This document shows positions 1-64,000 of a DNA stretch of 64,000 nucleotides, piece after piece. Source of the stretch: Parcubacteria group bacterium Licking1014_17 (GTDB lineage Bacteria > Patescibacteriota > Minisyncoccia > 2-02-FULL-40-12 > IGHO2-01-FULL-4-A); assembly GCA_007376485.1 (NCBI GenBank), contig VMGJ01000004.1, positions 6,717 to 70,716 on the forward strand. The letters are read 5' to 3'. Position numbers and translations under genes: made by a program. The notes beneath the pieces are model-generated. The model worked only from the letters and a program-made list of their open reading frames with translations, did no database searches and was not told the origin of the DNA. How positions within the stretch are numbered: the first letter of the stretch is position 1; every line of letters begins with the position of its first letter.

Positions 1-10
1 TAAAATAAGC

Positions 11-211
11 GTGGCGGTGGTTAAGCTGGCTTCCCCCCTCAAGGTTGGCGATGGGGTGAAGGCAAAACACGGCGACAGCGAATTTGAGTTTGCGGTAGAA
101 TCGATGCAGGTTGAGCACGAGGATGTTAAATCAGCCAAAAAGGGCGAGGAAGTGGCGATAAAGTTTCCTCAAAAAGCGAAAGAAGGCTGGGAATTGTTCG
201 CCGCCGAGTAG
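11..211 (+). CDS. small beta-barrel-like hypothetical protein; reading frame is open to the window edge, so it may be the C-terminal part of a longer translation-factor-like protein
   Basis: ORF track; no in-frame stop between position 2 and 11; alternating hydrophobic pattern resembles an EF-Tu domain-2-type barrel. Confidence 0.3.
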   Translation: MAVVKLASPLKVGDGVKAKHGDSEFEFAVESMQVEHEDVKSAKKGEEVAIKFPQKAKEGWELFAAE

Positions 212-246
212 CGAATAAGAAAATAGAAATTACGTTTTTTTGGCGC

Positions 247-320
247 GGGCGCGTAGCTCAGTTGGTTAGAGCGACTCGTTGACGTCGAGTAGGTCCCCCG
301 TTCGAATCGGGGCGCGCCCA
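247..320 (+). tRNA. tRNA-Val (anticodon GAC)
   Basis: Manual cloverleaf: acceptor gggcgcg/cgcgccc, D-stem gctc/gagc, anticodon stem actcg/cgagt with loop ttGACgt, T-arm ccccg-ttcgaat-cgggg; CCA not encoded. Confidence 0.8.
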
Positions 321-391
321 CAGGTTATAGTTTTCGGTGCGCTCGTGAGGTCCCTCCCTGAAATTTTTAACATATATAAATATAAATTATT

Positions 392-688
392 ATGGAACAA
401 GAAAAACGCCGAGTAGAGCAGGAGAAAGAAAGAGTGTATTTTACGCCCGAAGAAATGGAAGTAGAATCAGCCGCATCCAAGGCGGCTCACATAATGGTTG
501 ATATGAAATTGGCAAAGCCAGTAGTGACTTACGATGAAAAACAATCGATAAAGCGGATTGAAATAATCGACAAAAAAGATAAGAAGCTTTTGCTTTTTGA
601 GGATATAGAATTAATCAATAAGGCGATGAAGGAAGCATCCGAATTACTTGAGAAATCCAAACCACGCGAGAGAGGGATGGACAATTAA
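392..688 (+). CDS. hypothetical charged/coiled-coil small protein
   Basis: ORF between two tRNAs, K/E-rich; no recognisable motif. Confidence 0.35.
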   Translation: MEQEKRRVEQEKERVYFTPEEMEVESAASKAAHIMVDMKLAKPVVTYDEKQSIKRIEIIDKKDKKLLLFEDIELINKAMKEASELLEKSKPRERGMDN

Positions 689-700
689 TAATTAAATAAT

Positions 701-772
701 GCCGGACTAGCTCATCGGTAGAGCGCTGCCCCGAAGAGGCAGGCGTGCCCAGTTCGACTCTGGGGTCCGGCA
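701..772 (+). tRNA. tRNA-Phe (anticodon GAA), atypical anticodon loop ccGAAga (C33, G37)
   Basis: Acceptor gccggac/gtccggc, D-stem gctc/gagc, anticodon stem ctgcc/ggcag, T-arm cccag-ttcgact-ctggg. Confidence 0.6.
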
Positions 773-800
773 CAGAAAAAATAAACCAAGGCATTATTAT

Positions 801-871
801 GCGGGTATCGTATAGCAGCAGTACGGCACCTTGCCAAGGTGCTAGCACGGGTGCAAATCCCGTTACCCGCT
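801..871 (+). tRNA. tRNA-Gly (anticodon GCC), short D-loop and 4-nt variable loop
   Basis: Acceptor gcgggta/tacccgc, anticodon stem gcacc/ggtgc with loop ttGCCaa, T-arm acggg-tgcaaat-cccgt. Confidence 0.65.
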
Positions 872-2005
872 CTAGAATTTATGAAAAGAGCTGATCGCTT
901 TTTTTATATTTTTATAGCCATCTTTTTCGAGAAGTTCTACGAGCCCTCTGTTTATTTCGCCGATTAGTTGCGGACCTTCGTAAATCATTCCGGTTATCAA
1001 TTGGACAAGAGATGCGCCTCTTTTGATTTTCTCGTAGGCGTCCTCGGCCGAAAAAATTCCGCCAACGCCGATAATAATCAGTTTTTCACCGCAATATTTT
1101 TTGGTTTCGGAGATTAATTCGTTTGAAATGTTGAAGCACGGCTTCCCGCTGATGCCACCCTTGATGCCGTCCGGAATTTTTTCTTTAAGCAGGGGACTGG
1201 CGTAATTCTTTTCAAGGTTGCCGATGATCACGCCCGTCACCCTGTATCTCATTGCCACATCCAGTAATTTTTTGAACTCGGAAAAGGGGAGAGTGATTGG
1301 CATTTTCAAAAACAAGGGCTTCCCTACCGGTAAAGAAAAAATTTTGGCCAGCAATTTGTCCAGTTTTTCTGGCTCGGCGAACGATTCGCCGCCAAAAGCA
1401 TTCGGACAGGAAATATTAATTTCATAAGCATCGCCTATCCCCTCCTCAATTACTTTTTTGAGGCATTGGCAATAGTCATCAATCCCCGCCTCGTCGGAAA
1501 CGGTTCCGGGCGAATTGGTTTTGCCGACGGAAACAAAAATCGGAAAATCTGGATCCCCCCGCTTTTTCAGTTTTTCGGCGATTTTATCTATGCCTATATT
1601 TTTTAAACCATAATCAACGACCAACGCCTTGGATTTCGGCAAACGCCAAAGCCGATGGCTCGGATTGCCGGCGTAAGGTTTGTTTGTAGCCGTACCCACG
1701 GACATAAAGCCAAAACCGACATCTTCGGCGATATTTGTTATATTGGCATCTTTATCAAAACCAGCGGCTAATCCCACCGGATTTTTAAACTTGATGCCTG
1801 CTATTTCTTGTTCAAGGGCGGGATTTTGGTAATGGAAAAAAAGTCCCACTAAACCCTTTGTGGTCATATTACTCCCCAAAAACGCCCCGAAATGGATGAA
1901 GAAATTATGCATTTTTTCCGGTTTAAAACGGAATAAAACCGGCCGAAGGATGTATTTATATAAAAAACCCATTGTTTTGATTATTGGCGGATTCTCTGGA
2001 AACAA
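872..2005 (-). CDS. pyrD: dihydroorotate dehydrogenase (quinone), class 2
   Basis: 377 aa; N-terminal membrane-association helix, GFDKDA / RLPKS / FMN-binding GVGGI motifs typical of class 2 DHODH. Confidence 0.85.
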   Translation of the reverse strand: MFPENPPIIKTMGFLYKYILRPVLFRFKPEKMHNFFIHFGAFLGSNMTTKGLVGLFFHYQNPALEQEIAGIKFKNPVGLAAGFDKDANITNIAEDVGFGFMSVGTATNKPYAGNPSHRLWRLPKSKALVVDYGLKNIGIDKIAEKLKKRGDPDFPIFVSVGKTNSPGTVSDEAGIDDYCQCLKKVIEEGIGDAYEINISCPNAFGGESFAEPEKLDKLLAKIFSLPVGKPLFLKMPITLPFSEFKKLLDVAMRYRVTGVIIGNLEKNYASPLLKEKIPDGIKGGISGKPCFNISNELISETKKYCGEKLIIIGVGGIFSAEDAYEKIKRGASLVQLITGMIYEGPQLIGEINRGLVELLEKDGYKNIKKAISSFHKF

Positions 2006-2018
2006 CCCACTAAATGCC

Positions 2019-2103
2019 TAGTTTAACAGATATTGACCGTATTTTCCATGAGATATTGACAATTTAAGCCATATATTGCATGGTATTGACAAATAGACCC
2101 TAG
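2019..2103 (+). promoter_or_regulatory. sigma70-type promoter (TTGACA 2075-2080, N17, TATCAT 2098-2103) preceded by four reiterated (A)TATTGAC(A) motifs
   Basis: Seen directly: gatattgaccg (2019), gatattgacaat (2052), atatattgcat (2061), ggtattgacaaat (2072); consensus -35/-10 with 17-nt spacer just upstream of ORF 2183. Confidence 0.5.
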
Positions 2104-2182
2104 TTTGCTATCATATAACCATAAAGTCCTAAGGGGCTTTTTTGTTTGAAAGGTCGCATAAAATAACACTAATTAAAGGCTT

Positions 2183-2749
2183 ATGACTATCAACATGAAC
2201 ATAAAAAAATCAATTTCTTCAATTTTGCTTGTTCTGCTTGTCCCGGGGGGCATTATACCTTTTGTTGATGCCCATACACCCGGCGATACGGCTGAATCAG
2301 CGCTTGGCAATGTGTTGGCGTATATTACCGCCACCCAGTCGCCTACCGGCGATGAGGAAACTGTCGGAGTGAAGCCGAAGATCGTTCAAAATTCATATTT
2401 CGAAACGATTACTTCGCCGAAGATTATTCGCGATCTGCAAGCCCTGCTCAATCCGACTGTCAGAGAAATGACGGTTACGGTTACCGCCTATTCCTCAACT
2501 CCCGGCCAAACCGACAGCACACCGTTTATCACCGCCCGCAATACAATGGTTAGGGACGGCATCGTAGCGGCAAACTTCCTGCCTTTCGGGACCAAAATCA
2601 AAATCCCGGAGAAATTCGGCAACAAGGTATTCGTCGTTGAAGACCGCATGAATTCCCGTTACGACAAGCGTATTGACGTATGGTTTGAAAACACTCAAAC
2701 CGCGCTGGAATTCGGTGTCAAAAATCTCAAAATCCAAATATTGGATTAA
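2183..2749 (+). CDS. secreted 3D-domain protein (MltA/RlpA-like double-psi beta-barrel cell-wall-binding domain)
   Basis: Signal peptide; VTVTAYS...G.T.SG...ARN..VRDGIVAAN...G.KI.IP...VF.VEDRMNSRY.KRIDVWF matches the 3D domain (three conserved Asp). Confidence 0.75.
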   Translation: MTINMNIKKSISSILLVLLVPGGIIPFVDAHTPGDTAESALGNVLAYITATQSPTGDEETVGVKPKIVQNSYFETITSPKIIRDLQALLNPTVREMTVTVTAYSSTPGQTDSTPFITARNTMVRDGIVAANFLPFGTKIKIPEKFGNKVFVVEDRMNSRYDKRIDVWFENTQTALEFGVKNLKIQILD

Positions 2750-2750
2750 C

Positions 2751-2782
2751 AAAAAAACCTTGCCCATGAGCAAGGTTTTTTG
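2751..2782 (+). terminator. rho-independent terminator
   Basis: aaaaaaccttgctcatgggcaaggtttttt-type hairpin (aaccttgc / gcaaggtt) followed by T-run, directly after the stop of ORF 2183..2749. Confidence 0.7.
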
Positions 2783-2808
2783 TTAAGTTTTAAGGTAGCA
2801 TACTTAAT

Positions 2809-2884
2809 GCGCCTGTAGCTCAATTGGAAGAGCGGCAGCCTTCGAAGCTGTAGGTTCCAGGTTCAAGCCCTGGCAGGCGCGCCA
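2809..2884 (+). tRNA. tRNA-Arg (anticodon TCG), CCA encoded
   Basis: Acceptor gcgcctg/caggcgc, D-arm gctc-aattggaa-gagc, anticodon stem gcagc/gctgt with loop ctTCGaa, T-arm ccagg-ttcaagc-cctgg, terminal gcca. Confidence 0.8.
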
Positions 2885-2892
2885 AATTTCCT

Positions 2893-2921
2893 ATTGACAT
2901 AAAAATTATTAAATGTTAGTA
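2893..2921 (+). promoter_or_regulatory. sigma70-type promoter TTGACA-N17-TAGTAT
   Basis: ttgacataaaaattattaaatgttagtat read directly upstream of ORF 2992. Confidence 0.4.
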
Positions 2922-2991
2922 TTTGGATGTTAATTTAGTTATTTCCAAACCAATTTTTTCGTTTTTGGGCCACCGGCCCGGGAGGTGATTT

Positions 2992-3846
2992 GTGAGATTC
3001 TTTAATTGTTTCTTGTTGGCATTTCTGGTTTTTTCTTTGGCTATCCCCCTCCCCCTTGGTGCGGAAATCATCCGAGCCAAGGACCGAAGAGTCCCCCAAT
3101 CGAGCGAGGGTACCATCGAGGTCGCGGGTGCAGGGGCTCCTCAGGCCGCTCCGCCAGCAACAGTTCCCCAAGTCCTTCAGTGGAAACCGTCCATTAGGAG
3201 AACAAACCCCTTTGTCCGCGGTGGGTTCCCGTCGTGGGAATCTGTGAAAAGATTTTCTCAAAGCCAGAAATTTGAGGTCTTCAAGAAAAATCTGCGATCC
3301 TATGAAGGATTCGCCGAAGGAGAATGGGGAAATATCATCGACACGATATCTAGGGGGACCACCAAAAATGTGGTGTTTGTAGAAATACCCCCCGGTATGG
3401 TGGTGCATCAGATGATGAGTGGCACCCGAATGATCCCGGAGGTTCAAGTGGCCGAGAGCCCAGCCCCTGCGTGGGCGATTTATACGGGGTATAGATGGCT
3501 CCTCTTTTTCCAATGTTGCGGGAATATTAGTTGGGTAGGACCGGATAAGATTTCGATACCCTCCCAAGAATTCGAAGAAAAACCCGTGCAGATTGAAAAA
3601 GAACCATCGCCAGTACCGACACCTACGCCCTCTGAGGCGGTTAAACCATCCCGTGTGATAAAAGAGTGGGTCCAGCCACCGCCGTGCGCGACGCACAAGA
3701 AAAGCAGCAAGAAGAAGTGGCTGGCGGCGATCATTGGTGGTGTTGCCATCTCCGCTGGTATTGCTATTGGTACTCGAGGACATGGCGAAAGCCATCCGCT
3801 GGACCCGGTTACTCATACGAACGATCGAGTACCTTCTAGCCATTAA
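2992..3846 (+). CDS. secreted Pro/Arg/Gly-rich hypothetical protein with C-terminal TM anchor (GTG start)
   Basis: RBS ggaggtga 6 nt upstream of GTG; clear signal peptide MRFFNCFLLAFLVFSLAIPLPLGA; competes with an antisense 302-aa ORF (2935..3843), judged spurious because the + frame has SD + signal peptide. Confidence 0.5.
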   Translation: MRFFNCFLLAFLVFSLAIPLPLGAEIIRAKDRRVPQSSEGTIEVAGAGAPQAAPPATVPQVLQWKPSIRRTNPFVRGGFPSWESVKRFSQSQKFEVFKKNLRSYEGFAEGEWGNIIDTISRGTTKNVVFVEIPPGMVVHQMMSGTRMIPEVQVAESPAPAWAIYTGYRWLLFFQCCGNISWVGPDKISIPSQEFEEKPVQIEKEPSPVPTPTPSEAVKPSRVIKEWVQPPPCATHKKSSKKKWLAAIIGGVAISAGIAIGTRGHGESHPLDPVTHTNDRVPSSH

Positions 3847-4053
3847 GCCCTTTTTAAGCCGGCTAACACGAACTCTCCGCGCCCTCTCCTCTCCTAATTT
3901 AAAATGGGATCAAGGAAATCAGCGCCAAGAGTCCGGTTATGCCGGCTTTTTATTTGCCCGTAATTCGGGCTATTTTATTATCAGTAGCCAAGAATTTGCT
4001 TATACCCTGAAATCGTGTTATTTTCCTCCCATTGGCGATATTGTGACATATAC

Positions 4054-4082
4054 TTGACATATATAGAAGCATTTGTTATATT
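4054..4082 (+). promoter_or_regulatory. consensus sigma70 promoter TTGACA(4054-4059)-N17-TATATT(4077-4082)
   Basis: Read directly; about 70 nt upstream of the 1025-aa surface protein gene. Confidence 0.5.
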
Positions 4083-4152
4083 ATATCCAGTTTGATAATA
4101 ACGCATAGATTGGGGTCAAAAAACCACAATTTACGCGGAAAAAGTAAATATT

Positions 4153-7100
4153 ATGAATACCATCAAAAACAGCAAGGTATGGTTTATCGCAGTGCCATTG
4201 GTCGTTCTGGCAATTTTTGCCGTACCAATGCTAATCACGGAGAATGCTAATGCTATCTCCTTTGATACGTTAAATGCCAGGTTTGTTTCCTACGAAAACG
4301 TGCCGACAACTCTTTGCACAGATGAAGTGCATTTGGTCACTATGACCCTGCAAAATACCGGCACCGAAACATGGACTTCGGCCAAAAATATCAGGCTTGG
4401 CTCTCAAAATCCGGAGAACAACAATAACTGGGGATGGACCAGAGTTGACTTGGAAGAGCATGTTGTTGCGCCCAGCCAGCATTTGGTTCTTACTTTTTAC
4501 ATCCGCGCGCCTCTTACCGCCGGAACTTATAATTTCCAATGGGGGATGCTTCAGGAAAATGTTACTTGGTTTGGGGACTACACGGCTAATATGCCAATTC
4601 AGGTAAAAAATTGCGGCACGCCAACTCCTACCCCAACTCCGACACCGACTTCTTCTCCTACCGAATTAAAATGCCCGATTAGCAACGCGGCCAATAGAAC
4701 AATATTTACTTTCCCTGAAAGAAACTCGGAATATATTAGGGCCAACAGGACTCAAGAAGAAGCCACTTTCGGTCCGGATTCATTTAATTTAGCTAGTGGC
4801 ATTTATAAAGTTACTTTGGTGTCTTTTGATTGGCACTCAATTTATGGAGGTCAAAACCAGTCAAACGAACAATATAAAGTAATCCTGAAAAACGGAGGCG
4901 CTACGGTTGCCACCTCCAACGCCAGCGCCGATATTCCGGAAAGTCAGGATTGGCAGACAACGGTTACCAACACCGCGCTCGCGCTAACTGGTGCCGCGAA
5001 TTCAATAACCGCCATTCATGCTTTTTACCCGACTTCCAACGCCAACAGCTTGATTCCAATCTGCGCCGCGTTTGATTTGGTTCAACAGCAACCGGTTTTA
5101 CCTACTGTTAATATTAAGGCCAACGGCTCGGATGGACCTATCACGATTGATTACAATACTTCCACTACTTTGAGCTGGACATCCAAGAATGCCACGAGTT
5201 GTGTCGCTTCAAATGGCTGGAGCGGAACGAAGGCTACCTCTGGTTCCGAATCAACCGGTAATCTAACCTCAAATCACACCTACACTATAACCTGCAGCAA
5301 TGCCAACGGTTCCGACACCGATAGCGTGACTGTTAAAGTAAGGCAGCAAGAGGTTTTGCCCACCGTCGACATAAAAGCCAACGGCTCGGACGGGCCAATC
5401 ACGGTTGACTACAACACATCGGCTAATTTGAGCTGGACTTCAAGCAACGCTACGAGTTGTGTTGCTTCCGATGATTGGTCAGGCAGTAAAGCCACTTCAG
5501 GTTCGGAATCAACCGGTAATCTGACTTCAAATAAAACCTTCACTATAACTTGCAATAATCAATTCGGTTCCGATACCGACAGCGTAACTGTAAAAGTAAG
5601 ACAGGCCACATTGCCTACTGTCGACATCAAGGCCAACGGCTCTAATGGACCGATTACGATTAATTACAACACATCGGCTACCTTAAGTTGGAATTCAACC
5701 AATGCTGACTCTTGTGTCGCTTCAAACGGCTGGAGTGGAAACAAATCTACTTCGGGATCCGAATCAACGGGCAACCTGACCTCAAATAAAACATATACTA
5801 TCACCTGTTCAAATCAGTATGGTTCTGATTCAGACAGCGTAACGGTGAATGTGAGCCAGGCGGTTTTACCTACCGTTGACATTAAAGCTAATAGTTCGGA
5901 TGGGCCTATCACGATTAATTACAACACTTCAGCTACTTTGGGCTGGACATCAACTAATGCTGACAGCTGTGTTGCTTCAAATGGCTGGAGCGGAAACAAA
6001 TCAACCAGCGGCTCGGAATCAACAGGTAATCTAACATCAAACCACGTCTATACTATTACTTGTAGTAATACTAATGGCTCGGCCAGCGATTCTGTAACGG
6101 TTAACGTCCAGAACCAAGTAATACCTACGGTCAATCTTTTGGCTAATGGCTCCCACGGTTCGATTACGATTAATTACAACACTTCGGCTAATTTAAGCTG
6201 GGATTCAACTAATGCCAATTATTGTATTGCTTCAAATGATTGGAGCGGCAGTAAATCAACCAACGGTTCGGAATCAACGGGCAATCTGACAAACACCAGA
6301 ACTTATACTATCACCTGCTACAATAACAACGGCTCCGCCTCCGATTCAGTCACGGTTTACGTTAATAATCAGAACAACTATCCAACTGTTGATTTGCTCG
6401 CCAATGGTTCACATGGCTCAATTACGATTCCGAACAATACTTCCACTACTTTGAGCTGGAGCTCAAGCAATGCCAATACGTGTTATGCTTTCAACGGCTG
6501 GACCGGCACAAAGTCAACTTATGGTTCTGAATCAACCGGCAACTTAACTTACAGCAAGACTTATACAATCTCTTGCAGTAATTCTTACGGCTCCGCCTCC
6601 GATTCAGTCACGGTTAATGTCGGAAATCCCACGGGCCAAGACATGGTCAGCCTCCAGAAATTCGGTTCAAATATTACCCGCGGGCAGAGTGGCGACTACT
6701 CAACCATCACGGTTTACCCGAATGACACCGTCAGATTCGCGATTCACGTTACTTCACTGACTTCCAACACTCTGTATAACGTTAGAATAAGCGATGCCTT
6801 GCCGGCTGGGTTTACTTACGTGAACAGCAGCACGACACTTGACGGCATTCTTGTCAGCGACGGAATCACCAATACCGGCATCAACATCGGCACGTTGACT
6901 CCGAATCAGGAAAGAATTGTCCGTTTTGACGCAAGAGCCGCTTCAGGTTCCGGATTAACGGCTGGCACCTCGTATGTAAGCAATATCGCCTACGCCGACG
7001 CCGATAGTATGAACCGCGTTACGACCCAGCTTTCTATCACGATAGTCAATAGCACTGTTCCTAACGTTCCAACCGGTACTACGGGTACGGTTGCCATGGC

Positions 7101-7230
7101 CTTGGCCCTCGGCGCATTAGTGACTCTTATGTACATGGGCTACACCAGAACCGGCGCCTTCAAAAAGCGCGACGCCCAAAGCATCGCCAGGAAAAACAGA
7201 AACGACAAGAACAAGTTTAACTTCGCCTAA
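4153..7230 (+). CDS. large modular cell-surface protein: signal/TM, NBR1/CARDB-like beta-sandwich domain, TPTPTPTPTPT linker, unknown domain, 6 tandem 84-aa Ig-like repeats, DUF11-like domain, C-terminal sorting signal NVPTGT + TM + basic tail ending KFNFA
   Basis: 1025 aa; repeat consensus LPTVDIKANGSDGPITI.YNTS..LSW.S.NA.SCVAS.GWSG.K.TSGSESTGNLTSN.TYTITC.N..GSDSDSVTV.V; DUF11-like LP.G..YV.GST..DG block; terminal hydrophobic stretch followed by R/K-rich tail. Confidence 0.85.
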   Translation: MNTIKNSKVWFIAVPLVVLAIFAVPMLITENANAISFDTLNARFVSYENVPTTLCTDEVHLVTMTLQNTGTETWTSAKNIRLGSQNPENNNNWGWTRVDLEEHVVAPSQHLVLTFYIRAPLTAGTYNFQWGMLQENVTWFGDYTANMPIQVKNCGTPTPTPTPTPTSSPTELKCPISNAANRTIFTFPERNSEYIRANRTQEEATFGPDSFNLASGIYKVTLVSFDWHSIYGGQNQSNEQYKVILKNGGATVATSNASADIPESQDWQTTVTNTALALTGAANSITAIHAFYPTSNANSLIPICAAFDLVQQQPVLPTVNIKANGSDGPITIDYNTSTTLSWTSKNATSCVASNGWSGTKATSGSESTGNLTSNHTYTITCSNANGSDTDSVTVKVRQQEVLPTVDIKANGSDGPITVDYNTSANLSWTSSNATSCVASDDWSGSKATSGSESTGNLTSNKTFTITCNNQFGSDTDSVTVKVRQATLPTVDIKANGSNGPITINYNTSATLSWNSTNADSCVASNGWSGNKSTSGSESTGNLTSNKTYTITCSNQYGSDSDSVTVNVSQAVLPTVDIKANSSDGPITINYNTSATLGWTSTNADSCVASNGWSGNKSTSGSESTGNLTSNHVYTITCSNTNGSASDSVTVNVQNQVIPTVNLLANGSHGSITINYNTSANLSWDSTNANYCIASNDWSGSKSTNGSESTGNLTNTRTYTITCYNNNGSASDSVTVYVNNQNNYPTVDLLANGSHGSITIPNNTSTTLSWSSSNANTCYAFNGWTGTKSTYGSESTGNLTYSKTYTISCSNSYGSASDSVTVNVGNPTGQDMVSLQKFGSNITRGQSGDYSTITVYPNDTVRFAIHVTSLTSNTLYNVRISDALPAGFTYVNSSTTLDGILVSDGITNTGINIGTLTPNQERIVRFDARAASGSGLTAGTSYVSNIAYADADSMNRVTTQLSITIVNSTVPNVPTGTTGTVAMALALGALVTLMYMGYTRTGAFKKRDAQSIARKNRNDKNKFNFA
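5095..6620 (+). repeat. six tandem ~252-bp coding repeats (Ig-like domain array)
   Basis: Near-identical nucleotide blocks (e.g. ggctcggatgg(a/g)cc(t/a)atcacg, ggttc(c/g)gaatcaac(c/g)ggtaat) recurring every ~252 bp. Confidence 0.85.
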
Positions 7231-7262
7231 ACGGATATCTTAACGTAGGGCGGATTCAGAAA

Positions 7263-7898
7263 ATGAAATCGAGGGTCAGGTTCGCATTGCTATTTCTCAT
7301 TTCCGTTTTACTTCTCGTTATAGTGCTCAACGGGCGGTACTTTTACGCCAACGCGGTTTACTCGCTGAATCAGCCGGTATCCAATTCGACGCCGGCACCG
7401 GAAATCAGGGTGTTCATACCTCCGGTAAAAGAAGTCCCAAACGTAAAGCCTTTGCCCGACAGCGCTACATTGGTGATACCGAAAATCAATGTTTCCGTTC
7501 CTATTGTCTTCGATATCAACGGCAACAGCGAGAAAAGCATATATGACAATCTAAACCGCGGGGCGGTCCATTACTCAAACACCCCCAAGCCCGGCATGCT
7601 CGGAACAGCGATGATATTCGGCCATAGCTCTGATTACATCTGGAAGAGAAATGCCTATGCGTCCGTTTTCGCCCTTCTGGACAAACTGGAACCGGGAGAC
7701 GTGATGTACGTAAAGTACAGCGACGGCAGAAGATTTGATTTCAGGGTTAATCAAAAGATAATATTCGACCCTAATGCCAACGATTGGCGAATCCAAGAAA
7801 TGGCGTCCGCGAAAACGCCGACACTCATGCTGATAAGCTGTTGGCCGGTCGGCACCGCCAGCAAACGCATAGCCGTCGAAGCAATTGGGATTAAATAA
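7263..7898 (+). CDS. sortase-family transpeptidase (membrane-anchored)
   Basis: N-terminal TM; catalytic His in MIFGHSSDY, Cys in TLMLISCWP (TLxTC-like), Arg in SKRIAVEAI; immediately downstream of a substrate-like protein with sorting signal. Confidence 0.75.
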   Translation: MKSRVRFALLFLISVLLLVIVLNGRYFYANAVYSLNQPVSNSTPAPEIRVFIPPVKEVPNVKPLPDSATLVIPKINVSVPIVFDINGNSEKSIYDNLNRGAVHYSNTPKPGMLGTAMIFGHSSDYIWKRNAYASVFALLDKLEPGDVMYVKYSDGRRFDFRVNQKIIFDPNANDWRIQEMASAKTPTLMLISCWPVGTASKRIAVEAIGIK

Positions 7899-7904
7899 GA
7901 CGAA

Positions 7905-7939
7905 CTAAAACATCTCCGCCTCCGGCGGAGGTGTTTTAG
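7905..7939 (+). terminator. rho-independent terminator
   Basis: 14-bp stem aaaacatctccgcc / ggcggaggtgtttt with 3-4 nt loop, followed by T-rich tract, after the sortase stop. Confidence 0.65.
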
Positions 7940-8062
7940 TTTCCGTTAAAATCGGCTGTGGAAACATTATTTTCTGTTTTAATGATATAATAACGGCGAA
8001 CAATCATATTTTTTTTAAAACGGGTGATGCTTTAAAAATAGGCGTAACCCGGGTTTAATGTC

Positions 8063-11000
8063 ATGGAAATCATACCGGCACCAGTAAAGACACCTTTTTA
8101 TAAAAAACCTGGTTTTTGGTTTCTGACCCTTTTGTTTTTGCTTCTCATCAGGGCGGAAGTTTATGTGTTGAGCGTTGACCGGCAGGTAAACCAAGTTGCC
8201 CTAATAAGCGCCACAGGCGCCGGCTGCACGACTCTTGCCCATCCCATCGCGGTAAAAGTCAGCATGCCGAATTCTCAAGAAAGCGGCTGGTTCATTGGGG
8301 TGGGTGATATCCCCGGCGCTGCCGCCTTTGACGAATCAAACATTAAAGCAGCTATTCAGAATTGGCCAGACGTTGACGGGCTTTTCGTTGGCACGGCCAA
8401 CGGTGATGGCGCGGGCGGTCCTGATGGTACTACCGATGACCGCGCCGGCTGGTTCATTATGGACTGGGGTTGTTTTAAAGATTTAGCCGGAAACGACATC
8501 GCTGAACAAGAATACGGCGTAAACGAAGGAGGAGACATATATGTGGGAACAAGCGCCACAAGCTTAAATGTTAACCCCACGCATCTATCGGGCAATCCCA
8601 ACGCTTCGGGCTGGAAGTATGTAAGCAGCATATCAGAATCCGGTTGTAGCAATTGTCTCAATAGTTTCGATATAGGATTAAATAACGGCGCTGAGTACAA
8701 ATATGTCTATTTTTGGAGCAATGGCAGTCCGGCGGGGTGCGCACCGAGTTGCATCCAACAAGAAATAGATAATGGCACCTGCAAATGCGGGATAGATGAT
8801 AGGTCTTGTGGTTGTCGTGCCAATGGAACCGTGGGGATTTCCGGTTCCAATGTTCAATATATAGAAATACTACAATCACAAAACGGCGGCACGCCTACCC
8901 CGACGCCCAAACCGACGTCTACGCCAACCTCGACACCAACCCAACAGAGTAATAATTCTCAGTGCGTCAGCATTTCCGCTCCCGACACAGTAGAGCAGGG
9001 CAAGACATTTGACGCCACGGTGGTAATGAAAAACACCGGCGCTAAGCCGTGGACCGACCCCGACAATCCGCCCGATCCGGTTGGAGGCAAAGCAACTCCT
9101 CATAAACTCGCTTCCACAAATCCACGTGCCAATATGACGTGGGGGCTGAATGAAGTCGGTCTGCCTGTCTCTAATGTCGACCCGGGAGAAAAGGCGACAT
9201 TTAATTTCAGCGTCACCGCTCCCGCAACCGCCGGCACTTACAGTTTCGCCTGGCAAATGAGAGAAGACTGGATTAAATGGTTTGGGGCGGTTTGCAGCAA
9301 AAACATACAAGTAGTCCAGCCGGCTCTCGTGAATAACGCCGAATGTGTGAGTATCACGGCGCCGGATTCGGTTGAAAAAGGCAAGACATTTGACGCCACG
9401 GTGGTAATGAAAAACACCGGCGCTAAGCCGTGGTCGGATCCCGACACCGACGGTAACAGTTACCCCCATAAACTCGGCTCGGATAATCCGAAAAATAATA
9501 TGAATTGGGGGCTTTCGAGAGTGAGCTTGCCGTTATCGCCCGTGTTGCCCGGCCAAACCGCGACGTTTGATTTTACCGCCACCGCTCCTTCGGTTGCCGG
9601 CATTTACGCGTTCGACTGGAGAATGGTTGAGGAATGGACCGAATGGTTTGGCACGGCGGGCTGTCATAAAAATATCGTTGTTACGGAACCCTACGTCCCT
9701 CCGCCCACCGTTGACATTAAAGCCAATAATTCTGATGGACCCATAACAATTCCCTACAACTCATCCGCCGCGTTATCATGGACATCTAAAAATACCGCGA
9801 GCTGTACCGCCTCGAACGGCTGGAGCGGAATGAAATCAATCAATGGTTCCGAATCAACCGGCGGTTTAATTTCTTCAAAAACTTATACTATTAGCTGTGT
9901 AGGCGCCAACGGAACGGCTTCTGACAGTGTTACTGTCAATGTCGAAAACCGGATATTACCCGTGGTGGATATCAATGCCAACGGCTCGGATGGACCGATT
10001 ACTGTTCCCTATAACTCATCGGTTTCTTTGACCTGGACATCAACCGATGCCGATAGTTGCTCTGCTTCCGGCGATTGGTCCGGCGGCAAAGCCACGGGCG
10101 GGACGGAAGATACCTCGGCGCTAATCAGCAGTAAGACCTATACAATCACTTGTAACAACCAGTACGGTTCGGATTCCGACAGCGTCACTGTCAATGTCGG
10201 CAGTCAAACTTTACCTTCGGTAGACGTAAAAGCCAACGGCTCGGACGGACCAATTACAATTCCTTATAATTCCACAGTGACATTGAGCTGGACTTCCATA
10301 AACGCTACTACTTGCGCCGCTTCCGGCGATTGGTCCGGCGGCAAAGCAATCAATGGTTCGGAAAATACCGGCTTACTGGCATTGAGCCGCATTTATACAA
10401 TCACCTGCGTAAATGGTTACGGTTCCGGTTCGGATAGCGTTGCCATTAATATAAGCAATCCAACCCCAACCCTGAACCCAACTCCAAGCCCGAATAGTTC
10501 CGGCTCGGTTAGCATTCAAAAATTCGGGATGAATATAACCAAGGGAGCGACGGTTGAATCCATAAGTATTACCGCCGATCCGAATGACACAGTCAGATTC
10601 GTCATCAGAGTGCGCTCTCTTTCCAATGGCTACGTCTTCAACGCCAGGGTGGTTGATACCTTGCCCAGCTGGTTAGGTTATGTAAACGGCAGCACTACTA
10701 TCGACGGTATTCTTGTCAGTGATGGCATAACGGGCGCCGGGCTGAATATCGGAACGCTTGCTCTGAATCAGGAAAAAATCATCCGTTTCGACACGGTGGT
10801 ATCGAACGCAAACATCGTCCCGCAGGGAACTTCTTACATTACAAATATCGCCTACATTGACGCCGACAACGTTGCCCGCTCCTCTGTCCAGCTGTCCATT
10901 AATATCGTAAACGGCTCCGTTCCCAACATTCCGACGGGAACTTTCGGCACAACTTTGCTGGCATTGGCGTTGAGCGCCTTACTGACGCTCGTCTACCTCA

Positions 11001-11068
11001 CATACAGAATTTTCAAGAAAAAAGGCGGCTCAAGCAAAGATAAAGATAAATTCAACTTTGCCTCTTAA
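8063..11068 (+). CDS. second large modular cell-surface protein: N-terminal TM, Cys-rich domain, PT linker, two duplicated NBR1/CARDB-like domains, three 84-aa Ig-like repeats, DUF11-like domain, sorting signal NIPTGT + TM + basic tail ending KFNFAS
   Basis: 1001 aa; shares repeat family, DUF11-like domain and C-terminal signal with ORF 4153..7230 but in a different module order. Confidence 0.85.
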   Translation: MEIIPAPVKTPFYKKPGFWFLTLLFLLLIRAEVYVLSVDRQVNQVALISATGAGCTTLAHPIAVKVSMPNSQESGWFIGVGDIPGAAAFDESNIKAAIQNWPDVDGLFVGTANGDGAGGPDGTTDDRAGWFIMDWGCFKDLAGNDIAEQEYGVNEGGDIYVGTSATSLNVNPTHLSGNPNASGWKYVSSISESGCSNCLNSFDIGLNNGAEYKYVYFWSNGSPAGCAPSCIQQEIDNGTCKCGIDDRSCGCRANGTVGISGSNVQYIEILQSQNGGTPTPTPKPTSTPTSTPTQQSNNSQCVSISAPDTVEQGKTFDATVVMKNTGAKPWTDPDNPPDPVGGKATPHKLASTNPRANMTWGLNEVGLPVSNVDPGEKATFNFSVTAPATAGTYSFAWQMREDWIKWFGAVCSKNIQVVQPALVNNAECVSITAPDSVEKGKTFDATVVMKNTGAKPWSDPDTDGNSYPHKLGSDNPKNNMNWGLSRVSLPLSPVLPGQTATFDFTATAPSVAGIYAFDWRMVEEWTEWFGTAGCHKNIVVTEPYVPPPTVDIKANNSDGPITIPYNSSAALSWTSKNTASCTASNGWSGMKSINGSESTGGLISSKTYTISCVGANGTASDSVTVNVENRILPVVDINANGSDGPITVPYNSSVSLTWTSTDADSCSASGDWSGGKATGGTEDTSALISSKTYTITCNNQYGSDSDSVTVNVGSQTLPSVDVKANGSDGPITIPYNSTVTLSWTSINATTCAASGDWSGGKAINGSENTGLLALSRIYTITCVNGYGSGSDSVAINISNPTPTLNPTPSPNSSGSVSIQKFGMNITKGATVESISITADPNDTVRFVIRVRSLSNGYVFNARVVDTLPSWLGYVNGSTTIDGILVSDGITGAGLNIGTLALNQEKIIRFDTVVSNANIVPQGTSYITNIAYIDADNVARSSVQLSINIVNGSVPNIPTGTFGTTLLALALSALLTLVYLTYRIFKKKGGSSKDKDKFNFAS
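8960..9690 (+). repeat. internal duplication (2 x ~380 bp) encoding paired NBR1/CARDB-like domains; contains an exact 54-nt repeat (8999-9052 = 9379-9432)
   Basis: ggcaagacatttgacgccacggtggtaatgaaaaacaccggcgctaagccgtgg occurs twice verbatim. Confidence 0.8.
9700..10455 (+). repeat. three tandem ~250-bp coding repeats of the same Ig-like family as 5095..6620
   Basis: Repeat consensus PTVDIKANGSDGPITIPYNSS..LSWTS.NA.SC.ASG.WSG.KA..GSE.TG.L.SSKTYTITC.N.YGSDSDSVTVNV. Confidence 0.8.
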
Positions 11069-11101
11069 ATATAATCGGAACCTCCGGCGCCAGCCGATAA
11101 T

Positions 11102-11740
11102 ATGAAACTCCGAAACCGGCTCATATTAATATTTATATCTCTGACGGTATTTTTTCTGATTATTCTCAATGGCAGATATTTATACGCGAACGTGTCCTAT
11201 CTGGTGAATAAGCCCACGCCTTTGGTAACGGCATCCAAACCTTCGGCGCAGATATTCATTCCTCCGGTGAAAGTGGCTTCGGGGCAAAAATCACTGCCCA
11301 ATAAAGCCATATTGGTAGTTCCAAAAATTAATGTCTCCATGCCGATAGTTTTCGGTATTAACGGAAACAGCATCAGCAGTATGTACGACGGGCTTAATCG
11401 CGGCGTGGTGCATTATTCCTTGTCTCCTATGCCCGGCACCATGGGCGCGGCGATGATTTTAGGACACAGTTCCGATTACATCTGGAAGAATAATCCTTAC
11501 GGAGCCGCTTTCGCTTTATTGAACAAACTCAAACCCGGGGATACGATGTTTGTGGAATACAGCGATGGTAGGAGGTTTAATTTTAAAGTCAACCAATCGG
11601 TGATATTCAACCCCCTCTCCGTTGATTCGGAAATTGAACTTATGCAGGCGGCAAAAGTGCCTTCCTTGATTCTTGTCAGCTGCTGGCCGGTCGGTTCAGT
11701 CGTCAAGCGGATAGCAGTAGAAGCGATAGCGATAAAATAG
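11102..11740 (+). CDS. sortase-family transpeptidase, paralog of 7263..7898
   Basis: Same architecture and catalytic motifs (MILGHSSDY, LILVSCWP, VKRIAVEAI); ~50% identical to the first sortase by eye. Confidence 0.75.
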   Translation: MKLRNRLILIFISLTVFFLIILNGRYLYANVSYLVNKPTPLVTASKPSAQIFIPPVKVASGQKSLPNKAILVVPKINVSMPIVFGINGNSISSMYDGLNRGVVHYSLSPMPGTMGAAMILGHSSDYIWKNNPYGAAFALLNKLKPGDTMFVEYSDGRRFNFKVNQSVIFNPLSVDSEIELMQAAKVPSLILVSCWPVGSVVKRIAVEAIAIK

Positions 11741-11794
11741 AAATTTGATAGAAACCGCCATTTTTGTTAGGATTTCTCATCATATCCGCCATAT

Positions 11795-11867
11795 CCGCCC
11801 CTAGCTCAACTGGCAGAGCAGATCCCTCTTAAGGATAAGGTTCTCGGTTCGACTCCGAGGGGGCGGA
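11795..11867 (+). tRNA. tRNA-Lys (anticodon CTT), atypical C1:G72 and G27/A43 mismatch
   Basis: Acceptor ccgcccc/ggggcgg, D-arm gctc-aactggca-gagc, anticodon loop ctCTTaa, T-arm ctcgg-ttcgact-ccgag; preceded by a duplicated 9-mer atatccgcc x2. Confidence 0.6.
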
Positions 11868-11922
11868 CAACATATTATTCCCAAAACTTGATTTTTTGAC
11901 CAGAAACTGAGATAATATAATT

Positions 11923-12180
11923 ATGAGAGGGTTCGTAAAATGCGCCCTGTGTGGTTGTATAATTTTAAAGATAGCTTTAGATATATTTCCTGTTGTCTGC
12001 AACCATTGCACAGAGGAAATAGAAAAAAAAGAGCAACCCCATATAGAAGTTTCAGTTTTTGCCAGTAAATATAATGCTCCGGCTAATAGATCATCGTATT
12101 ACTTATCTGGCGTGGGCTCGACTGGTGTGGTAGGGGCTATACCCGAATCCTTGAACGATTTTTCCAATAATCAGAAATAA
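11923..12180 (+). CDS. small Cys-containing hypothetical protein
   Basis: ORF only (85 aa; CALCGC...CNHC). Confidence 0.25.
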   Translation: MRGFVKCALCGCIILKIALDIFPVVCNHCTEEIEKKEQPHIEVSVFASKYNAPANRSSYYLSGVGSTGVVGAIPESLNDFSNNQK

Positions 12181-12320
12181 ATTAATTAAGTAAATCAATT
12201 CTAACTGCCCCAATACAGAAAATAGTGACGGGTTGGAATATTTTTCCTCCCGGCGGATAGATGAAACTCAGAAAATAGCACTTTTGGGAGTGCTATCTAT
12301 TAGAGAATCGGTTTTTTATA

Positions 12321-13631
12321 TTGTATTTTATGTTGAATCAAGAAGAACTTAAAGTATTACAGGAAATAGCCCACGAGAAAGGTGGTAAGTGTTTGTCTAA
12401 AGAATATAGGGGTTCCAATTTTAAGCTTCTCTGGGAGTGTAGCTTGGGTCACAGATGGCTATCTGCGCCCTGTAAAATAAAGGGAGGTAGATGGTGTCAT
12501 ACGTGCGCTGGAAATATCAAGTTAACTATAGATGAAATGCATAAAATCGCGAAACTTCGTGGTGGTAGATGTTTGTCTACGAAGTATACTAATATTGACA
12601 CAAAATTAGAATGGGAGTGTTCTGACGGTCATCATTGGGTTGCTACGCCAGATACTATTAAGGGAGGTGGATGGTGTCCCTATTGCGGTTTAAGAGGGAT
12701 AAGAGAGAATTTTTGCCGCTTGATATTAGAAAATATATTTAACAAAAATTTCCCTAAAGTAAGTCCAGTATGGCTAAAAACAAAAGACGGCAATAGAATG
12801 GAGCTTGATGGCTACTGTAATGATTTGAAGCTTGCTTTTGAATACCACGGAGAGCAACATTTTAAGAACTTAAAATTTTTTTACAGAAACCGTGGCTCGC
12901 TTCAACAAAGGATAACCTATGACAAGTACAAGAGGAAACTTTGTGAAAAAATACAGATAAAATTAATTGAAATCCCATATCTTATAGAGGACAAGGATAT
13001 ATATCAATACATACTAGCTAAATTGAAGGAGTTAAGAGTTAGAATCCCCAAACATAACGCCAAAAATATTTCAAAAATTAATAAGCAATATCTTAATAGT
13101 AGGTTGAAATATTTTTATCAAATAGCTAGTAAAAGAGGTGGTAAATGTTTATCTAGTGTCTATTTGGGTATCAATCATAAACTTAGATGGCGGTGCTCCG
13201 AGGGACACATATGGAAAGCAACGCCATCAAACGTAAAGAGGTACCACTGGTGCCCATCGTGTGCAGGCTGTAAGAGTTATACAATCAACAAGATTAGGGA
13301 GCTTGCGAAACTTCGTGGTGGTAAGTGTTTATCTACCGAGTATAAAGGCGCACATGGTAAACTTAAGTGGCAGTGCTCCAAAGGACACATATGGGAGACC
13401 ACACCGGACAGTATAAGGAACGGGACGTGGTGCCCCAAGTGCAATGGTAATATTAGTTACACTATTGATGAAATCAGCGAACTTGCGAAATCGTGCGGTG
13501 GCAAGTGCTTATCAAAAAAATATGGGGGTGCACATGGTAAACTTAAGTGGCAATGTTCTGAAGGACATATATGGGAAACTACACCTAATAGTATAAGGAG
13601 AGGGACATGGTGTCTAAAATGTAGAAGTTAA
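12321..13631 (+). CDS. multi-zinc-ribbon repeat protein with central Vsr/DUF559-like PD-(D/E)xK nuclease-fold domain
   Basis: Five ~45-aa repeats (R/K)GG(K/R)CLS..Y....KL.W.C..GH.W...P..I..G.WCP.C, each preceded by a helix (EI.ELAKLRGG). Central block ELDGY...LAFEYHGEQHF...YDKYKRKLCEKIQIKLIEIPY matches the lvIEvDG..H...D..R..L...G signature of DUF559/Vsr-like endonucleases. Confidence 0.6.
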   Translation: MYFMLNQEELKVLQEIAHEKGGKCLSKEYRGSNFKLLWECSLGHRWLSAPCKIKGGRWCHTCAGNIKLTIDEMHKIAKLRGGRCLSTKYTNIDTKLEWECSDGHHWVATPDTIKGGGWCPYCGLRGIRENFCRLILENIFNKNFPKVSPVWLKTKDGNRMELDGYCNDLKLAFEYHGEQHFKNLKFFYRNRGSLQQRITYDKYKRKLCEKIQIKLIEIPYLIEDKDIYQYILAKLKELRVRIPKHNAKNISKINKQYLNSRLKYFYQIASKRGGKCLSSVYLGINHKLRWRCSEGHIWKATPSNVKRYHWCPSCAGCKSYTINKIRELAKLRGGKCLSTEYKGAHGKLKWQCSKGHIWETTPDSIRNGTWCPKCNGNISYTIDEISELAKSCGGKCLSKKYGGAHGKLKWQCSEGHIWETTPNSIRRGTWCLKCRS

Positions 13632-13748
13632 GCCAAAGTATTGTTAATAGTTTTAATCTTTTCAATTTCCGTTCCAACCGTCTCCCAGGCGGACTGAATG
13701 GAGTGAAGGACGGTCGAAGCCCCGCAACTGTTTACGGGACGTAAGGAA

Positions 13749-14042
13749 TCAATTTTTTAGTGTCTCAAGATTTATCTGATTACTATATTCGATAAATCTA
13801 TTGGTATTATATCTAATTTCAATCAATTGAACCTGATAAAAACTATTATCATATCTTTGATCCTTATGTCCACCAGCGTATATTATTTTAATCATATTTT
13901 CTTCTTTTATATAAACAATTCTTGCACCCCGACGTTTGCACACATTTTCCTCTGGAAGATTTATCCCAGCGTGAAAGGTTTTATTTTGTAACTCCTTATT
14001 TTTAATGTGATGTACTGGGGTTTCTCCTTGGCATTTTACCAT
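13749..14042 (-). CDS. small RelE/ParE-like putative toxin (tentative)
   Basis: 97 aa; RRGARIVYIKEENMIKIIYAGGHKDQRY resembles the G.YRIIY...V.IL.IGHRKD.Y core of RelE/ParE; 107 nt downstream of the Panacea-domain gene. Confidence 0.35.
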   Translation of the reverse strand: MVKCQGETPVHHIKNKELQNKTFHAGINLPEENVCKRRGARIVYIKEENMIKIIYAGGHKDQRYDNSFYQVQLIEIRYNTNRFIEYSNQINLETLKN

Positions 14043-14149
14043 CTATACTTAAATAACGGATAGCTCTAGACATCTCTTTACCTAGGGTTTTATACCATCT
14101 GTCGTGGCATTTTTTTATGTCATCGAGAACATCAGAATGAATCATTACT

Positions 14150-14677
14150 TTAATCATCATTCAGATCCATCTCTCCAAAGCTATTCCGGTAGAATGCAAG
14201 ATAATATGGGATTTCCTCACCATACCCAACCATCTTGTAAGGAGGCTCAGACTGGGCTATTTTTTCTAGATCGCCCGCGGTTTCGAGTTTAAACTTTTCG
14301 ACTAGTTGTTTTAATATCCTTAATTCATTCTCATCAAAAATTTTAATATTAGGTTCGGAATTGGGTATGATTTTTTCCAAACCATAACTATTTGCCTCTT
14401 GGATATCAATAATGCCTTCATTTTTTAAGTCATTTAATGCTTTGTAGAATAATTTTGGTTCTGGCATCGGCCCATAGTCTTTTTTTGTATAAGGCAACCC
14501 CGTCAAAGACTTTCCTCGCGTAAGTTCAAACAATGTAAAATCAATAAAATATAAGAGTTTTGCCAGCTTCTTTTTTCCAACATCAAACCCCCCGTTTTTG
14601 GCTATAAACAAAACTGCATTCTTAAACTTTTCCTTATTATATTGGCTCTTTTTTGATAGTAACATTAGTAAAATCAT
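14150..14677 (-). CDS. Panacea-domain (DUF4065, SocA/GepA-like) putative antitoxin
   Basis: 175 aa; NAVLFIAKNGGFDVGKKKLAKLLYFIDFTLFELTRGKSLTGLPYTKKDYGPMPE matches the Panacea domain KL.KLLYF.D core. Confidence 0.6.
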   Translation of the reverse strand: MILLMLLSKKSQYNKEKFKNAVLFIAKNGGFDVGKKKLAKLLYFIDFTLFELTRGKSLTGLPYTKKDYGPMPEPKLFYKALNDLKNEGIIDIQEANSYGLEKIIPNSEPNIKIFDENELRILKQLVEKFKLETAGDLEKIAQSEPPYKMVGYGEEIPYYLAFYRNSFGEMDLNDD

Positions 14678-14960
14678 TATATCAGATTATGTATAAAAAG
14701 TTGACAACTAGTTGAATATGAACATAGTATGAACTTTCGTCAATATTGTTATGGTTTTTGTCCGAATCGGCAGAGATAGTTATCTATTTCATGAATAAGC
14801 AGTTTTAACCGATTTCCCAATGTCCCTCCATTTATTTAACTCCAATAATAAGCGTTCCAATTCCGTCCCACTAGGCGGACAAGTTTTATAATCTCTCCCA
14901 GAAGTGGATATTTCCCCCGCTTTTTTGTGATAAGTTATAAATAGTATCAATTTTACGTCT

Positions 14961-15734
14961 ATGAAGAAAATACTATTGATCGTCTTTGTTTCCGCCGCGG
15001 CGATGGTGTTAGCCGTGTCTTCCGCCCGAGCCGACAATGTTTACGCGATTACCGCTAGCCCCTCATATTCTGACACTTTCACTCTTGGCGGATCGGCTTT
15101 GGTCGGGTACAAAATTACATCTACCAATAGCGATGGTCAGACCGGTTGTAATGCCAGCGACGGCACGTCGGCTGTTGTCACTATAATAGCCCCTGACCAT
15201 ATAACTCCAACTCCGCCTTCGCTTACATTCACTAAATGCAGTGTCGCTAATTCTAACATTCAGGATGTGGTGTTTACCGCCGATCAAGCCGGCGATTATA
15301 TCATCGGCGCTTCGGCTTCCGACGCCGGAATTGGAACTTATGACACAGTGGCACACGGGATATTCACGCTTCATGTTTTGCCCGGATCAAGTCCAACCCC
15401 GTCTCCATCCGAAACACCTACACCTACACCATCCCCCACACCAACTCCTTCTCCAACGCCTACGCCGAGTCCTACCCCATCGCCATCTCCGACACCCACA
15501 ACGACTTTAACTCCATCGCCCACGCCGACTCCTTCTCTATCTCCCACACCGACTTCTTCCCCGACACCTACACTAACCCCGACTCCGACCCCCTCGCCCA
15601 CACCCACCCCGTCATCTACGCCATCGCCCTCGCCTTCACCATCAGACAAATTTAAAATGCCAACAATTGACAATTTCTTTATTCTAAATAAATTCCGAGC
15701 AATTTGGGCCAAGTGGCATCAGTTGGGATTCTGA
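14961..15734 (+). CDS. secreted protein: signal peptide, ~140-aa N-terminal domain, long (PTPSPT)n low-complexity linker
   Basis: ORF translation; signal peptide [24 protein letters not shown]. Confidence 0.6.
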
Positions 15735-16882
15735 TCAAGACGCCACAATTTTTGAACGCAATCAATAATTATCGGAGTCGCCCGAACAATCTCTTCCTTC
15801 GTGGTCCATCTGCCCATGGTTATGCGGATGTTGTCGTTTTTGGTGGCCCCGATGGCTTTAAGAACATGGGATGGGCCGGTTTCGTTCGCCGTGCAGGCGG
15901 AGCCGATTGAAACACCAACGCCGTTTTTATCAAGAAGCAAAACCAGCATTTCGCCGGCTATCCCCTTAAAAGAAACATTTATATTATTAGGCAGGCGGTT
16001 TTTTATGTCGCCGTTTATGGAAGCACCCGGGATTTTGAGCAGTTCACCAATTAAATAATTTCTTAATTTCAGAAGCTGTTTTGATTCCCCTGTTTTTCGG
16101 AAGTCGGCGATTTTCAGCGCTTCGGCAAAAGCGGAAATCGCGGGAACATTTACTGTGCCCGGCCTCAATCCTCTTTCATGGTCGCCGCCGTATAATACCG
16201 GCTCCAATTCAATCCCCCTTTTTATATAAAGGCACGCCGCTCCTTTTGGCCCGTAAATTTTTGAACTGTTTATAGTCATCAAGTCCACGTTCAGTTTGTT
16301 GGCATCAAGCGGGAGGAAACCGGACGCCTGGCAGGCATCGGTATGAAAAAACGCCGGCGCGCCAGTTTCTTTTCTTTTCTTTTTTATAACTTCGCCTATT
16401 TTTGATATCGGTTGAATTGTGCCGATTTCGTTGCTGGCGCAGATTACCGAAATAAGAGTGGTATCCCTCCTGATCGACTTCGCGATATCTCCCGGATTTA
16501 CCAATCCGCTATTATTAACTCCGATGTAGGTAATTTTAAACCCCTCCTTTCCCAAATGCTCAAAAACATCCGAGACCGATTTATGCTCTATTTGGGTAGT
16601 AATTAAATGCCTGCCCTTGTTTTTGTTGGCTCTGGCAACCCCCAAAATGGCGAGGTTGTTGGATTCGGTGCCGGAACCGGTAAAAATTATTTCTTCCGGC
16701 CTTGAATTCAGGACTTCGGCTATGGCTCGTCTGGATTTCTCAAGTTCTTTAGCTGCTTCCCTGCCGATTTTATGTAGAGATGAAGAATTCCCGTACTTCT
16801 CAAGCTGTTTAACATAAAAATCCCTGATAATGGGGTCAATGGGCGTCGCGGCGGCATAATCCAAATAAACATACTTTTTCAT
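15719..16882 (-). CDS. cysteine desulfurase (class V aminotransferase, IscS/NifS family)
   Basis: 387 aa; LDYAAATP N-terminus, PLP-lysine region SSKIYGPKG, overall NifS/IscS layout. Confidence 0.85.
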
Positions 16883-16921
16883 ATAAGCAATAATATTTTA
16901 ACGGAGGAATTGAGTGTAAAC

Positions 16922-17635
16922 CTATTTCAGCGCCTCGTCTACCAACTGAAACACTTTGTCGGCGTGCGCGCCTTCAATGAATTGGTTGTTGACGAAGAAG
17001 CTGGGGGTGGCTCTTACTCCGAGAGAAACGCCGTAATCCAAATCTTTTTGGATTTTATTGGTAAATTTGCCGGTGGTGTAACAATTTTCAAACTGTGTCT
17101 TATCTAAGCCGATATCAATCGCCCACTGGTGCAAAGCCGCTTCGGTGAGTTTTTCCGCCGCGGTTTCGTAAATTTTATTATGCATCTCCCAGAATTTACC
17201 CTGGTCGCCGGCGCACTCGGCCGCCATAGCCAATGGTTTGGCAAGGGCGTGGAAATCAAGCGGATAGTTTTTATAAACCAGCCGGACTTTGCCCATTTTT
17301 ATATAATTATTATCTAAAATACTAAAGGCATCGGCCCAAAACTTATGGCAGTAGGGGCACTGGAAATCGCTGAATTCGAATATCGTAACCTTGGCTTTGG
17401 AATCGCCCAAAACTCTGTCGCCAGACGTGACTTTAGGCTTGGGCTGGGTAGGAACACCCGACTGCGCCCTTGTGAAATATATGCTCCCCGCTATCAAAAC
17501 CGCCGCTATGATGATGGACACCGGCAATAGAATCTGGATTATAAGCGGCTTCCGCGGTTTGTTCGCCGGCAGAGGCGAAACCGGAACGGTCTGGTTGTTA
17601 TCGCTGTTATTTTGGTTAAATATCCCTTCTTCCAT
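16922..17635 (-). CDS. DsbA-like thiol:disulfide oxidoreductase, membrane-anchored
   Basis: N-terminal TM then thioredoxin fold with CPYC active site (FSDFQCPYCHKF). Confidence 0.8.
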   Translation of the reverse strand: MEEGIFNQNNSDNNQTVPVSPLPANKPRKPLIIQILLPVSIIIAAVLIAGSIYFTRAQSGVPTQPKPKVTSGDRVLGDSKAKVTIFEFSDFQCPYCHKFWADAFSILDNNYIKMGKVRLVYKNYPLDFHALAKPLAMAAECAGDQGKFWEMHNKIYETAAEKLTEAALHQWAIDIGLDKTQFENCYTTGKFTNKIQKDLDYGVSLGVRATPSFFVNNQFIEGAHADKVFQLVDEALK

Positions 17636-17641
17636 TTTGGC

Positions 17642-18019
17642 TTAATAACGCTGTTTGATATCCGGCTTCATTATCAAAAAAATCAAGCCGGCAATCAGAC
17701 CGACGTTTCTTATTGTTATTTCAAGCACATTGGATGAAACGGAGGACAATACAAGCATTATGATGCCCGCGAAGCAAAAGGGCACGATGAATATTTCGGT
17801 TATCAAACTTATTCCCGTCACTATCAGAAAAACGCCCCCGACGTACGCAAACTGACTGCCGGCCAGACCAAGATTGGATGCCGCCGTTGCGATAAGTTTA
17901 GGCAGATACGCGGTCAGCCAGTAAGTGGGATTGACAAACGCGTTCACCCCCAGCCACAAAAAAACAACAGCCATACCCCACCTCAAGACACCCGCGGAAT
18001 ATTTAAGAGATATCATCAT
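17642..18019 (-). CDS. DoxX-family-like small polytopic membrane protein
   Basis: 125 aa, 4 TM, VVFLWLG motif; co-oriented 7 nt upstream of dsbA-like gene. Confidence 0.45.
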   Translation of the reverse strand: MMISLKYSAGVLRWGMAVVFLWLGVNAFVNPTYWLTAYLPKLIATAASNLGLAGSQFAYVGGVFLIVTGISLITEIFIVPFCFAGIIMLVLSSVSSNVLEITIRNVGLIAGLIFLIMKPDIKQRY

Positions 18020-18022
18020 CGG

Positions 18023-19327
18023 TTATTTGCCGGTAAAATTAGTATTTTTTTCCAAAAAATCGAAAACTTTTTCCGTAGTCAAATCCTCTCTTATTCTCTG
18101 TTTTAATCTTTGGGTATCAATCTTTTCAACCGCCTTGTAGTCGCCCCCGGTTTGAGTGCTGATGAATCGGTCGATGACGGCTTGAACCTGGTGTTCAACC
18201 TCGTCTTCAGCCACGCTTACGCTTTCGGCTTTGGCTATGGCTCTGGCTACGAGTCCCATTTTAACATGATTTACCGCCTGGGGCATCCAGTCACGCCGCA
18301 GGTCGTCTATTTTTTTGCCGGCTCCCGAGAGATAATCATCCAAATTGATTTGATGATGGCTTAGTTCGTCTCTGAAATCTTCTATCATGGCGGTCACTTG
18401 GTTATCGACAAGCTTATCCGGAACATCAAACTGGTTTGAATCGGCAATCTTGGTCAAAATCTCAATGCGCAATCTCTCCTTTTCTTTTTCTTCTTTCTCT
18501 GTTAAAAGACTTGTCCGAATGTTTTCTTTCAGATCATCGAGGGAAGAAAATCTGCCGATGCTTTTGGCGAATTCATCGTTCAGTTCCGGCAGGATTGGCT
18601 CTTCAACACCGCCGACGGTCACTTCAAAATCAAGTTTTTTTCCGACCAGAGTTCTGTCATGATAGTTGCCCGGCATTACGAGTTCAAATTTCTTTGTTTC
18701 GCCGGGAACCATACCGATGACATTTTCTTCAAAACCCGGAATTAAACGACTGCCGCCCAGCATGAGCGGATAATTTTCCTCGGCGCCGCCCTTTATATCC
18801 GCGCCGCCGCTTTTAATATTAAAATTCAACGTTACTTTATCCCCTTTTCCCGCCTTTCTTCCAACTGCTTTATATGAAGCCCGCTTTTTTCTTATATCAT
18901 CAAGAATAAGAGTTACATCCCCGTCGCCGACCACAATCTTGTTTTTCGCGGCAACAAGCCCTTTATAATTAACCGGTTTAAAGTCGGGAAACACAAGCAG
19001 TACCGCCCGGTAAACAAGTTTGTCCGGAGCGTTCTCAATGATTTTTAATTCCATATTTTCGATAACATCCAGTTTTCCCCTGTTGACGGCTTCAATCAAA
19101 CTGTTTTCAACCGCCATCGAAAGAGCTTCTTCGCGCAATTTTTTGTCGTCAATTTCCTTGGCCCAAATTTCCCTGGATATTTTCCCCTTGCGAAAACCGT
19201 CCAGTCTGATGTTATCCAAAAGTTTTTTTTCGGCTTCGGTAATATACTTCAATAAATCATCCTTGCCTAAAGTAACCTCAATCGAGGCATTACTGCCGGG
19301 CAGCTTATTTACCGTGAATGAAATCAT
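18023..19327 (-). CDS. tig: trigger factor
   Basis: 434 aa; ribosome-binding GFRKGK motif, central PPIase, C-terminal arm. Confidence 0.85.
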   Translation of the reverse strand: MISFTVNKLPGSNASIEVTLGKDDLLKYITEAEKKLLDNIRLDGFRKGKISREIWAKEIDDKKLREEALSMAVENSLIEAVNRGKLDVIENMELKIIENAPDKLVYRAVLLVFPDFKPVNYKGLVAAKNKIVVGDGDVTLILDDIRKKRASYKAVGRKAGKGDKVTLNFNIKSGGADIKGGAEENYPLMLGGSRLIPGFEENVIGMVPGETKKFELVMPGNYHDRTLVGKKLDFEVTVGGVEEPILPELNDEFAKSIGRFSSLDDLKENIRTSLLTEKEEKEKERLRIEILTKIADSNQFDVPDKLVDNQVTAMIEDFRDELSHHQINLDDYLSGAGKKIDDLRRDWMPQAVNHVKMGLVARAIAKAESVSVAEDEVEHQVQAVIDRFISTQTGGDYKAVEKIDTQRLKQRIREDLTTEKVFDFLEKNTNFTGK

Positions 19328-19388
19328 AAAAAAATCACTAAGCGCGGCTGGCGGCGCCCGTTTTTATTATTCGTCGAGTATTGCCACC

Positions 19389-20690
19389 TTACTTCTCTTC
19401 GGGCTTTTTCCCGGTTTCATCTTTGACCTTGGCATCATCGGCGAGAGCAGGAGCGGGTTCTTCTTCTTTAATGGCTTCCTCGGCAAGCATATTTGATTGC
19501 GGAGCTCTAACGTCTATTTTCCAGCCCGTAAGTTTGGCGGCGAGCCTGACGTTCTGGCCTCTTTTGCCGATAGCCAAAGAAAACTGATCGTCCGCGACTT
19601 CCGCAAGGGCGTGTTTTTTGTCCGCGTCCAGAACCGAGACTTTCATTATTTTCGCGGGCGATAAAGCGTGCGAAACGAAAACCTCCGGGTTTTCGTTCCA
19701 CTCGATAATATCTATTTTTTCACCGTTCAATTCGTTTATAATCGTCTGGACGCGAACACCCTTCTGCCCCACCAGAGAACCGATGGGGTCGATTCCGTCG
19801 TCATTCGACATAACGGCGACTTTCGAGCGCGAACCCGCTTCGCGGGCCACATCTTTGATTTCAACGCTCCCCGATTCAATTTCCGGAACCTCAAATTCGA
19901 ACAATTTCGCGACCAGATCCGGGCTTGACCTCGACAGGATAATAACCGGCCCTTTGTTTGTCTGGTCGACTCTCAAGATTATAAAACGCAACCGCTGGCC
20001 GATGCGATAATTGTCATTGGGCATCTGGTCCGTCGGCATAAGCAAACCGTTGGTTCTGCCAAGATCGACATAAACAACGCGGGATTCAACCCTTTGGATT
20101 ATCCCCGAAAGCACCATGCCTTCCTTATCCTTGAACTCCAAGAATATGGCGTCGCGTTCAATTTCCCGCAAGCGCTGGATTATGACCTGCTTCGCGGTTT
20201 GCGCCGCGATTCTTCCGAAATCCGACTTTTTTTCCAGATTAAACACAATCTGGTCGCCCACCTTCGCGTCCTCTTTAATTTTTTTGGCGTCTTCCAGAAC
20301 TATGTATTTTTCGGGATTGAATTTAACTTTCACCGCCTCGCCTTCTTCCGGATTGCCCTCTTTCTCGGATTCGGCACTGGCGCCGAAATTCTTATCGGTT
20401 CTCGCCTCCCTGATTGTCAATTCTTTTTTGTCTTCTTCCGTAACGGGCACTCCGCCGATTACGTAGCCTTCCTCATCGGTTCCCTCAACCACTATCTTTA
20501 CCTGCTTAACGTCAAAATCTCCCGTTTCCGGATTTATTTTAACTTTGATGATTTGGCTTCTTTCGCCGTAATCGCGCTTATAAGCCGCGGCGATGGCATC
20601 CTGAATCGTATCAATGACTTTGTCCTGGCTTATCCCTTTTTCTTCGGCGATTTGGCCGACAGCCGATAAAAATTGTTTAACGTCAAGCAT
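19389..20690 (-). CDS. nusA: transcription termination/antitermination factor NusA (with acidic C-terminal tail)
   Basis: 433 aa; NusA N-domain, S1, KH1/KH2 (GQKGVRVQTIINELNGEKIDII). Confidence 0.85.
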   Translation of the reverse strand: MLDVKQFLSAVGQIAEEKGISQDKVIDTIQDAIAAAYKRDYGERSQIIKVKINPETGDFDVKQVKIVVEGTDEEGYVIGGVPVTEEDKKELTIREARTDKNFGASAESEKEGNPEEGEAVKVKFNPEKYIVLEDAKKIKEDAKVGDQIVFNLEKKSDFGRIAAQTAKQVIIQRLREIERDAIFLEFKDKEGMVLSGIIQRVESRVVYVDLGRTNGLLMPTDQMPNDNYRIGQRLRFIILRVDQTNKGPVIILSRSSPDLVAKLFEFEVPEIESGSVEIKDVAREAGSRSKVAVMSNDDGIDPIGSLVGQKGVRVQTIINELNGEKIDIIEWNENPEVFVSHALSPAKIMKVSVLDADKKHALAEVADDQFSLAIGKRGQNVRLAAKLTGWKIDVRAPQSNMLAEEAIKEEEPAPALADDAKVKDETGKKPEEK

Positions 20691-20852
20691 GTTTTATTGA
20701 TTATATCCTACCCGGCCGCGATGCGCGAATAGCGCTCTCGTAAAATTAAATCCGCCATTCCCAGCGGACATTTTTATCATTGCAACCGTATTGGTTATTT
20801 TAGCATTCCTAATAACGGCGTCAACCCTCGTCGCAAGCTACAATTACCCGCA

Positions 20853-20877
20853 GGTCAATTCCACCATTTGACCCGCT
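20853..20877 (+). repeat. left copy of a perfect 25-bp inverted repeat GGTCAATTCCACCATTTGACCCGCT (itself an imperfect palindrome GGTCAAtt-CCACC-atTTGACC)
   Basis: Exact reverse complement present at 25840-25864. Confidence 0.9.
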
Positions 20878-20915
20878 CGCCCCGCTGAAGCTCCGGTGAA
20901 GCAGGCAAAGCTCGT

Positions 20916-21416
20916 TTAGGAAGTAGGCGTTTGATAGCGGGCGTGTTCGGGAGGACCGACTTGCTTAAGCCGGTTTTCTTTGACTAATTGTTTTAGATAG
21001 CGGGTTGCCGTGGAATCGGAAATTCTCAAAGCGACTGCCGCTTCACGTGCCGAAATGACCTGCTTTTTTTGCGCCAACTTTATAATTTTTTCCAGTTTCG
21101 CCCGCTTTCTGGCAAATAAAACTTCATTTGCTTTGCGCAATAACACCGTAAAAAATCCTTCGTCTTTTTGCGCCGGCTGAACGGGCGCATTTTGAGTCGG
21201 CGTTGGTGGCGGTACAACTACCGGCTTTGTCGGCGCGGAATTTGATTCCGCGTTTGTTTCTGGGCTTGGCTGGGATTCTGTCGGCGCCGTTTCTATCGTC
21301 TGCTCTTGCGCCGCTCCCGACTCTGGTGCCACGGCTTCAGGCGTTTCCGTTGAAACCGAAGTTTCCATCGGCACTGATTGTTGAGTATCAGAAGGCGTTT
21401 GTGTTTCGTCGGACAT
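20916..21416 (-). CDS. DNA-binding protein: long disordered S/T/P/Q/E-rich N-terminus + C-terminal winged-HTH
   Basis: 166 aa; C-terminal ISAREAAVALRISDSTATRYLKQLVKENRLKQVG is a typical HTH recognition region. Confidence 0.5.
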   Translation of the reverse strand: MSDETQTPSDTQQSVPMETSVSTETPEAVAPESGAAQEQTIETAPTESQPSPETNAESNSAPTKPVVVPPPTPTQNAPVQPAQKDEGFFTVLLRKANEVLFARKRAKLEKIIKLAQKKQVISAREAAVALRISDSTATRYLKQLVKENRLKQVGPPEHARYQTPTS

Positions 21417-21522
21417 AATTATATTTTATCCTTACTAATAAAACTACCTCCTTTTCCGGGCAAGCAGAGATTCTTCTTTTTCTTCAGTTGAAACTCTGGC
21501 GAGTATTGCAGCTTTCATAAAC

Positions 21523-22374
21523 TTAATTCAACTTTTTAGTATCGTTTTTAGGTGGTAAAAAGTTCTGCGTGCTGACCACCTTTTTCCCCGTTTGTTGCTC
21601 TAGTGCTCTTCTTGCATCGCCAGAAATTCGTCCTCCCTTTTGCCCCGCTTTTGCATTTTCGTTATATCCTCTTGCCTGTTCGGTTTTTGCTATTTGCGTA
21701 GTTGAGAGTTCGGCTAACGCGGTAAAAATCAATTCTGCCTCAGTCATATTGTCTCTTAGGTTTTGACCTTTTAGTTCTTTAATTCTTTTGTGTGTCTTTG
21801 TTGTTAAACCACTCCACTCGTAATGAATAATGTCGGTGAGTTTGGCGTATTCAATGCCTTTTTGCACGCCACTCTCTTGCCAATAATCAGTCAATTTGTT
21901 TCTTGTTTCTTGGCCTCTCATTCTTTGCTCAATCCATTTCTCTGACATACCTACTTGCTTCCAATGGCTTCTCGCTCTGTCCACTGCCAGTTCTGGGTTT
22001 ATGGTTTCCTGCAGTCTCTCATAGCCAACTCTAGCCAGCCATTGCTTAAAGGGTTCGGCTTTGGGAGAGGGTATGCTTTGAATTACCCTTAAAACCGTCT
22101 CTGTGTCTGCCACATCGGTTTTATAGTTTTTGCCGTCTTTTGCTCGCATTTTCAGTTGTCCCAAAGATTGGGACAACTCACTACCCTCCTGCTTTAGCTT
22201 AGTTTTTAGGGCATTCCAATACTTTCTAGGTCTTGGGCTTCCACTTAATACTTCCACGACATCAACAATCGCAAAATACCATTGCTCTTTTTCCTCGTCC
22301 CAAGCCCTGCGGACAGGGACATTTTCAAAATTAACGATTAGTTTTTCTGATTGCATTATATGTTTTTTCTCCAT
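21523..22374 (-). CDS. Bro-N domain / DinD-like (DNA-damage-inducible protein D family) protein
   Basis: 283 aa; N-terminal FENVPVRRAWDEEKEQWYFAIVDVVEVL (Bro-N); C-terminal KELKGQNLRDNMTEAELIFTALAELSTTQIAK parallels E. coli DinD KGLKKNQKILDHMGSTELAANLFRATQTEEKL. Confidence 0.55.
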   Translation of the reverse strand: MEKKHIMQSEKLIVNFENVPVRRAWDEEKEQWYFAIVDVVEVLSGSPRPRKYWNALKTKLKQEGSELSQSLGQLKMRAKDGKNYKTDVADTETVLRVIQSIPSPKAEPFKQWLARVGYERLQETINPELAVDRARSHWKQVGMSEKWIEQRMRGQETRNKLTDYWQESGVQKGIEYAKLTDIIHYEWSGLTTKTHKRIKELKGQNLRDNMTEAELIFTALAELSTTQIAKTEQARGYNENAKAGQKGGRISGDARRALEQQTGKKVVSTQNFLPPKNDTKKLN

Positions 22375-22451
22375 AGATTTTAATTTATCTACTTAAAATT
22401 ATTTTCAAATTTTTGAGAATTTAGAAATATACATATTGTGAAAAGTCATAA

Positions 22452-22769
22452 TTAAAGCAGAATATTTTTACATTTTGGACATTGCCCCGTACCTACTAAT
22501 AGTCCAATCATAGTACCACATTTAGAACACGAGAGGTCACTATACGTTGAATCTGATATTTTTATAGCAGTGGTCAGACCATCTGCTGATTGCACTTTTA
22601 TATTCGATAATTTATTGACTATCACGTTTGCCGCTTGACCGCCGCTTTGATTAATAGTTGTTACGGAATGACTGATTCCAATCTCCTTTTTGTTAAAATT
22701 CAAAAATCTCAATCTCAGTGAGCCAAATAATTTTTTAAAAATACCGGACATATAATTCAGAAATTCCAT
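22452..22769 (-). CDS. small hypothetical protein with C-terminal zinc ribbon (CSKCG...CPKC); 13-nt overlap with upstream RM gene
   Basis: ORF translation. Confidence 0.4.
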   Translation of the reverse strand: MEFLNYMSGIFKKLFGSLRLRFLNFNKKEIGISHSVTTINQSGGQAANVIVNKLSNIKVQSADGLTTAIKISDSTYSDLSCSKCGTMIGLLVGTGQCPKCKNILL

Positions 22770-25700
22770 ATTTTATCAATTTCTCTCATTATTCTATCGG
22801 TTTCGACCAAGGCGACAATCATTTGTTGATAGTGTCTTAAATCTTCGTCAATTAATTCACGGCATTTGCGGTCCTTGAGCCATTTTTGCGCCGGCTGATA
22901 GCCGCCTATCCAAAAGTTCCAGGCGATTTCAGGCACGTTATCAAAATATTGAGTGGCATTTATGTACGCCTTACCGTCTTTGTATTCAACTTTCTCAATT
23001 TTATTTGTCCCGGCTATATTATAATCCGTGATGAATTGATTGACTTTTGGCGACTCCAGCAGATGTAGGCCGCGAAGCTCGCACCCCAAAGCGACAAGCG
23101 CCTGAAATTGTTTCTTGTCCTTCGGATATGGCACGCGAGGAAAATCAATTTTGAGAAACTCTTTGTATTTCTCACGATACTTTGGCGAATGCAAAACTGC
23201 ATAGATATAATCAAAAATATCCTCTGGTGTAACTTTGCCGGCAATCTTCTCAATTTCAGCAACAATCTCTGTTTTCAAATTAAGTATCCTTACGTCGTTG
23301 GTAAATGTGTAGAACGGAAATATATAAGTCTGATCGCTTGCCGCGTGAATATCAGAAATAGATCGAGTTACAAATACACGATCAAATAATTGATTAGCAG
23401 GAATGGTTCGACTAGATAGTAAAGATAGATTCTCTTTTTTCACTATGTTTATGTTTGTCTTTTCTCTCGGATAAGCGATAAAACCTTTTGAGTTGCCGGT
23501 ATATATGGTATAACGCACATCAAAAGGCCTGTATTGAATTTGCTCAACGCTATAACCCTTTCGTAAGTCATCCTGTGCCCACTTGATTTTCCAATCTCGT
23601 CCATCTTCAGGTAACTGATATTTATCTTGCACCTCTTTTTCTGTAAGTTTTTTGAAATCATCCGCTACTTTTTCTATGCTGTCCAACGAGAATTGAATAA
23701 CCGTATCATCCCGCTTCGTTTGAATACCAGAATTATAGTGTAAAAATAGCTCATCAATTTTGAATCCCTCGTCATATTCGCTCTTTGCTCTGAAATTCTT
23801 AGGCACAAAGAAATAGTAAGGTTCTGAATAATCCAGTTTTTGCCACTTAATTTTTTGTATATCGGATGCATTAAGTGTCTCGAATTTTTCTTCGCGCTTG
23901 CCGAATAATTCTGAGTGATAAACAGTGCCGAGCTTTTTTTTATCCGCGTTTTTGCGGACAAAAATATTTATTGATACCCCCTGCTGGATACTAAAAACAT
24001 TTTCATCGTTTGCCTCCTTTTTTCTGGCATTGCCGTGCAAGTCCAAAATATAAACAGCGTCAAATGTTTCAAGTAGGTGTTTTCTCATCTGCCGATGGGT
24101 AATACCATCTATGAAAGAATTATTAGTAATCATTGCAACGATACCGGTCTTGTTTTTCTCAATAAAATGCTCGGCGAAACGAATGAACTTAATGTAGTCG
24201 TCGTCAAGATTTATCTTGCGCTCGCCTAGGCCTTTTTTATAGTCCTTAATAAGATTTAAAATCCACTCACCTTTATTTGAAGAACTAATGCTATAAGGTG
24301 GATTACCGAGAACTACCATAATAGGCCTATCATTTTTTATAACAGCCGCTTCTTTTGCTTCTTCGGCTATGCTTTCCGCAAAACCAAATGAGAGTAAATC
24401 CGGCTGGACACTGCTTTCTTCAAGAGAATTCGTAAGGAAAACATTCAACCGCGCGTTATTGAAATATTTAAAACCAGTTTCTTTTAGCATCATGCCGATT
24501 TTTAAATGAGCGATTACGTATGGCGCCATCATCAGCTCAAAGCCATATATTCTCGGCAAAAGGTCGTGAAGGACATATGCCGGCCATCGGCCTTGTTGGT
24601 TTGAAAATTTATCGTGGATATTTTGTACCGTTTCGCTTAAAAATGTGCCCGTGCCCACGGCCGGATCAAGAATTTGCACTTTATGCACGGCTCCCGCTTT
24701 TGCTGTATCGGCTAATCCTTGCGGGAGGTTAAATTCTTTTTTAAGCAGTTCATCAACTGACCGAACGATGAATCTGACTACCAGAAGTGGCGTGTAATAT
24801 GCTCCCATTTTTTTGCGAAGCTCGGCGTCATATTCTTTCAAAAAGTCTTCGTAAAAATGAATGACCGGGTCAAGCCCTTCGTGTATCTTTCCAAATAAAT
24901 CTTTCTGCTTATAATACTGCTCCATAAGCGCGCGCACGTCCGTCAGTGAGAAGACCTCGCACAATTCATTAACAATATAGCCGAGCCGTTTATCAAAATC
25001 CGGGCCGATAATGTGGTCAAAAAAGTGCCGAAGCAATGGATTGGAAGCGGGCACAAGTTCGCGGGCTTTTTGTCGAGTGAAAGGTTCCGATGATTCGTCA
25101 TAATAGCGCGCGACAAAAAGCCCATACACAAGCGTCTGGGCATACATATCAGCGAAGGTATCAGGAGTTAAGTCGTGTACAAGTAATTTCTTTACAATTT
25201 CGTACACGCGCTTTATCTCTCCATAATCATCTATGTTTGAAGAGAAAATGTGCCTTACATTATCGCGTATGCGCCGGGCTTTGCCGCCCATAATTTTGGC
25301 TAAAAGAGCTCCGTTTTTAATCGGTTCCGGTTTGCCCGAAAGAAAATTTATCAGGGCATTAGCAAGAGTATCGTAATTCTCGGAATTACCAACAATACGA
25401 CCATTCTGAATTGATGCTATAACGATAGGTTCTTCGTAACGCTGACCGTTTTGATAAAAACGAAATTCTATATAGTTAGTAAGAATAAAGTTAGTATAAC
25501 CCGAGATATATCGTTGCAACTGTTCGCTCCGTTCCATCTTGTTAATATCGACATCAACGTCCTTTGTTTCCGCATAACCGAGCTGAATTTCCCCACGTGT
25601 AAAAACGAAATCGGGCGCACCAAATTCGGAGTGTTTTGGTTCGTTCAGTGATCGCGCCTTGACGCCTATATCCGCTATAAGTCCTTCGAGTGCCGAACGA

Positions 25701-25792
25701 TATGTATGTTCCCGTGCTTGGCCGGTGGCATATTTTTCCGCAAGAGCGGCGACATATTTCGCAACGGATTCAGATTGATTCATTGAGCGCAA
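22757..25792 (-). CDS. Type IIG restriction-modification enzyme (MmeI-like fused PD-ExK endonuclease / gamma-class N6-adenine methyltransferase / TRD)
   Basis: 1011 aa; N-terminal APDFVFTRGEIQLGYAETKD (D..E.K nuclease motif), MTase motif I ILDPAVGTGTFL and motif IV VVLGNPPYSISS, ~400-aa C-terminal specificity region. Confidence 0.75.
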   Translation of the reverse strand: MRSMNQSESVAKYVAALAEKYATGQAREHTYRSALEGLIADIGVKARSLNEPKHSEFGAPDFVFTRGEIQLGYAETKDVDVDINKMERSEQLQRYISGYTNFILTNYIEFRFYQNGQRYEEPIVIASIQNGRIVGNSENYDTLANALINFLSGKPEPIKNGALLAKIMGGKARRIRDNVRHIFSSNIDDYGEIKRVYEIVKKLLVHDLTPDTFADMYAQTLVYGLFVARYYDESSEPFTRQKARELVPASNPLLRHFFDHIIGPDFDKRLGYIVNELCEVFSLTDVRALMEQYYKQKDLFGKIHEGLDPVIHFYEDFLKEYDAELRKKMGAYYTPLLVVRFIVRSVDELLKKEFNLPQGLADTAKAGAVHKVQILDPAVGTGTFLSETVQNIHDKFSNQQGRWPAYVLHDLLPRIYGFELMMAPYVIAHLKIGMMLKETGFKYFNNARLNVFLTNSLEESSVQPDLLSFGFAESIAEEAKEAAVIKNDRPIMVVLGNPPYSISSSNKGEWILNLIKDYKKGLGERKINLDDDYIKFIRFAEHFIEKNKTGIVAMITNNSFIDGITHRQMRKHLLETFDAVYILDLHGNARKKEANDENVFSIQQGVSINIFVRKNADKKKLGTVYHSELFGKREEKFETLNASDIQKIKWQKLDYSEPYYFFVPKNFRAKSEYDEGFKIDELFLHYNSGIQTKRDDTVIQFSLDSIEKVADDFKKLTEKEVQDKYQLPEDGRDWKIKWAQDDLRKGYSVEQIQYRPFDVRYTIYTGNSKGFIAYPREKTNINIVKKENLSLLSSRTIPANQLFDRVFVTRSISDIHAASDQTYIFPFYTFTNDVRILNLKTEIVAEIEKIAGKVTPEDIFDYIYAVLHSPKYREKYKEFLKIDFPRVPYPKDKKQFQALVALGCELRGLHLLESPKVNQFITDYNIAGTNKIEKVEYKDGKAYINATQYFDNVPEIAWNFWIGGYQPAQKWLKDRKCRELIDEDLRHYQQMIVALVETDRIMREIDKIWNF

Positions 25793-25839
25793 TTATACCC
25801 CGAAATCGCACAGAAAGCCAGTGCCAAAATGTACCGACC

Positions 25840-25864
25840 AGCGGGTCAAATGGTGGAATTGACC
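25840..25864 (-). repeat. right copy of the 25-bp inverted repeat, 48 nt upstream of the RM start codon
   Basis: agcgggtcaaatggtggaattgacc = reverse complement of 20853-20877. Confidence 0.9.
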
Positions 25865-25879
25865 CACAACTACTTTTGC

Positions 25880-26175
25880 AACCCCGCCCAAGTTTCGCAG
25901 GGCAAAATTCAGAAGGGCGAGCCGGCTCTTTTGAGGGCTGTTGAAGTCGCCGGCAGCACGGTTTTGTCAACGACCGAGAGGACATTCTCACATTCTTGAG
26001 AATGTGAGAATGTCCTTGAATGTCTTGACAAATGCCAGCGACTTCACCAGATGGATTTTCTTCGCTGGAGAAAATCCAGTCCCGAAAAAGAGTTGGCAAG
26101 CCCGCATGCCGGATTTTTAAGTCGGGTATAGCAAACCCGCCCAAATTTTGCAGAGCAAAACTTCGGCGGGCAAAA
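25880..26175. repeat. hairpin-dense noncoding tract: perfect 16-bp-stem hairpin (25980-26015) nested in a longer palindrome (25964-26031), second hairpin (26053-26077), and two divergent copies of a ~45-nt hairpin motif (25880-25925; 26132-26175)
   Basis: ggacattctcacattc-ttga-gaatgtgagaatgtcc; ttgtcaa...ttgacaa; ggattttc...gaaaatcc; accccgcccaagtttcgcagggcaaaa vs aacccgcccaaattttgcagagcaaaa. Confidence 0.8.
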
Positions 26176-26305
26176 CTATCAACAATTTATCCTCTTTATT
26201 GTTGACCTGCGCGCTCTTGGTTGCTACATCTGCTTAATACTAACGTTGTTGAAAACCAAAACGCGGATTCCTGTTAGAATGTATTAGGTAATAAAATAAA
26301 TATTC

Positions 26306-28015
26306 ATGCCTGACGGCAAACAAGCGACAAATCAATCTCCGATTACGCCGGTCCAGACCGGCAAGGAGCAGGAATTGGAGGCAAAATTGGGTGAAATTCA
26401 GGCTAAACACCTTGAAGAAGAGGCAATATTGAGGTCGCAGAAGTCCGGCGTGCCGTATATAGACCTGAAAACTTTCCCGGTTGATACCGGCACCGTGGCA
26501 ATGATTGACGAAGAAGCGGCGCGCAGAGCCAAAGTCGCCGCCGTCGCCAGCAAAGCCGGAGTTATGAGCATCGTTGTAAACGACCCCGACAACCCGGAAG
26601 CGAAATCAATCATTAAGTCATTTGAAGACAGAGGCCTTGTCTGCAAGGTTTTTGTGGTTTCTGAAATCGGGCTCGCGAAAGCCTGGGCCAGATACAAATA
26701 CGCCAAAGAAAGAAAAGCGGAGGTGAGCGGAATGGTAAAAATTGACGAGTCGGCCATTGACGCCCTCGAACAACAAATCAATAGTTTAAAAGACCTCAAA
26801 GACAGGATTGTATCCATATCAATCACGCAACTGCTTGATATGCTCATCGCCGGCGCGTTAAAAATAAACGCCTCCGACATCCATTTTGAAGCGAAAGAAA
26901 CAAACATCCGTTTGCGGTACCGCCTGGACGGTATGCTTACGGACGTGGTTGATTTTTCGCCAACCGGTTATCCGAATTTGCTCAGCAGAATAAAACTTGT
27001 TTCGGGCATGAAGCTTAATATCCACGACAAGCCACAGGACGGACGCTTCACCATTAGGCGCAAGGATTTGGATATTGAAGTGCGTGTTTCGATTCTCCCC
27101 GGACCTAACGGCGAGAATATCGTGATGCGCATACTCGACCCCCGGACTATCCAGCAAAATCTGGAAGATATGGGCATGCGCCCGGACACATTGAGAACAA
27201 TGAACGAAATGCTCAAAAAAACGACCGGCTCAATACTCACCACGGGGCCAACTGGTTCGGGCAAGACCACGACTTTATACGCGTTCATCAGAAAAATAAA
27301 CGCTCCCGATTTGAAAATAATCACCATTGAAGACCCGGTTGAATATCACGTAAAAGGAGTTCAGCAAACCCAGGTGGACCCGGAAGCCGGCTACACATTC
27401 GCTAATGGTCTCCGTGCCATCGTCAGACAGGACCCAGATGTTATATTGGTCGGCGAAATCAGGGACAAAGAAACCGCCGATATCGCCATGCAGGCGGCGC
27501 TTACTGGCCATCTGGTTTTTTCGACGATCCACACGAACAGCGCTGCCGGCACCGTTCCTCGCCTAATCGACTTAGGCGTGAGACCCCAAACCATAGGACC
27601 AGCAGTAAACGCTATGATGGCCCAGCGGCTTTTAAGGCGCCTTTGCTCGAAATGTAAGAAAAAACAGCTTATTAAAAAAGAGGATTACGATTTATTGAAA
27701 AAATATCTGACCGATGTCCCCATGGAAATCATAAAAGAGATTGATATCCCCAAAATAAGCGAAAATATGGAGATATATTACCCGGCTGGCTGCGCCGAAT
27801 GCAATGACACCGGCTATAAAGGCAGAGTGGGAGTTTACGAAATAATATTAATGGACAAGGATTTGGATAAATTAATTGCCCAGATGCCGTCAATTTCGCA
27901 GGTCGAAGAATTAGCGGTTAAAAAAGGAATGATATCTTTATTAAAAGACGGTTTCTTGAGGGTTTTGTCCGGAATAACATCCGTAGAGGAAGTATTAAGA
28001 ATTATAGGCGAATAA
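26306..28015 (+). CDS. type II/IV secretion-family assembly ATPase (PilB/GspE-like)
   Basis: 569 aa; GspE N-terminal domain, Walker A GPTGSGKTTTL, Asp and His boxes, C-terminal tetracysteine CSKC...CAEC. Confidence 0.85.
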   Translation: MPDGKQATNQSPITPVQTGKEQELEAKLGEIQAKHLEEEAILRSQKSGVPYIDLKTFPVDTGTVAMIDEEAARRAKVAAVASKAGVMSIVVNDPDNPEAKSIIKSFEDRGLVCKVFVVSEIGLAKAWARYKYAKERKAEVSGMVKIDESAIDALEQQINSLKDLKDRIVSISITQLLDMLIAGALKINASDIHFEAKETNIRLRYRLDGMLTDVVDFSPTGYPNLLSRIKLVSGMKLNIHDKPQDGRFTIRRKDLDIEVRVSILPGPNGENIVMRILDPRTIQQNLEDMGMRPDTLRTMNEMLKKTTGSILTTGPTGSGKTTTLYAFIRKINAPDLKIITIEDPVEYHVKGVQQTQVDPEAGYTFANGLRAIVRQDPDVILVGEIRDKETADIAMQAALTGHLVFSTIHTNSAAGTVPRLIDLGVRPQTIGPAVNAMMAQRLLRRLCSKCKKKQLIKKEDYDLLKKYLTDVPMEIIKEIDIPKISENMEIYYPAGCAECNDTGYKGRVGVYEIILMDKDLDKLIAQMPSISQVEELAVKKGMISLLKDGFLRVLSGITSVEEVLRIIGE

Positions 28016-28180
28016 AACCACCATAACCTGTAGGCAATAGCCGAGACGTTGGAGTCTGGGGTTAGAGTAATCCCGAGGTATACCCCAGTTAAAAACCGAG
28101 ATACCCATCTGCGAAAATACTCCTTTGAGGCAGTCCCGCGAAGGAAGACCTCAATTGCCTACAGATTGCGGTGGTTTTTT
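28016..28180 (+). ncRNA. candidate ~165-nt structured RNA (long closing stem ctgtaggcaat/attgcctacag plus internal ctgggg/ccccag stem, ends in T-run); could be a 6S-like RNA or an elaborate terminator
   Basis: Seen directly between pilB-like stop and ruvB start; 11-bp perfect long-range complementarity 28028-28038 vs 28154-28164, then ggtggtttttt. Confidence 0.35.
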
Positions 28181-28241
28181 AATAAATAAACCCCTATACT
28201 TCAGATACTAAGGGATTACCTTAATATTAAACCAAAGCGCC

Positions 28242-29288
28242 ATGAATGTCAAGACTACAAAAACCAAGCCCAAAAGGGAGGTTACGAGGGAAATCTCCAG
28301 CGATGACGACAAAGTTTTGGATCTGGCGCTGCGCCCGACGAGCTTCAAGGAATACATAGGACAGGCAAAAACCAAGGAAAATCTGTCAATTCTTATAGGC
28401 GCGGCGGCAAAACGCAGGGAATCCCTCGAACACATACTGATCCACGGTCCATCGGGTCTCGGAAAGACAACTCTTGCGTATATAATAGCCAAAGAATTCG
28501 GAGCCGGCATTAGAATAACTTCCGGCACCGCCTTAGAAAAAGCCGGAGACATAGGGTCAATTCTTACCGGGCTGTCAAACGGCGATTTTTTGTTTATAGA
28601 CGAGGTTCACAGGCTGAACAAAGCTGTGGAAGAAACCCTTTATCCGGCGATGGAGAATTACTGTCTGGATATTATTATCGGCAAAGGCAATTCAGCTAAA
28701 ACACTCCAGGTAAAACTGCCGCGGTTTACGCTTATAGCCGCCACAACCCGCATATCCCTGCTTACCAACCCATTCAGGGCGCGTTTCGGCGCCCAGTACA
28801 AACTGGATTACTATTCACTTGAAGAAATGACGGAGATATTAAAAAGATCGGCTCGCTTACTTAGAATAGACGTAACGCCGGGAGCGTTTGTTTCACTCGC
28901 GAAATCAGCCAGAGCCACGCCGAGAATCGCCAATCGCCTGCTCAAGCGGGTCAGGGACTATGCCCAAGTCCACAATATTGATAAAATAAGCGAGGGGGTG
29001 GTTCAGAAAACACTGGGAATGCTCGACATAGACGAAACGGGACTGGACGCGACCGACAGGAAGATTCTTCTTGTCATCCAGAATAACTTCAATGGCGGAC
29101 CTGTCGGATTAAAATCTGTCGCCGCCGCCATTGCCGAAGAAGAAGACACGATAGAAGATGTCTATGAGCCGTATCTGATGCAAATAGGATTCATATCCCG
29201 GACCGCGAGGGGCCGCGTAATAACCGAGCCGGGCAAGGCGCACATCGGCGCCGCCCTTACCAAAAATAAACAAGGAACTCTTGTTTGA
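28242..29288 (+). CDS. ruvB: Holliday junction branch-migration helicase RuvB
   Basis: Walker A GPSGLGKTTLA, Walker B FIDEVHRL, sensor motifs, winged-helix C-terminus. Confidence 0.9.
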   Translation: MNVKTTKTKPKREVTREISSDDDKVLDLALRPTSFKEYIGQAKTKENLSILIGAAAKRRESLEHILIHGPSGLGKTTLAYIIAKEFGAGIRITSGTALEKAGDIGSILTGLSNGDFLFIDEVHRLNKAVEETLYPAMENYCLDIIIGKGNSAKTLQVKLPRFTLIAATTRISLLTNPFRARFGAQYKLDYYSLEEMTEILKRSARLLRIDVTPGAFVSLAKSARATPRIANRLLKRVRDYAQVHNIDKISEGVVQKTLGMLDIDETGLDATDRKILLVIQNNFNGGPVGLKSVAAAIAEEEDTIEDVYEPYLMQIGFISRTARGRVITEPGKAHIGAALTKNKQGTLV

Positions 29289-29568
29289 TGAAATGGACTA
29301 TATATTGGGCATCTTTAATTCTATAAATCTCGGGGTTGTTTTGTTTGTGCTCATCATCGGCGTTTATTCTTTTTTGTCATTTTTTATAATTTACCACCTG
29401 ATCAGATTCGGAACCGGCACTTTGCCGAAAATAACGGCTTTTGTATTTTTCGCTGGCGCGATTGTGTTGGTTATGATAGCCATTATCGCCTACGCGAAAC
29501 TTGATATGAGCTCCACCATTGAGCTGTTTAAAAAAGCCATGATAAAAACGCCTTTTTACCCAAGATAA
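29281..29568 (+). CDS. small 2-TM membrane protein
   Basis: ORF, hydrophobic helices. Confidence 0.4.
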   Translation: MFDEMDYILGIFNSINLGVVLFVLIIGVYSFLSFFIIYHLIRFGTGTLPKITAFVFFAGAIVLVMIAIIAYAKLDMSSTIELFKKAMIKTPFYPR

Positions 29569-29569
29569 A

Positions 29570-30148
29570 ATGAACTTGTCGGTATTTTCCAAAACCAAAA
29601 ACAGTTTTGAGGGAATGCGTCCTTACGAGAACGTGCTGCTGCTTCTCCGCCGCCATTGGTTTGTCATTCTAAGCACAATTGTGGCATACGCAATTCTTTT
29701 GGTTTTACCTTTTGTGCTTTATGTTTTTGTCGCCTATTACCTATCCCTGGCTCACTTGACCGGCTTGTATTGGCTTGCCGTCACGCTCTACCTTTTGTTT
29801 TGGTGGTACGGGCTTTTTTACGCGATAACCATGTACCTGCTTGACGTCTGGATAGTCACCGATCATCGCGTCATTGACAGCGAGCAAATTAAATTTTTTG
29901 ACAGGACGGTAGCCGAGCTTAATCTGTCTAAAATACAGGATATATCCCTAAAGGTGGAAGGGCTGATTCCCACATTCCTGAAATTCGGCGATCTGGAAAT
30001 CCAGACTGCCGGCGCCGAAGAAAAGTTTTTCTTCAGGCAAATCCCCAATCCCGGCGAAGTTAAGGATGTAATCTTTCACGCGTCAAACGAATACATGAGA
30101 CTGCACATAGGCAATATAGAAGTCCACGACAAGTCAACCACCCTGTGA
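29570..30148 (+). CDS. membrane protein with bacterial PH domain (bPH_2 / YdbS-YdbT-like, DUF304)
   Basis: Three TM helices then DVWIVTDHRVI...GDLEIQTAG...FRQIPNPGEV pattern. Confidence 0.5.
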   Translation: MNLSVFSKTKNSFEGMRPYENVLLLLRRHWFVILSTIVAYAILLVLPFVLYVFVAYYLSLAHLTGLYWLAVTLYLLFWWYGLFYAITMYLLDVWIVTDHRVIDSEQIKFFDRTVAELNLSKIQDISLKVEGLIPTFLKFGDLEIQTAGAEEKFFFRQIPNPGEVKDVIFHASNEYMRLHIGNIEVHDKSTTL

Positions 30149-30166
30149 TATTTTAAATATACGAAC

Positions 30167-30901
30167 ATGGCGTCTAAAAAAAGTTTAATAATTTTGATTT
30201 CGTTTGTTGCCGCGACGGCCGCGATTTGGTCGCTCGATATAAAAAACAAAACATCTCCGGATACAAAATCCGCTTCTTATCTGGCGCAGTTTCTCGAATA
30301 TTCAGGAGATACCCAGTCAAAATCGGAGATAAGCCAAATTGCCGACACAACGTCGCCGGATGCGAATCAGAAAAAAATTACGGGGACTGATATTATATCT
30401 CCAAATTCGGCGTTTGATTCCGCCCCGACCGTTATGGAAGCATCGGAGCGTGAATTTGTGAAATATTCACCAGTCACCACGCCAACGGCAACATTCAGCC
30501 CGGTGCCGACTCAAACCAAAGAACCTACACAAACAAAAACGCCAACTCCCGAACCGCCAACTAATTCTCCCGCGCCCGAACAAGCCGCAACGCCCATTCA
30601 ATCCATCACCATCACGGCTTATTCCGCTTCCATAAAACAAAAAGGGTCGGCGAATATTTCCATAAAAACCGAACTTAATTTAAATTGTTCGATAAAAGTC
30701 ACGCTTCCCAGCGGCTCCGTCTCAACGGCTAAAGGACTGGAAGACCAGCGGACGTCAGCCGATGGCACCGCCGGCTGGACATGGAAAATCAACTGGAACA
30801 CAAAAACCGGCACCGCCCATATTGACATCACTTGTAAAGACGACATTATGTCTTTATCACAATCAACAAGCACGACGTTCGAAATATTACCGTCAGATTA
30901 A
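30167..30901 (+). CDS. secreted hypothetical protein with PT-rich linker
   Basis: Signal peptide/TM; TPTATFSPVPTQTKEPTQTKTPTPEPPTNSPAPE. Confidence 0.5.
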   Translation: MASKKSLIILISFVAATAAIWSLDIKNKTSPDTKSASYLAQFLEYSGDTQSKSEISQIADTTSPDANQKKITGTDIISPNSAFDSAPTVMEASEREFVKYSPVTTPTATFSPVPTQTKEPTQTKTPTPEPPTNSPAPEQAATPIQSITITAYSASIKQKGSANISIKTELNLNCSIKVTLPSGSVSTAKGLEDQRTSADGTAGWTWKINWNTKTGTAHIDITCKDDIMSLSQSTSTTFEILPSD

Positions 30902-30917
30902 ATGTCTGATAATAAAT

Positions 30918-31628
30918 ATGTCCGGACACAGCAAATGGAGCCAGATTAAGCACAAAAAGGGCGTCAGCGACCAAAAAAGGGGGCAATTATTCAGTAAAAT
31001 ATCCAGACTAATCACTGTCGCCGCCAAAGACGGAGACGATCCGTCGGCTAACGCGCGCCTTCAGGACGCGATTGAACAAGCCCGAGTGGCAAATGTCCCG
31101 AAGGAAAATATAGAAAGAGCCATAAAAAGAGCCCGGGAAAAAGAAAGCGCCGCCCTGAATGAAATGATTATCCAGGCGACCGGCCCCCAATCCATCGCTT
31201 TAATAATAAAAGCCATTACCGACAATAAAAACCGGACTATAAACGAGATTAAGGGCACTCTTTCGGAAAATGGATTCAAAGTGGCGAATGAAGGTTCGTT
31301 GGATTGGCTTTTTGAAAAAAAAGCCGTTATCGCCGTGAGCGGCCAATTTAACGAGGATTTGGAACTGGGCGCTATCGAAAACGGCGCCGATGATATTAAA
31401 AAAGAAGATGAGTTGATTATTATAACCGGAAAATCCGGCTTATTGCATCAATTGCAAAACTTTCTCAAATCCAAGGGGGTCCATATAGAATCCGCTGAAA
31501 TTGGTTACGTGCCTAAAGATAAAATTACCGTTTCCGACGATAAAGTGGCGGCTGCTCTGGATAAAGTATACGAATCGCTGGATAACCATAACGATGTGGA
31601 CAGTGTTTATACAAATACGTCCAACTGA
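30918..31628 (+). CDS. yebC: YebC/PmpR-family probable transcriptional regulator
   Basis: Starts MSGHSKWSQIKHKKG (canonical YebC N-terminus); the longer track ORF 30762.. is an artefactual N-terminal extension. Confidence 0.85.
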   Translation: MSGHSKWSQIKHKKGVSDQKRGQLFSKISRLITVAAKDGDDPSANARLQDAIEQARVANVPKENIERAIKRAREKESAALNEMIIQATGPQSIALIIKAITDNKNRTINEIKGTLSENGFKVANEGSLDWLFEKKAVIAVSGQFNEDLELGAIENGADDIKKEDELIIITGKSGLLHQLQNFLKSKGVHIESAEIGYVPKDKITVSDDKVAAALDKVYESLDNHNDVDSVYTNTSN

Positions 31629-31637
31629 TAAATTTTT

Positions 31638-32108
31638 ATGAAAGTGCTTGGCATTGATCCGGGAACATCCCTACTGGGTTACGGCATCATCGAAGTCAAA
31701 CAAGGAACTTATAGAGCTCTGGAGTTTGGTGTTTTCCGCACGCCGCCGAAAATAAAAAACACCGACCGGTCGTTACTGATATATAATTTCTTCATCAACT
31801 TGGTGAGAAAACATCAGCCGGACAGAATCGCGCTGGAAAAATTGTATTTCGCAAAAAACATCACAACCGCCATGGGAGTCAGTGAAATAAGAGGCGTCTT
31901 GGTGTTGATATCGGCGATGCAAAAAACCGACCTGCACGAATACACGCCCCTTCAGGTGAAACAGGCGGTTTCCAGTTACGGCCGAGCCGGCAAGCCTCAA
32001 GTCCAAGCCATGGTCAAACTGATACTCGGTCTTGATAAAATCCCGAAGCCCGACGACGCCGCCGACGCGTTGGCTATTGCAATCTGTTGCGCGAATAATA
32101 TAGTATAA
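31638..32108 (+). CDS. ruvC: Holliday junction resolvase RuvC
   Basis: MKVLGIDPGTSLLGYGIIE catalytic Asp region; 156 aa. Confidence 0.85.
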   Translation: MKVLGIDPGTSLLGYGIIEVKQGTYRALEFGVFRTPPKIKNTDRSLLIYNFFINLVRKHQPDRIALEKLYFAKNITTAMGVSEIRGVLVLISAMQKTDLHEYTPLQVKQAVSSYGRAGKPQVQAMVKLILGLDKIPKPDDAADALAIAICCANNIV

Positions 32109-32187
32109 GCGTATTAAACTCGTCTTTTTTACCGCTAGCCCGGCAGTTTTGCGAAAACACCGGCTATAGGCATAAAAGATAAGCATA

Positions 32188-32331
32188 ATGAAATACGAAA
32201 AAGAGCTTCTGTTAAAAAAGAAAGAAGAAGGCGAGGAGGAAGATGAGGGAGCGACAGATACAGTAGAAAAAACAGAAGACGAAGAAATTGACGAAGAGGA
32301 GGAGACTAAAGAAGGCGGAGAGAATATATAA
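32188..32331 (+). CDS. possible small highly acidic peptide (47 aa, E/D/K-rich)
   Basis: ATG..TAA frame read manually; ends at a bidirectional terminator; no homology inference. Confidence 0.2.
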   Translation: MKYEKELLLKKKEEGEEEDEGATDTVEKTEDEEIDEEEETKEGGENI

Positions 32332-32350
32332 TATAAGAGATTCCAAACTA

Positions 32351-32381
32351 AAACCCCGCTCCGGCGGGGTCTTAGTTTTTT
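32351..32381. terminator. bidirectional rho-independent terminator shared by tyrS (-) and the small acidic ORF (+)
   Basis: aaaccccgc-tccg-gcggggtcttagtttttt. Confidence 0.6.
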
Positions 32382-33585
32382 ACGATATCCTTATATATCT
32401 TCTCACTCCCACTTTCATTACATCACCCGGGTTAATTTCTCTGTCCCATTTTTTTTCAACCGAACCATTGATAGCTACCGCACCCTGACCAATTAATCTT
32501 TTGGCTTCAGATTTGGATTTAGCTAGCCCCGAGTCAACCATTACATCCACCAAATCAGTATTGCCTTTTAATTTATACTCCCCAATATCCTCCGGCAATT
32601 TTTTCTGGCTGAATACCCTTTCAAATTCTTCGCGGGCTTTCTTGGCTTCTTTTTCGCCGTGATACATCCTCACAAGTTCGGCGGCAAGCTCCAGTTTATA
32701 ATCTTTTGGGTTTTCCCCCTCGTTCATCCCCTTTTTAATTTCTTGGATGTGTTCCATCGGCACTTCGGTAGCGCATTCAAATATGGCCAGAATCATCTCG
32801 TCCGGGAAAGACATCACTTTGCCAAACATCTCGTTCGGCAGATCATTGAATGACACGAGATTACCCTCGGTTTTACTCATCTTCTTGCCGCTGACAGGGT
32901 CCTCTAGTAGTTTTGTCGCGAAAACCAGTTTTTCTCTTTTTTTGTGATTTTTTAAAAAATCTCTCCCGACTAACATATTAAAAGTCTGGTCTTTCCCACC
33001 CACTTCTCCATCAACATCAAGCGCAACCGAATCATATCCCTGCATAATTGGGTATAAAAACTCATGAACCCCGATGGGCTTCTTGTTTTTCATTCTCTTT
33101 TGAAACATATCTCTGGCAAGCATTTGCTGTACGGTTTCCTCCGAAGCCAGTCTAATGAAGTTATCTAGGTCCATTTTTTCATACCATTCGGCGTTGTGTC
33201 TTTTTTCTACCTTATCAGTATCAAGTATTTTAGATATCTGGTCCCAATATGTAGCCATATTTTTCCTAACCTGCTCCGCCGTCAGCTGTTTTCTCGCCGC
33301 GTCTTTGTCCGTAGGATCGCCTATACGCGCCGTAAAGTCCCCCATTAGAACGATGGGAATATGCCCCGCTTCATACAGCCTTTTTAAAAACAAAAGTACC
33401 ACTGAATGTCCGATGTGTATTTCTTTTCCGGTTGGGTCTATACCTAGATACACGCGGATTTTTTTTCCTGAAAGAAGAATTTTTTTGGCCTCTTCTTTCG
33501 ACGGATAAACCCGCTCTATACCGCGGCTAAGCAGCTCGTCTATCTTTTTTTCTTCCTCGTCTGTAAAAGCCATATTAACTAACAT
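32380..33585 (-). CDS. tyrS: tyrosyl-tRNA synthetase
   Basis: HIGH (HIGHSV), KMSKT (KMSKTEGN), C-terminal S4 domain. Confidence 0.85.
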   Translation of the reverse strand: MLVNMAFTDEEEKKIDELLSRGIERVYPSKEEAKKILLSGKKIRVYLGIDPTGKEIHIGHSVVLLFLKRLYEAGHIPIVLMGDFTARIGDPTDKDAARKQLTAEQVRKNMATYWDQISKILDTDKVEKRHNAEWYEKMDLDNFIRLASEETVQQMLARDMFQKRMKNKKPIGVHEFLYPIMQGYDSVALDVDGEVGGKDQTFNMLVGRDFLKNHKKREKLVFATKLLEDPVSGKKMSKTEGNLVSFNDLPNEMFGKVMSFPDEMILAIFECATEVPMEHIQEIKKGMNEGENPKDYKLELAAELVRMYHGEKEAKKAREEFERVFSQKKLPEDIGEYKLKGNTDLVDVMVDSGLAKSKSEAKRLIGQGAVAINGSVEKKWDREINPGDVMKVGVRRYIRIS

Positions 33586-33634
33586 ATTACCACTTAAAAA
33601 AAATAATATCTACCCTTGAAATCCCGCCATTATT

Positions 33635-35821
33635 ATGCCAAAATCTCAACAGTTAATGATAAATATACGAAAAAAACTAAAAAAGTGGAGTCGTTTTTTT
33701 ATAGCCGCAGGCGTCGTTTTTGTCTTGGGCGTGACTGTTATGGTCATTATGTTTCTTTACTATATCAGCCAGATACCCGATCCCACGACGTTGTCGGCGA
33801 GGCGCATCAGCGAGTCGACTAAAATATACGATAACACCGGAGTGACGCTTTTATACGACGTTCATGGAGAGGAAAAAAGGACAATAGTGCCATGGAGTGA
33901 TATATCCGAAAACGTAAAAAAGGCGACTCTTACGTCGGAGGACAGCGATTTTTATAACCATAATGGTATTGATTTTAGGGGCATACTAAGGGCGTTTTAT
34001 CGGGATATAACAAGTTTGAGTGTTTCCCAGGGCGGCTCGACAATAACCCAGCAGTTGGTAAAAACTTCCTTACTCGGCACGGAAAGGACTTTTTCTAGAA
34101 AAATCAAGGAGGCAATTCTTTCAATTCAAGTGGAGAAGAATTATTCGAAAGATTATATTTTTTGGATGTATCTAAACCAGATTCCCTACGGTTCGAATGC
34201 CTACGGCATCGAAGCCGCCAGCCAGACGTTTTTCGCCAAACATGCTTTGGATATCACCCTCGCCGAGTCGGCATTATTGACCGCTCTCATCAAGGCGCCA
34301 AGCTATTATTCCCCTTACGGTAACCATGTTACCGAGTTAATGAGCCGAAAGGATTATATTTTAAACAGAATGTCCGCGCTGAATACGATTACAAAACAGG
34401 AACTGGACGCGGCCCTAGCCGAAAAACTTGATATAAAGCCCCCACACGACAGCATATTAGCCCCTCATTTCATTATGATGGTCAAAGATTTACTGGTTAA
34501 AAAATACGGCGAGGATATGGTTGAAAACGGCGGGCTGAAAGTCATAACCACACTGGATACCGAACTCCAAAGTACTGCCGAAGAGTTGGTTACCAAATAC
34601 GGCGATATTAACGAAAAAAAATATAAATCCACCAATGCCGGCTTGGTTGCCGTTGACCCCCGTAATGGTTATGTGAAGGCACTGGTCGGCTCCCGCGACT
34701 ACTTTAATATAGAAAAAGAGGGGAATTTTAATGTGGTTACTGCTCTCAGACAGCCGGGATCTTCCTTTAAGCCATTTGCCTACGCGACCGCTTTTAATAA
34801 GGGCTATACCGATTCGACAATATTATTCGATTTTAAAACCGAATTTAACCCAAACTGCGACGCTTCCGGGAATCAGGAATATTACAAGTCGGAAAAATGC
34901 TACCATCCGCAGGATTATGATGGCAGATTCCGGGGCCCGGTTACAATGCGCCAGGCGATGGCACAATCTCTTAATGTGCCATCGGTTATGACTCTCTATT
35001 TGGCCGGTATTGACGACACAATACGCACCGCCCAACGCATGGGTATCACTACCCTGACCGACCGCTCGCGGTACGGCTTGTCTTTGGTGCTCGGCGGCGC
35101 AGAAGTTCATTTGTTGGATATGGCTTCAGCTTACGGCGTTTTCGCCAACGACGGCGTTTATAATCCCGCCGTTCTGATTGAAAAAGTCACAAGCAGTGAC
35201 GGCGTGGTTCTTGAAGAATACAGTAAAAACGATCGGGAGGTAATCAGCACGGAAGTGTCTCGGCTGGTTACGGACGTGCTATCGGATAATAATGCCCGCG
35301 GGCCGGTTTTCGGTTACAACAGTTCCCTCTACTTCCCAGACCGCCAGGTTGCCGCCAAAACGGGCACCACGCAGGATAATCGTGACGGCTGGGTCATTGG
35401 GTATACCCCGGTACTTTCAGTCGGCGTGTGGACGGGCAACAATAATAATGAACCTATGACAAAACAAGGTGCCGGCTTGTCGGCTGCCGGACCAATGTGG
35501 CATGAGTTTATGGTTCGGGCTTTAAAAAACACTCCCTCGGGCGAGTTTATTAAACCACAATTGCCTCAGACTGAAAAAATAATGCTTAATGGCTCTTATT
35601 ATGGTTCGGAAGGCATATATAATATCCTCTATTACGTGGATAAAGATAACCCATCGGGCTCGCAGCCGAATAGCCCCGCGAGCGACCCGCAATATAAAAA
35701 CTGGGAATACCCAGTTCAAAAATGGATTTTGGAAACCGGCCAAACAATTTCCACGCCGACTCCCGCGCCCCCAGAAACGATCAGCCCGACTTTCCCGCCA
35801 TCCCCCACCCCTACTTTTTAA
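33635..35821 (+). CDS. class A penicillin-binding protein (bifunctional glycosyltransferase/transpeptidase, PBP1A-type)
   Basis: N-terminal TM; GT51 motifs EDSDFYNHNGID and GGSTITQQLVK; transpeptidase SSFKPF (SxxK) and KTGTT. Confidence 0.85.
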   Translation: MPKSQQLMINIRKKLKKWSRFFIAAGVVFVLGVTVMVIMFLYYISQIPDPTTLSARRISESTKIYDNTGVTLLYDVHGEEKRTIVPWSDISENVKKATLTSEDSDFYNHNGIDFRGILRAFYRDITSLSVSQGGSTITQQLVKTSLLGTERTFSRKIKEAILSIQVEKNYSKDYIFWMYLNQIPYGSNAYGIEAASQTFFAKHALDITLAESALLTALIKAPSYYSPYGNHVTELMSRKDYILNRMSALNTITKQELDAALAEKLDIKPPHDSILAPHFIMMVKDLLVKKYGEDMVENGGLKVITTLDTELQSTAEELVTKYGDINEKKYKSTNAGLVAVDPRNGYVKALVGSRDYFNIEKEGNFNVVTALRQPGSSFKPFAYATAFNKGYTDSTILFDFKTEFNPNCDASGNQEYYKSEKCYHPQDYDGRFRGPVTMRQAMAQSLNVPSVMTLYLAGIDDTIRTAQRMGITTLTDRSRYGLSLVLGGAEVHLLDMASAYGVFANDGVYNPAVLIEKVTSSDGVVLEEYSKNDREVISTEVSRLVTDVLSDNNARGPVFGYNSSLYFPDRQVAAKTGTTQDNRDGWVIGYTPVLSVGVWTGNNNNEPMTKQGAGLSAAGPMWHEFMVRALKNTPSGEFIKPQLPQTEKIMLNGSYYGSEGIYNILYYVDKDNPSGSQPNSPASDPQYKNWEYPVQKWILETGQTISTPTPAPPETISPTFPPSPTPTF

Positions 35822-36111
35822 TACACAACAATCCCGTCGAGGACAAAACCGTCTTTCTTTAGACTGCAAAGAATAACATCCTTTCTGGAGTATATATAGT
35901 TAGATAGTGATTTATTCCTTGTCCTAACTACAAGCTTGTTCGATTTTGTGCCGATAAAATCTATGGCGGCGATATAAGCTTTTTCATTAGCTTCATCTTC
36001 ATAATCCAGCGATAACACCTTCAAAACGGATTGAAGTATTTTTTTATCATCAGCTTGTTTTTCATATACAAGCCTTTTTGTCTTAATTAAAATATCTTGG
36101 ATTCCCTTCAT
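35818..36111 (-). CDS. small hypothetical protein downstream of dnaN (possibly DUF721/DciA-like)
   Basis: 97 aa; position after dnaN and weak pattern similarity only. Confidence 0.3.
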   Translation of the reverse strand: MKGIQDILIKTKRLVYEKQADDKKILQSVLKVLSLDYEDEANEKAYIAAIDFIGTKSNKLVVRTRNKSLSNYIYSRKDVILCSLKKDGFVLDGIVVY

Positions 36112-36113
36112 TT

Positions 36114-37211
36114 TTAACTGTTATTTCTTAAAGGCATAATAACATAAACATAATCGTTCATCTTTTCACCTTGAATTAATATCGGACTGCCCTCCCCTGT
36201 AAACTTAATAATAACATTTTCAGTGGGGATTGTCTTCATGCCGTCAAGTAAATAATGGTAATTGACCGAGAATTTAAATGGTTCGTTTCTGGTTAAACAC
36301 TGCGTATTGGCCACAATTTCCCCTTTTTCACTGCTACTTGCTTTTATCTCAAGATTATTTTTCAGAACCCGGATCGTCATATCGTAAATATTCGAGGAAA
36401 ATACACTCGACATTCTGACGCTTTTTTCAAAATCATCCTTACTGACAACGACTGAGCCGATAAATTTTTCAGGAATAATTTTTTTATATTCCGGGTAATG
36501 GCCATCTATCAAGCGAGTGACGAATTGGAGATTATCATTATAAACAAATAATTGATTACTGCTCGTCGCTAAATTAACATCTTCATCGATAAGATCCATA
36601 ATTTTTATTAGCTCCAGTGCGGTTGTCCTTGGAACAATGAGTGATTTTTTCACCGCCGATTTAACCATTACTGTCTTTTCGGCAAGGCGGAAACTGTCGG
36701 TTGCCGCGAATTCCGCGTTAATTGGCGTGATATTAATAAATATTCCGCTCAATTCCGGCCTGGTTTCAGATAAAGACGCCGAATCTATAACACTTACTAG
36801 CGCCTGTTTGAGGTCTCTATTGTTTATCACCATAGAACTACTTTTGTTTATGGTTGGTATTATTGGGAATTCATTGGTTGGGAGCCCAAGTATATTTGTT
36901 TTAAAATTATTTGAATTTATCTGAAGAGTGTTTTTATTATTGACGCTTATTCCGATTTTTTCCCCATTAATATTATTCACAAATTCCGATAAAACCCTTG
37001 CCGGCACCGCTATCTCGCCTTGTTTATCCACCCTAGCGCCGATATTGTAAGAAATTCCCATTTCAAGATTGGTGGCCGACATTAAAAGACTGCTATTTTG
37101 GGTTTTCATTAAAACAGTGCCAAGTATCGGCAGTGATGCGTTTCTGGATATAACCCTTTCAATAATTCTCAGGCCGTTCTGAAACTTCTTTAAATTAATT
37201 TCTATATTCAT
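36114..37211 (-). CDS. dnaN: DNA polymerase III beta sliding clamp
   Basis: 365 aa; three-domain clamp layout, N-terminus MNIEINLKKFQNGLRIIERVISRNASLPIL. Confidence 0.85.
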   Translation of the reverse strand: MNIEINLKKFQNGLRIIERVISRNASLPILGTVLMKTQNSSLLMSATNLEMGISYNIGARVDKQGEIAVPARVLSEFVNNINGEKIGISVNNKNTLQINSNNFKTNILGLPTNEFPIIPTINKSSSMVINNRDLKQALVSVIDSASLSETRPELSGIFINITPINAEFAATDSFRLAEKTVMVKSAVKKSLIVPRTTALELIKIMDLIDEDVNLATSSNQLFVYNDNLQFVTRLIDGHYPEYKKIIPEKFIGSVVVSKDDFEKSVRMSSVFSSNIYDMTIRVLKNNLEIKASSSEKGEIVANTQCLTRNEPFKFSVNYHYLLDGMKTIPTENVIIKFTGEGSPILIQGEKMNDYVYVIMPLRNNS

Positions 37212-37453
37212 ATTTAAATCAGTAATAATAATAAGTGGTTTATTATACTGATAAGTTTAAATTATTAAATAATATCAATGTAATTTTATTAAATAACGTG
37301 TTTATAAATTATTTATAAATATCTTAATTTCTGATGCTAATTTATGGGGATTTTTATATTGGCTTCTAATACCTATTAATTTATTATTTATATCAATCAT
37401 TAATTAATAACAAACCAACAGTTTTATCCACAACCTATTATATATTACAGAAC
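37212..37453. promoter_or_regulatory. predicted oriC / DNA-unwinding element: ~80% AT dnaA-dnaN intergenic region with perfect DnaA box TTATCCACA (37424-37432)
   Basis: Read directly; additional near-consensus box TGTGTATAA at 38886-38894 in the dnaA/rpmH divergent region. Confidence 0.55.
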
Positions 37454-38836
37454 TCAATTAGTGTCAAGTGATTGATATATACGTTCTTTGATAAGCGTCA
37501 ACTCCTGTTTTATGGTCTCGCTGTTTTCTTCCCCCTCTCTTATTTTAGTGCAGGCGTGGATAACCGTGGAATGGTCGCGTCCGCCCAGTTTTAAGCCGAT
37601 TTCCGGGAAGGAAAATTTAACTTCTTCGCGCAGTAAATACATGGCGATTTGGCGGGGATGGACCACTTCTTTCCTGCGACTTCTTTTGGTTAGGTCGGTC
37701 AGGTGGATTTTATAAAAATCAGCGACTGACTTCATGACCAATTGCGGCGTCGGCTTGCGGTAGGGCGTGCTAAGATAAGCCGTGAGTAGCTGCTTTATTT
37801 CCTTTATTGTCGGCATTTTATTGTAAATCTGATTGAAGGCGGCAATTCTATTTAGGACCCCCTCTAATTCCCTGATATTTTTCTGGATATTGGTCGCGAT
37901 ATACGACAAGGATTCTTCATCTAGTACGACCCCCTTTTCCTTTCCTTTAAGTTTTAAAATAGCCAAACGGGTTTCATAATCCGGCAATTGAATGTCGGCT
38001 ATCATGCCGCCCTCGAAACGGGACCGCAAGCGCTCTTCAAGCGCCGGTATTGTGCTTGGCGGCCGGTCGGAAGAAAGTATTATTTGTTTATTTTTACTAT
38101 AAAGCTCATTAAATGTTCCAAAGAATATATCCTGGGTGCGTTCTTTACCGGCGATAAATTGAATATCATCAATAATTAACAGATCTAGCCCGCCATAACG
38201 CTGTTTTAATTCTTCAACAGTTCTGTTTTTTATTGATTCGACTATTTGGGTGGTTAATTTTTCGGCGGGAATATAAAGGATTCTCTTCGTCGGGTCGTTT
38301 GAATGAATTAAATTACCGGTGGCTTGCAGAATATGAGTCTTACCGAGACCAACACCGCCGTAGATGAATAGCGGGTTGTAAATTTTACCAAGATTTTTAG
38401 TTACCGCCACACAGGCGGCGTGGGCGAGTTCATTATTAACTCCGACGACAAACGATTCAAAGGTATACCTGTGGTTTAAATTAGTTATTTTGTCTATTTC
38501 ACTGTCTGAAGGGCATTCTTCTTGTATCCTATCTCGGAGTATCTGCGACATTTCTATTCTTTGGGGGGCGACGGCTAACCGCGCGTTGCCTATGGAATAC
38601 TTTACTTCCCTGATACTCTGGTCGTGTTTTCTGATAATGTTTAAAATCTGCTTGTTATATTTGTTTTCAAGCCACTCTTTTATAAATCCATTGGGGACTC
38701 CGACTACGGCGATGCCATTATTATTTGCCACGAGCAAGGTTTCTTTAAACCACGTTGTAAAACTAGCTCTTGAAAGAGATAATTCCATTTCTGATAACAC
38801 CGCCTTCCAGAGTTCTTCACTATTCATAATTAGCAA
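37454..38836 (-). CDS. dnaA: chromosomal replication initiator DnaA
   Basis: 460 aa; AAA+ Walker [13 protein letters not shown]-terminal HTH DNA-binding domain. Confidence 0.9.
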
Positions 38837-38949
38837 GTATACAAATATTCTACCACTTTAAACAAATCAACAAGCGTTGACAATATGTGTATAACAAGTG
38901 AACTAAATTTCCTTTTGACGTCAACTGTATGTTTTGATAGATTATACTA

Positions 38950-39087
38950 ATGAAGATAACAACCTACAATCCATCCAAAAGAAAAAGGAAGAGGACCCAT
39001 GGTTTTCTTTCAAGAATGAAGTCAAAAAGCGGTAGAACTGTTTTGGCTCGAAGAAGGAGCAAGAAAAGAAGGCGTTTAGTTGTTTAA
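38950..39087 (+). CDS. rpmH: ribosomal protein L34
   Basis: Manually translated: [45 protein letters not shown] (not in ORF track because <60 aa). Confidence 0.85.
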
Positions 39088-39148
39088 TTGAAGCTAAAAG
39101 TAAGGTTCTTTGTCTGTGCGCCGATTGTAATGTTGGTCGTGATAATAT

Positions 39149-39376
39149 ATGGTTTTATTAACCACAAAATTATTTTCGTTTTATAAAAAATATTTATTCT
39201 GGCCTGTTCATGCGCTTTTGCCTGTCAGCGGCGGGTGTCGATTTTATCCGACCTGTTCGGAGTATGCCAGGGAAGCCGTAAAAAATCACGGGCTGGCGGT
39301 TGGTGTTATTAAATCCACCTGGAGAATTTTACGCTGTAATCCTTTTAATAAAGGCGGCGTTGATTTTTGCAAATAA
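39149..39376 (+). CDS. yidD: membrane protein insertion efficiency factor YidD
   Basis: [11 protein letters not shown]...[14 protein letters not shown] signature. Confidence 0.85.
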
Positions 39377-39379
39377 CAT

Positions 39380-40105
39380 ATGATACAAATCTTCAATTTA
39401 ATTATATACAAGCCCATATTCAATGCGCTTATAGCCATTTATAATTTCATACCCGGGCACGATCTTGGTTTGGCTATAATACTTCTGACAATAATCATCA
39501 GACTTATTTTTCTTCCGCTGACCATCCGCACGGTGGCATCCCAGCAGTTAATGGCTAAGATCCAGCCCAAATTAAAAGAGCTCAAAGAGAGGTATAAAGA
39601 CAATAAGCAGGCGCTTGGCGAGGCGACAATGGCTCTTTATAAAGAACATAAAATAAATCCCTTGAGCGGCTGCCTGCCTTTATTGATACAATTCCCGGTG
39701 CTCATCGCCCTTTACAGGGTATTTCTCGCGGTTTTTAAGCCTCAAGACCTACCCTCTATGCTTTATTCTTTCATCAGTAATCCGGGTGTGATAACTCCTA
39801 TCGCCTTCGGATTTTTTGATTTATCCAAAAGAAGCATTGTTCTGGCTATTGTCGCCGGCGTGATGCAATTTATCCAGGCAAGGTCGTCGTTTTCTCTGCA
39901 AAAAAGTTCCGGTTCAATGGATAAAGATTCGTTTGCCTCCAAAATGAACAAGCAGATGATGTATTTCTTCCCGTTTACCATTATTTTAATCGCCTGGGGA
40001 TTGCCGGCGGGCATAACCATATACTGGATTGTAACGACTCTTTATTCGTATGTTGAACAAAAATTGGTTTACAAATATCGCGTGAGTAAAGAGGCAATCA
40101 ATTAA
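39380..40105 (+). CDS. yidC: membrane protein insertase YidC/Oxa1 (short Gram-positive-type form)
   Basis: 241 aa; NPLSGCLPLLIQFPVLIALY conserved core. Confidence 0.85.
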   Translation: MIQIFNLIIYKPIFNALIAIYNFIPGHDLGLAIILLTIIIRLIFLPLTIRTVASQQLMAKIQPKLKELKERYKDNKQALGEATMALYKEHKINPLSGCLPLLIQFPVLIALYRVFLAVFKPQDLPSMLYSFISNPGVITPIAFGFFDLSKRSIVLAIVAGVMQFIQARSSFSLQKSSGSMDKDSFASKMNKQMMYFFPFTIILIAWGLPAGITIYWIVTTLYSYVEQKLVYKYRVSKEAIN

Positions 40106-40131
40106 TTAAAAGAACATGTAATTAAAAGAAC

Positions 40132-40614
40132 ATGGATAATGCGGAAAAACGCGAAAAAATAATATCGGTTGCCAGGGAGATAATAAAATTTATCGGCGTT
40201 GACGCCGAAATTAACTGGCTTGAAGAAGGTTATGTCGCGAAAACGCCGATAATTTCAATTGAGTCTTTAAGTGGGTCCGGCGTGTTGATAGGAAAAAAGG
40301 GGCAGAATTTGGAGGCATTGGAGCACCTTATCAAGCTCGCGGCGGCTAAGTCGCTGGAAAACGAGATTTTTCCTTTTATAGTCGATGTGAATAAATACAG
40401 GAAGTCACAAATCAGCCATATAGCGAGCACAGCCAGAGAAGTTGCCGTCAGGGTGGCGAGAAATAATAGGGCTGAATTTCTTTCACCCATGTCGGCTTAC
40501 GAGCGGAGAATCGTGCATACTGAACTATCCTCATTTAAAGGAGTGGGCACGGAGAGCGTCGGCAAAGATCCCAATCGGCGCGTGATAATCAAGCCCCAGA
40601 CTAACATCATCTAA
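40132..40614 (+). CDS. jag: Jag/KhpB RNA-binding protein (KH + R3H)
   Basis: C-terminal R3H: SPMSAYERRIVHTELSSFKGVGTESVG. Confidence 0.75.
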   Translation: MDNAEKREKIISVAREIIKFIGVDAEINWLEEGYVAKTPIISIESLSGSGVLIGKKGQNLEALEHLIKLAAAKSLENEIFPFIVDVNKYRKSQISHIASTAREVAVRVARNNRAEFLSPMSAYERRIVHTELSSFKGVGTESVGKDPNRRVIIKPQTNII

Positions 40615-40616
40615 TA

Positions 40617-42035
40617 ATGCTTCCCGTTTCTTACAATGTGGCTATAATTGCGTTCGCGCGCGTTGTTTTGGGCGGTATTAGCCTTGTGATAATCGGTCTT
40701 ATGACCAGGGCGCTGGGGGCTTCCGGTTTTGGCGAATACAGCACTGTGTTCGCTTATTTGGCGATGTTCATAACCATCGCCGACATGGGTTTGTATTCGC
40801 TCTTGGTCAGGGAAGTTTCGCGTCCCAACGCCGATGAAAAAACAATAACGGGGTCACTGGTGACATTAAGGATAATTCTTGCTGTCGGCATAGCCGTCGT
40901 CGCCTGCGCTGCCGCCTATTTTTTCCCCTATCCCCGCGCCGTAAAACTGGCTATCAGCGTGGCGGCGCTTTACGCGGTTTTTTCTTCAATTACGCAAATT
41001 CTGACCGGGGTATTCCAGAAATATTTAAAAACCTACTTCATATCCATCGCGGATGTGGCGGCGAGGCTGATACAATTGGGTTTTGTTTTTCTACTGGTGA
41101 GAACCGGAAACGCGACGCTTATGCCGTTTATCTGGGTCATGGTGGTTTCGGAGGCGATTCATATGCTGATAGTTTTCATGTTTTCCCGGAAAATTATCAG
41201 ATTCAATTTTAATTTTAATTTTGACGTTTTCATCAAGTGGGTTCGGGTGTCGTTTCCCATCGCTGTATCGCTGGTATTTGTTTATATTTATTTCAAAATG
41301 GACACGGTTATTCTGTCCCTGATGAAACCTGCCGGCGACGTGGGAATATATTCGGTGGCGTATAAAATCCTCGAGCTGGTTATTTTCCTGCCGGCGGTTT
41401 ATATGAATCTGGTTATGCCCGTGCTTTCGCGCCATGCCGCCGACAAGCCGGAGTTTATGGCGAATTTCAGCAAAGCATTCCGTGTGCTGGCTATCATATC
41501 CATGCCCGCCGCCGCTTACTTTTATGTTTTGGCAAACCCGATTATAGCCATTATCGGCGGTCCGGGTTTCTCCGCGTCCGTGGGCGTCTTGCGGATTCTT
41601 ACGCTTGCCATTTTTTTGATATTTTTCGGTAACTTGGGCGGCAATTCCCTCATCGCTCTTAATTTACAGAAAAAAGCCATGTGGATTTACGCCGCCGGCG
41701 CGGTTATCAATCTGGCGGCGAATATTATTTTTATACCGAGATTTAGCTACGTTGCCGCCGCCTGGACCACGGTCGCCACGGAACTTTTCGTCACGGTGGC
41801 CATGTTCGCTCTTCTTAAGAGCAGCGCCGATATTCGCGCTTCCGCCGGAAATTTTATCAGGCCCTTAATCGCCACCTGCCTGATGATTTTGATTGTTTAT
41901 CCGCTAAGAAATAATTTTATCCTGGGAACATTGGCGGCGGTTTCATATCTTCCGATTATGTATTTCATCGGCGGCTTAACAAAAAAGGACCTGAGCGAGG
42001 TCTTTTCCGCGAAAATCAAAAATGGGGCGGTTTAG
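40617..42035 (+). CDS. MOP-superfamily polysaccharide/lipid-linked oligosaccharide flippase (Wzx/MurJ-like)
   Basis: 472 aa, ~14 TM helices, typical flippase hydropathy. Confidence 0.55.
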   Translation: MLPVSYNVAIIAFARVVLGGISLVIIGLMTRALGASGFGEYSTVFAYLAMFITIADMGLYSLLVREVSRPNADEKTITGSLVTLRIILAVGIAVVACAAAYFFPYPRAVKLAISVAALYAVFSSITQILTGVFQKYLKTYFISIADVAARLIQLGFVFLLVRTGNATLMPFIWVMVVSEAIHMLIVFMFSRKIIRFNFNFNFDVFIKWVRVSFPIAVSLVFVYIYFKMDTVILSLMKPAGDVGIYSVAYKILELVIFLPAVYMNLVMPVLSRHAADKPEFMANFSKAFRVLAIISMPAAAYFYVLANPIIAIIGGPGFSASVGVLRILTLAIFLIFFGNLGGNSLIALNLQKKAMWIYAAGAVINLAANIIFIPRFSYVAAAWTTVATELFVTVAMFALLKSSADIRASAGNFIRPLIATCLMILIVYPLRNNFILGTLAAVSYLPIMYFIGGLTKKDLSEVFSAKIKNGAV

Positions 42036-43162
42036 GGGCGGATGTTAATTTTATAGAGTTTGCCGTCATTTATGTTCCTGAAAATCAGAGCGTCTTCAAG
42101 AATCGTCAGTATAATTTCATCGGCATCAATATTGTTGGCGTTATAGGTCAAATCGGATGTCGAGTCCAGTGTTTTGCTGGAACCGCTTTCCGTGTCAATC
42201 ATTATGAACTTACCCGACCACGAGCCGCTGAACTCGCTCGGTATAGAACAATAGATAGTTTTATCATCTATACTCCAGGCGCACCTATTAACGTCAATCG
42301 GCGCGCTTATCCCCCGGGTTTTGCCGGAAGCAAGATTCGCCATAACTAAATGCGTCACCCCGTTCTCTATCGCCGGATAAATATATTTATCCCCCTTTTG
42401 CGACCACAATATTGACAATCCCTCGAGGGAATCAAGCTGGAGGGAAAGTTTTTTGGTATTTATATCTAAAAGATACAAGCTGTGCATATCGTTGCTTTTA
42501 GGTACCTTGAGAATCAGCGAAAGCGTATTTTCGTCCGCCCACACCAGCCGCCACTGGTCGGAGCGGGTGTTTATTATGTTGCTGTAATTTTTGAGCAGCG
42601 GGTCAGCGACGGCAATATCGCCCGCCGACTCTTTGTCGTTGAAAAAAATATAAGCGATTTCATCGCCGCCGGGAGAAAAAACCGGGTTGATAATCTGGGA
42701 ATCGTATTTTTTTGATTTTCCGGTCGTCGTATCAATATACTCCGAATAATTGGTGTAATGGACAATAAGTCCGCCGTCCTTCTTTGACCAGGAAACCGAT
42801 TGCGCGCCGACGGGGATTTTGGCTATGACCCGCGAGCCGCCGGCGTAATTATCTATGGAAAGAATACGAACCTCGCCCTTTTTGGGCACCAAATAAAGAA
42901 TATTCTTCCCGTCCGATGAAATTACCGGGCTTAGCGCCTCATCATTAGCGAGCCTGATAAAATCAGGATTGCCGGGGTTCTTCTCTATGACCTCATTAAA
43001 GCGGGAAATCAGCGAGTCGCCGATTTGGGCTTTGCTCGAGCCGCCGATGGATATCTGGCTTCTGTTATTCAACAGCCATTGTCCGGCGTAAAAAACCGCC
43101 GCGCCCGCAACCATAAAGCACAGAAACAGTAATATATTTTTAAATGTTTTTGATTTCTCCAT
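42032..43162 (-). CDS. secreted beta-propeller (TolB/PD40-like) repeat protein
   Basis: Signal/TM then repeated I.Y....G.I.V.D blades. Confidence 0.4.
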   Translation of the reverse strand: MEKSKTFKNILLFLCFMVAGAAVFYAGQWLLNNRSQISIGGSSKAQIGDSLISRFNEVIEKNPGNPDFIRLANDEALSPVISSDGKNILYLVPKKGEVRILSIDNYAGGSRVIAKIPVGAQSVSWSKKDGGLIVHYTNYSEYIDTTTGKSKKYDSQIINPVFSPGGDEIAYIFFNDKESAGDIAVADPLLKNYSNIINTRSDQWRLVWADENTLSLILKVPKSNDMHSLYLLDINTKKLSLQLDSLEGLSILWSQKGDKYIYPAIENGVTHLVMANLASGKTRGISAPIDVNRCAWSIDDKTIYCSIPSEFSGSWSGKFIMIDTESGSSKTLDSTSDLTYNANNIDADEIILTILEDALIFRNINDGKLYKINIRP

Positions 43163-43182
43163 TTTATTTAAATTGTCATGCC

Positions 43183-44439
43183 CTATCCCTCGTCCGATTC
43201 CATCACGGCTTGTTCAGCCATTGAACGGATATTCATTTCCTCGGTTTTTCTTTCGCCATATTCCTTTACCAGCGGCCGGTATTTTTTATAAGCCGTCTTT
43301 TCTTTTTTATACATATCATAAACTTTCTTGATTTGAGTTGGCCACAAACCAACATACGGTATAGATTCTATTATAAACGTTTTGACGAGGTACTTATACA
43401 CCGCTTCCTTCAGCGCGTTGGTGATTTTTTGCTTTACCGAATCCGATAAGGGCGTGACCGGGACGCTACTTCCAGTATATTCTTGGTACTTTTCTTTGTA
43501 AAGTTCGGATTTCTGATGCGATTTTACGATGCCCGTTCTGATGGTTTCGGCGTTTTCGGACTGCTCATCCATCCTTTTGTTGGTAAAATAAGACACAGTC
43601 CCGATGATAGGTGTTGCTATGAAATTAATAATCGGCGGAATCCAGCATAAAATTATGGTTGCGTCCAAAAACCAGTCGCTGCCGTCATCCAATATCGCCA
43701 GCGTGAACAGAAAACCGTACTTTGTTTTATTGGGCGGGGTTATTTTACCGAGCGCTTTGGCGACTTTCTCGTCTTCTTTCAATGACCTTGGAGTGTCTTC
43801 AAATATTGACTCAAGGGTGTTTTGTTTTTCCAGATTCCTTTGCTCGTATAATTCATATTGCCGTCGGATATCTGACGGCAGTTCTTCTTCGGGCGCGATG
43901 TCGGGTTCGGCTTGTTCTTGTTCGCCGCGCGCGGGCGAAACCGGCTTTTTCTCCTTTTTGATTCCGTATTCATCTTCGGGCTCATCGGGACCGTATTGTT
44001 TTTTAAAGGATTCCGTATAGTCGGTTTTTCTGGGTTTATTGCCGCCCTCCGCGCTTCCTTGGAATCTACTCTCTTCAGGACTAAGCGCAAAACCTGTTTC
44101 TTTGAATTGCTCCCTCCAAAGCTGAGCCTGCTCCGCCTCAAGGGGTTTTAGTTGTTGTTGATAATTTTCTCTTTGAAGCCACAGATCTTGTGCCTGCTGC
44201 CGAAGTGTATTTTTTTCCTCGGGTGTTAAATTTTTGTCTTCCTTTATTTTTTCAATAATTGAATTTCGTTCCTTATCAATAGAGGAGACTTTTTCTCTTA
44301 TCGGCTTTTTTTGCTCTTCAACCCCCTTTCTCTCGACTTCAAACTTCTTTTCTATATCACGATTACTGCCCCCGGGGTCTCTGGCGGTTTTCTGCGGCGA
44401 ATTTACCGCGGTGTCTGTTGTAGAATTATTAGTAGACAC
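43183..44439 (-). CDS. hypothetical membrane protein with long K/E-rich coiled-coil N-terminal region; downstream of the VirB4-like genes (possible T4SS accessory)
   Basis: 418 aa; central TM segment FLFTLAILDDGSDWFLDATIILCWIPPIINFIATPIIG. Confidence 0.4.
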   Translation of the reverse strand: MSTNNSTTDTAVNSPQKTARDPGGSNRDIEKKFEVERKGVEEQKKPIREKVSSIDKERNSIIEKIKEDKNLTPEEKNTLRQQAQDLWLQRENYQQQLKPLEAEQAQLWREQFKETGFALSPEESRFQGSAEGGNKPRKTDYTESFKKQYGPDEPEDEYGIKKEKKPVSPARGEQEQAEPDIAPEEELPSDIRRQYELYEQRNLEKQNTLESIFEDTPRSLKEDEKVAKALGKITPPNKTKYGFLFTLAILDDGSDWFLDATIILCWIPPIINFIATPIIGTVSYFTNKRMDEQSENAETIRTGIVKSHQKSELYKEKYQEYTGSSVPVTPLSDSVKQKITNALKEAVYKYLVKTFIIESIPYVGLWPTQIKKVYDMYKKEKTAYKKYRPLVKEYGERKTEEMNIRSMAEQAVMESDEG

Positions 44440-44470
44440 AGAGGAGAATACAGAGAAATCATATTACAAA

Positions 44471-46267
44471 CTATTGAGCTCCGGCCAAATCTTTCTTGGC
44501 TTGCTCAATTTCGAGCAATTGTCTGGGGTCGGAAGTAATAACCTGGTCCTCGGCGTAAGACGCCAACACCCTGATAGCCACGTGGCCTGTGCCGACGAAA
44601 AACAGCCCGTGGCCGACTTTCGCTTCCAAAAGGAAGAATTTTTCAGAATCGGTCAAGTTGAAAACCTGCTGGATTAAATCAATTGACGCCGGCGACTGCC
44701 TAAGCAGTATCTGCATGGACGAGTTCGTGATAATCGGTTTGCCGTAGGTCGAGCTTAACATATCCGGAACGTCCTGGGATATTGTCGTCAGCCCCAGATA
44801 ATATTTTCTGGCGCGCTTGGCGATTCCGAACAAAAAAGCGGCGCCGGCTTCGTGCCTCATCAGCGTCCACGCCTCGTCCACCACCAGTATCCGTTTTTTG
44901 AGCGATGTCCGCACCTGCGTCCAGATAAAATTAAGCACCAGATACATGGCAATTGGTCTTAGCTCTTCTTCCATATCCCTTACGCTGAAAACGATAAACT
45001 GGTTGTCCAGAAGGACGTTGGTCGGATTATTCAAGAATCCGGCGAAAGTCCCCGATGTGTATTTTCTGACGCGCACCACCAGAGATTCGGTGCCGGTCAT
45101 GCCCTCAAGCACGCTCTGGAAGTCCTGCATCATAGGCGGCGCCATATTCGTCGTGTCCTTGGTGTTGTAAGTTATATCTCTTATGGCGTAAGTTTGCGTC
45201 AGCGCTTCGTCAATAATGGCTTCCTCCTGCGGCGTGAGGTCACCCAGCATCAAGCGTATCAAGCCGGTGAGCACCGTGATATGGGAGCGCAAAACGTCCG
45301 CGAAGCTTTCGTCGGGGCGCGGACTCGGCAAATCAAACGGGTTGATGTGGTTTGAGGAAGCTATTGAGATTTTTACGCTTGTGCCGCCGACCGTATCGCA
45401 GAGATATTTAAATTCGTTTTCCGGGTCGATTATAAACTCGTCCACGCCGAACATCAAACTTCGCAGAAGTTCCAGCTTAATCGTGTAACTTTTGCCGGCG
45501 CCCGATTTGGCGAAAACCACCGAATTGGCGTTTTCCAAACTGAAACGGTCAAATATTATCAGAGAATTGTTGTGGAGGTTGATGCCGTACATAATGCCCT
45601 TATCCCTCGTCAGATTGTATGAAACAAACGGAAACATTGAGGAAATCGGCTCCGTGTCCAGGGAGGTAAGCACTCCAAGCTCATCCTTATTAAACGGCAA
45701 GGTAGAATTGAAGCCCTCCTTCATTCTGAAAGTCGCCGGCTTGATGTAAATCATCTGGGATTCCGTCATCCCCTTGAGCTGTTTTTCTATCTCATTCAAT
45801 TCCTGCTGTGTTTTGGCGTAAACAGTGATATAAACGCCGATCTGGAAAAACCGGTCCGTGCCCTGCTGGAGCTTGTCGCGGAGCATTTCTATGTCCCCGA
45901 TGGCAGTTTCAATGATCGGATCGCGAACTTTGCCTTTAGCTTGGTCTTCCATTGCCTGCGCCTGAAGTTTCGCCAGCTTATCCCTTAATTTTTTCAGAAT
46001 CTGGCCGGTATCCTGCGGATGAATATAAATGGAAGCATCAAAAGAAATGTCTATATTGATTATCGGGGAAAACCAGCCGGTGGTCAGGAAGCGCGGGTAG
46101 GTGGCGATGAAAAACGTGCGCGCGAATGTATCGCCCATCTGGATATAATTCGCCGTGATGGTAATCGAAGGCGGCGCGATTAATTCGTCAACGCTCTTGT
46201 TTTCTCCGGCAAGCGAATCTATGGGCACTGTTGATATTTGCGGCGATAATTGCTGGTCTTCGTTCAT
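44471..46267 (-). CDS. VirB4/TrbE-family type IV secretion ATPase (ATPase part; N-terminal domain encoded by the adjacent upstream ORF)
   Basis: Walker A FAKSGAGKSY, Walker B RILVVDEAW (DEAW typical of VirB4/TraC), TTISQDVPD motif. Confidence 0.75.
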   Translation of the reverse strand: MNEDQQLSPQISTVPIDSLAGENKSVDELIAPPSITITANYIQMGDTFARTFFIATYPRFLTTGWFSPIINIDISFDASIYIHPQDTGQILKKLRDKLAKLQAQAMEDQAKGKVRDPIIETAIGDIEMLRDKLQQGTDRFFQIGVYITVYAKTQQELNEIEKQLKGMTESQMIYIKPATFRMKEGFNSTLPFNKDELGVLTSLDTEPISSMFPFVSYNLTRDKGIMYGINLHNNSLIIFDRFSLENANSVVFAKSGAGKSYTIKLELLRSLMFGVDEFIIDPENEFKYLCDTVGGTSVKISIASSNHINPFDLPSPRPDESFADVLRSHITVLTGLIRLMLGDLTPQEEAIIDEALTQTYAIRDITYNTKDTTNMAPPMMQDFQSVLEGMTGTESLVVRVRKYTSGTFAGFLNNPTNVLLDNQFIVFSVRDMEEELRPIAMYLVLNFIWTQVRTSLKKRILVVDEAWTLMRHEAGAAFLFGIAKRARKYYLGLTTISQDVPDMLSSTYGKPIITNSSMQILLRQSPASIDLIQQVFNLTDSEKFFLLEAKVGHGLFFVGTGHVAIRVLASYAEDQVITSDPRQLLEIEQAKKDLAGAQ

Positions 46268-46272
46268 ATTAG

Positions 46273-46923
46273 TTATAATTTACCCCCCGGGTTATAGTAG
46301 CCGTATAAAACTTTTTTTAATTCCTCTTCTTCAAGTACGATGGTAGTGATGCCCATTCCGCCAAGCCCGCCGCAGATGACGCCGATTCTCTGATCCAGCT
46401 GGATTTTAAGCGATTCAAATTCCTGGTCGGTCATTGACGCCGCCGCGCCGCCGGAAGATTTAAACATGCCCGTGAACTCGCTAAGCAGTCCCTTGGTTCT
46501 CTGCTGGGCGCTGGCTGTTTCCAGCCTGTAAAACGGGACTGAAATGTAAAAATGTTTCTCCATGATATTGGACAGTTCCGATAATCCCTTAATAAACCTC
46601 GCGTATTCGGCAACCTGTATTTTTAAGAGCTCATTGGTGATGCCGGTTCCCGCCTCTTCTATGGATTTCAGATACGGCTCCAAATCCATCTTCCGCGAAT
46701 TAATGAGAATCTGGGTCGTGAAATCAACGGAATTGATAAAGTTCTGGAACGCCTGGACCAGTGCCACCTTTTCATCGGAAGATTTCAAGTCAAAATTGAC
46801 GGAGCCGACGTCAATAACCGAACGCAAAGAACCGTCTTTCATTATCGCCACCGATTCCCTAATTTCGGCGATCAGAACGAAATCTTTAGTGGTTTTTGCC
46901 GTTGGTTTTTTTGAATCAAACAT
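46273..46923 (-). CDS. VirB4 N-terminal (CagE/TrbE/VirB-type) domain as a separate ORF
   Basis: 216 aa; FVLIAEIRESVAIMKDGSLRSVIDVGSVNFDLKSSDEK... matches the VirB4 N-domain pattern; 5-nt gap and +2 frame offset to the ATPase ORF across a C6 homopolymer (46283-46288). Confidence 0.55.
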   Translation of the reverse strand: MFDSKKPTAKTTKDFVLIAEIRESVAIMKDGSLRSVIDVGSVNFDLKSSDEKVALVQAFQNFINSVDFTTQILINSRKMDLEPYLKSIEEAGTGITNELLKIQVAEYARFIKGLSELSNIMEKHFYISVPFYRLETASAQQRTKGLLSEFTGMFKSSGGAAASMTDQEFESLKIQLDQRIGVICGGLGGMGITTIVLEEEELKKVLYGYYNPGGKL

Positions 46924-46929
46924 ATTTGT

Positions 46930-47334
46930 TTACTGGTATTTTTCAATTATAACATCACCCTCTTTGGTTTTGGTAGCTTCCTGCTGTTCCTGCGCCGCCA
47001 CCGCTTCTTTCCTGCCTTCCTCGCTCGGGATTATCTGGCCCATCTGCTGGCTGGCCGACTCGTTGGTGTAGGAATATTTTTTGCCGCTCAATAAAAACGA
47101 CAAAGTTATACCGATGTATTTGGGGAGCGGGATGCCTTCAGGTTTAGCAAAAGCCAGCGCCGCGAAAATTATGGCTATCGGAAGGGAGGCGATAATAAAA
47201 AAGACCCCGCTCAGCGCGAAATGGAGAAAAAAAATAATAACGGCGCCGATAGCGACGAAAATAAACTGGCGCAAAGTGAAAGGGCCGACTATTTTCGGTT
47301 CCATTTCTATAAATTGTGGCACTTGGTAGCGCAT
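46930..47334 (-). CDS. PrgI/VirB3-like small 2-TM T4SS protein
   Basis: 134 aa; QVPQFIEMEPKIVGPFTLRQFIF + two TM helices, directly upstream of VirB4 as in Gram-positive T4SS. Confidence 0.55.
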   Translation of the reverse strand: MRYQVPQFIEMEPKIVGPFTLRQFIFVAIGAVIIFFLHFALSGVFFIIASLPIAIIFAALAFAKPEGIPLPKYIGITLSFLLSGKKYSYTNESASQQMGQIIPSEEGRKEAVAAQEQQEATKTKEGDVIIEKYQ

Positions 47335-47906
47335 TATTTTTGGGTGTCGCTTAAATCAATAACGTCCGAGTAATTTCTGAACTGGGGCGGCTGGGCTGGC
47401 GGAGGCGGTGGGGGTGTTTTGGTTGGTTCGGTGGAAACGGCTGATGGGGCGGACTGGACTGGTTTTTGGACTGACGCCGGCGGTTGCGTTATCACAGCCG
47501 GTCTATACGGCGCGGGACCCCTTCTGGCAATCTGCGACTGCACTTTTTTAATGTCTTCCAGCGCCGGCGTCAGCACTTCGGCGATAAGATTATTCACCAA
47601 TTCCCGGGCGAGATTATCATCTGTGCCGAGCTTAGTTTTGACCATATTCACCATATTTCCGATGTATTCGTCGCCGATAAGAATATCGCGGATGATAATG
47701 GCAAATTTTACGCCTTGCTCACTGCTTATTTTATTACTCGCTATAAGCCCACATATAAACTCCGCGACAGGCATATCTATAATTAAATCTTTGATTGTTA
47801 CTGGTATTTTTGCCAACTTGGACTCAAAAAATTCCATAGCAATCTGGTCCATCTTTCCGGCAAAATATGGAGTGAAGGTAAAATATTGTTCTGTGCTTAT
47901 TCCCAT
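47334..47906 (-). CDS. hypothetical cytoplasmic protein with Pro-rich C-terminus (T4SS cluster member)
   Basis: ORF, translationally coupled (1-nt overlap) to PrgI-like gene. Confidence 0.4.
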   Translation of the reverse strand: MGISTEQYFTFTPYFAGKMDQIAMEFFESKLAKIPVTIKDLIIDMPVAEFICGLIASNKISSEQGVKFAIIIRDILIGDEYIGNMVNMVKTKLGTDDNLARELVNNLIAEVLTPALEDIKKVQSQIARRGPAPYRPAVITQPPASVQKPVQSAPSAVSTEPTKTPPPPPPAQPPQFRNYSDVIDLSDTQK

Positions 47907-47933
47907 GACTATTATTTATTAATCACATGGTCG

Positions 47934-50657
47934 TTAGTACTTTGATCGTATTGCGCTGGTAGTTTGGGAAAGGAATCTACCCAATATCCTGGGGCTAACG
48001 CTTGTTTTAACCATAGCTACCATAGCTGGATCATTGTGGAAGTCAAAACTCAACTCTCTCAATCCCTGAGCGTCAATACTCTTTATCTTTTCATCCAACA
48101 GTCTATTGATTTCGGCGTCTTTGGCCGTTGGTGTGTTCGCAACAGTACCAGCCTGCACTGCCAATTCCGTCATATGATTAGCCCATATCTTGGGATTATA
48201 CGCATTGACGGTTTTCACTAACTTGGCACCTTCAGCAGAATCTTTGCCGCCCAAAGCTTCAAGCGCATTCTTAAACCCGTCATAGGAATCAATCTCCTTG
48301 TCTTCATTCATCGCGTTAACCAATTCTTTATGCCTGTTTCCAATTTCTTTGAGTTGTTCCATAACATCCGCAAGTTTCAACGCCGCCTGCCTTTCATTTT
48401 TCTTGCTTAGGTCATAAACATTTCCGGCGGAATCTTTAACCTTAATAGCCTCAACCCTGATTGATTCGTAAAACTCTTTCTTTTCGTTCGGGTCAGCATA
48501 CATCTCCGCGACTTTATTTATGTCGCCAATCTCATTAATCTTATTATTTTTGGCCAATTGACTGGCAGCGAGCTTGCGAGTTTCAACATCGGCTTCTGTT
48601 TTGAGTCCTCCGACTTCTTCGCCTTTTGCCAATTTAAGAAGATCAGAATCAACCCCAGGCGTACTGCTGATGTCACTAATTTTAAGTTGCTTGATACCGC
48701 CCTTCTTGAGTGACGCAACCAGCGCTTTGCCTTCAGCTGTGTATTCGCCGCCGGCGTTCTTGAGAGCTTTCTTAAATTCTTCAAATGAACCAACTCTCTG
48801 ATTTTCAAGCTGGATAGCCATCGCCGCCGCGCCGGTTTTACCCCGCGCACCAGATTGCCCTTTAATGAAGTCCAATTTCTCCTGGTCGGTTTTCTTTGAA
48901 TTCATTATTCTTTCAATTCTTGACCTCTCGTCGGTAAATTGTTTCGCTCTTTCTCCTTGATACATTCCTGCCGCCGCGCTGCCGCCGAACAATTCGGCGG
49001 TTCTCATCTGAGTCCGTCTGAAGTTCTGGGCGCCAAAGAAGCGGGTGCCGCCTATGCCGACACCGCGTTCCGCTATATCCTTGCCTCTGGCGGTTAAGCC
49101 GGTCTTGATGCCCTCAACCACTCTGGCGCCCGGGACAAAGCGTTTGATACCGGCGGACATCCTGCCGAAAGAAGTAGCCCCCGCTCCGGCCAGTTGCCCC
49201 GTAATGTCAAAAGCCAGCTTCAATCCGTACACCAGAAATATCAGAGTCAGGACGTAAAAAATAATATCATTGAGAGGAAAAACATCAAAAAAAGAACCGC
49301 TCGGTCCGGAACCCACCACCGCACCCACACTGGCTTTGCCTTGGATGAAAATAACGGCAAACATAAGGAAAAACAGGTATATGGGCACAAAGAAAGTCCA
49401 TTGGAGAAAATTGCTCCACCACTTTGTCCAGGTAGAAGCCTTTAACTTCGGTATCATATAGCCAAACCATGCTATCGGCGAAAGAATCATCAGAAACCAC
49501 AAAATCGGGATGCGGACAAACGCGAACGTGGTGGCTGTCAGAAGAGCGAACAGCGCAAAAAGAAGGAAGATTATTATAAATATACCGCCTATAATCGGGT
49601 GACCGGCCATATAAGCGGCCCCGGCCGAGAGAGTGCCATCGGCATTCGCCGCTCCGGCAGTCGTAAACGTGCTTATGGCGAGCCCGTTCGCAAGACTACC
49701 GTCCAAAGTGTTGCCGAATTTGGTAACTTCGTTTAAAAATACCTGGCTTATGCCTCCCGAAAGCTCCACTAAATATCTGGCTATTTCCATACTGAAATTA
49801 ATCAGCAAGGCGGAAGCGAGAAACTTAGGCATCAAGCTAGACCAGACATATTCTTTGATGTTAAAGATAGTGCCGAAAGCCATAATTATTAAAACTAAGA
49901 TGAAGAACAAATTGACAAAGTTTTTTATATTCATCCAGCTGTCTATGACCACGTCTGGCGGTTTGCTGGAAGCTATGCCCAAGAGTATAACCAAGATACC
50001 GGTAACCCAGCCCATAACGGTTGTTAAAAGGAACTCTATGGCGCCAATTATGACAAGAGCCAGGTCCGTCAGGCAGGCTTTTATGTTGGTCACATACGGA
50101 AACGAACAGGTACTCTTATTTTGTGAATTTATCGCAACTTTTATCGGGTCAGTTTGATTGGTGACCCGCAAATCATAAGCGCCTTCTGATAATTCATCGC
50201 TTAATTTCTGTTTTTCATTTCGTATATCCTCGCATCGGCTTTTATTTGGTCCGTTTGAACCGATTTGGTTCTTGCAATCCAGCTTTACCCATTCATCATC
50301 CAGTAATTGGGTCTGTAATCTGTTTTTCTGTTCGCCCAATACGACTATTTTATCGGCAATATCTTTGCAATCGGAGCTTATCTGCCCACTTTTGATTAAA
50401 TCGTCACAGCCCAAACTCACATATACGACACCCGCTGCCTTTAGCTGTTGGTCTATGTATTCTATTTGCTGTTCGGGCGTTCTACCGGCCGGACTTGCCG
50501 AAGAATTGCCCGCCGGTGCCGATCCCGCGTCGCCTCCTTGAGCCCAGGCAGGACTAGCGCTGCTGGCTGATAAAATTAAAAAAACGAATGCGCCCGCCGC
50601 CATGGCAAATATTTTTGCCGCAAGTTTAAATTTGCTTTTTTGCTTGGGAATTATCAT
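47934..50657 (-). CDS. VirB6/TrbL-like large polytopic membrane protein (signal peptide, Cys-containing extracellular domain, ~8 TM core, ~400-aa coiled-coil cytoplasmic tail)
   Basis: 907 aa; hydropathy layout typical of T4SS channel component; position upstream of PrgI-like/VirB4. Confidence 0.45.
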   Translation of the reverse strand: MIIPKQKSKFKLAAKIFAMAAGAFVFLILSASSASPAWAQGGDAGSAPAGNSSASPAGRTPEQQIEYIDQQLKAAGVVYVSLGCDDLIKSGQISSDCKDIADKIVVLGEQKNRLQTQLLDDEWVKLDCKNQIGSNGPNKSRCEDIRNEKQKLSDELSEGAYDLRVTNQTDPIKVAINSQNKSTCSFPYVTNIKACLTDLALVIIGAIEFLLTTVMGWVTGILVILLGIASSKPPDVVIDSWMNIKNFVNLFFILVLIIMAFGTIFNIKEYVWSSLMPKFLASALLINFSMEIARYLVELSGGISQVFLNEVTKFGNTLDGSLANGLAISTFTTAGAANADGTLSAGAAYMAGHPIIGGIFIIIFLLFALFALLTATTFAFVRIPILWFLMILSPIAWFGYMIPKLKASTWTKWWSNFLQWTFFVPIYLFFLMFAVIFIQGKASVGAVVGSGPSGSFFDVFPLNDIIFYVLTLIFLVYGLKLAFDITGQLAGAGATSFGRMSAGIKRFVPGARVVEGIKTGLTARGKDIAERGVGIGGTRFFGAQNFRRTQMRTAELFGGSAAAGMYQGERAKQFTDERSRIERIMNSKKTDQEKLDFIKGQSGARGKTGAAAMAIQLENQRVGSFEEFKKALKNAGGEYTAEGKALVASLKKGGIKQLKISDISSTPGVDSDLLKLAKGEEVGGLKTEADVETRKLAASQLAKNNKINEIGDINKVAEMYADPNEKKEFYESIRVEAIKVKDSAGNVYDLSKKNERQAALKLADVMEQLKEIGNRHKELVNAMNEDKEIDSYDGFKNALEALGGKDSAEGAKLVKTVNAYNPKIWANHMTELAVQAGTVANTPTAKDAEINRLLDEKIKSIDAQGLRELSFDFHNDPAMVAMVKTSVSPRILGRFLSQTTSAIRSKY

Positions 50658-51883
50658 TGTCCGTTTTCCAAATTCTGCATCTGCTCATCAAAACTCGGCG
50701 GCTGCTGGCTGGTAACACACTGGTCACGCTGGCATTTTCTCGTTTCTTCCCCGACGCAGATATTATAAGCGTTTGGATTCCCCGTCGTTGTCGGGTTATT
50801 GCATGAAATTCTCGCCATGGCTTCACACTGGGAATCGCATTTTTGATTGTTGGCTGTTTGCGCGCCGGCGGCTGATCCTTGCCCCTGTTGGCGTATACCG
50901 TCCGCCTGATTCTGCAAAATCTTGTCGTCCGCGGTTTGCAAGGCGGCGTCGGTGACATCGGTGATGACCCCCGAGCACAATTCATTGCCGCCGCAGAGGT
51001 TTTTCAGCCGGTTTATAACTATACCCATGGCCACAGTCACAAGTTCGCCAATTTCGTCCGTGCCGGTAACCCAGTCGAATTCTTTGGTTATAACCCCCGC
51101 CGCCGCTTCCGCTGAAACCTTACCCGGGGTCACAATAGTATCCAGGAGAGAATCGGTGACTCTTTTACCTATAAAACCGCTCCCGGCGACACCTTCATCA
51201 ATGCTTGCCTGCTTGCTCTCATCCTTTATCTTGGCTAAATATTCGCGGCTTTGAAGCAACACGGAAAAGAAGTTATTTTCCGGCGCGAGGAGTGCTTCAG
51301 CCGCTTCCCAACCGCCGTTGCTGAAATCTTTTTTGAAATCGTCTATTGAGAAGGCTTTTGCCGTGCCGTCGGGCATGACTATCGTTTCCGGCAGAGTGCA
51401 CTGGGTCATTAAATTGAAAGGCAAGTCTGCGTCAATTCTTCGACGGTCGGGGCTGGCTATTTCAGCCTCGCTTTCTGTCAGTTTTCTGGCTCCGAATATT
51501 TGCCCTATCACTGGCGTGAGGTATTTGCACCACGTGGGTTCGTAAGACGTCTCACTGCCGTAAGCGGCAAGAGAAATATTCATCCAGCCCAACTTAGAGC
51601 CCAAATCCGTATTTGTCATCCGCCAGTTCATGTAGTCGGTTATCCATAACGGCGAGTTTTTTACCCCGCCGGTCACGATATTTTCCAGCACGCCCGAGCT
51701 CATTTTCCGGAAAACCATATTCGCCAAAACGCGGGTCAGTGGATCTAAAACTAATTCCTTTTTCAGTAAAAGCCATTGGGCCACTCCTCCGGCGTGAGCT
51801 GTTTCAATTGGATAGACAAAAATACACAACGGAATAATTGCGACTAGTATTGATATAATGACCGATTTTCGAAGCTGTTTCAT
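50654..51883 (-). CDS. secreted hypothetical protein with Cys-rich C-terminus
   Basis: Signal peptide; C-terminal CDSQCEAMARISCNNP...CVGEETRKCQRDQC. Confidence 0.4.
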   Translation of the reverse strand: MKQLRKSVIISILVAIIPLCIFVYPIETAHAGGVAQWLLLKKELVLDPLTRVLANMVFRKMSSGVLENIVTGGVKNSPLWITDYMNWRMTNTDLGSKLGWMNISLAAYGSETSYEPTWCKYLTPVIGQIFGARKLTESEAEIASPDRRRIDADLPFNLMTQCTLPETIVMPDGTAKAFSIDDFKKDFSNGGWEAAEALLAPENNFFSVLLQSREYLAKIKDESKQASIDEGVAGSGFIGKRVTDSLLDTIVTPGKVSAEAAAGVITKEFDWVTGTDEIGELVTVAMGIVINRLKNLCGGNELCSGVITDVTDAALQTADDKILQNQADGIRQQGQGSAAGAQTANNQKCDSQCEAMARISCNNPTTTGNPNAYNICVGEETRKCQRDQCVTSQQPPSFDEQMQNLENGQ

Positions 51884-52938
51884 TGCGGAGATTGTCCGTT
51901 TAGTAAATTCAATGTTTTAAACAGCGTTGTTTCGGGCACGGCCAGTTTGCCGTCGCTTATCAATTTGCCGAATCCGCTGATGATTCCGGTAAACTCGGAA
52001 AAATAGCCGGTGATTTGATCCAAAGCCACCAAACCGAGAACGGGATCGTCGCTGGCTTTTTTAAGCTGCAGAAAATCATTCGAAAGATTCAGAGAAACCT
52101 CCATCAGATGTTCGTGCCATTTTCTGAATCTCGGTGGTACCCTGATAGTCGATAATCTGTCGTGCATATCGGAATAAGTGGAAGATATGGTCGTCAGTTT
52201 TTCGCTCGCCGCGTTATTGTCGCCCATTGTGAAATCCTGAACCATTTTTATCAGCAAGGGCTGTTGGCCGTTGTATATGGAAATGAAATTTGGCTCTATC
52301 ATTTCCGAAAAATCCGAAAGATATTTTTCTTCGGATGCTTTCATATCGGTCGAGGAAATAATTTTGCTTGCGTCCACCTGCAGTTTCGGGAGCGCTTCAT
52401 CAAGCGTCGCCATGGCTATTAGATTAAGAGTGTTCGTCGGGTCGGCGCTGTCTTTCATGGCTAAAGTTATGTCTCCGGCCAAATATCCGCCGACAGTTCT
52501 GTTTATCAGAGCCATGGTTAGATTTTTTGAGTTCATATCCAGCGCGACGGCTTTGTCTTTCGCGGCTTTGTTTTCGTCAAAACTCGGGTCGTAACCGGCG
52601 GCGACCTCTTCGCCGTCAATATAGCCGTCGTTATCGGTATCTTTAAGCATTGTGTCAGATGCATATCTTGATTCAGCGGCGTCAGGTAAGCCGTCGCCGT
52701 CTTTGTCGGTTACGTTGTTGTAGATAAGCACGGGCTGTCGCGCCGCGCCGGCTTCGGTAACCGTCCCGTCGCTGTTTGTTATCGTGCCCGATATGTTGGC
52801 GGTCAGATGGGAACCGAAAAATCCGAAAATCCTAAAAACAAAAACCAAAGCCAGCGCCGAAAGCACGCCCAGAACGGTTTTTAATTTTGGAGACATCCGC
52901 CTTAAATCACTTATGAACTTTTTTAAAGGATAATCCAT
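51880..52938 (-). CDS. secreted protein with thrombospondin-type-3-like Ca-binding repeats (DKDGDGLPD, DTDNDGYIDGEE)
   Basis: ORF translation. Confidence 0.4.
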   Translation of the reverse strand: MDYPLKKFISDLRRMSPKLKTVLGVLSALALVFVFRIFGFFGSHLTANISGTITNSDGTVTEAGAARQPVLIYNNVTDKDGDGLPDAAESRYASDTMLKDTDNDGYIDGEEVAAGYDPSFDENKAAKDKAVALDMNSKNLTMALINRTVGGYLAGDITLAMKDSADPTNTLNLIAMATLDEALPKLQVDASKIISSTDMKASEEKYLSDFSEMIEPNFISIYNGQQPLLIKMVQDFTMGDNNAASEKLTTISSTYSDMHDRLSTIRVPPRFRKWHEHLMEVSLNLSNDFLQLKKASDDPVLGLVALDQITGYFSEFTGIISGFGKLISDGKLAVPETTLFKTLNLLNGQSPQ

Positions 52939-54556
52939 GTTTTTTGAAATTATTTATAAGGCAAAAAACGGCTACGCAAAAGAATGGAATTAATATCCAA
53001 TCGCCAAACCTATTATACCATGTTTTTTTGCGCGGGATGTATATAGTTCCTGTTAATAACTCCGAGTCCTTGTTTTGGGCGGTTTTCGCGGTCAACCCCT
53101 GCCCGTCAACGGCGTAAGAAATGCCCGTGTTTGCCGCCAAAATTATGGGCGTGTTGTTTTCGGCGGCTCTAAGCTTTGCATTGGCTTGGATTTGGCTTAC
53201 CATGGCGCTGTTTCCGTTGAGAAAACCGGTGCTTGATAAGCCGGCAATCACGTCCGATGTTTTAGCCACACCGCGCACGAATCCCGGTGAAAAGAAATCG
53301 GAGCAGATTGCGGAACCGACGCGGAACAAACCGGCGAAATCCACGCCTTTCGGCTCATTCTGTTTCCCGGGCGCGAGATCTCTCGTCCTGCTGAACGATA
53401 CGACGGTTTTGGGCGAGAGAAGTTTTATCGGCAGCTTGAGTATGTATGGGATAAATTCGCCGCCGGGGGACAAAATTCTTTTATCGTAAAAACCGATATA
53501 TCCTTTTTGGCTGTCTATGTAAAGCGCGCGCGAACGGAATTTCCCGTTTTCGTCTATGAATCTCGTCGGCGCCACGGTCAGCACTTCTTTTCCGGGGAAT
53601 ATCTTCTTGAAATATTTTGTTATTTGGTCGGCGCCGAGAAAATTGGAAATATTTTTGATAAAACTTACTGCTTCAGGAAGCACGACCAGCTGGACCTTCG
53701 GGTCCGCGGAATTAATTTTATTCATCAATTCAAGCTGGCTGTTAAAAATTTCCAGCTGTTCCTTGGGCGCGAGGTCGTATTTGCTCGGCTCGTTTGCCTG
53801 GACAATCGCGTATTCCAAGCTTTGGCCGCCGCTCGGCTGATTTTGCGGTTTGGATTTTGGAATTGCCACAAAACAAAGGGCCGCGAGAATAACCGCACCG
53901 GCTACGTAATAACGACGGGGCGGATTTATATTTAATCTTTTTTGATAAAGGGCGAGCAGAAAATAATTTGCCGCCGCGATAACCGTCGTTATGCCGTAAA
54001 TTCCCGTAATCGGCGCGAGCCATATTATAAGCCGGCTGTCCGTGAATAAATACGCAAGGTTGCCGATTGTCCAATGGAATCCGAGTACGCTTCCGGAGCC
54101 GAGCCACGCCACGCCGAAAAAATATGTTCTTAAAAATTCGGCAATTGCGAAAAATGAAACGGCGATGGCAAGTTCAAAATACCACTTTCTCTGGCGCCGG
54201 AGTTCTAACCCCAGAAACAACGAGAACAATCCCCAGAACAGCGAAAAAGCCAGCGTGCTGTAAAGCCAGACAAATGCCACGGTAACAAACGAAAGCAAGG
54301 GACTCATGCCCAGCAGTTCCGCCAGATTGATTGAGAAAAACCATCTGACCGTGTAACCAAAATAAACCGCGCCGGCAGCGAACCCGAGCAAAAAAAGAAA
54401 CTTCTTATTTTTATTTTCCTTTGAAGCGGCGTAAATCGCCCATAAAAGAGGAACCAGCGCAAACCACGCCAAATAACGCAAATATGCGGCTGAAGCGGCG
54501 ACCAAAAGAAGCCCTGAAACTATCGCGGGAATAATGAAACGGTAATATTTTGCCAT
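52907..54556 (-). CDS. lnt: apolipoprotein N-acyltransferase (Lnt; polytopic N-terminus + CN-hydrolase domain)
   Basis: 549 aa; catalytic Glu in LVVLPE, Lys in YDKRILSPGGEFIPY (cf. E. coli YDKHHLVPFGEFVP), Cys in SAICSD. Confidence 0.7.
   Translation of the reverse strand: MAKYYRFIIPAIVSGLLLVAASAAYLRYLAWFALVPLLWAIYAASKENKNKKFLFLLGFAAGAVYFGYTVRWFFSINLAELLGMSPLLSFVTVAFVWLYSTLAFSLFWGLFSLFLGLELRRQRKWYFELAIAVSFFAIAEFLRTYFFGVAWLGSGSVLGFHWTIGNLAYLFTDSRLIIWLAPITGIYGITTVIAAANYFLLALYQKRLNINPPRRYYVAGAVILAALCFVAIPKSKPQNQPSGGQSLEYAIVQANEPSKYDLAPKEQLEIFNSQLELMNKINSADPKVQLVVLPEAVSFIKNISNFLGADQITKYFKKIFPGKEVLTVAPTRFIDENGKFRSRALYIDSQKGYIGFYDKRILSPGGEFIPYILKLPIKLLSPKTVVSFSRTRDLAPGKQNEPKGVDFAGLFRVGSAICSDFFSPGFVRGVAKTSDVIAGLSSTGFLNGNSAMVSQIQANAKLRAAENNTPIILAANTGISYAVDGQGLTAKTAQNKDSELLTGTIYIPRKKTWYNRFGDWILIPFFCVAVFCLINNFKKHGLSFKKVHK

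Positions 54557-64000: not shown

Follow-up and report, generated by a model that had tools for sequence, protein, structure and literature searches.

A low-GC segment beside tRNA-Lys in a Parcubacteria genome: probably a mosaic of a homing-endonuclease-like gene and a decaying Panacea toxin-antitoxin cassette

Antitoxins with a Panacea domain (PF13274) are known from the PanAT systems, in which the antitoxin gene comes first and overlaps the toxin gene, and in which the cassette hops between unrelated genomic neighbourhoods (Kurata et al., 2022, PMC8832971; Ernits et al., 2023, PMC10440598). Dataset S1 of Kurata et al. (2022, PMC8832971) contains untested PanT clusters with HHpred matches to HigB-2, YoeB, YafQ or RelE, so that the association of Panacea with a RelE-fold toxin had already been predicted. 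In the RelE superfamily of ribosome-dependent mRNases, the partner is an antitoxin of the HigA, DinJ or YefM type. Two other kinds of genetic element are relevant here. Homing-endonuclease-type genes of phage group II introns combine CapR/DUF4379 units with an EDxHD nuclease domain (PMC12350094), and the homing endonuclease I-Bth0305I (PDB 3R3P; PMC3239194) carries NUMOD/HTH motifs and no zinc fingers. Genomic islands linked to tRNA genes start 3' of the tRNA, deviate in GC content and carry cargo of the selfish or defence type.

The window, i.e., the whole stretch of 64,000 nucleotides analysed here from a contig of Parcubacteria group bacterium Licking1014_17, contains an islet (11869-14960) with a GC content of 0.361 against a window mean of 0.447 (standard deviation 0.031, 3-kb windows), which is the lowest value among all 3-kb stretches of the window. 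The islet follows a tRNA-Lys(CTT) gene on the plus strand (11795-11868; ARAGORN, and Rfam RF00005 with 58.8 bits), the left anchor of a variable slot, and on this side the homology with relatives ends at position 11870 (blastn ends 11869-11876). The order sortase, tRNA-Lys, variable stretch, NifS is kept in four relatives, L003, L006 (= L090, L086), L068 and L083, where the variable stretch amounts to 123 bp, 485 bp, 890 bp and 5.1 kb of native-GC metabolic genes. In none of these four nearest syntenic relatives, which are distant (NifS about 50-55% identical), does the slot hold the islet genes; a scan with NifS of genome and metagenome collections gave no relative above 55% identity, and a scan of metagenomes with the sortase gave no relatives. 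Because the relatives are so distant (NifS 51-55% identity), the choice between recent acquisition and old lineage-specific content depends mainly on GC. The block, originally predicted to lack housekeeping content, does lack it, is compositionally foreign and is not conserved at the slot in the nearest available relatives. The segment 11871-14960 would represent horizontally acquired, non-essential DNA in a lineage-variable slot between tRNA-Lys(CTT) and, at the other end, a lineage-specific secreted protein and NifS. Quite probably it combines independent selfish modules in a mosaic and is not one system, with its panAT module in decay.

Some minor features of this segment and its left border can be dealt with briefly. 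The duplicated 9-mer reported before tRNA-Lys is indeed present as a tandem on the plus strand, ATATCCGCC at 11782-11790 and again ATATCCGCC at 11791-11799, the second copy extending 5 nt into the tRNA gene; L003, L006, L068 and L083 each have a single copy, and among these genomes the tandem form is found in the window only. The small Cys-rich ORF was likewise recovered (11923-12180, plus strand, 85 aa, five Cys arranged as CxxCxC...CxxC). It has no family match and, among 5.8 billion proteins, matches only itself, and it is doubtful as a real gene. A GC-richer spacer at 13632-13748 was rejected as a structured RNA (z = -0.42, no Rfam match) and has no homology to the relatives. The islet closes with an AT-rich non-coding end (14678-14960, GC 0.336), in which a consensus scan predicts a sigma-70-like site on the minus strand upstream of panA (14743-14715), and where a hairpin (14862-14879) contains GGCGGACAA, a 9-mer in common with the tRNA 3' end.

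The plus strand of the islet encodes a homing-endonuclease-like protein of 436 aa (12321-13631, called start 12330; Pfam, PHROGs). PF14311 (DUF4379) matches this protein over five stretches (E 3.4e-22) and CapR (PF21817) matches at 5e-10, in agreement with the five zinc-ribbon repeats recognized by eye; the gene itself is built with 180-nt DNA repeats. Two CapR/DUF4379 treble-clef units are followed by an EDxHD/Vsr-like core and then by three further units. The core (about residues 121-262, 12681-13106, plus strand) possesses E129, D163, H180 and D201 in the order of the EDxHD motif of Vsr and I-Bth0305I. These four residues hardly vary among 45 homologues, and H176 occupies the x position; the spacing of the motif is 34/13/4/21 here versus 26/13/5/28 in Vsr, a comparison based on order and spacing and not on superposition. 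From the perspective of the fold, and at that level only, the core is of the Vsr-like PD-(D/E)xK kind, so that this half of the proposed DUF559/Vsr-like assignment stands; the other half does not, in that the DUF559 model (PF04480) matches neither the whole protein at E<=1 nor the core at E<=10. Searches of PDB sequences with the nuclease and with its profile gave nothing significant. Among the PHROGs the protein matches PHROG 559 (1e-58) and PHROG 681 (4e-42), residues 148-258 match homing and intron-nuclease PHROGs, and the phage relatives of the protein adjoin nrdD in T5-like phages.

Around the nuclease gene Rfam finds the tRNA only and no intron RNA, and the gene is therefore free-standing. 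In this respect it differs from the intron and intein homing genes, since it stands alone in a bacterial chromosome. Compared with the phage group II intron genes (PMC12350094), the nuclease domain is central, between two and three units, and not C-terminal; unlike I-Bth0305I, the protein has zinc units, and it departs from the DUF559/Vsr very-short-patch repair endonucleases in that PF04480 does not match. Both the zinc-finger array and the distribution in phages point to homing and not to mismatch repair. As an array, the five CapR/DUF4379 zinc treble-clef units would read a long DNA site, and the central EDxHD/Vsr-type PD-(D/E)xK domain, in which all motif residues are present, would cut it; to judge from fold and family, this is probably how the 436-aa protein works.

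The minus strand of the islet encodes the second module. Its first gene, panA (14150-14677), is an intact, stand-alone Panacea antitoxin gene, whose product matches PF13274 with 46.4 bits (E 8.4e-12) over profile positions 1-113 of 113; the cut-off is 25.7 bits, and the Panacea (DUF4065) assignment of this ORF is thus secure. PanA is 64-69% identical to the PanA proteins encoded in front of intact toxin genes, and its C-terminal tail, IPYYLAFYRNSFGEMDLN, is strongly conserved. The gene overlaps the toxin start by 8 nt, exactly as in L163, L166, L170 and L171. In fact, panA lies immediately upstream of the toxin gene in all six unrelated contexts in which homologues were found, with the 8-bp overlap in four of them, and the nucleotide homology of these contexts to the window is confined to 13784-14642. 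The GC content of the cassette is 0.31-0.34 here and 0.30-0.38 for the same cassette in lower-GC hosts. Both the gene order, in which a PF13274 antitoxin precedes and overlaps the toxin, and the movement between unrelated neighbourhoods are shared with the PanAT systems described by Kurata et al. (2022, PMC8832971) and Ernits et al. (2023, PMC10440598).

The partner of panA is a panT-like toxin gene (13749-14157, minus strand) that is disrupted and belongs to a rare family with a predicted RelE fold. It was recognized by comparing a merged 136-aa sequence with its homologues: over 91-99% of the length, this sequence is 53-63% identical to homologues of 127-140 aa. On the minus strand it is split into an N-terminal fragment of 52 aa (14002-14160) and a C-terminal fragment (13749-14042), the latter being the annotated 97-aa ORF, CEN90_468, which makes up the C-terminal 70% of what would be a product of about 136 aa. 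DNA alignment and three-frame translations place an extra base at 14028/14029 on the minus strand, where the window has ATGCCAAGGAG and three homologues have ATGCC-AGGAG, and the toxin frame is shifted. As a fragment of a frameshifted gene, the 97-aa ORF would give an uninformative result if it were assayed for toxicity as it stands; it has no match in Pfam, NCBIfam, PADLOC or PHROGs. The window pair probably consists of an intact antitoxin and a dead toxin, and the module, as assembled, would be an orphan antitoxin with a toxin pseudogene, in other words an addiction or defence cassette in decay. A programmed +1 frameshift at CCA-AGG-A was considered and rejected, given that six homologues are in a single frame and that tRNA-Pro presumably cannot re-pair on CAA. 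Similarly rejected was P0016, a short member of the family, as a second pseudogene: in L169 the toxin is intact and its start had been mis-called.

The fold of the toxin family was approached through an AF2 model of the homologue P0003 (pLDDT 86.6, pTM 0.83). The predicted elements, E3-7, H8-15, H22-36, E57-62, E75-83 and E86-94, follow the beta-alpha-alpha-beta-beta-beta order of the microbial RNase-like fold of the RelE type. The top Foldseek matches of this model are Cami1, HP0894, HigB2, YafQ and YoeB, with probabilities of 0.95-1.0, and among the top 26 PDB matches 21 are RelE-family toxins and three more are Cami1; the E-values are only 4e-3 to 4e-2, while the probabilities are high and the matches mutually consistent. 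In 19 diverse members of the family, H59, R76, H95, Y100 and R113 are invariant. By contrast, the RelE, ParE, HigB, YafQ and YoeB models of Pfam and NCBIfam do not match the merged toxin or four homologues at E<=10, and a search of PDB sequences with the family profile gave nothing significant. The model therefore places the partner of PanA in the RelE superfamily at the fold level, with a RelE/HigB/YafQ-type predicted fold. As for the 97-aa ORF that had been called RelE/ParE-like, the predicted superfamily fold of an intact homologue bears the call out at the fold level, whereas no HMM matches and the ORF is not a complete gene.

The predicted beta-alpha-alpha-beta-beta-beta core followed by a helix is shared with the ribosome-dependent mRNases of the superfamily (HigB2, YafQ, YoeB, HP0894 and the RelE domain of Cami1), and the family's invariant His, Arg, His and Tyr are placed in and near the C-terminal strands, where the catalytic residues of that superfamily appear to be found as well. 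The toxin differs from these mRNases in having no detectable sequence homology to them, in exceeding them by about 40 residues, with a helix and a strand at the C terminus, and in pairing with Panacea. From the modelled fold and the invariant His/Arg/His/Tyr residues, cleavage of mRNA on the ribosome is the most likely activity of the toxin; the ranking of structural matches suggests an RNase rather than a ParE-like toxin acting on gyrase. In the intact relatives, PanA would bind and neutralise this RelE/HigB/YafQ-like toxin of about 135 aa. The family is rare: a search of 1.84 billion yields 24 representatives at E<=1e-3. All occurrences seen to date are in MAGs of Patescibacteria type and in metagenomes, and a scan of viral contigs found none. 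Compared with the described PanAT systems (PMC8832971, PMC10440598), it stands out as a rare toxin family that matches no Pfam or NCBIfam model and is frameshifted in the window genome.

Other readings of the locus have been weighed against that of a mosaic with a decaying cassette. The extra base is known from a single metagenome assembly and could have arisen as an error of assembly or consensus calling. If it were such an error, or a minority variant, the panAT cassette would be intact, and PanA would restrain a working RelE-fold toxin in a module for addiction or abortive infection. The full conservation of PanA including its C-terminal tail, the two toxin fragments, which have no other lesion and keep every residue invariant in the family, and the preserved 8-bp overlap are all consistent with this reading, which we nevertheless consider rather unlikely: the extra base falls in a dinucleotide (AA) and not in a long homopolymer, where Illumina and assembler indels concentrate, and both NCBI and ENA list the 97-aa product for this contig, although probably from the same assembly. 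The islet might also be the remnant of an integrative island targeted to the tRNA gene, of which the integrase and the distal att site were deleted and the cargo was left. It starts 3 nt past the tRNA 3' end, GGCGGACAA, which spans the tRNA end, recurs at 14875-14883 near the rise in GC, and the cassette lies less than 200 bp from a tRNA gene elsewhere too (tRNA-Gln in L168, tRNA-Ser in L163). Like the tRNA-linked genomic islands, moreover, the locus begins 3' of a tRNA and combines a deviant GC content with selfish or defence-type cargo; unlike them, it measures only 3.1 kb and has neither integrase nor att repeat. In fact, the ORF list and Pfam show no integrase or recombinase ORF in 11869-14960. 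The search for a downstream direct repeat of the tRNA-Lys 3' end found none of at least 11 nt, and neither a 22-mer nor a 15-mer of the tRNA end, each with up to 3 mismatches, has a match in the islet. For GGCGGACAA about 0.3 occurrences are expected by chance, according to our own estimate (22 9-mers x 3850 positions / 4^9), and as an att repeat it was rejected as a chance match. Furthermore, the cassettes in L163 and L168 have no flanking direct repeats, and in the relatives the slot varies without any mobile-element genes. An island remnant is hence quite improbable, the integration at the tRNA 3' end proposed in the original prediction finds no confirmation, and the tRNA-Lys would mark a permissive intergenic boundary with no evident role as a recombinase target.

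The least probable reading, to which we give almost no credit, unites the nuclease and the PanA-toxin pair in one multi-gene anti-phage system, for example with a sensor/antitoxin controlling a DNase and an RNase. In the window the nuclease gene and the pair are neighbours and converge, and in L163 the gene of a small GIY-YIG nuclease is also convergent with the toxin gene. Against this, none of the six other contexts of the cassette has a member of the nuclease family, tblastn included, the nuclease and the panAT genes are on opposite strands, relatives of the nuclease stand alone in phages at typical homing sites, and PADLOC has no match for any islet protein. The membership of the nuclease in a homing-endonuclease-like family, together with the PADLOC result, also tells against its originally suggested role as a defence component. 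In a further scenario, unlikely as a whole, the toxins would form an as yet unnamed PanT family of RelE fold, found in Patescibacteria only, and the invariant C-terminal tail of a stand-alone PanA would neutralise them. Their cassette would spread without a recombinase and settle by preference next to tRNA genes (tRNA-Lys here, tRNA-Gln in L168, tRNA-Ser in L163), and in doing so it may hitch-hike on double-strand breaks made by neighbouring homing-endonuclease genes (EDxHD here, GIY-YIG in L163).

The modules of the islet belong to known kinds, and the toxin family itself is one without a prior HMM. The locus can be read as ordinary selfish-gene turnover, with a homing-endonuclease-like gene and a decaying toxin-antitoxin cassette in a variable intergenic slot, and it opens no new question. 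The calls of DUF559 and RelE made by eye were right on the fold and failed at the HMM level, so fold-level tests are needed for claims of this type. At the level of the single gene, the 'hypothetical 97-aa protein' CEN90_468 becomes the tail of a frameshifted toxin. More generally, the proteins of a family of about 135 aa devoid of HMMs can be annotated as partners, with a RelE-type fold, of Panacea antitoxins in the Patescibacteria, a group in which toxin-antitoxin and defence genes have been little mapped.

The block at 11869-14960, which lies 3' of tRNA-Lys(CTT), is isolated from its surroundings in both composition and synteny. Its GC content (0.361) is the lowest of any 3.1-kb window of the 64 kb (mean 0.447, sd 0.031), values dropping from 0.45-0.53 on either side to 0.31-0.38 within it, and this deficit is the main argument for a foreign origin. 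The ORFs named in the original prediction are all present, and three islet genes, on the + and - strands, bear the locus tags CEN90_466 to CEN90_468. A second low-GC (~0.37) accessory block has been found on the - strand at 20916-25792, adjoining nusA; it contains a fused 1011-aa restriction-modification enzyme resembling Type ISP/MmeI (PF18135, 7.6e-79, with N6_Mtase and Eco57I), a 105-aa ORF, a Bro-N protein of 283 aa and a winged-helix protein of 166 aa. The low GC at 35.5-39 kb is explained by dnaN and dnaA (36114-38836, - strand), near which the chromosomal replication origin probably lies, and this stretch was therefore rejected as an island.

The predicted tRNA-Lys(CTT) was placed at 11795-11868 on the + strand by ARAGORN and Rfam, and the duplicated 9-mer reported before it is real: ATATCCGCC occurs in tandem at 11782-11790 and 11791-11799 (+ strand), the second copy extending five bases into the tRNA. 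The 9-mer is single-copy in the four syntenic relatives (loci L003, L006, L068 and L083, with L006 identical to L090 and L086), so that the duplication is unique to the window among the five aligned loci. Past the tRNA discriminator (11869-11871), the next three bases read CAA in the window, L006, L068 and L083, four of the five aligned lineages, and CCA is not encoded. The relatives share the gene order sortase, tRNA-Lys(CTT), variable stretch, NifS and DsbA; in the window, tandem sortase genes each follow a ~1000-aa surface protein with repeated Ig-like domains (4934-11740 region, L001 coordinates). Nucleotide homology to the relatives ends at 11870, three bases past the tRNA, and the stretch from the tRNA 3' end to NifS is different in each lineage (123 bp in L003, where the tRNA is inverted, 485 bp in L006, 890 bp in L068, 5.1 kb in L083 and 3.85 kb in the window). 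In L083 (8200-13316) it is filled by a native-GC cluster whose genes, read from ORF translations alone, are FAD-linked oxidase-like, glycerol-3-phosphate-dehydrogenase-like, glycerophosphodiester phosphodiesterase-like and NAD-dependent epimerase-like; thus, the slot takes ordinary metabolic genes too. Homologues of the islet genes are absent from all four relatives, which agrees with the proposed accessory nature of the block; since these relatives are distant, a variable slot is established rather than a recent insertion. The window is included in a 121.5-kb metagenome contig (ENA ERZ27284379, k139_777200), and the NifS relatives all belong to Patescibacteria-type MAGs with identities of at most 55%, hence there is no close relative in the genome and metagenome collections searched. 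A lineage-specific 257-aa protein (14961-15734, + strand), with a signal peptide and an extended tract rich in Pro and Thr, lies outside the low-GC islet, shares 16 bp with the 3' end of NifS and takes the place of a small zinc-ribbon ORF found there in L006 and L068.

The panA gene (14150-14677, - strand) is intact and matches PF13274 at 46.4 bits, as expected of a Panacea-domain antitoxin; its product is 64-69% identical to PanAs ahead of intact toxins, and the C-terminal tail IPY(Y/H)LAFYRN(S/T)FGEMDLN is almost invariant. The 97-aa ORF, predicted to be a RelE/ParE-like partner, has no match in Pfam, NCBIfam, PADLOC or PHROGs. When it is joined across a frame change to a 52-aa ORF (14002-14160, - strand) that overlaps both the panA end and the start of the 97-aa ORF, the resulting 136-aa protein is 53-63% identical, along 91-99% of its length, to full-length proteins (127-140 aa). 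Aligned at the DNA level with three homologous loci, the window has one extra base at 14028/14029 (- strand ATGCCAAGGAG vs ATGCC-AGGAG), and if this base is not an assembly error, the toxin gene of the window is disrupted. Therefore, the RelE-superfamily fold of the prediction stands, on the model of a homologue, but the ORF is a frameshifted fragment and not a complete gene, and HMM support is lacking.

The toxin family is rare, with 24 representatives at E<=1e-3 in an exhaustive profile search of 1.84 billion proteins, none of which has a Pfam match. The AF2 model of the homologue P0003 (14 sequences; pLDDT 86.6, pTM 0.83) shows a beta-alpha-alpha-beta-beta-beta core plus a helix, and in a Foldseek search of the PDB nearly all matches are RelE-superfamily RNases (probability 0.85-1.0, target-normalised TM-score 0.5-0.66), namely the Cami1 RelE domain, HP0894, HigB2, S. 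pneumoniae HigB, YafQ, YoeB and M. tuberculosis HigB1, with ParE proteins ranked lower (probability 0.1-0.25). H59, R76, H95, Y100 and R113 are invariant in the family; RelE-superfamily RNases use residues of the same kinds, and we infer that the positions are equivalent. As untested PanT clusters with HHpred matches to HigB-2, YoeB or YafQ have already been listed (Kurata et al., PMC8832971), the family belongs to an already predicted kind. Pairing is conserved: a toxin homologue directly follows the PanA gene in six independent neighbourhoods (L163-165, L166-167, L168, L169, L170 and L171-172), four of which share the 8-bp overlap of the window. The flanking genes differ in all six, and only the two coding regions (13784-14642) resemble the window at the nucleotide level (66-69%), so the cassette is the mobile unit. 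The start of the 92-aa homologue P0016 is mis-called, its locus (L169 574-981) encoding an intact ~133-aa toxin that overlaps a longer PanA C-terminus, while P0141 and P0144 seem to carry genuine frameshifts towards the C-terminus.

The five treble-clef repeats predicted in the 436-aa protein were recovered with Pfam as DUF4379 stretches (3.4e-22), together with CapR (5e-10). Its core has the proposed Vsr-like PD-(D/E)xK fold, whereas Pfam gives no DUF559 match in either the whole protein or the core alone. The protein falls in the PHROGs families 'HNH endonuclease' (1e-58) and 'endonuclease' (4e-42), and residues 148-258 match homing or intron-encoded nuclease PHROGs. Relatives were detected by tblastn in 262 phage records (for example, T5-like, Bacillus, Listeria and Staphylococcus phages), annotated as endonuclease, HNH endonuclease or group I intron protein among others, and those of T5-like phages directly adjoin nrdD. 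The family counts 4364 proteins at E<=1e-5, most of them longer and with more repeats. E129, D163, H180 and D201 are nearly invariant, H176 occupies a variable position, and the order and rough spacing of the five residues match the EDxHD motif known from Vsr and I-Bth0305I. A homing-endonuclease type of phage group II introns combines three to five CapR/DUF4379-like units with an EDxHD/Vsr-like nuclease and has thousands of unannotated relatives (2025, PMC12350094). The domain combination is exactly alike here, with two and three units around a central nuclease domain, but the window gene is free-standing, since no intron RNA was found around it with Rfam. We conclude that the 436-aa protein is a member of this homing-endonuclease-like family.

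The main alternative to a disrupted toxin is an intact panAT cassette in which the extra base is an assembly error, and this is unlikely; that base aside, both fragments keep all the invariant residues. It is more doubtful still that the block is a degraded tRNA-integrating island. Its position beside tRNA-Lys and two further cassette copies less than 200 bp from tRNA genes speak for such an origin, but recombinase and att repeats are missing: the predicted integration at the tRNA 3' end finds in the islet neither an integrase ORF nor a repeat of the tRNA end, the sole match being the 9-mer GGCGGACAA at 14875-14883, of which an estimated ~0.3 would be expected by chance in the region. In L163 (3063-3616), an intact panAT is followed directly by a 78-aa GIY-YIG gene that lies between two diverged copies of tRNA-Ser(TGA); these copies share 83% identity over 48 nt, of which 15 nt extend past the 3' end. 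In L168, 180 bp separate tRNA-Gln from the start of the cassette. Proximity to tRNAs and small nuclease genes is thus a recurring feature of cassette copies. A single defence system formed by the nuclease and the toxin-antitoxin pair, both carried in the block, is highly improbable, since in none of the other cassette contexts is the nuclease present.

Taken together, the locus amounts to a small, unremarkable mosaic of selfish genes. The zinc-finger array may direct the EDxHD nuclease towards a long site on DNA, and the gene would persist or move as homing elements do. Where the cassette is intact, PanA would bind the RelE-fold toxin, possibly via the conserved tail, as the linear neutralising extensions reported in PMC10440598 suggest by analogy. 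The released toxin would arrest translation through mRNA cleavage, while in this genome the toxin is presumably dead and PanA an orphan. An orphan antitoxin with a dead toxin is a common end state of chromosomal toxin-antitoxin modules. The analysis also usefully yields a corrected gene model, the recognition of a pseudogene and, for a rare PanT family of Patescibacteria, an assignment at the level of fold.

Follow-up and report, generated by a model that had tools for sequence, protein, structure and literature searches.

A free-standing gene combining a zinc-ribbon array with a Vsr/DUF559-like nuclease core, probably of homing-endonuclease type, in a Parcubacteria genome

The window analysed here, a stretch of 64,000 nucleotides from Parcubacteria group bacterium Licking1014_17, carries a gene whose product combines a CapR-like zinc-ribbon array with a nuclease core of the Vsr/DUF559/EDxHD-like family. 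We consider that it is probably an intact, free-standing nuclease of the homing-endonuclease type, acquired horizontally within a small islet of low GC that occupies a variable slot directly 3' of a tRNA-Lys gene; this reading as a whole is held with rather better than even confidence. The gene is present in a single copy, and it is a typical member of a known, recently recognised family rather than an oddity. Its coordinates and those of the associated features are given in table 1. An alternative start, the ATG at 12330, gives a protein of 433 aa, which is the NCBI protein CEN90_467 from this organism, and is more likely to be used than the TTG at 12321.

Table 1. Features of the zinc-ribbon/nuclease gene and of its genomic islet.
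Feature	Position	Strand	Details
tRNA-Lys(ctt)	11795..11868	+	3' end bounds the variable low-GC islet on the left
Low-GC islet	11869..14900		orf85, nuclease gene, two small overlapping ORFs, Panacea-domain antitoxin gene
Zinc-ribbon array/Vsr-like nuclease gene	12321..13631	+	ORF, 436 aa from TTG
Zinc-ribbon repeat 1 (CapR/DUF4379-like)	12348..12506	+	ligands C40, H44, C59, C62
Zinc-ribbon repeat 2	12522..12686	+	ligands C100, H104, C119, C122
Nuclease core (~136 aa)	12693..13100	+	predicted Vsr/DUF559/EDxHD-like restriction-endonuclease fold
Zinc-ribbon repeat 3	13107..13265	+	ligands C292, H296, C311, C314
Zinc-ribbon repeat 4	13278..13442	+	ligands C352, H356, C371, C374
Zinc-ribbon repeat 5	13458..13622	+	ligands C412, H416, C431, C434

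The first-pass annotation described five repeats around a central core, two before it and three after, and this layout is borne out by the motif positions, by Pfam and by a repeat HMM built for the family. The GG[KR]CLS motif starts at residues 21, 81, 273, 333 and 393, with a period of exactly 60 aa (visible as a 180-nt period in the DNA) and an insert of 132 aa separating repeats 2 and 3. The Pfam model DUF4379 (PF14311) matches in five stretches (E=3.4e-22, 78.9 bits, cutoff 24.5) and CapR (PF21817) also matches (E=5.2e-10, 39.8 bits, cutoff 24.2); the family HMM recovers every one of the five repeats with E=1e-20 to 1e-27. The short helix proposed ahead of each repeat is seen in the AlphaFold model.

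Each repeat contains W-x-C-x2-G-H-x-W followed by W-C-x2-C. The zinc ligands are C-x3-H and C-x2-C (CHCC) in all five repeats, with all 20 ligands intact, and the corresponding repeat positions (C32, H36, C51 and C54) are invariant among 1,699 repeats of the family. The first cysteine of the CLS motif is replaced by L, I, F or V in about 14% of these 1,699 repeats, and is thus a residue of the hydrophobic core rather than a zinc ligand. Repeats 4 and 5 share 72% nucleotide identity and 78% amino-acid identity, the latter indicating a recent tandem duplication. Between proteins the repeats show no positional conservation; the arrays evolve through intragenic duplication and loss of repeats. In T5-like phages the same repeats are joined to another nuclease, T5orf172, next to nrdD, and the repeat thus appears to be a portable DNA-binding module. 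The CapR domain binds DNA sequence-specifically via conserved cysteines, and Cys-to-Ser mutations abolish binding in EMSA (PMC8096241). No NUMOD or HTH match was found in the present protein with Pfam, and the zinc ribbons would fill that role; NUMOD3 is present in a few other family members.

The central segment noticed in the first-pass annotation is present, but it extends over about 136 aa and not the ~90 aa first given. Its key residues are E129 (codon 12705-7), D163 (12807-9), E174 (12840-2), H180 (12858-60), D201 (12921-3) and K204 (12930-2). Conservation of the D/E/H residues, proposed earlier as a check, holds throughout the family: the E, the D, E-x-x-G-x-Q-H and D-x-x-K are invariant in sets of 28, 114 and 147 sequences, G177 and Q179 being included, and all the invariant residues are kept here. 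The EDxHD motif consists of Glu, Asp, x, His and Asp, together with an acidic residue where Vsr has F62 (PMC3239194). The invariant residues fit this composite Vsr/EDxHD active-site pattern one-for-one, and the x position (176), occupied by H or Q within the family, is variable as the motif allows. In the alignment-based AlphaFold model (pLDDT 90.6, against 39 for the whole protein modelled from its single sequence), they are placed in helix 1, strand 2, strand 3 with the turn after it, and helix 2. The modelled order of secondary structures, alpha-beta-beta-beta-alpha-beta, is that expected of a restriction-endonuclease-like core.

The closest annotated relatives of the core are intron-encoded phage nucleases. 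The core aligns with the group I intron protein AII28086.1 of Bacillus phage Bobb (hhalign 97.7%, E=2e-12), PHROG families of homing or intron nucleases match the core region, and tblastn recovered 50 phage records with genes named 'group I intron-associated VSR homing endonuclease', 'intron encoded nuclease' or 'VSR endonuclease'. Homologs inside introns, which the first-pass annotation had suggested looking for, are represented by phage group I intron endonucleases. Among 261 structural matches in BFVD there are giant-virus and phage proteins called 'zinc-ribbon', 'restriction endonuclease', 'DUF2726' or 'VSR homing endonuclease'. The likeness to homing endonucleases and giant-virus ORFs is supported by these structural matches together with the Bobb alignment and the phage records. 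The DUF4379/CapR matches, the Bobb alignment and a profile-profile match to DUF559 (P=2.8e-4 over 63 columns, in the expected register) support the proposed architecture of putative DNA-binding zinc ribbons, so described by analogy with CapR, around a predicted Vsr/DUF559-like PD-(D/E)xK core.

Vsr belongs with DUF559 and DUF2726 in a single PD-(D/E)XK clade (PMC3424549). DUF2726 is the sole nuclease Pfam model that recurs in the relatives, with sub-threshold matches in 12 of 28 and 13 of 70 members (best E=0.0012); neither DUF559 nor DUF2726 scored above the Pfam gathering score, and the present protein gave not even a sub-threshold DUF2726 match. At the sequence level the direct tie to Vsr itself is weak. 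The Vsr Pfam model PF03852 has no match in this protein or in the 28 + 70 family members. When the core profile was compared by hhalign with the single sequences of E. coli Vsr (0.2-0.3%), I-Bth0305I (4.6 bits only) and YcjD, none of the alignments was significant, although each had the expected register; those with I-Bth0305I, YcjD and DUF559 share one register. In the structural part of the check proposed in the first-pass annotation, Foldseek with the whole five-repeat model recovered the nuclease fold as 1vsr, with a non-significant match (E=0.59, TM 0.42). The Foldseek list for the PDB was swamped by beta-rich noise, and its only nuclease-related entries were 1vsr and R2 retrotransposon proteins, none of them significant. 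Sequence and profile searches with the protein and the core found no match among PDB sequences, a search from the Bobb nuclease domain returned two proteins only and gave no bridge, and the best 150 matches of the core search are all close family members, offering no route to annotated families. PHROG 559 and several RefSeq phage homologs are labelled as HNH nucleases, an assignment that we rejected: no HNH-family Pfam model matches at E<=1. The label is apparently an annotation carry-over, since the core has the D...E-x-x-G-x-Q-H signature instead.

A repair function may be considered at this point, in which a Vsr-like endonuclease nicks at mismatches or lesions and the zinc ribbons serve as general DNA clamps. 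The vsr gene adjoins dcm, and two homologs of the present gene similarly lie beside DNA methyltransferases; the core also belongs to the clade shared with Vsr. Such a function is nevertheless very improbable, given the missing Pfam match to Vsr, the absence of any significant Vsr alignment and the lack of a methyltransferase in a Pfam scan that covered the ten neighbouring genes in the window. Since no alignment with Vsr was significant, no counterpart was found of W68 and W86, its DNA-intercalating residues, or of its long DNA-inserting helix (PMC3239194). The patchy, horizontally transferred distribution is also unlike that of Vsr, which is described as not laterally transferred (PMC3424549).

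The GC content of the islet is 36.2% (38% for the nuclease gene), compared with 44.5-46.9% in its flanks. Syntenic relatives differ in the slot 3' of tRNA-Lys: three have a slot of about 0.5 kb, and a fourth carries other cargo there. The nuclease gene is absent from 822 kb of related loci. A query with the sortase gene found no empty site in the species-genome or metagenome collections, and the aminotransferase query found distant syntenic relatives only (40-55% protein identity); a close relative with a truly empty site was not found. A search for att-like direct repeats of the 3' end of the tRNA found none, and the GC-rich patch at 13660-13750 folds no better than shuffled sequences. The module adjoining the nuclease gene may hold a frameshifted ORF. 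An intron- or intein-borne gene was rejected, as no intron RNA family was found at 11000-15500.

Nine homolog neighbourhoods were compared. They are unrelated to one another and have no common partner gene, some of the insertions are very tight, and about half of the loci adjoin conflict genes (TA, R-M, HEPN). Such neighbours raise the alternative of a stand-alone cellular defence nuclease, whose array would recognise foreign DNA for degradation or nicking by the Vsr-like domain, thereby protecting the host. In its variable islet, the present gene has a Panacea-domain antitoxin module as a neighbour; one homolog adjoins an R-M pair (a C5 methylase and a MwoI-like protein), and others adjoin HEPN/Macro/NucS genes, MazE/AAA_13/HNH_repeat genes or an N6/N4 methyltransferase. 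Family members are moreover widespread in bacteria and archaea, as single genes on the chromosome. However, neither the protein nor any of its three small neighbours matched PADLOC, the nine loci show no conserved partner, there is no cognate protective methylase, and other homologs are wedged among housekeeping genes. Mobile and defence genes would be expected in the same variable regions, so that their co-location may be weak evidence, and the closest annotated relatives are intron-encoded homing nucleases. We therefore regard this alternative as unlikely, and the 'defence effector' of the first-pass annotation finds no support in PADLOC or in conserved gene neighbours.

The architecture, first described as unusual, is in fact the common form of a huge family. 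The core family comprises 28,334 clusters at 50% identity, and the nuclease core lies mid-array in 112 of 147 representatives, 10 of which have the exact ZZNZZZ order. CapR-like repeats with an EDxHD/Vsr-like nuclease have been described as a large unrecognised outgroup of homing endonucleases, profiles of which find thousands of unannotated proteins (PMC12350094, NAR 2025). Most database entries for family members read 'hypothetical', 'zinc-ribbon domain-containing' or, in error, 'HNH endonuclease'. When ten long members were scanned with Pfam for additional domains, hardly any were gained.

Two further alternatives deny the protein a nuclease activity. It could be a decaying, non-functional remnant of a mobile endonuclease, as it has 5 repeats compared with 8-11 in its closest homologs, and the possible frameshift in the neighbouring module would fit such decay. 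Yet five is the commonest repeat number among the family representatives, the reading frame is intact, and every zinc ligand and invariant core residue is present; we give this idea, also raised in the first-pass annotation, almost no credence. Alternatively, the protein might be a domesticated DNA-binding protein, a repressor or nucleoid factor like CapR, with a structural or inactive core. CapR is itself a domesticated derivative of the DNA-binding domains of homing endonucleases (PMC8096241), and the family includes nuclease-less arrays (P0025, P0026, P0038 and P0069). This is highly unlikely for the present gene, since the putative catalytic residues, invariant in the family, are all retained, and a sporadic, low-GC gene is a poor fit to a fixed regulator.

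If the gene is a homing-type nuclease, as we favour, each zinc ribbon would contact DNA as the CapR domain does, and the 2 + 3 repeats on either side of the core would serve as two arms that align the protein with an extended DNA site and set the nuclease over its middle. By analogy with D51/H69 of Vsr and D196/H213 of I-Bth0305I, D163 and E174 (with E129) would hold Mg2+ and H180 would act as the general base. Each monomer would probably nick the DNA, or a dimer would break both strands. Cleavage of an allele lacking the gene, followed by recombinational repair, would allow the gene to spread, and duplication or loss of repeats would shift its target preference. Some observations count against this homing reading. 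The absence of positional repeat conservation is odd for a fixed long target, the conflict-gene neighbours would equally fit a defence role, the gene lies outside any intron or intein, a true empty site was not found in a close relative, and the similarity to Vsr is not significant. The marginal match to I-Bth0305I and the spacing of the His, which is that of DUF559, point the same way.

A more speculative possibility, which we consider distinctly doubtful, is that DNA is read by the repeats as a modular array, making the protein a natural 'programmable' nuclease scaffold; a related suggestion is that the long-array cellular branch represents a new class of single-gene immune nucleases and not a homing element. 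Each unit of ~60 aa would then read a few base pairs through variable polar strand positions, and the array, quickly remodelled by repeat duplication and loss and flanking the cutter on both sides, would be an analogue of zinc-finger and TALE nucleases. Were the repeats to read DNA in this manner, the family might come to serve as a compact targeting scaffold made of protein only; if not, the present gene is a routine selfish-nuclease gene. The analysis provides a corrected annotation for a CPR-bacterial gene and documents the common cellular form of the family, a solitary cargo gene with the nuclease amid the array, internal duplication and no positional conservation.

Among the closest known systems are the CapR-like + EDxHD/Vsr-like endonucleases of phage group I/II introns (PMC12350094; Bobb AII28086.1). 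They share with the present protein the zinc-ribbon repeats of ~60 aa and a nuclease of ~100-140 aa with D...E-x-x-G-x-Q-H...D-x-x-K. The phage proteins have 2-5 repeats ahead of the nuclease, and Bobb has HTH motifs behind it, whereas here the nuclease lies mid-array (2+3) in a free-standing chromosomal gene of a CPR bacterium with no intron RNA nearby. Position 176 is D in Bobb and DUF559, but H or Q in the present family.

The putative catalytic residues can be matched with those of I-Bth0305I, the prototype EDxHD homing endonuclease (PDB 3R3P, PMC3239194): E129 with E170 (helix 1), D163 with D196 (strand 2), E174 with E206 (Vsr-F62 position), H180 with H213 (general base) and D201 with D222 (helix 2). 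A similar 'D-K-x-K...L-x-I-E' stretch follows the helix 2 Asp, and both proteins are bipartite, with a DNA-binding region and a small nuclease. I-Bth0305I differs in having an N-terminal NUMOD/HTH region and no zinc ribbons, and in being intron-encoded in a phage recA. The His lies three residues past the Gly here and in DUF559, and four in Vsr and I-Bth0305I. DUF559 (PF04480; E. coli YcjD) and DUF2726 (PF10881) share the E-x-[DHQ]-G-x-Q-H spacing and the Asp of the preceding strand, but DUF559 proteins are small and single-domain, without zinc-ribbon arrays.

Two other systems share the zinc-ribbon module (PMC8096241): CapR, from the PLE satellite of Vibrio cholerae, and the T5orf172 homing endonucleases found in ICP1/T5-like phages. 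CapR, a repressor of 15.5 kDa, lacks a nuclease and has four Cys ligands instead of Cys-His-Cys-Cys, and the phage relatives carry a T5orf172/GIY-YIG-like nuclease unlike the core described here. The giant-virus 'zinc-ribbon / treble-clef / restriction endonuclease' ORFs (Klosneuvirus, Marseillevirus and Lausannevirus; PMC5513546) give full-length structural matches of up to E=2e-36 and 37% identity, and the Lausannevirus and Insectomime proteins combine 4 copies of DUF4379 with a restriction-endonuclease domain. These ORFs reside in viral genomes and are often multicopy, in contrast to the single-copy gene of the present bacterium.

The ATG at 12330 opens the 433-aa protein deposited at NCBI as 'Uncharacterized protein CEN90_467' of Parcubacteria group bacterium Licking1014_17; residue numbers used here count from the TTG start. 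The motif GG[KR]CLS occurs at residues 21, 81, 273, 333 and 393, with a repeat period of exactly 60 aa and a 132-aa insert separating repeats 2 and 3. Pfam recognizes five DUF4379 ('probable treble clef zinc finger') stretches (E = 3.4e-22), overlapped by the CapR homology domain (E = 5.2e-10); under a family-derived repeat HMM each of the five copies reaches E = 1e-20 to 1e-27. At the DNA level a 180-nt period can be seen, and identity between repeats 4 and 5 is 72 per cent in nucleotides and 78 per cent in amino acids. The two N-terminal and three C-terminal zinc ribbons of the first-pass annotation are thus real and far beyond chance; the central segment, which it put at about 90 aa, is actually about 136 aa long. 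Within a repeat, C32, H36, C51 and C54 serve as zinc ligands; invariant across 1,699 family repeats, they form a C-x3-H...C-x2-C site, and the window protein has all 20 of its 20 ligands. The 'CLS' cysteine is a buried hydrophobic position, occupied by L, I, F or V in about 14 per cent of these repeats.

Alignments of 28, 114 and 147 sequences each revealed the same invariant or nearly invariant core residues: E129, L162-D163-G164, F173-E174-x-x-G177-x-Q179-H180, D201-x-x-K204 and the strand L-I-E-I-P. The putative catalytic D, E and H residues are thus conserved. The confident AlphaFold model built with the 114-sequence alignment (mean pLDDT 90.6, pTM 0.67) places E129 in a helix, followed by short strands up to the D163 strand, the E174 strand with H180 in the next turn, a long helix with D201 and K204, the LIEIP strand and one more helix. 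This predicted alpha-beta-beta-beta-alpha-beta topology is the order of restriction-endonuclease-like nucleases. The EDxHD motif comprises Glu (Vsr E25), Asp (D51), x (H64), His (H69) and Asp (D97), with an acidic residue also conserved where Vsr has F62 (PMC3239194). The invariant residues of the core fit this definition one-for-one, the sole difference being that His lies three residues past Gly, the DUF559 spacing, instead of four. The roles of these residues would be those seen in Vsr and I-Bth0305I, the EDxHD homing endonuclease prototype: D163 and E174, together with E129, binding Mg2+, and H180 serving as general base. That the protein has been domesticated for DNA binding only is very unlikely, as these putative catalytic residues are invariant.

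The link of the core to intron-encoded phage nucleases is strong. Its profile aligns with the 'group I intron protein' of Bacillus phage Bobb over 114 columns with all key residues matched (hhalign, 97.7% probability, E = 2e-12), and the core alone matches 50 phage genomes (tblastn), in genes named 'group I intron-associated VSR homing endonuclease', 'intron encoded nuclease', 'VSR endonuclease' or 'homing nuclease'. Homing and intron-nuclease PHROG families match the core region. Foldseek against viral models gave 261 matches at E<=0.001, among them phage VSR homing endonucleases and giant-virus proteins annotated 'zinc-ribbon', 'treble clef', 'restriction endonuclease' or 'DUF2726'. The suspected likeness to homing endonucleases and giant-virus ORFs is supported by these matches, some of them annotated as intron-encoded.

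The link to DUF559 is moderate: a profile of 268 cores and one of Escherichia coli YcjD with 112 Pfam-confirmed DUF559 proteins align over 63 columns in the predicted register (P = 2.8e-4, probability 41%). DUF2726 is the only nuclease-type Pfam family recurring on cores, at sub-threshold scores (12 of 28 and 13 of 70). Vsr, DUF559, DUF2726 and 3r3p, the I-Bth0305I structure, have been classed in one PD-(D/E)XK clade (PMC3424549). The link to Vsr and I-Bth0305I themselves is weak. No significant hhalign match to Vsr was found, I-Bth0305I scores 4.6 bits in the right register under the core HMM, and the whole five-repeat model retrieves 1vsr from the PDB at E = 0.59 (Foldseek, TM 0.42, 120 columns); a Vsr-like repair enzyme is highly improbable. 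Because the links grade in this way, assignment to the Vsr/DUF559 clade, as first proposed, is well supported, whereas a direct match to Vsr is not significant and strict membership of the EDxHD family is unproven.

A word-indexed search retrieved more than 2,000 homologues from bacteria, archaea (Woesearchaeota, Nanoarchaeota, Methanobacteriota) and Bacillus/Priestia, the closest only 44–49% identical to the window protein. In 116 of the 120 best matches a single core lies at a variable position inside an array of 8–11 repeats; the other four are arrays without a core. When the core by itself was used in an exhaustive profile search, 28,334 clusters (50% identity) passed E<=0.001, of which 1,266 also passed E<=1e-30. 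The 147 representatives carry 0 to 13 repeats, most commonly five, with the core mid-array in 112, last in 26 and first in nine; ten have exactly the window protein's order of two repeats, core and three repeats. Since the core is mid-array in most representatives of so large a family, the architecture is the common form and not the unusual one it was taken for. Variants include nuclease-less proteins with 8–12 zinc ribbons (P0025, P0026, P0038, P0069), and two-core proteins (P0121, P0122, P0179, P0237; e.g. Z-N-Z-N-Z), some with long unannotated N-terminal regions of 260–580 aa. Homologues are widely labelled 'HNH endonuclease' (PHROG 559; RefSeq phage records NC_047767.1, NC_018831.1, NC_071136.1, NC_027366.1). 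No HNH Pfam match is found in the window protein or the Bobb homologue, and, judging from the conserved Vsr/DUF559-type signature, the label looks like a propagated misannotation.

CapR, the namesake of its Pfam domain, is a repressor encoded by a satellite, and it derives from the DNA-binding domains of homing endonucleases of phages. In EMSA it recognizes a specific DNA site, an ability lost when its four conserved cysteines are mutated (PMC8096241). In T5-like phages the same repeats are joined to another nuclease, T5orf172, adjoining nrdD, and in Bobb to a Vsr-like core. By this comparison, CapR/DUF4379 repeats appear to behave as a portable DNA-binding module, joined to two unrelated nuclease types. 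In Escherichia phage YJin-2024a (2950–3621) and other T5-like phages, two CapR/DUF4379 repeats are joined to T5orf172 in a gene that adjoins the nrdD start with a 14-bp overlap. The variable repeat positions in the family (29, 33, 37, 39, 41, 43, 44, 47, 49) are polar and alternate along strands. Between proteins, repeats at the same and at different positions relative to the core are equally alike (0.50 versus 0.50 in close relatives, 0.38 versus 0.375 in representatives), and within a single protein the repeats resemble one another more closely (0.54 and 0.44, respectively). Internal duplication and loss therefore remodel the arrays, which do not persist as ordered sets of orthologous readers.

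Features of the nuclease locus and its surroundings
Feature	Position	Strand	Remarks
tRNA-Lys(ctt)	11795-11868		Rfam
Low-GC islet	~11869-14900		36.2% GC
85-aa ORF, CxxC...CxxC	11923-12180		directly past tRNA-Lys, before nuclease gene
Hairpin + T-run	~12277-12320		between 85-aa ORF and nuclease gene
Zinc-ribbon/nuclease ORF	12321-13631	+	intact; 436 aa from TTG
Panacea (SocA-like) antitoxin gene	14150-14677	-	in islet
Two small ORFs	14160..14002 and 14042..13749	-	follow antitoxin gene, ATGA-type overlap
257-aa protein	14961-15734		long Pro/Thr/Ser-rich low-complexity tail

The nuclease gene is free-standing and single-copy in the window; within 11000–15500 Rfam detects no intron RNA and matches the tRNA alone. 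GC content is 38.1 per cent in the gene and 46.9 and 44.5 per cent in the flanks of the islet. The CxxC ORF has no family match (best zf-BED, E = 0.48). The two small ORFs, which overlap each other in different frames and have no Pfam or PADLOC match, may be a frameshifted toxin gene. The order p434, p125, DsbA, aminotransferase ... tRNA-Lys, sortase is kept in distant relatives (40–55% protein identity). When window positions 11795–15734 were compared with loci L014, L017, L018 and L021, the slot from the aminotransferase to the tRNA-Lys 3' end measured about 0.5 kb in three syntenic relatives and 3.85 kb in the window; in L014 it holds 5.1 kb of unrelated metabolic genes (FAD oxidase, G3P-dehydrogenase-like gene, GDPD, epimerase). 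Cargo varies at this site, which lies immediately 3' of tRNA-Lys(ctt), between sortase and aminotransferase. A search for an att-like direct repeat of the tRNA end was negative, and none of 80 related loci (822 kb) contains a family member. The 257-aa protein (local GC up to 0.58, strongly negative GC skew) has no Pfam match and no homologue in the syntenic relatives, and may therefore also belong to the slot. Two tandem cassettes of the window (4153–7898 and 8063–11740) each encode a surface protein of about 1000 aa, with N_BRCA1_IG-like Ig domains and DUF11, followed by its own sortase; the arrangement suggests that a module for cell-surface display was duplicated in this CPR bacterium.

Nine homologue loci from other organisms have no partner gene in common. 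Some have TA, R-M, HEPN or methyltransferase genes as neighbours; others are squeezed in between genes such as dnaA/dnaN, SRP54/prefoldin, asd or feoB, with intergenic gaps sometimes of 1–19 bp. Two homologues lie directly beside DNA methylase genes, one C5 with an MwoI-like gene (L004, 9346–11350) and one N6/N4 (L013, 8334–9302); this recalls the vsr-dcm pairing but may be coincidence. Co-location with conflict genes is the only support for a stand-alone defence nuclease, and PADLOC finds nothing at the window gene, so that of the two roles first suggested, site-specific nuclease or defence effector, the former is favoured and the latter is unlikely. A decaying remnant of a mobile endonuclease, also suggested, is contradicted by the intact frame and residues and is the least probable reading. 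The gene is probably an intact, horizontally acquired, free-standing nuclease of the homing-endonuclease type. The two arms of the zinc-ribbon array would grip an extended DNA site and centre the Vsr-like domain on it; a gene-less allele would be cut and repair would then copy the gene in. More novel readings, with a modular code for DNA recognition built from the repeats, or with the cellular branch as an immune nuclease of a single gene, are improbable.

In the literature on such proteins we found no statement of a mid-array nuclease or of absent positional conservation of repeats; these are family-level details, variations that introduce no new principle. Lausannevirus and Insectomime virus are already on record as having the same domain combination (PMC5513546), and the window gene is a further member of this kind.

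Follow-up and report, generated by a model that had tools for sequence, protein, structure and literature searches.

Antitoxins of the Panacea type (PanA) have been described together with toxins of several kinds, the partners listed including MqsR-like, Fic/Doc, toxSAS, PemK and ParE domains (Kurata et al., 2022, PNAS, PMC8832971). The predicted PanT clusters in the part of Dataset S1 considered here include T14 (HigB-2-like), T28 (YoeB/ParE-like) and T59 (RelE/ParE), with HHpred matches to HigB-2 (99.7%), YoeB/ParE and RelE/ParE; these clusters are paired with 'noNTD' PanA in the order antitoxin-then-toxin, at spacings of 12, -4 and -17 (PMC8832971). A stand-alone Panacea domain can neutralise directly, whereas multidomain PanAs make use of accessory domains; in the MqsR:PanA pair of Burkholderia fungorum, where the antitoxin is composed of ZBD, HTH and Panacea, it is the ZBD and not Panacea that neutralises (Ernits et al., 2023, PMC10440598). 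The founding Panacea/DUF4065 protein is SocA, from the type VI toxin–antitoxin system SocAB of Caulobacter. SocA is a ClpXP adaptor, and SocB is not known to be RelE-like.

The locus described here is located on the minus strand of a 64,000-nt stretch of DNA from the Parcubacteria group bacterium Licking1014_17, hereafter the window. We are rather confident that it represents, as a whole, a PanAT-type type II toxin–antitoxin bicistron in which the toxin frame is broken by a single A (Table 1). It shares with the PanAT pairs in the compared part of the dataset the stand-alone Panacea protein, the order antitoxin-then-toxin, a short overlap and a toxin of predicted RelE/ParE fold. As RelE/ParE-fold PanTs accompanying PanA have already been catalogued, the architecture is of a known kind. 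What is new is the toxin sequence family, for which there is no model and which is apparently confined to Patescibacteria, together with the extension at the C-terminus of the toxin and the disrupted state of the gene in this genome. While the toxins in that part of the dataset are recognisable by HHpred or annotation, the family found in the window has no detectable sequence similarity to Pfam, NCBIfam or PDB entries, is about 40 aa longer and carries a C-terminal helix-strand element; its representative here is frameshifted. The part of Dataset S1 compared contains no Patescibacteria (PMC8832971).

In the arrangement of the locus, panA (14665/14677 to 14150) would encode a stand-alone Panacea-domain antitoxin, and the toxin gene (14160/14157 to 13749) begins within the last panA codons, behind a GGAGAG ribosome-binding site inside panA. 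Because the toxin start and its ribosome-binding site lie inside panA, the two genes would be co-transcribed and translationally coupled. The intact toxin, to judge by its fold and its invariant residues, would cleave mRNA at the ribosome, and PanA would bind it directly and so keep it inactive. In the sequenced form, presumably only a harmless 52-aa N-terminal toxin fragment would be made, together with an intact PanA.

Table 1. Coordinates of the features of the panA–toxin locus, numbered from the first base of the window.
Feature	Position	Strand	Description
Perfect 10-bp palindrome CAACTAGTTG	14705..14714		Just upstream of the -10 element; possible operator
Candidate extended -10 element TGATATAAT	14676..14684	-	Read from the sequence; 10 nt before ATG 14665
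panA	14150..14677	-	Maximal ORF of 175 aa; predicted stand-alone Panacea-domain antitoxin gene
Shine-Dalgarno sequence GGAGAG, predicted for the toxin	14171..14176	-	Inside the Gly-Glu codons of PanA; from the sequence
Toxin gene, 5′ segment	14029..14160	-	Codons 1-44 (MMIKVMIHS...DGKMP), in ORF 14002-14160; aligns with the N-termini of homologues
AA doublet with one extra A	14028..14029	-	Single base in homologues; from DNA and protein alignment
Toxin gene, 3′ segment	13749..14027	-	GETPVHH... to stop TGA; carries H63, R80, GGH98KD, Y103 and R116

A sequence-only reading of the locus had proposed that the 175-aa ORF encodes a PanA-type protein. The proposal holds: the ORF contains KLAKLLYFIDF, and the protein matches Pfam PF13274 (SocA_Panacea) with 46.4 bits (E 8.4e-12; gathering cut-off 25.7), its residues 38-148 covering positions 1-113 of the 113 in the profile. 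The deposited annotation (CEN90_469) places the start at ATG 14665 and gives a protein of 171 aa. Protein P0054 is 100% identical to PanA of the window, and the PanA genes that precede toxin homologues encode proteins with 65-70% identity to it. In the AlphaFold2 (AF2) model (pLDDT 90.9), PanA forms one globular domain up to about residue 160, the last 10 residues or so being disordered, and neither this model nor the Pfam scan revealed an HTH, ZBD or PAD1 add-on. Given that PanA has no accessory domain, either Panacea itself or the conserved C-terminal tail would have to neutralise the toxin. This tail, FYRNSFGEMDL, is nearly invariant among PanA homologues, which would make it the obvious candidate for toxin binding; part of its conservation is accounted for by the embedded ribosome-binding site and start codon of the toxin. 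PanA of the window does not qualify as a SocA protein, scoring 14 bits with the NCBIfam SocA equivalog NF047745 (cut-off 190). When its model was compared with PDB structures by Foldseek, weak, uninformative winged-helix matches were the only ones obtained (E at least 0.087, TM below 0.5). In PHROGs, PanA matches two families of unknown function, and PADLOC matched neither PanA nor the toxin.

Beyond panA lies a 97-aa ORF (13749-14042, minus strand) that contains ...GARIVYIKEENMIKIIYAGGHKDQRY and is deposited as a hypothetical protein (P0001, CEN90_468). The initial description of this ORF, with 107 nt between it and the panA ORF and an in-frame TAG directly before its ATG 14042, was confirmed; the interpretation of the 107 nt as a non-coding gap was not, as the interval encodes codons 1-44 of the toxin in an offset frame. 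It is filled by a third ORF (14002-14160, minus strand; 52 aa), whose frame is offset by one base and which opens with ATGATGA across the panA stop codon (TAA 14152-14150). The toxin start consequently overlaps the end of panA, by 11 nt if counted from ATG 14160 and by 8 nt if counted from ATG 14157, contrary to the view that the two genes are neither overlapping nor coupled. The first 44 codons of the 52-aa ORF match the N-termini of 18 intact homologues residue for residue; past the shift, the frame from this start meets a stop 8 codons further on, at 14004-14002. Upon removal of the extra A, codons 1-44 of the 52-aa frame run on into the GETPVHH frame, which yields a product of 136-137 aa (the corrected toxin), for which the protein alignment is collinear across the junction (...DGKMP-GE.PVH...). 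At the DNA level, the window reads GCC-AA-GGAGAA where the five aligned loci (L001, L003, L006, L007 and L009) read GCC-(A/T)-GGnGA; the shift site is CCAAGGAG in the window and CCAGGAG without the extra A. According to these alignments, the two small ORFs belong to one toxin gene split by a single base, and the annotated 97-aa hypothetical protein is a shortened call of that gene. An alternative genetic code was dropped as an explanation, the neighbouring genes being normal in table 11.

The window therefore has no uninterrupted toxin ORF, owing to the 1-nt insertion after codon 44, and it does have overlapping antitoxin and toxin cistrons with a ribosome-binding site for the toxin. The distance from GGAGAG is 10 nt for ATG 14160 and 13 nt for ATG 14157, and the FGEMDL tail whose codons hold this site hardly varies among PanA homologues. 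The earlier remark that no obvious Shine-Dalgarno sequence was present had concerned the wrong ATG. Likewise, the suggestion of separate transcription or of a leaderless toxin mRNA gives way to the canonical layout of an overlapping antitoxin-then-toxin bicistron.

The corrected toxin retrieves about 30 intact homologues (54-64% identity, 95-99% coverage, mostly 127-139 aa). All of them derive from metagenomes, the named ones are from Patescibacteria or Minisyncoccales, and none has a Pfam domain. Some 23 representatives at 50% identity were found among 1.84 billion proteins, and, among 185,579 species-representative genomes, 3 carry a member of the family (Minisyncoccales, Ca. Nealsonbacteria and a Patescibacteria-group MAG); the IMG/VR viral contigs scanned contained no relatives. 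In each of ten contexts, the gene directly before the toxin homologue is a PF13274 gene whose end overlaps the toxin start by 8-38 nt: by 8 nt in the five loci aligned above, by 14 nt in L020 and L021, by 23 nt in L013 and L018, and by 38 nt in L016. The other flanking genes vary (NUDIX/MscS, S1/gyrA, Fic, GH130, IF3/L35/L20, Asn synthase, peptidase M17, phage integrase, serine recombinase), and the ten contexts include the remotest family members, with 25-36% identity to the toxin of the window, which adjoin integrase or recombinase genes. By sequence, then, this looks like a small, unannotated toxin family whose named members come only from Patescibacteria and which, so far, lies downstream of PanA in all contexts examined. 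The pairing is, by these neighbourhoods, conserved and not coincidental, and the idea of an orphan Panacea protein with a chance neighbour does not survive in the form in which it was posed. PanA may nonetheless be an orphan in another sense, as the toxin is disrupted in the sequenced form and PanA is intact. As to the adjacency expected in other genomes, it was found in all ten contexts, with an overlap in place of the gap. The case of L016, in which an intact toxin was called as 91 aa by the gene caller because PanA continues into the toxin gene, indicates that the picture of a gap followed by a short ORF can also arise from gene calling.

The corrected 137-aa protein was modelled with AF2 on a 19-sequence alignment (pLDDT 90.1, pTM 0.87). 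The model shows the beta-alpha-alpha-beta-beta-beta order of RelE/ParE folds (beta1 4-8, alpha1 9-21, alpha2 26-40, beta2 62-67, beta3 80-87, beta4 90-98), followed by a C-terminal extension of two helices (102-105, 107-119) and one short strand (123-125). The PDB matches that Foldseek places at ranks 1-39 all belong to the RelE/ParE superfamily and comprise Cami1 (8phb/8phj), RelK (3oei), YoeB (2a6r/6l8e), HigB2, HP0894, YafQ, RelE, HigB1, ParE2 and PrpT; probabilities are at least 0.7 for most and target-normalised TM-scores reach 0.72, with modest E-values of 4e-3 to 0.4. The supposition of a RelE/ParE-like partner is thus supported for the full-length corrected protein. In a 97-aa product alone, beta1, alpha1 and alpha2 would be missing. 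Sequence comparisons failed to reveal the same kinship. The corrected toxin matched nothing in Pfam and NCBIfam at E<=1 or in PHROGs, the 19 family members matched no RelE-type family at E<=10, and the family profile gave 0 matches to PDB sequences at E<=10. When the profile was compared by hhalign with hand-entered sequences of E. coli YoeB, RelE and YafQ, probabilities stayed under 1% and the beta3 motif (GxRIVY / GYRLVY) was all that aligned. According to the model, the toxin has a RelE/ParE fold, with no link to known families detectable at the sequence level.

Residues D14, L37, G45, H63, A64, R80, G97, H98, Y103 and R116 are invariant throughout the family. Of these, beta2 holds a His and beta3 an Arg, while a His and a Tyr come just after beta4; H63, R80, H98 and Y103 may be akin to the catalytic residues of YoeB and YafQ. 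The predicted fold, combined with these four invariant residues in or near predicted beta-strands, leads us to infer that the intact toxin is probably a ribosome-dependent mRNA endonuclease. A toxin that poisons DNA gyrase in the manner of ParE, or that has some other activity, is in our opinion unlikely. ParE2 and ParDE structures do figure among the Foldseek matches, at ranks 19, 32 and 50, and the toxin family has a C-terminal helical extension, the C-terminal region being important for ParE toxicity; but the mRNA interferases (Cami1, RelK, YoeB, HigB2, YafQ and RelE) all rank above every ParE, and the four invariant residues (His, Arg, His, Tyr) may be akin to those that YoeB and YafQ use in catalysis, ParE toxins not being known to have such residues.

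The remaining alternatives concern the split of the gene. To read the 97-aa ORF as an entire toxin gene of RelE/ParE type behind a genuine 107-nt spacer, transcribed separately, leaderless or adjacent by coincidence, is in our view scarcely credible. The spacer encodes, in the adjacent frame, the conserved N-terminal part of the family's proteins, one strand followed by two helices, and the full-length homologues, of 127-139 aa, are without exception single ORFs overlapping panA; ATG 14042, with which the ORF begins in agreement with the deposited call, is preceded neither by a Shine-Dalgarno sequence nor by a promoter call. Equally hard to sustain is a programmed +1 ribosomal frameshift at CCA-AGG that would limit synthesis of the full-length toxin. 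The sequence CCAAGGAGA, in which the shift site is located, includes an SD-like AAGGAG, and a Pro codon in the P site followed by AGG loosely recalls those +1 sites at which shifting is favoured by a slow codon in the A site. The shift is absent from all homologues, however: L001 reads CCA GGA GAA in a single frame, full-length homologues are all single ORFs, and the extra base is absent from the five DNA-aligned loci, so that the pattern of programmed frameshifting is not found. Moreover, re-pairing from CCA to CAA is not slippery, and scarcity of AGG/AGA would be improbable in an AT-rich genome. A second member of the family (L019) is broken by a quite different lesion, which fits decay and not recoding.

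The question is then whether the extra A is real. The toxin of the window deviates from the family in 6 of 54 conserved columns, as against 6 and 8 in the intact proteins P0006 and P0027, and the corrected toxin keeps every family-invariant residue. As the gene is otherwise pristine, the insertion must be either very recent or an artefact. We favour, by a modest preference, a very recent inactivating mutation over an assembly or sequencing error. The latter retains a sizeable though lesser likelihood; the PanAT module of the organism would then be intact and functional, its toxin having 136 aa. In its favour are a toxin gene perfect save for one base, with no more conserved-column deviations than intact homologues, and the origin of the other disrupted copy. 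This copy, L019 (VMGP01000035.1), is from the MAG Athens1014_10, which by its name comes from the same project, and its toxin has lost beta3-beta4, and with them R80 and H98, through a 67-nt deletion; in L018 (GCA_964605615.1), whose other ~360 aligned bases are 100% identical to those of L019 and which encodes the same 172-aa PanA, the toxin is intact. Judging by the names, both disrupted copies stem from MAGs of one project, and a pipeline artefact could be at their origin. On the other hand, the insertion turns A into AA, with no long homopolymer, and is not at a typical error site, and base-calling can hardly account for a deletion of 67 nt, so that real toxin-null alleles seem to occur in these populations; L019 suggests in addition a precedent for loss of the toxin with retention of PanA. 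Exact-DNA scans of genome and metagenome contigs for the shift site, with and without the extra base, gave no match, nor did a look-up of the 175-aa PanA ORF for a second assembly of the strain.

When the toxin that we predict to be an mRNA endonuclease is set beside characterised systems, the classical type II pairs YefM-YoeB, RelBE and DinJ-YafQ, with their ribosome-dependent mRNA interferases, share with it the fold (target-normalised TM of 0.64-0.72 to YoeB 2a6r, RelK 3oei, YafQ 4q2u and RelE 1wmi), the overlapping antitoxin-then-toxin operon and, it seems, a conserved Arg on beta3 with His/Tyr near the end of the fold. They differ in the antitoxin, which is Panacea here and Phd/YefM or RelB/DinJ there, and in the toxins, between which there is no sequence homology; unlike YoeB, RelE and YafQ, the family of the window has a conserved 12-residue GINLPxENxxKRKG loop and the C-terminal extension. 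The best fold match is Cami1 (8phb, 8phj), a CRISPR-associated ribosome-dependent RNase of CARF-RelE type. It alone aligns with the whole toxin, extension included (133-137 columns, query-normalised TM 0.51-0.56), but it is a cA4-activated fusion of 370-380 aa with no antitoxin and has 11-14% identity. The RNase toxin MqsR also has a RelE-like fold. The MqsR:PanA pair resembles the present one in combining PanA with an RNase toxin of (here predicted) RelE fold, and differs in that PanA of the window has no extra domain; MqsR is not among the top 50 Foldseek matches of the toxin. With SocAB, the resemblance is limited to the Panacea protein, which in the window fails the SocA equivalog.

The reading of the locus as an overlapping bicistron with one extra base removes an apparent anomaly, as a distant, uncoupled partner of PanA becomes a textbook arrangement. 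The hyperpromiscuous Panacea antitoxin gains a further partner, a small unnamed toxin family of predicted RelE fold that occurs in the Candidate Phyla Radiation, a group not represented in the compared part of the published PanAT dataset. PanA of the window, having no accessory domain, would with its toxin also offer a compact test case for whether Panacea alone or the FYRNSFGEMDL tail acts against a RelE-type toxin. Current concepts are left unchanged by the finding. A bolder version, which we regard as improbable, is that toxin-null alleles recur in groundwater Parcubacteria, with PanA kept for a toxin-independent role, and that the toxin stands for a branch of the RelE fold that is new, restricted to Patescibacteria and, in its full-length architecture, most like the effector domain of Cami1. 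If this were true, PanA might serve, for instance, in immunity against incoming mobile elements or phages bearing PanT; alternatively, it might have a sensor function, as proposed for Panacea.

With respect to the surroundings, an island marked by flanking direct repeats or by duplication of a tRNA-Lys att site was considered and rejected: there is no tRNA-derived repeat, and a 28-nt GC-rich similarity (GTCCGCCT..GGAACG) flanking the cassette is not significant, with a score of 28 against a shuffle maximum of 31. An Rfam scan of 11000-16000 returned tRNA-Lys only.

Upstream of panA, the palindrome CAACTAGTTG is not conserved in the corresponding regions of homologues, and its role as an operator is speculative. 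In these homologous loci the promoter motif is TTGACA-17-TGnTATAAT and the ATG follows its -10 element after 5-7 nt, a distance that implies leaderless panA mRNAs. The candidate element TGATATAAT near ATG 14665 would likewise be expected to give a near-leaderless panA mRNA in the window. The ancestral panA ATG has been lost here, where AGC CAA is found in place of the ATG CGA of homologues, and the N-terminus of PanA in the window is 8-12 residues longer than theirs.

Upstream of four panA homologues (loci L001, L003, L006 and L009 from other assemblies; for instance L006:2260-2306), the arrangement TTGACA-17-TGnTATAAT is found. Only 5-7 nt separate the -10 element from the ATG in these loci, and no SD is present; judging from the sequence, these two features make it probable that the corresponding mRNAs are leaderless. 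In the window (14665-14684), TGATATAAT is retained upstream of panA, and the N-terminus of the encoded protein differs from that of the four homologues and is longer. When the PanA model (ma2503b6cdea0, window 14150-14665) was compared with the PDB, the sole fold matches were weak winged-helix ones (MarR, PadR, ORC/Cdc6 WH) with E of at least 0.087, and no convincing Panacea-domain match was present in the PDB copy searched.

A toxin gene lesion was also observed in a relative. The homologue from the Athens1014_10 MAG (VMGP01000035.1, L019:809-1180) has a 67-nt internal deletion, resulting in the loss of beta3-beta4 of the predicted fold, whereas in GCA_964605615.1 (L018:2997-3398) the gene is intact, the DNA being otherwise 100% identical. 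The 172-aa PanA is identical in both. In a Ca. Nealsonbacteria MAG (L016:2501-3455), the reading frame of a 198-aa PanA overlaps the toxin gene by 38 nt; this toxin gene is intact, and the gene caller shortened it to 91 aa, thereby creating a spurious 83-nt "gap" that resembles the one first described between panA and the toxin ORF in the window.

The most divergent PanA-toxin pairs (L020:96-1112 and L021:1908-3671) adjoin a tyrosine integrase and a serine recombinase, and these neighbours suggest that in some lineages the cassette is carried by small integrative elements.

Features surrounding the cassette in the window, and two ORF pairs located elsewhere in it
Feature	Position	Strand	Remark
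First ORF pair (~1000 aa, then ~210 aa)	4153-7230 + 7263-7898	+	
Second ORF pair (~1000 aa, then ~210 aa)	8063-11068 + 11102-11740	+	In tandem with the first
DUF4379-repeat protein, 436 aa	12321-13631	+	Between tRNA-Lys and the cassette
GC-rich hairpin-forming motif GTCCGCCT..GGGAGACGG..TTGGAACG	13654-13679 and 14853-14880	-	Either side of the cassette
257-aa protein	14961-15734	+	Signal-peptide-like N-terminus

The 436-aa protein contains at least five DUF4379 treble-clef zinc-finger repeats (GGKCLS...KL.W.C..GH.W...P....G.WCP.C) flanking a central segment (...ELDGYCNDLKLAFEYHGEQHF...) for which no Pfam match was found. The similarity between the two copies of the hairpin motif is not significant when compared with shuffles (score 28; shuffle maximum 31); one copy was called terminator-like (14862-14879, + strand). 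The 257-aa protein, also devoid of Pfam matches, ends in a long, low-complexity, (S/T)P-rich tail, and GC content rises to 0.5-0.6 across the repeat of its gene. As for the tandem ORF pairs, which look like a duplicated surface-protein/sortase unit, the small ORF of the second pair is a sortase (PF04203), and its large ORF encodes repeated domains and a hydrophobic segment at the C-terminal end.

Follow-up and report, generated by a model that had tools for sequence, protein, structure and literature searches.

A 5012-bp island encoding a single-chain restriction-modification (RM) enzyme is inserted between pilB and nusA in the 64-kb stretch of DNA analysed here (the window), which comes from an uncultivated member of the Parcubacteria, and it is bracketed by a perfect pair of inverted 25-bp repeats. 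Each repeat is itself a hairpin-forming palindrome, and palindromes of the same family follow the gene of a winged-helix (wHTH) protein wherever members of that protein family were examined, including the one encoded in the island. The reading we prefer, with confidence somewhat short of even, is that the 25-mers are the cognate target of the island's own wHTH protein and serve as control or boundary sites.

Gene content of the island and its insertion between pilB and nusA

The features of the island and its borders are given by position in the window, each with its basis.

20797..20824, minus strand: nusA promoter-like site, TTGACG-16-TAAAAT with a TG extension (consensus scan, 10/12)
20853..20877, plus strand: left copy, 25-nt palindromic site (exact match; R1 score 46 bits)
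20853..25864: whole inserted island, 5012 bp (empty sites in relatives; composition profile)
20916..21416, minus strand: wHTH protein, 166 aa, proposed palindrome binder (Pfam HTH_24; predicted model)
21523..22374, minus strand: Bro-N domain protein, PADLOC candidate defence gene PDC-S13 (Pfam, PADLOC, PHROG)
22452..22769, minus strand: Zn-ribbon ORF, 105 aa, with a C-terminal CxxC...CxxC zinc ribbon (sequence)
22757..25783, minus strand: Type IIG/IIL RM enzyme, single chain, 1008 aa (Pfam, PADLOC, PDB, motif)
25792..25797, minus strand: TATAAT box, predicted RM promoter (read from sequence)
25840..25864, minus strand: right copy, 25-nt palindromic site (exact match; R1 covariance model 49 bits)

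The gene content proposed in the initial annotation (RM enzyme, Zn-ribbon ORF, Bro-N protein and helix-turn-helix protein) was confirmed by matches in Pfam, PADLOC, PHROG and PDB. Type IIG/IIL enzymes are single chains with an N-terminal PD-ExK nuclease, a gamma-class N6-adenine methyltransferase and a C-terminal target-recognition domain, and they have no helicase motor. The 1008-aa island enzyme matches the Pfam families N6_Mtase, Eco57I, MmeI_Mtase and Type_ISP_C, the PADLOC profile REase_MTase_IIG (1.8e-275) and PDB entry 7lo5 (9e-50); a PD...ExK motif (D58, E71, K73) is readable in its translation, and Pfam finds no helicase domain in it. Judged by its sequence, it is a single-chain Type IIG/IIL enzyme of the MmeI/DrdV-like kind. 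The start of the Zn-ribbon ORF overlaps the RM stop by 13 nt, and its only family match is a weak Yippee-like one. The Bro-N protein, whose true start is probably the Met at 22356, matches Pfam Bro-N (7.9e-11), PHROG 15286 and, at full length, PDC-S13 (1.2e-122; residues 7-280 on positions 1-274 of the 286-position profile). We know of no experimental demonstration so far of a defence function for the PDC-S13 family. The single minus-strand operon suggested there is at most putative; promoter-like boxes are found in the gaps of 77 and 106 nt.

The RM start codon was also revised. The TTG first chosen, 47 nt from the right copy, overlaps the TATAAT box, and the ATG at 25783 is the likelier start. 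The right copy does lie upstream of the RM gene, at 56 nt from this ATG rather than at the 48 nt originally given. The TATAAT box precedes the ATG by 8 nt and lacks a good −35 element at 16-18 nt, and the consensus scan omits it because the −35 is missing. If it is the RM promoter, the mRNA is predicted to be near-leaderless, and the centre of the right copy falls ~70 nt upstream of the predicted transcription start. At the opposite border, the nusA promoter-like site is outside the island, directly after the left copy; equivalent nusA promoters, with a conserved leader hairpin, are present at the comparison loci L028, L030 and L032.

Insertion between nusA and pilB was borne out by empty sites in three relatives with the same gene order (L028/L029 and L032), in which pilB directly adjoins nusA. 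At the empty site of L032 the sequence is GTTGTG-AAAAC-GCGGGTAAT. The window has GTTGTG next to one 25-mer and TGCGGGTAAT next to the other, so the ends of the repeats coincide with those of the insert; this junction is placed only to within a few nt because the relatives share ~67% NusA identity. The GC fraction is 0.35-0.39 in the island centre versus ~0.47 in the flanks. In L030/L031 this position is taken by a different insert of three genes, and we propose that the pilB-nusA spacer is an insertion hot spot. As originally described, the island contains no transposase or integrase and shows no obvious target-site duplication: the gene tables list no recombinase domain in the island or its neighbours, and the outer flanks, which end in ...CCCGCA and resume at CACAAC..., share only CA/TG (2 bp, a 1 in 16 chance). 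Nowhere else was the four-gene unit found. No relative was seen to carry it without the repeats, and RM homologs stand alone in other contexts.

The repeat pair and the palindrome family

The 25-mer GGTCAATTCCACCATTTGACCCGCT lies at 20853-20877 on the plus strand, with its exact reverse complement at 25840-25864. A search allowing up to 3 mismatches returned only these two copies in the 64-kb window and nothing in 100 shuffles, upholding the claim of a perfect inverted pair around the island. Within ~84 kb of the source contig the 25-mer is not a frequent repeat, with no third copy in the 10-kb flanks on either side, and the pair is the sole perfect long-range inverted repeat of the window. 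Identity between the copies spans exactly 25 nt and ends abruptly on both sides. The palindrome reported within each copy was likewise verified: the hairpin is GGTCAA-TTCCACCAT-TTGACC, followed by CGCT in the minus-strand reading of the right copy, and its stem has 6-7 Watson-Crick pairs on the plus strand and 9 pairs, one of them G.U, on the minus strand. Both copies keep a 10-nt inner arm (TTGACCCGCT) and an outer arm of only 6-7 nt. The left copy does lie past the stop of the last gene; the distance from the wHTH stop codon is corrected to 38 nt, and the copy is 28 nt upstream of the nusA −35 box.

By sequence comparison, the repeat is a member of a family of hairpin-forming palindromes and is not specific to a transposon. 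The family consensus is GGsTCAA-loop-TTGAsCC with a loop of 2-11 nt, and the half-site spacing varies widely among sites (loops of 0-2, 5, 9 and 11 nt). Most of the additional copies came from an exact 19-mer search, so the apparent conservation of the loop is partly an ascertainment effect. The outer stem pairs covary freely (covariation score 0.40 versus 0.17 in shuffles), 8/12 pairs are changed on both sides, and a G:C to C:G swap is seen at arm position 5 in L155, L156 and L020b. Dyad symmetry is kept at each site despite differences from its partner or relatives. At L020, for example, an inverted pair surrounds a single orphan ORF, and the two copies (L020a and L020b) differ at ~6/23 positions with each stem perfect. 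Because the spacing varies and the outer stem is complementary without being conserved, the folded hairpin appears to matter, and not a duplex operator alone.

A palindrome lies 0-40 nt after the stop codon in all five wHTH-family genes examined (window, L017, L155, L156 and L004), and two of these loci (L155 and L156) were reached through the protein alone. The L017 protein is 35% identical to that of the island, and the core of its site is identical. The L155 site is GGCTCA-tttccaccatt-TGAGCC (R1 score 40 bits), and the L156 site, CGCGGCTCAAA-cccccagca-TTTGAGCCGCG, directly follows the wHTH stop. The L004 protein is a distant family member (6.8e-18) with the palindrome TGGCTCAAC-gg-GTTGAGTTA. 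For all these sites the chance level of such arm pairs is about 1.5 per 64 kb of shuffled window sequence. Orientation relative to the wHTH gene is one way in the window and L017 and the other way in L155 and L156, and the opposite orientations differ only in the loop, the stem sequence being the same. No such palindrome was found at RM homologs without a nearby wHTH gene (L005-L008), and no copy lies upstream of the wHTH gene itself in L017 and L156.

The layout of the island has a counterpart in a second genome. L004 carries, in order, a palindrome, an RM homolog (67% identity), other genes, a wHTH gene and a palindrome. The upstream palindrome lies 24 nt before the ATG of the RM homolog, and the second, after the wHTH gene, is 6.5 kb downstream. 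These two sites are alike at ~26/30 positions, yet they are unlike the site in the window.

The winged-helix protein and rival readings of the repeats

The island wHTH protein consists of a disordered Pro/Thr/Glu-rich N-terminus, a long helix and a C-terminal winged helix. Its family comprises 560 clusters at E<=1e-3, in uncultivated bacteria, and the recognition-helix motif S-D-x-T-A-x-R-Y-L is nearly invariant among them. The folds nearest to the predicted model (pLDDT 86.6) are dimeric operator-binding repressors of the MarR, ArsR/SmtB and BlaI types, with matches to MarR and ArsR/SmtB at E ~3e-4 to 5e-3 and TM 0.55-0.65. Among sequence profiles, HTH_24 alone scores above its cut-off, with MarR_2 below its own. 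The modelled protein resembles MarR and ArsR/SmtB repressors, without being a demonstrated member of either group, and is probably dimeric.

According to the reading we prefer, a defence island comprising the Type IIG RM enzyme, the Zn-ribbon ORF, PDC-S13 and the wHTH protein would have been acquired horizontally, landing at pilB-nusA. The dimeric wHTH protein, with its MarR/ArsR-like fold, would bind the hairpin-forming palindrome as its cognate nucleic-acid target. The left copy would be the family-typical site 3' of the wHTH gene and would separate the island from the nusA promoter, while the right copy would be a putative wHTH site ahead of the predicted RM transcription start. Bound at both sites, the protein may control the island, insulate it, or do both. 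The repeat pair, the insertion, the gene families, the linkage of wHTH genes to the palindrome and the stem covariation are shown directly by the analysis. From these we infer that the wHTH protein binds the site, whether as duplex, cruciform or RNA, and that a regulatory or insulating outcome follows.

The initial annotation had offered three options for the repeats: ends of an element mobilised in trans, sites of the island's own helix-turn-helix protein, or recombination sites. The second gains the most support of the three because all five wHTH genes are followed by a palindrome. Sequence evidence pointing the same way includes the recurrence of the palindrome-RM-wHTH-palindrome layout in L004, the symmetry kept at each site, the tolerance of either orientation and the lack of palindromes at RM homologs without a wHTH gene; the fold neighbours of the model, being dimeric operator-binding repressors, are also consistent with it, as is the nearly invariant recognition-helix motif. 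Sites lie near putative promoters, namely the nusA −35 box, the TATAAT box without a −35, and, at L003, a promoter-like site (11/12 positions) 9 nt downstream of the copy; only 2 of the ~6 promoters proposed downstream of sites pass the consensus scan. Some features fit less well. The symmetric truncation at the insert ends resembles transposon ends and would not be predicted for an operator pair. The variable spacing and the complementary but unconserved outer stem point to a folded hairpin and not to a duplex operator alone. A conserved site 3' of a regulator gene would be unusual for an autoregulatory operator, and L017 and L156 lack a copy ahead of the wHTH gene.

A serious rival, which we nevertheless consider rather doubtful, is that the 25-mers are terminal inverted repeats of a non-autonomous cassette, a transposase encoded elsewhere having moved the 5-kb unit into the pilB-nusA spacer. 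The repeat is perfect (25/25), inverted and unique of its kind in the window. Its two copies coincide, to within a few nt, with the ends of an insert that splits the L032 sequence and that is lacking from the empty sites of three relatives, and in each copy a would-be 29-bp palindrome is cut short at the same point. The lower GC inside the island, the different insert at the same spot in L030/L031 and the inverted pair around the L020 ORF are in keeping with mobility. There is precedent in RM units with inverted repeats of 26/26 and 60/65 and no transposase (PMC2853133), and the wHTH gene adjoins one end of the island as a transposase gene adjoins its right repeat. However, the target-site duplication would amount to the 2-bp CA/TG, the island has no transposase, and neither another repeat copy nor a cognate transposase occurs in ~84 kb of the contig. 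Single, fully palindromic copies are found at L003, L017, L026, L155 and L156, that of L156 with no partner within 10 kb on either side. The divergence of the L020 copies around perfect stems is unexpected for transposase-bound ends, the L014 pair is direct rather than inverted, and no second insertion of the four-gene unit was found. For the option of an element bounded by inverted repeats, the position of the repeats at the insert ends speaks in favour; the single copies, the dyad symmetry of each site and the lack of a transposase partner in those ~84 kb speak against.

It is also conceivable, though distinctly unlikely, that the palindromes act only as folded hairpins, of RNA or of single-stranded DNA, where transcription units begin or end, with no involvement of the wHTH protein and with the gene linkage reflecting inherited context. 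Roles at that same low likelihood would include 3'-end stabilisers, non-canonical terminators, insulators and base pairing of a transcript's 5' end with its 3' end. The outer stem pairs covary without sequence conservation, the longer stem, with a G.U pair, forms on the transcribed strand of the adjacent gene in the window, L020a and L026, and every copy is intergenic, many of them right after stop codons or tRNA genes (L014b, L004c and L004U). Against this, no copy has a U-tract of its own or matches an Rfam family, and canonical U-tract terminators adjoin copies in L155, L004D, L017 and L020, making a second terminator unneeded; L020b lies downstream of such a terminator. The GGsTCAA inner stem keeps its sequence in genomes whose wHTH proteins share only 35-60% identity, which is not the behaviour of generic hairpins. 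In addition, if the TATAAT box is the RM promoter, the right copy would be outside the RM transcript, leaving no 5'-3' pairing.

Less likely still to account for the pair, and highly improbable in our view, is a role as crossover sites at which a trans-acting site-specific recombinase inverts the 5-kb segment. Identical inverted sites with dyad arms and an asymmetric centre do resemble hix/gix-type or att-type sites, and the contig carries two genes for large serine recombinases a short way beyond the window. These genes, however, are ~40 kb and ~28 kb away from the island and belong to separate Xre-linked modules. Only one orientation was assembled, predicted promoters inside the segment mean that flipping would switch nothing obvious, and an invertible switch does not account for the single copies elsewhere or for the direct pair in L014.

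Comparison with known systems

Inverted-repeat-flanked RM units and RM controller proteins are known; the wHTH-palindrome module appears to be undescribed. Furuta, Abe and Kobayashi (2010; PMC2853133) described transposon-like RM units with flanking inverted repeats and no transposase, among them a Neisseria gonorrhoeae Type IIG unit with 26/26-bp repeats. Like these units, the island places a Type IIG RM enzyme and accessory ORFs between short perfect inverted repeats, is inserted where a relative has an empty site, and holds no mobility gene. The published units have 8-bp target duplications, whereas none was seen at the island, and the island repeats differ in being hairpins, members of a family linked to a wHTH gene and also found as single copies. 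Mobile insertion cassettes, among them MIC231 and the qnrD cassettes, similarly carry non-transposase cargo between IS-like terminal inverted repeats and are presumed to be mobilised in trans (PMC3913671), but their repeats are shared with a known IS of the same host and they produce target duplications, neither of which was found for the island.

In RM systems with C proteins and C-boxes (PMC3874152), as in the island, the cluster encodes a small DNA-binding protein and has a palindrome ahead of the promoter of the restriction gene. Such systems are expected to exert feedback control once they have entered a new host, and the same role is envisaged here. C proteins are Xre-type (HTH_3) regulators encoded at the operon start, with the C-box at their own promoter. 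The island regulator, in contrast, is an HTH_24 winged helix with a MarR/ArsR-like predicted fold encoded last, so it is not an Xre-type C protein; its conserved site follows the gene on the 3' side, and the enzyme has R and M fused in one polypeptide. BrxR/CapW regulators (PMC9122601) are likewise a wHTH family co-localised with varied defence genes, and BrxR binds inverted repeats. BrxR has a WYL ligand-sensing domain and is encoded upstream of the system it regulates, while the island family lacks WYL, begins with a disordered stretch and cannot be related to BrxR by sequence.

The palindromes also recall REP/BIME and attC elements. These too are short hairpins between genes, often on the 3' side, in which the inner part is conserved and the stem varies with compensating changes. 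Dedicated proteins recognise both in the form of folded DNA; REPs are present in many copies together with a RAYT (Y1 transposase) gene, and attC sites lie in one orientation beside an integrase and have an R'' / R' core (RYYYAAC / GTTRRRY). With 2 copies in ~84 kb and no Y1_Tnp match in the gene tables, the repeats are not REP/BIME elements. Nor are they integron attC sites, as there is no integrase, orientations are mixed (inverted in the window and L020, direct in L014) and the arms read GGsTCAA / TTGAsCC. A Hin/Gin or shufflon-type segment would have an adjacent recombinase, and the island and its neighbours have none.

Taken more broadly, the wHTH protein and its hairpin palindrome might constitute a boundary or mobility module, unrecognised so far, for cassettes of accessory genes in the CPR and in other uncultivated bacteria, a proposal that we regard as unlikely. 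If it were true, the bound protein would protect or define the ends of DNA inserted without a transposase or integrase, or would alternatively act as a sequence-specific roadblock insulator. The variable cargo delimited by the palindromes, often with tRNA genes adjacent, would then be an RM island at two loci (the window and L004) and orphan ORFs at two others (L020 and L014).

The repeats and the inserted island

The sequence GGTCAATTCCACCATTTGACCCGCT occupies positions 20853-20877 and recurs as a perfect reverse complement at 25840-25864, which confirms the perfect 25-bp inverted repeats, each internally palindromic, described in the initial annotation. With up to three mismatches allowed, these are the only two matches in 64 kb (0 in 100 shuffles), and no other perfect long-range inverted repeat occurs in the window. 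Identity between the copies stops abruptly at both sides, giving a repeat of exactly 25 nt. Chance and assembly artefact can be rejected as sources of the pair, since the shuffles were empty and 25 nt is far under assembler k-mer size. The possibility, raised at the outset, that the 25-mer is a frequent genome-wide repeat is likewise rejected within the 84 kb available (window plus 10-kb flanks), where no third copy occurs. Each copy can form a hairpin, GGTCAA-TTCCACCAT-TTGACC, with a 9-bp stem including one G.U on the minus strand, the coding strand of the enclosed genes, and a 6-7 bp stem on the plus strand.

Features of the island, from right to left
25840-25864, right repeat
minus strand, Type IIG/IIL restriction-modification (RM) enzyme, single chain, 1008 aa (Pfam N6_Mtase, Eco57I, MmeI_Mtase, Type_ISP_C)
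minus strand, Zn-ribbon ORF, 105 aa, its start overlapping the RM stop
minus strand, Bro-N protein, full-length match to PADLOC candidate defence gene PDC-S13 (1.2e-122)
minus strand, winged-helix (wHTH) protein, 166 aa, disordered N-terminus and C-terminal winged helix
20853-20877, left repeat

The content of the island stands as first annotated, with four genes between the repeats, all on the minus strand, but their description as a single operon is not established, since the last three are spaced 77 and 106 nt apart, with promoter-like boxes in the gaps between them. The RM enzyme matches PADLOC REase_MTase_IIG (1.8e-275) and PDB 7lo5 (9e-50) and has a PD...ExK motif; no helicase domain was found in it with Pfam. 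Its start is likely the ATG at 25783; a TATAAT box, without a -35 element, lies 8 nt before this codon. A start at this position would place the right repeat 56 nt upstream. Promoter calls are consensus matches, of which only two pass the scan; promoters read by eye downstream of the palindromes on L156 and L020, contigs from other genomes, failed it and were set aside.

The nearest NusA homologs share no more than 64-69% identity, and near relatives are therefore lacking. Nevertheless, L028/L029 and L032, three related contigs, keep the gene order PBP, tyrS, ruvC, yebC, ruvB, pilB <> nusA, tig, with pilB adjoining nusA across a spacer of 371 or 271 bp, and these empty sites bear out the earlier proposal that the island is inserted between nusA and pilB. 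On L030/L031, a fourth lineage, the same spacer holds a different three-gene insert (5157-7761: SNase, NYN ribonuclease and bPH_2), which makes it an insertion hot spot. Relatives with ~67% NusA identity were used to compare the junctions. The L032 spacer reads ...GTTGTG-AAAAC-GCGGGTAAT...TTGACA; in the window, GTTGTG adjoins the right repeat and TGCGGGTAAT adjoins the left repeat. This split of an L032-like sequence implies that the inserted DNA ends within a few bases of the 25-mers. The conserved nusA promoter and leader hairpin are on the outer side of the left repeat, GC content is 0.35-0.39 inside the island versus ~0.47 outside, and no target duplication was found at the island ends beyond a CA dinucleotide. 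A degenerate copy candidate on L030 (5735-5755, 4 mismatches) was unsupported by a covariance model and was dropped.

The palindrome in other genomes and its association with a winged-helix gene

When one genome per species was scanned for an exact 21-mer, one further copy turned up, in a Staskawiczbacteria MAG (L003), with a 12-bp stem and the same 9-nt loop as in the window. An exact 19-mer scan of metagenomes returned 16 loci, most of which look like chance matches, lying inside long ORFs or showing no extra pairing. In four of ~14 independent matches (L014, L017, L020 and L026), the fixed 5-bp stem is extended by 4-6 pairs of differing sequence, which has a chance of ~2% per single match. 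Most of the extra copies came from exact-match patterns, inflating the apparent conservation of the loop. An eight-copy alignment shows both-side changes in 8/12 stem pairs and a covariation of 0.40 versus 0.17 in shuffles; the copies were partly picked for their stems, so the covariation is supportive rather than independent. The covariance model built from this alignment found no further copy in the window, the 10-kb flanks, the empty sites or the RM-homolog loci. Two diverged inverted copies, each with a perfect stem, surround a single orphan ORF on L020, and two direct-orientation copies surround another orphan ORF on L014, beside the 3' end of a tRNA-Leu gene.

A second locus with the layout of the window, on contig L004, was picked for its RM homolog (67% identity) and carries three related palindromes (CGAAT..CTCAAC-GG-GTTGAG..ATTCG) within 19 kb.

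Palindromes on L004
2812-2839
7948-7977
14490-14520

The RM start codon is preceded, at a distance of 24 nt, by one of the palindromes; a matching one comes after a wHTH gene that lies 6.5 kb downstream. These two sites agree with each other at ~26/30 positions and differ from the site in the window, and the cargo between them differs from that of the window except for the RM and wHTH genes. Two of the copies, the third and the upstream one, follow tRNA-Ala genes at a short distance (29 and 72 nt), and the remaining copy is the one after the wHTH gene. A conserved four-gene mobile unit was not found: the five loci with RM homologs (66-67% identity) have different neighbours, and the homologs on L005-L008 are accompanied by neither a wHTH gene nor a palindrome.

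Comparison of these contexts indicates that the palindrome travels with the winged-helix gene and not with the RM gene. L017, a 1-kb contig found via the motif, encodes a protein 35% identical to the island wHTH with the same architecture, and its hairpin begins 5 nt past the stop codon. The wHTH C-terminus by itself gave no match in a protein word search, and an exhaustive HMMER search (E<=1e-3) placed the C-terminal 86 aa in a family that comprises 560 clusters. Almost all of its members measure 150-220 aa and carry the domain at the extreme C-terminus, and the recognition helix S-D-x-T-A-x-R-Y-L is nearly invariant. Two further contigs, L155 and L156, were reached through the protein alone and are thus unbiased as to the motif. 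L155 has GGCTCA-tttccaccatt-TGAGCC ~28 nt past the wHTH stop, and L156 has CGCGGCTCAAA-cccccagca-TTTGAGCCGCG directly past it. The wHTH gene of L004, a distant member (6.8e-18), is followed by TGGCTCAAC-gg-GTTGAGTTA. The palindrome therefore accompanies the wHTH gene in 5/5 readable contexts (window, L017, L155, L156 and L004). Its arms change compensatingly (G:C to C:G at arm position 5), and the loop varies in length and sequence. It is found in both orientations relative to the gene, which is irrelevant for a stem that reads alike on both strands.

Candidate functions of the repeats

The feature is a real and non-trivial one, a defence island in a hot spot with one copy of a protein-linked palindrome at each end. 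The best-supported reading makes the 25-mers the cognate target of the wHTH protein encoded in the island itself. In an AlphaFold model of the C-terminal 86 aa (pLDDT 86.6), a helix of 33 residues leads into a classic winged helix. Among solved folds, the MarR, ArsR/SmtB and BlaI repressors are nearest, in weak matches (E ~3e-4, TM ~0.6), and PDB sequence searches gave nothing significant. These repressors act as dimers on palindromic operators. The left copy would be the family-typical site 3' of the wHTH gene, and 28 nt separate it from the nusA -35 box downstream; for the right copy, the distance to the predicted RM transcription start, also downstream, is ~70 nt. Once bound, the wHTH protein could feed back on RM expression, in the manner of the C proteins of RM systems (PMC3874152), and could protect nusA against read-through; a further precedent is provided by the BrxR-type regulators of defence islands (PMC9122601). 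Three properties fit a simple duplex operator poorly: arm spacing ranges from 0 to 11 nt, the non-conserved outer stem is still complementary, and the position 3' of the regulator gene is conserved. Recognition may therefore involve a cruciform, a single-stranded hairpin or RNA.

The main rival to this reading, less probable and offered in the initial annotation, is that the island is a cassette with the 25-mers as transposon ends (terminal inverted repeats). Identity over exactly 25 nt, stopping where the insert stops, is as in transposon ends, and in both copies a would-be 29-bp palindrome has its inner 10-nt arm intact but is missing the outer 4 nt. RM units with short perfect inverted repeats and no transposase have been published, including a Type IIG unit with 26/26-bp repeats (PMC2853133), and the island shares both properties with them. 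However, the absence of a transposase and of a clear target duplication, remarked on from the start, was borne out, and the 84 kb hold no third copy. Moreover, single, fully palindromic copies occur elsewhere, that of L156 partnerless within 10 kb, and the two copies on L020 have diverged mutually, each keeping its own symmetry. That the protein-site module itself defines the cassette ends, a hybrid of these readings, is unlikely. Should the sites serve as boundaries or in mobility, and not as operators, they would represent a new way to package accessory genes.

A role purely at the RNA level is weakened by the right copy being probably upstream of the RM transcription start and by canonical terminators that adjoin several copies, one copy lying downstream of such a terminator. 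The palindromes are not themselves intrinsic terminators, lacking a U-tract. Inversion of the 5-kb segment is very improbable, given predicted promoters inside it and, as the only recombinases, two large serine recombinases ~28 and 40 kb away. Integron attC sites, REP/RAYT, dif/Xer and IS200/IS605 ends misfit in orientation, copy number, core motifs or partner genes; ARAGORN and Rfam (gathering thresholds or E<=5) were empty at the sites, excluding a tRNA fragment or known RNA family; a phage origin found no support in viral contigs, where two scans by pattern and one by protein matched no better than by chance; and the hairpin arm TTGACC has no -10 box at 16-18 nt in either window copy, against its being a -35 box.

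At this locus, a two-system island is cleanly inserted in a conserved hot spot beside an essential gene, and a regulator and its site form a candidate pair seen again in unrelated genomes. RM units flanked by inverted repeats and RM controller proteins are known kinds of system, whereas the module of wHTH gene and palindrome appears to be new. CPR bacteria largely lack CRISPR and are thought to depend on restriction systems (PMC4742961).

Other features of the loci

The nusA promoter and start are separated by a leader hairpin, ATGTCCGC...GCGGAC with a T-rich run after it (window 20750-20769; L028 7960-7985), which is conserved in all four lineages (window, L028, L032 and L030) and resembles a leader attenuator. 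Between the right repeat and pilB (25865-26305), ~300 nt absent from L032 may be a separate small insertion or MITE-like element; this spacer has two 41-nt direct repeats (25878-25918 and 26131-26171, 78% identical), each a long hairpin, enclosing a perfect 18+18-nt palindrome (25979-26016). The pilB-ruvB gap holds a 25-nt inverted repeat (28014-28038 and 28154-28178, 88% complementary), one arm of which contains CCACCAT, the hairpin-loop core, possibly by coincidence. A few kb from the island, at ~9.4-14.4 kb of the window (L001 16026-18361), a SocA_Panacea gene (toxin-antitoxin-associated domain) and a DUF4379/CapR-like gene adjoin sortase and giant surface protein genes.

The large serine recombinases (Resolvase, Recombinase, Zn_ribbon_recom) lie in the flanks on the same contig, at L033 7732-9378 (~0.6-2.3 kb past the window end, 64000) and L034 1-614 (~7.2-7.8 kb before the window start). 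Both genes adjoin a small Xre-type HTH gene, and L033 also has two LAGLIDADG endonuclease genes. On L156, a free-standing 143-aa RNA polymerase alpha C-terminal domain protein (9501-9932) is encoded directly upstream of the wHTH homolog, and a D12-class adenine methyltransferase (13469-14353) 3 kb downstream. On L014 (918-981 and 1482-1504), two tandem TCCACCAAATG units and an inverted loop copy, AAATGGTGGAATTT, lie beside the hairpin, and the diverged second hairpin is 20 nt past the 3' end of the tRNA-Leu gene, an arrangement that resembles iterons or the scars of repeated insertion.

Follow-up and report, generated by a model that had tools for sequence, protein, structure and literature searches.

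A nested 302-bp palindrome next to a pilB-like gene and a family of apparently mobile 35-bp palindromic hairpins in Patescibacteria

What is the noncoding tract that separates an RM cassette from a pilB-like gene, and does it serve either of them? In the window, i.e. the whole stretch of 64 kb that was analysed, the spacer containing this tract lies between a type ISP/IIG RM gene on the minus strand (22757-25792) and the pilB-like gene on the plus strand (26306-28015). An earlier note, made from the sequence alone, had described the tract as noncoding and packed with separate hairpins, and had proposed small RNAs, terminator or insulator stacks, REP-like elements or regulatory sites for pilB as its possible roles. 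It placed the tract correctly between the right inverted repeat of the RM cassette (25840-25864) and the pilB-like start at 26306. The noncoding character is also borne out, as the six ORFs that overlap the tract (40-124 aa) are all without a Pfam match.

The hairpins themselves are real. A perfect hairpin with a 16-bp stem and a 4-nt loop is present at 25980-26015 as described, although its full arms are longer (Table 1), and its stem contains the tandem GAGAATGT repeat. Likewise, the outer pair of ttgtcaa (25964-25970) and ttgacaa (26025-26031) was found again, as was a second hairpin with arms at 26052-26061 and 26069-26078 that are 100% complementary. These are, however, not several separate hairpins. 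In an inverted-repeat search, all pairs I1 to I4 proved to be concentric around 25997/25998, and the packed hairpins are the layers and side branches of a single imperfect palindrome of 302 bp. Its terminal arms of ~27 nt show 81% complementarity and enclose an inner palindrome of ~190 bp (25915-26103), which is perfect over the 38 bp at its centre. Over 112 aligned positions, with indels present, the two arms of the 302-bp palindrome are 88% identical; identity being only 88% and indels being present, it is not an assembly artefact. When folded as RNA, the plus strand of 25870-26185 gave -150.6 kcal/mol, compared with -90 +/- 4.9 for shuffles (z = -12.4). The minus strand yielded z = -10.9 and a calculation with DNA parameters z = -10.0, and none of the shuffles matched the real fold in any of the three tests. 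The predicted fold is a single long hairpin with two small side branches, both on the right arm. The direct repeat CCAG (26047-26050 and 26076-26079) borders one indel of 29 nt in this arm on both sides. The arm sequence of the central hairpin has no other occurrence within the window. We rejected this central hairpin as a nested insertion, as by eye a flanking duplication is absent.

Table 1. Features of the tract and its surroundings, with positions in the window
Feature	Position	Strand	Evidence or remark
Inverted-repeat pair I1	25883-25909 / 26144-26170		
Inverted-repeat pair I2	25979-25996 / 25999-26016		
Inverted-repeat pair I3	25915-25937 / 26081-26103		74% complementary
Inverted-repeat pair I4	25938-25955 / 26033-26050		89% complementary
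Whole composite imperfect palindrome, 302 bp	25874-26175	.	Nested I1-I4, folds, arm alignment, absence from spacers of L132-L134
Central perfect hairpin	25979-26016	.	I2; 18-nt arms, 2-nt gap; GAGAATGT twice per strand
Left inner arm	25915-25955	.	Left halves of I3 and I4
Right inner arm	26033-26103	.	Right halves of I4 and I3, split by the 29-nt hairpin insert
29-nt indel, right arm only, TGGATTTTCT / AGAAAATCCA hairpin	26051-26079	+	Gap in arm alignment, I9
Second right-arm-only segment, 28 nt	26104-26131	+	Small side hairpin in fold; arm alignment
Family hairpin copy 1	25883-25917	-	nhmmer family profile, E = 6.6e-6 (-), 0.058 (+)
Family hairpin copy 2, 35-bp core CCCGCCCAAATTTTGC-AGA-GCAAAACTTCGGCGGG	26136-26170	+	nhmmer, E = 1e-12
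Left CAAA direct repeat	26132-26135	+	Putative target-site duplication of copy 2
Right CAAA direct repeat	26171-26174	+	Putative target-site duplication of copy 2
Conserved box CTATCAACAATTTATCC	26176-26192	+	First ancestral pilB upstream block; alignment of L132, L133, L134 and window spacers
Promoter-like TTGACC-N17-TACATC	26202-26230	+	Position kept in relatives as TTGACC-N17-TAAACC; putative promoter, consensus promoter scan gave no score
GTTGTTGAAAAC ... TGTTAGAAT, pilB-proximal	26245-26280	+	Extended -10-like, putative function; spacer alignment
RM cassette, right 25-bp inverted repeat	25840-25864	.	Perfect; partner 20853-20877; palindrome 9 nt away

The inner palindrome is bracketed by two copies of a 35-bp hairpin. 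In the earlier note these had appeared as two copies of a motif of ~45 nt, and they are indeed present at 25878-25918 and 26131-26171 with 78% identity, but they are inverted and not direct, with profile matches on opposite strands (+ / -). A profile of the hairpin family found just these two terminal copies in the window. In copy 1, which is degenerate, the 3' arm on the plus strand contains four mismatches, and there is no flanking duplication (flanks CAAC / CGAG). Copy 2 is well preserved and identical at 32 of 32 positions to a copy at another locus (L082). The CAAA on both of its sides gives it the insertion signature of the family. A window-locus allele devoid of copy 2 would read ...TATAGCAAAACTATC... 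at this place. For the inner 215 nt, no second copy was present in the fetched family loci, in IMG/VR (exact match), in phages (BLAST) or elsewhere in the window, so that the whole 302-bp unit can be called mobile only putatively. A CTA(C/T) repeat flanks the 302-bp composite, but this repeat is statistically weak.

The family unit is a 35-nt core consisting of CCCGCC-W-AA-R-TTTTGC, a 3-nt loop (often GAA or TTC) and GCAAAA-Y-TT-N-GGCGGG, i.e. of two 16-bp arms. Its flanks follow the consensus yTT(A/G)-CCCGCC...GGCGGG-(T/C)AAr and are otherwise unrelated among loci. In loci that were ascertained with a pattern fixing much of the stem, Watson-Crick pairing reaches at least 95% at most positions of the stem, and 84% at pair 4/32. 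Compensatory changes keep pairs 1/35, 15/21 and 16/20 Watson-Crick, where pair 1/35 is T-A six times and pair 15/21 is T-A or C-G four times. A degenerate 25-nt pattern derived from both window copies matched four MAGs, three of Saccharibacteria and one of a 'Patescibacteria group' bacterium, while we estimate that ~0.01 chance matches would be expected in 596 Gb. With a related pattern, at least 120 loci were found in JGI metagenomes, mainly from groundwater and sediment. Judged from these sequence matches, the family appears to be spread across Patescibacteria in at least two classes. Its copy number is low: in the 834 kb of sequence that was fetched, most loci contain one copy, and a further one occurs roughly every 70 kb. 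IMG/VR contained no exact match to the motif, the central hairpin or the cassette repeat; no BLAST match was obtained in plasmids with the 43-nt family consensus, nor in phages with the 302-bp palindrome. In the literature, of which our coverage is incomplete, we found no description of the family sequence or of palindromic repeats of these phyla, and the family is, provisionally, apparently undescribed so far. One locus (L080) contains three family units in tandem. That family hairpins generally cap longer palindromes was rejected: flank complementarity exceeded z = 4 in only 6 of 111 copies, and the arrangement in the window is therefore unusual. Sequences that seemed tRNA-like around the hairpins of two loci (L053 and L110) were also discarded, since ARAGORN found no tRNA there.

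The most direct evidence for gain and loss of the 35-nt unit stems from MiaA. Among 120 MiaA homologues with 67-100% identity, ~14 contain 13 amino acids encoded by the hairpin and ~97 are without an insert; 12 of the filled alleles were recognised by an automatic pattern, and P0139 and the decayed P0123 were added by eye. The insert TRQNFAxQNLGGF follows KRQMTWF. One filled allele, L128, differs from the empty alleles L126 and L127 by exactly 39 nt, reading TGG-TTCA-(35-nt core)-TTCA-AAAG compared with TGG-TTCA-AAAG, and the downstream sequence is identical. The same 35 + 4 nt difference separates L122 from L129, with TTTA as the duplication. Throughout the family, perfect 4-nt repeats flank 18 of 122 distinct copies against 2.0 expected (z = 12.8), i.e. 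perfect duplication is limited to ~15% of the copies. From the filled and empty MiaA alleles and the 4-nt repeats it follows that the 35-nt unit behaves as a discrete insertion with target duplication. In other alleles, two other palindromic inserts occupy the same MiaA site. Palindromic inserts hence tend to accumulate at the same places.

Copies of the family are found in very different surroundings. With ORFs called crudely as the longest ORF, 53 of 131 copies (~40%) are located inside ORFs, long housekeeping genes among them. In-frame hosts with Pfam support are topoisomerase I (TopA), CysRS, a GatA-type amidase, DinB and a Mur ligase, and one copy is located at the 5' end of a DegV ORF, ahead of the DegV domain. 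The commonest reading frame encodes R(Q/P/L)(N/S)FAxQN(L/F)GG. Copies in rRNA regions lie within a 16S gene (L041), in a 16S gene with LAGLIDADG ORFs (L024) and in a 23S-5S spacer. Overall, the copies show no preference for gene starts or stops, and ORF interiors are hit in three frames. No neighbouring gene family was enriched, as the top one of the 25 largest clusters covers at most 6 of ~120 loci, and a transposase was not seen among the neighbours. In a search for a parent element in ~0.85 Mb, 27 pairs of arms were 60-4000 nt apart, and no examined candidate encloses a transposase; the contents of these arm pairs include the LAGLIDADG ORFs inside the 16S gene of L024 and a membrane protein in L041. 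Replication-strand polarity was rejected as well, because hairpin orientation is not correlated with GC skew.

For the history of the window locus, comparison at the nucleotide level with a close relative is impossible, since the closest PilB homologues have only ~62% identity. Three loci, L132 (a Yanofskybacteria MAG), L133 and L134, nevertheless have the gene order of the window, tig-nusA followed by pilB-ruvB-yebC-ruvC-tyrS-PBP, with tig-nusA on the strand opposite to the pilB-ruvB side. Their nusA-pilB spacers have 295, 405 and 277 nt, respectively. The corresponding window spacer has 5615 nt, composed of the cassette (5012), the palindrome (302) and a remainder of 301 nt, and this remainder aligns block by block with the spacers of the relatives. 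Blocks common to all are a hairpin on the nusA side, the CTATCAACAATTTATCC box, the TTGACC-N17 element and GTTGTTGAAAAC...TGTTAGAAT. The earlier note had itself named missing transcription and missing conservation in relatives as signs of an insertion scar or junk, and the 302 bp are missing from the same spacer in 3/3 syntenic relatives, with no similarity found between the palindrome and these spacers. The L133 spacer has 120 extra nt, to which the right arm shows no significant similarity, and homology between the two was rejected. With the palindrome absent from the relatives and the remainder intact, we conclude that the tract is a lineage-specific insertion and not a conserved pilB regulator.

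Regulatory sites for pilB inside the tract thus find no support: the conserved pilB upstream blocks (26176-26283) are located downstream of it, and they are intact and begin at the right edge of the palindrome. The CTATCAACAATTTATCC box starts 1 nt past the right CAAA and directly after the last paired base of the palindrome. In the relatives, this box pairs as an inverted repeat with a TGTTGA box. A replication origin, for which a DnaA-like CTATCAACAA / TTATCC box had been a candidate, was rejected, since GC skew does not switch at 26 kb and TTATCMACA is not enriched, with two occurrences against 1.2 expected.

Taken together, we assume with a probability of roughly 0.6 that the tract consists of selfish palindromic DNA of the MITE, REPIN or RPE-like kind that has piled up in this lineage, with no dedicated function shown. 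The divergent nusA-pilB spacer beside the RM cassette would have gathered palindromic insertions, beginning with the inner palindrome, to which small palindromic insertions and one family hairpin per end may have been added later, the right one recently. The inner palindrome might have arisen from an inverted duplication or might be a second MITE-like element. The 35-bp unit would behave as a minimal MITE that consists of its TIRs only and is probably moved in trans by an enzyme. Constant differences between its arms, at positions 7 and 10, may stem from a parent element whose left and right ends were unequal; the ends of such a parent would be CCCGCCWAARTTTTGC and its reverse complement, in inverted arrangement, and 4 nt would be duplicated. 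Landings in housekeeping genes are found where the reading frame stays open. At the window locus, the insert is located upstream of the conserved promoter blocks of pilB and most likely has no dedicated function, although a hairpin of such stability could, as a side effect, be extruded as a cruciform or hold up stray transcription. On this reading, the window locus itself is ordinary selfish DNA, and the family that it revealed is the interesting part.

More speculatively, and with less than even odds, the family might represent the smallest bacterial transposable unit yet described, in which two abutted transposon ends and nothing more are moved by an enzyme of Patescibacteria and colonise essential genes, rRNA and spacers throughout this radiation. 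The 302-bp palindrome would then be a REPIN-like replicative composite. As an alternative at this same tentative level, a DNA or RNA signal used throughout the phylum could account for how strict the sequence is and for its two fixed mismatches.

Along similar lines, the 35-bp hairpin could be a functional signal under selection across Patescibacteria, either a protein binding or processing site or a hairpin for RNA stability or processing, and the tract in the window a local duplication of it. Its sequence is nearly invariant in at least 120 unrelated contexts, and two stem positions are conserved in non-Watson-Crick form: of 113 copies, 98 have A.C at pair 10/26, and at pair 7/29 A.A or T.T predominates. 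Furthermore, orthologous proteins of only 42-53% identity keep the hairpin at the same codon, with conservation also of the synonymous sites. Such persistence could point to selection for function as opposed to recurrent insertion at a hot spot; conversely, it could be explained by just this recurrent hot-spot insertion, as seen at the MiaA site. Orientation relative to transcription is biased as well: in 83 oriented cases, the strand with the A.C mismatch is the sense strand in 54 and the antisense strand in 29 (p = 0.008), which is left unexplained by pure selfishness or by anything tested here. However, the strand in mRNA sense forms the less stable hairpin, and a strict RNA element that tolerates the mismatches as G.U wobbles was rejected, as the wobble-compatible strand is antisense in about two thirds of the oriented cases. 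A selected signal is also difficult to reconcile with near-identical alleles that vary by presence or absence of a core flanked by 4-nt duplications, with positions that ignore where genes begin and end, rRNA genes and three ORF frames being among them, with unrelated palindromes being accepted at the same MiaA site, and with relatives that lack the element of the window locus. We hence regard this explanation as unlikely.

In the window, the palindrome could alternatively serve, by co-option, as an insulator or terminator acting in both directions, which would keep transcription from leaking between the foreign RM cassette and the pilB promoter. It is placed exactly between the right inverted repeat of the cassette, which ends at 25864, and the first conserved pilB box at 26176, its hairpin is very stable on both strands, and two weak terminator-like sites are found inside it. 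On the other hand, the flanking genes are divergent and no transcript is known to enter, so that there is nothing for the tract to terminate. The main stems have no U-tracts, no U-tract follows the family hairpins, and close to stop codons these hairpins show no enrichment. Three terminators were counted where 1.0 +/- 0.9 would be expected, an unremarkable number. The terminator or insulator stack of the earlier note is thus unsupported, and we find co-option of this kind improbable.

We are just as sceptical of a joint arrival, in which the palindrome would be part of the mobile unit of the RM cassette, for example its end, attachment site or origin. The RM cassette of ~5 kb (5012 bp) is closed by perfect 25-bp inverted repeats, is absent in L132-L134, has a G+C content of 0.40-0.42 compared with 0.46 and was acquired laterally. 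Cassette and palindrome both sit in the same few ancestral nucleotides between AAGCTA and TATCAACAA, CTAC / CTAC / CTAT repeats are found at the three junctions, and the left cassette junction, TTACCCGC, resembles a family arm. Yet the palindrome lies outside the inverted repeats that close the cassette, the family profile does not match at the left junction, and copy 2 has a clean duplication of its own. Moreover, the closest RM homologues, with at most 69% identity, are located in unrelated contexts and have neither the repeats nor the palindrome. The related proposal of a conserved RM cassette that carries the palindrome was rejected with these homologues, too.

Very little speaks for a structured small RNA, or for a pair of long-hairpin antisense RNAs, that would regulate pilB or the RM system. 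Both strands fold with z-scores of -11 to -12, which is consistent with it, and a TGnGAGAAT resembling an extended -10 element can be read by eye on both strands of the central hairpin, but equal stability on both strands is expected of any DNA palindrome, and a sigma-70-like promoter was not scored in the consensus scan. In Rfam 15, the window contained only tRNAs at the gathering threshold, the tract showed only weak unrelated matches at E up to 10, and 18 family loci gave only one tRNA and one 5S rRNA at E up to 0.01. The inner sequence has no homologue in the fetched loci, IMG/VR and phages, and the tract is absent in the syntenic relatives. Hence, of the functional options in the earlier note, small RNA, terminator or insulator stack and pilB operators are all not supported. 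A coding role is dismissed: of 1.84 billion proteins searched, two matched the 124-aa ORF, and both matches (22-36% identity over 25-79 aa) are artefacts that arise from tandem repeats in the target proteins.

Patescibacteria have reduced genomes and are believed to be poor in repetitive DNA. The analysis of the tract reveals in them a family of very small mobile palindromes that is apparently undescribed. The 12-13 residues that it adds to essential enzymes, and the extra stem-loops in rRNA, may explain some short insertions in the proteins and rRNAs of these organisms. Presence/absence polymorphism of the unit can be used for strain-level markers, and the 4-nt duplication together with the unequal arms provides a concrete handle for finding the mobilising enzyme. 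For the window locus, the pilB control region is shown to begin at 26176, and a pilB riboregulator or terminator stack loses ground as an explanation of the tract.

How does the family compare with known systems? Like an intrinsic terminator, the family hairpin is a G+C-clamped stem-loop that occurs in spacers, but it has no U-tract, is conserved in sequence instead of only in shape, and is also located inside ORFs and rRNA. In place of a stem with a U-tract downstream of a gene, the 3' flank has the consensus (T/C)AAr. REP, REPIN and BIME sequences with RAYT are extragenic and species-specific, occur in hundreds of copies, contain a GTAG or CGTC tag and lack a duplication (PMC3116915, PMC3733652). 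With REPs, the family unit shares an imperfect palindrome of ~35 nt; in addition, the window contains a REPIN-like inverted doublet that forms a longer hairpin, and L080 a BIME-like mosaic cluster. In contrast to REPs, family copies are rare, with one at most loci, are often intragenic (53/131 in ORFs), have no GTAG or CGTC tag in their flank consensus and show the 4-nt duplication. A RAYT-like neighbour was not seen at the family loci, which are genome fragments. REP-like elements were thus the closest of the four options in the earlier note inasmuch as the motif belongs to a dispersed family of palindromic repeats, although location, copy number and tag are not those of REPs.

Bacterial MITEs such as Correia/NEMIS have ~50-600 bp, internal sequence and a recognisable parent IS (review PMC10969869). 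The 35-bp unit resembles them in its terminal inverted repeats (the 16-bp arms), in a short duplication of fixed length, as seen in the 18 of 122 copies, in the MiaA alleles and in the CAAA at copy 2, in having no transposase of its own, in presence/absence polymorphism and in occasional in-frame insertion. Unlike a MITE, it consists of only two repeats and 3 nt, and no parent IS was found, i.e. no autonomous IS with matching ends in the ~0.85 Mb searched. The 302-bp composite has the dimensions of a MITE, but one known copy.

In its behaviour, the unit is also similar to the Rickettsia palindromic elements (RPEs), which Ogata et al. 2000 are said to have described and which reportedly have 100-150 bp and occur in Rickettsia only. 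At 35 bp, the unit is smaller than these elements, it is found in at least two Patescibacteria classes and it has a 4-nt flanking duplication. The likeness is one of behaviour only; a relationship in sequence to RPE-1 to RPE-8 is presumably absent. Mentions of RPEs occur in PMC1458961 and PMC10969869. RPEs and the family unit alike are palindromic selfish DNA of small, reduced genomes that is found in frame in essential genes, in RNA genes and in spacers, with the encoded peptide in tolerant regions. In-frame insertion of the RPE type alongside insert-free homologues is also what we observed for MiaA, with ~14 filled and ~97 insert-free homologues.

In the miaA gene, the identity of two sets of alleles changes at the hairpin site. 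When the MiaA loci L126 and L127 were compared with L128 (filled and empty alleles; columns 1-100 and 149-231 of alignment A2), the sequences downstream of the hairpin site were identical and those upstream clearly divergent, and the upstream part of L128 was closer to that of another MiaA locus, L129. This switch from divergence to identity and the L129-like upstream part suggest that recombination had a breakpoint at the hairpin or close to it. In other MiaA alleles (L135, L136), the codon site of the 35-bp hairpin holds different palindromic inserts, one of them a G+C-rich stretch of 30 nt, TCCACCCACGGCGGATCCGCCTCGGGCGGA, and another a 60-nt insert composed of CACCAAATTGGTG and a diverged family hairpin. 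Further variants were seen at the protein level (HPAPEQARCGAS and TPPAPHSYRY). The site looks like a hot spot that takes mini-inserts of several families.

Family hairpins were also found in L041, L024, L056, L105 and L053, within genes for 16S rRNA and in spacers between 23S and 5S genes. Some adjoin group I introns and ORFs for LAGLIDADG homing endonucleases, and one subgroup has the flanks GACTATATCTTCA ... GCGTATTAT in common. In two loci, L053 and L110, a tRNA-like 5' fragment (GTAGCTCAGTTGGC) directly precedes the hairpin; in L053, T-arm-like sequence (...TTCAAATC...CCA) comes after it. ARAGORN called no tRNA around either hairpin. The arrangement may represent a tRNA-like mini-structure, or a tRNA gene that the element has broken.

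Family units also cluster, as in locus L080, where three stand in tandem; about 300 nt from them, a pair of family-like arms spans the point at which an ORF for a small membrane protein begins. A sigma-factor-like ORF in L021 carries a 15-aa segment duplicated in tandem (VDELRSSPPLANARV x2), and odd short segments occur in the FtsW/RodA-like L095 and the YceG-like L119; all of these may be additional in-frame mini-inserts.

Positions of the features in the window and in individual loci
Feature	Sequence	Position	Detail
Family hairpin, rRNA locus	L041	6389-6423	
Family hairpins, rRNA locus	L024	~6765; ~8140-8174	
Family hairpin, rRNA locus	L056	1047-1081	
Family hairpin, rRNA locus	L105	5374-5408	
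Family hairpin, rRNA locus	L053	3491-3525	
Hairpin next to tRNA-like sequence	L053	~3465-3550	minus strand
Hairpin next to tRNA-like sequence	L110	~725-790	
Three family units in tandem	L080	3570-3700	solo arm, shortened 32-nt hairpin, full hairpin
Pair of family-like arms	L080	3184-3296	81 nt between
Sigma-factor-like ORF	L021	800-1426	
MiaA codon site taking 35-bp hairpin	L135, L136		after codons for (T/S)WF
pilB upstream architecture, kept in relatives	window	26176-26283	
	L132	4870-4990	
	L134	4836-4960	
Other repeat sets	window	5086-6624 and 9689-10456; 12369-13607; 15383-15637; 60532-63706	
RM cassette, 5 kb	window	20853-25864	ends: perfect 25-bp inverted repeats (GGTCAATTCCACCATTTGACCCGCT)

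Upstream of pilB, the window and the syntenic relatives L132 and L134 share two boxes, TATCAACA and TGTTGA(A/G)AAC, that make up an inverted repeat, with a promoter-like TTGACC-N17-TAnAnC between the two and TGTTA(G/A)AAT after them. The boxes may form an operator pair for a regulator.

Elsewhere in the window, a unit of 255-258 nt occurs nine times, with copies sharing 61-77% identity with the reference copy. A Cys-containing module is encoded by repeats of 180 nt, and there are also a long 12-nt-periodic run with a predicted Pro/Thr/Ser-rich product and, close to the right end, three diverged paralogous segments.

The restriction-modification (RM) cassette encodes HTH, Bro-N and small zinc-ribbon-like proteins and a type ISP/IIG RM enzyme, with no transposase gene among its genes, and its G+C content is 0.40-0.42 versus 0.46 in the flanks. 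Since it is missing from the equivalent spacer of three syntenic relatives, it resembles a mobile insertion cassette that is mobilised in trans.
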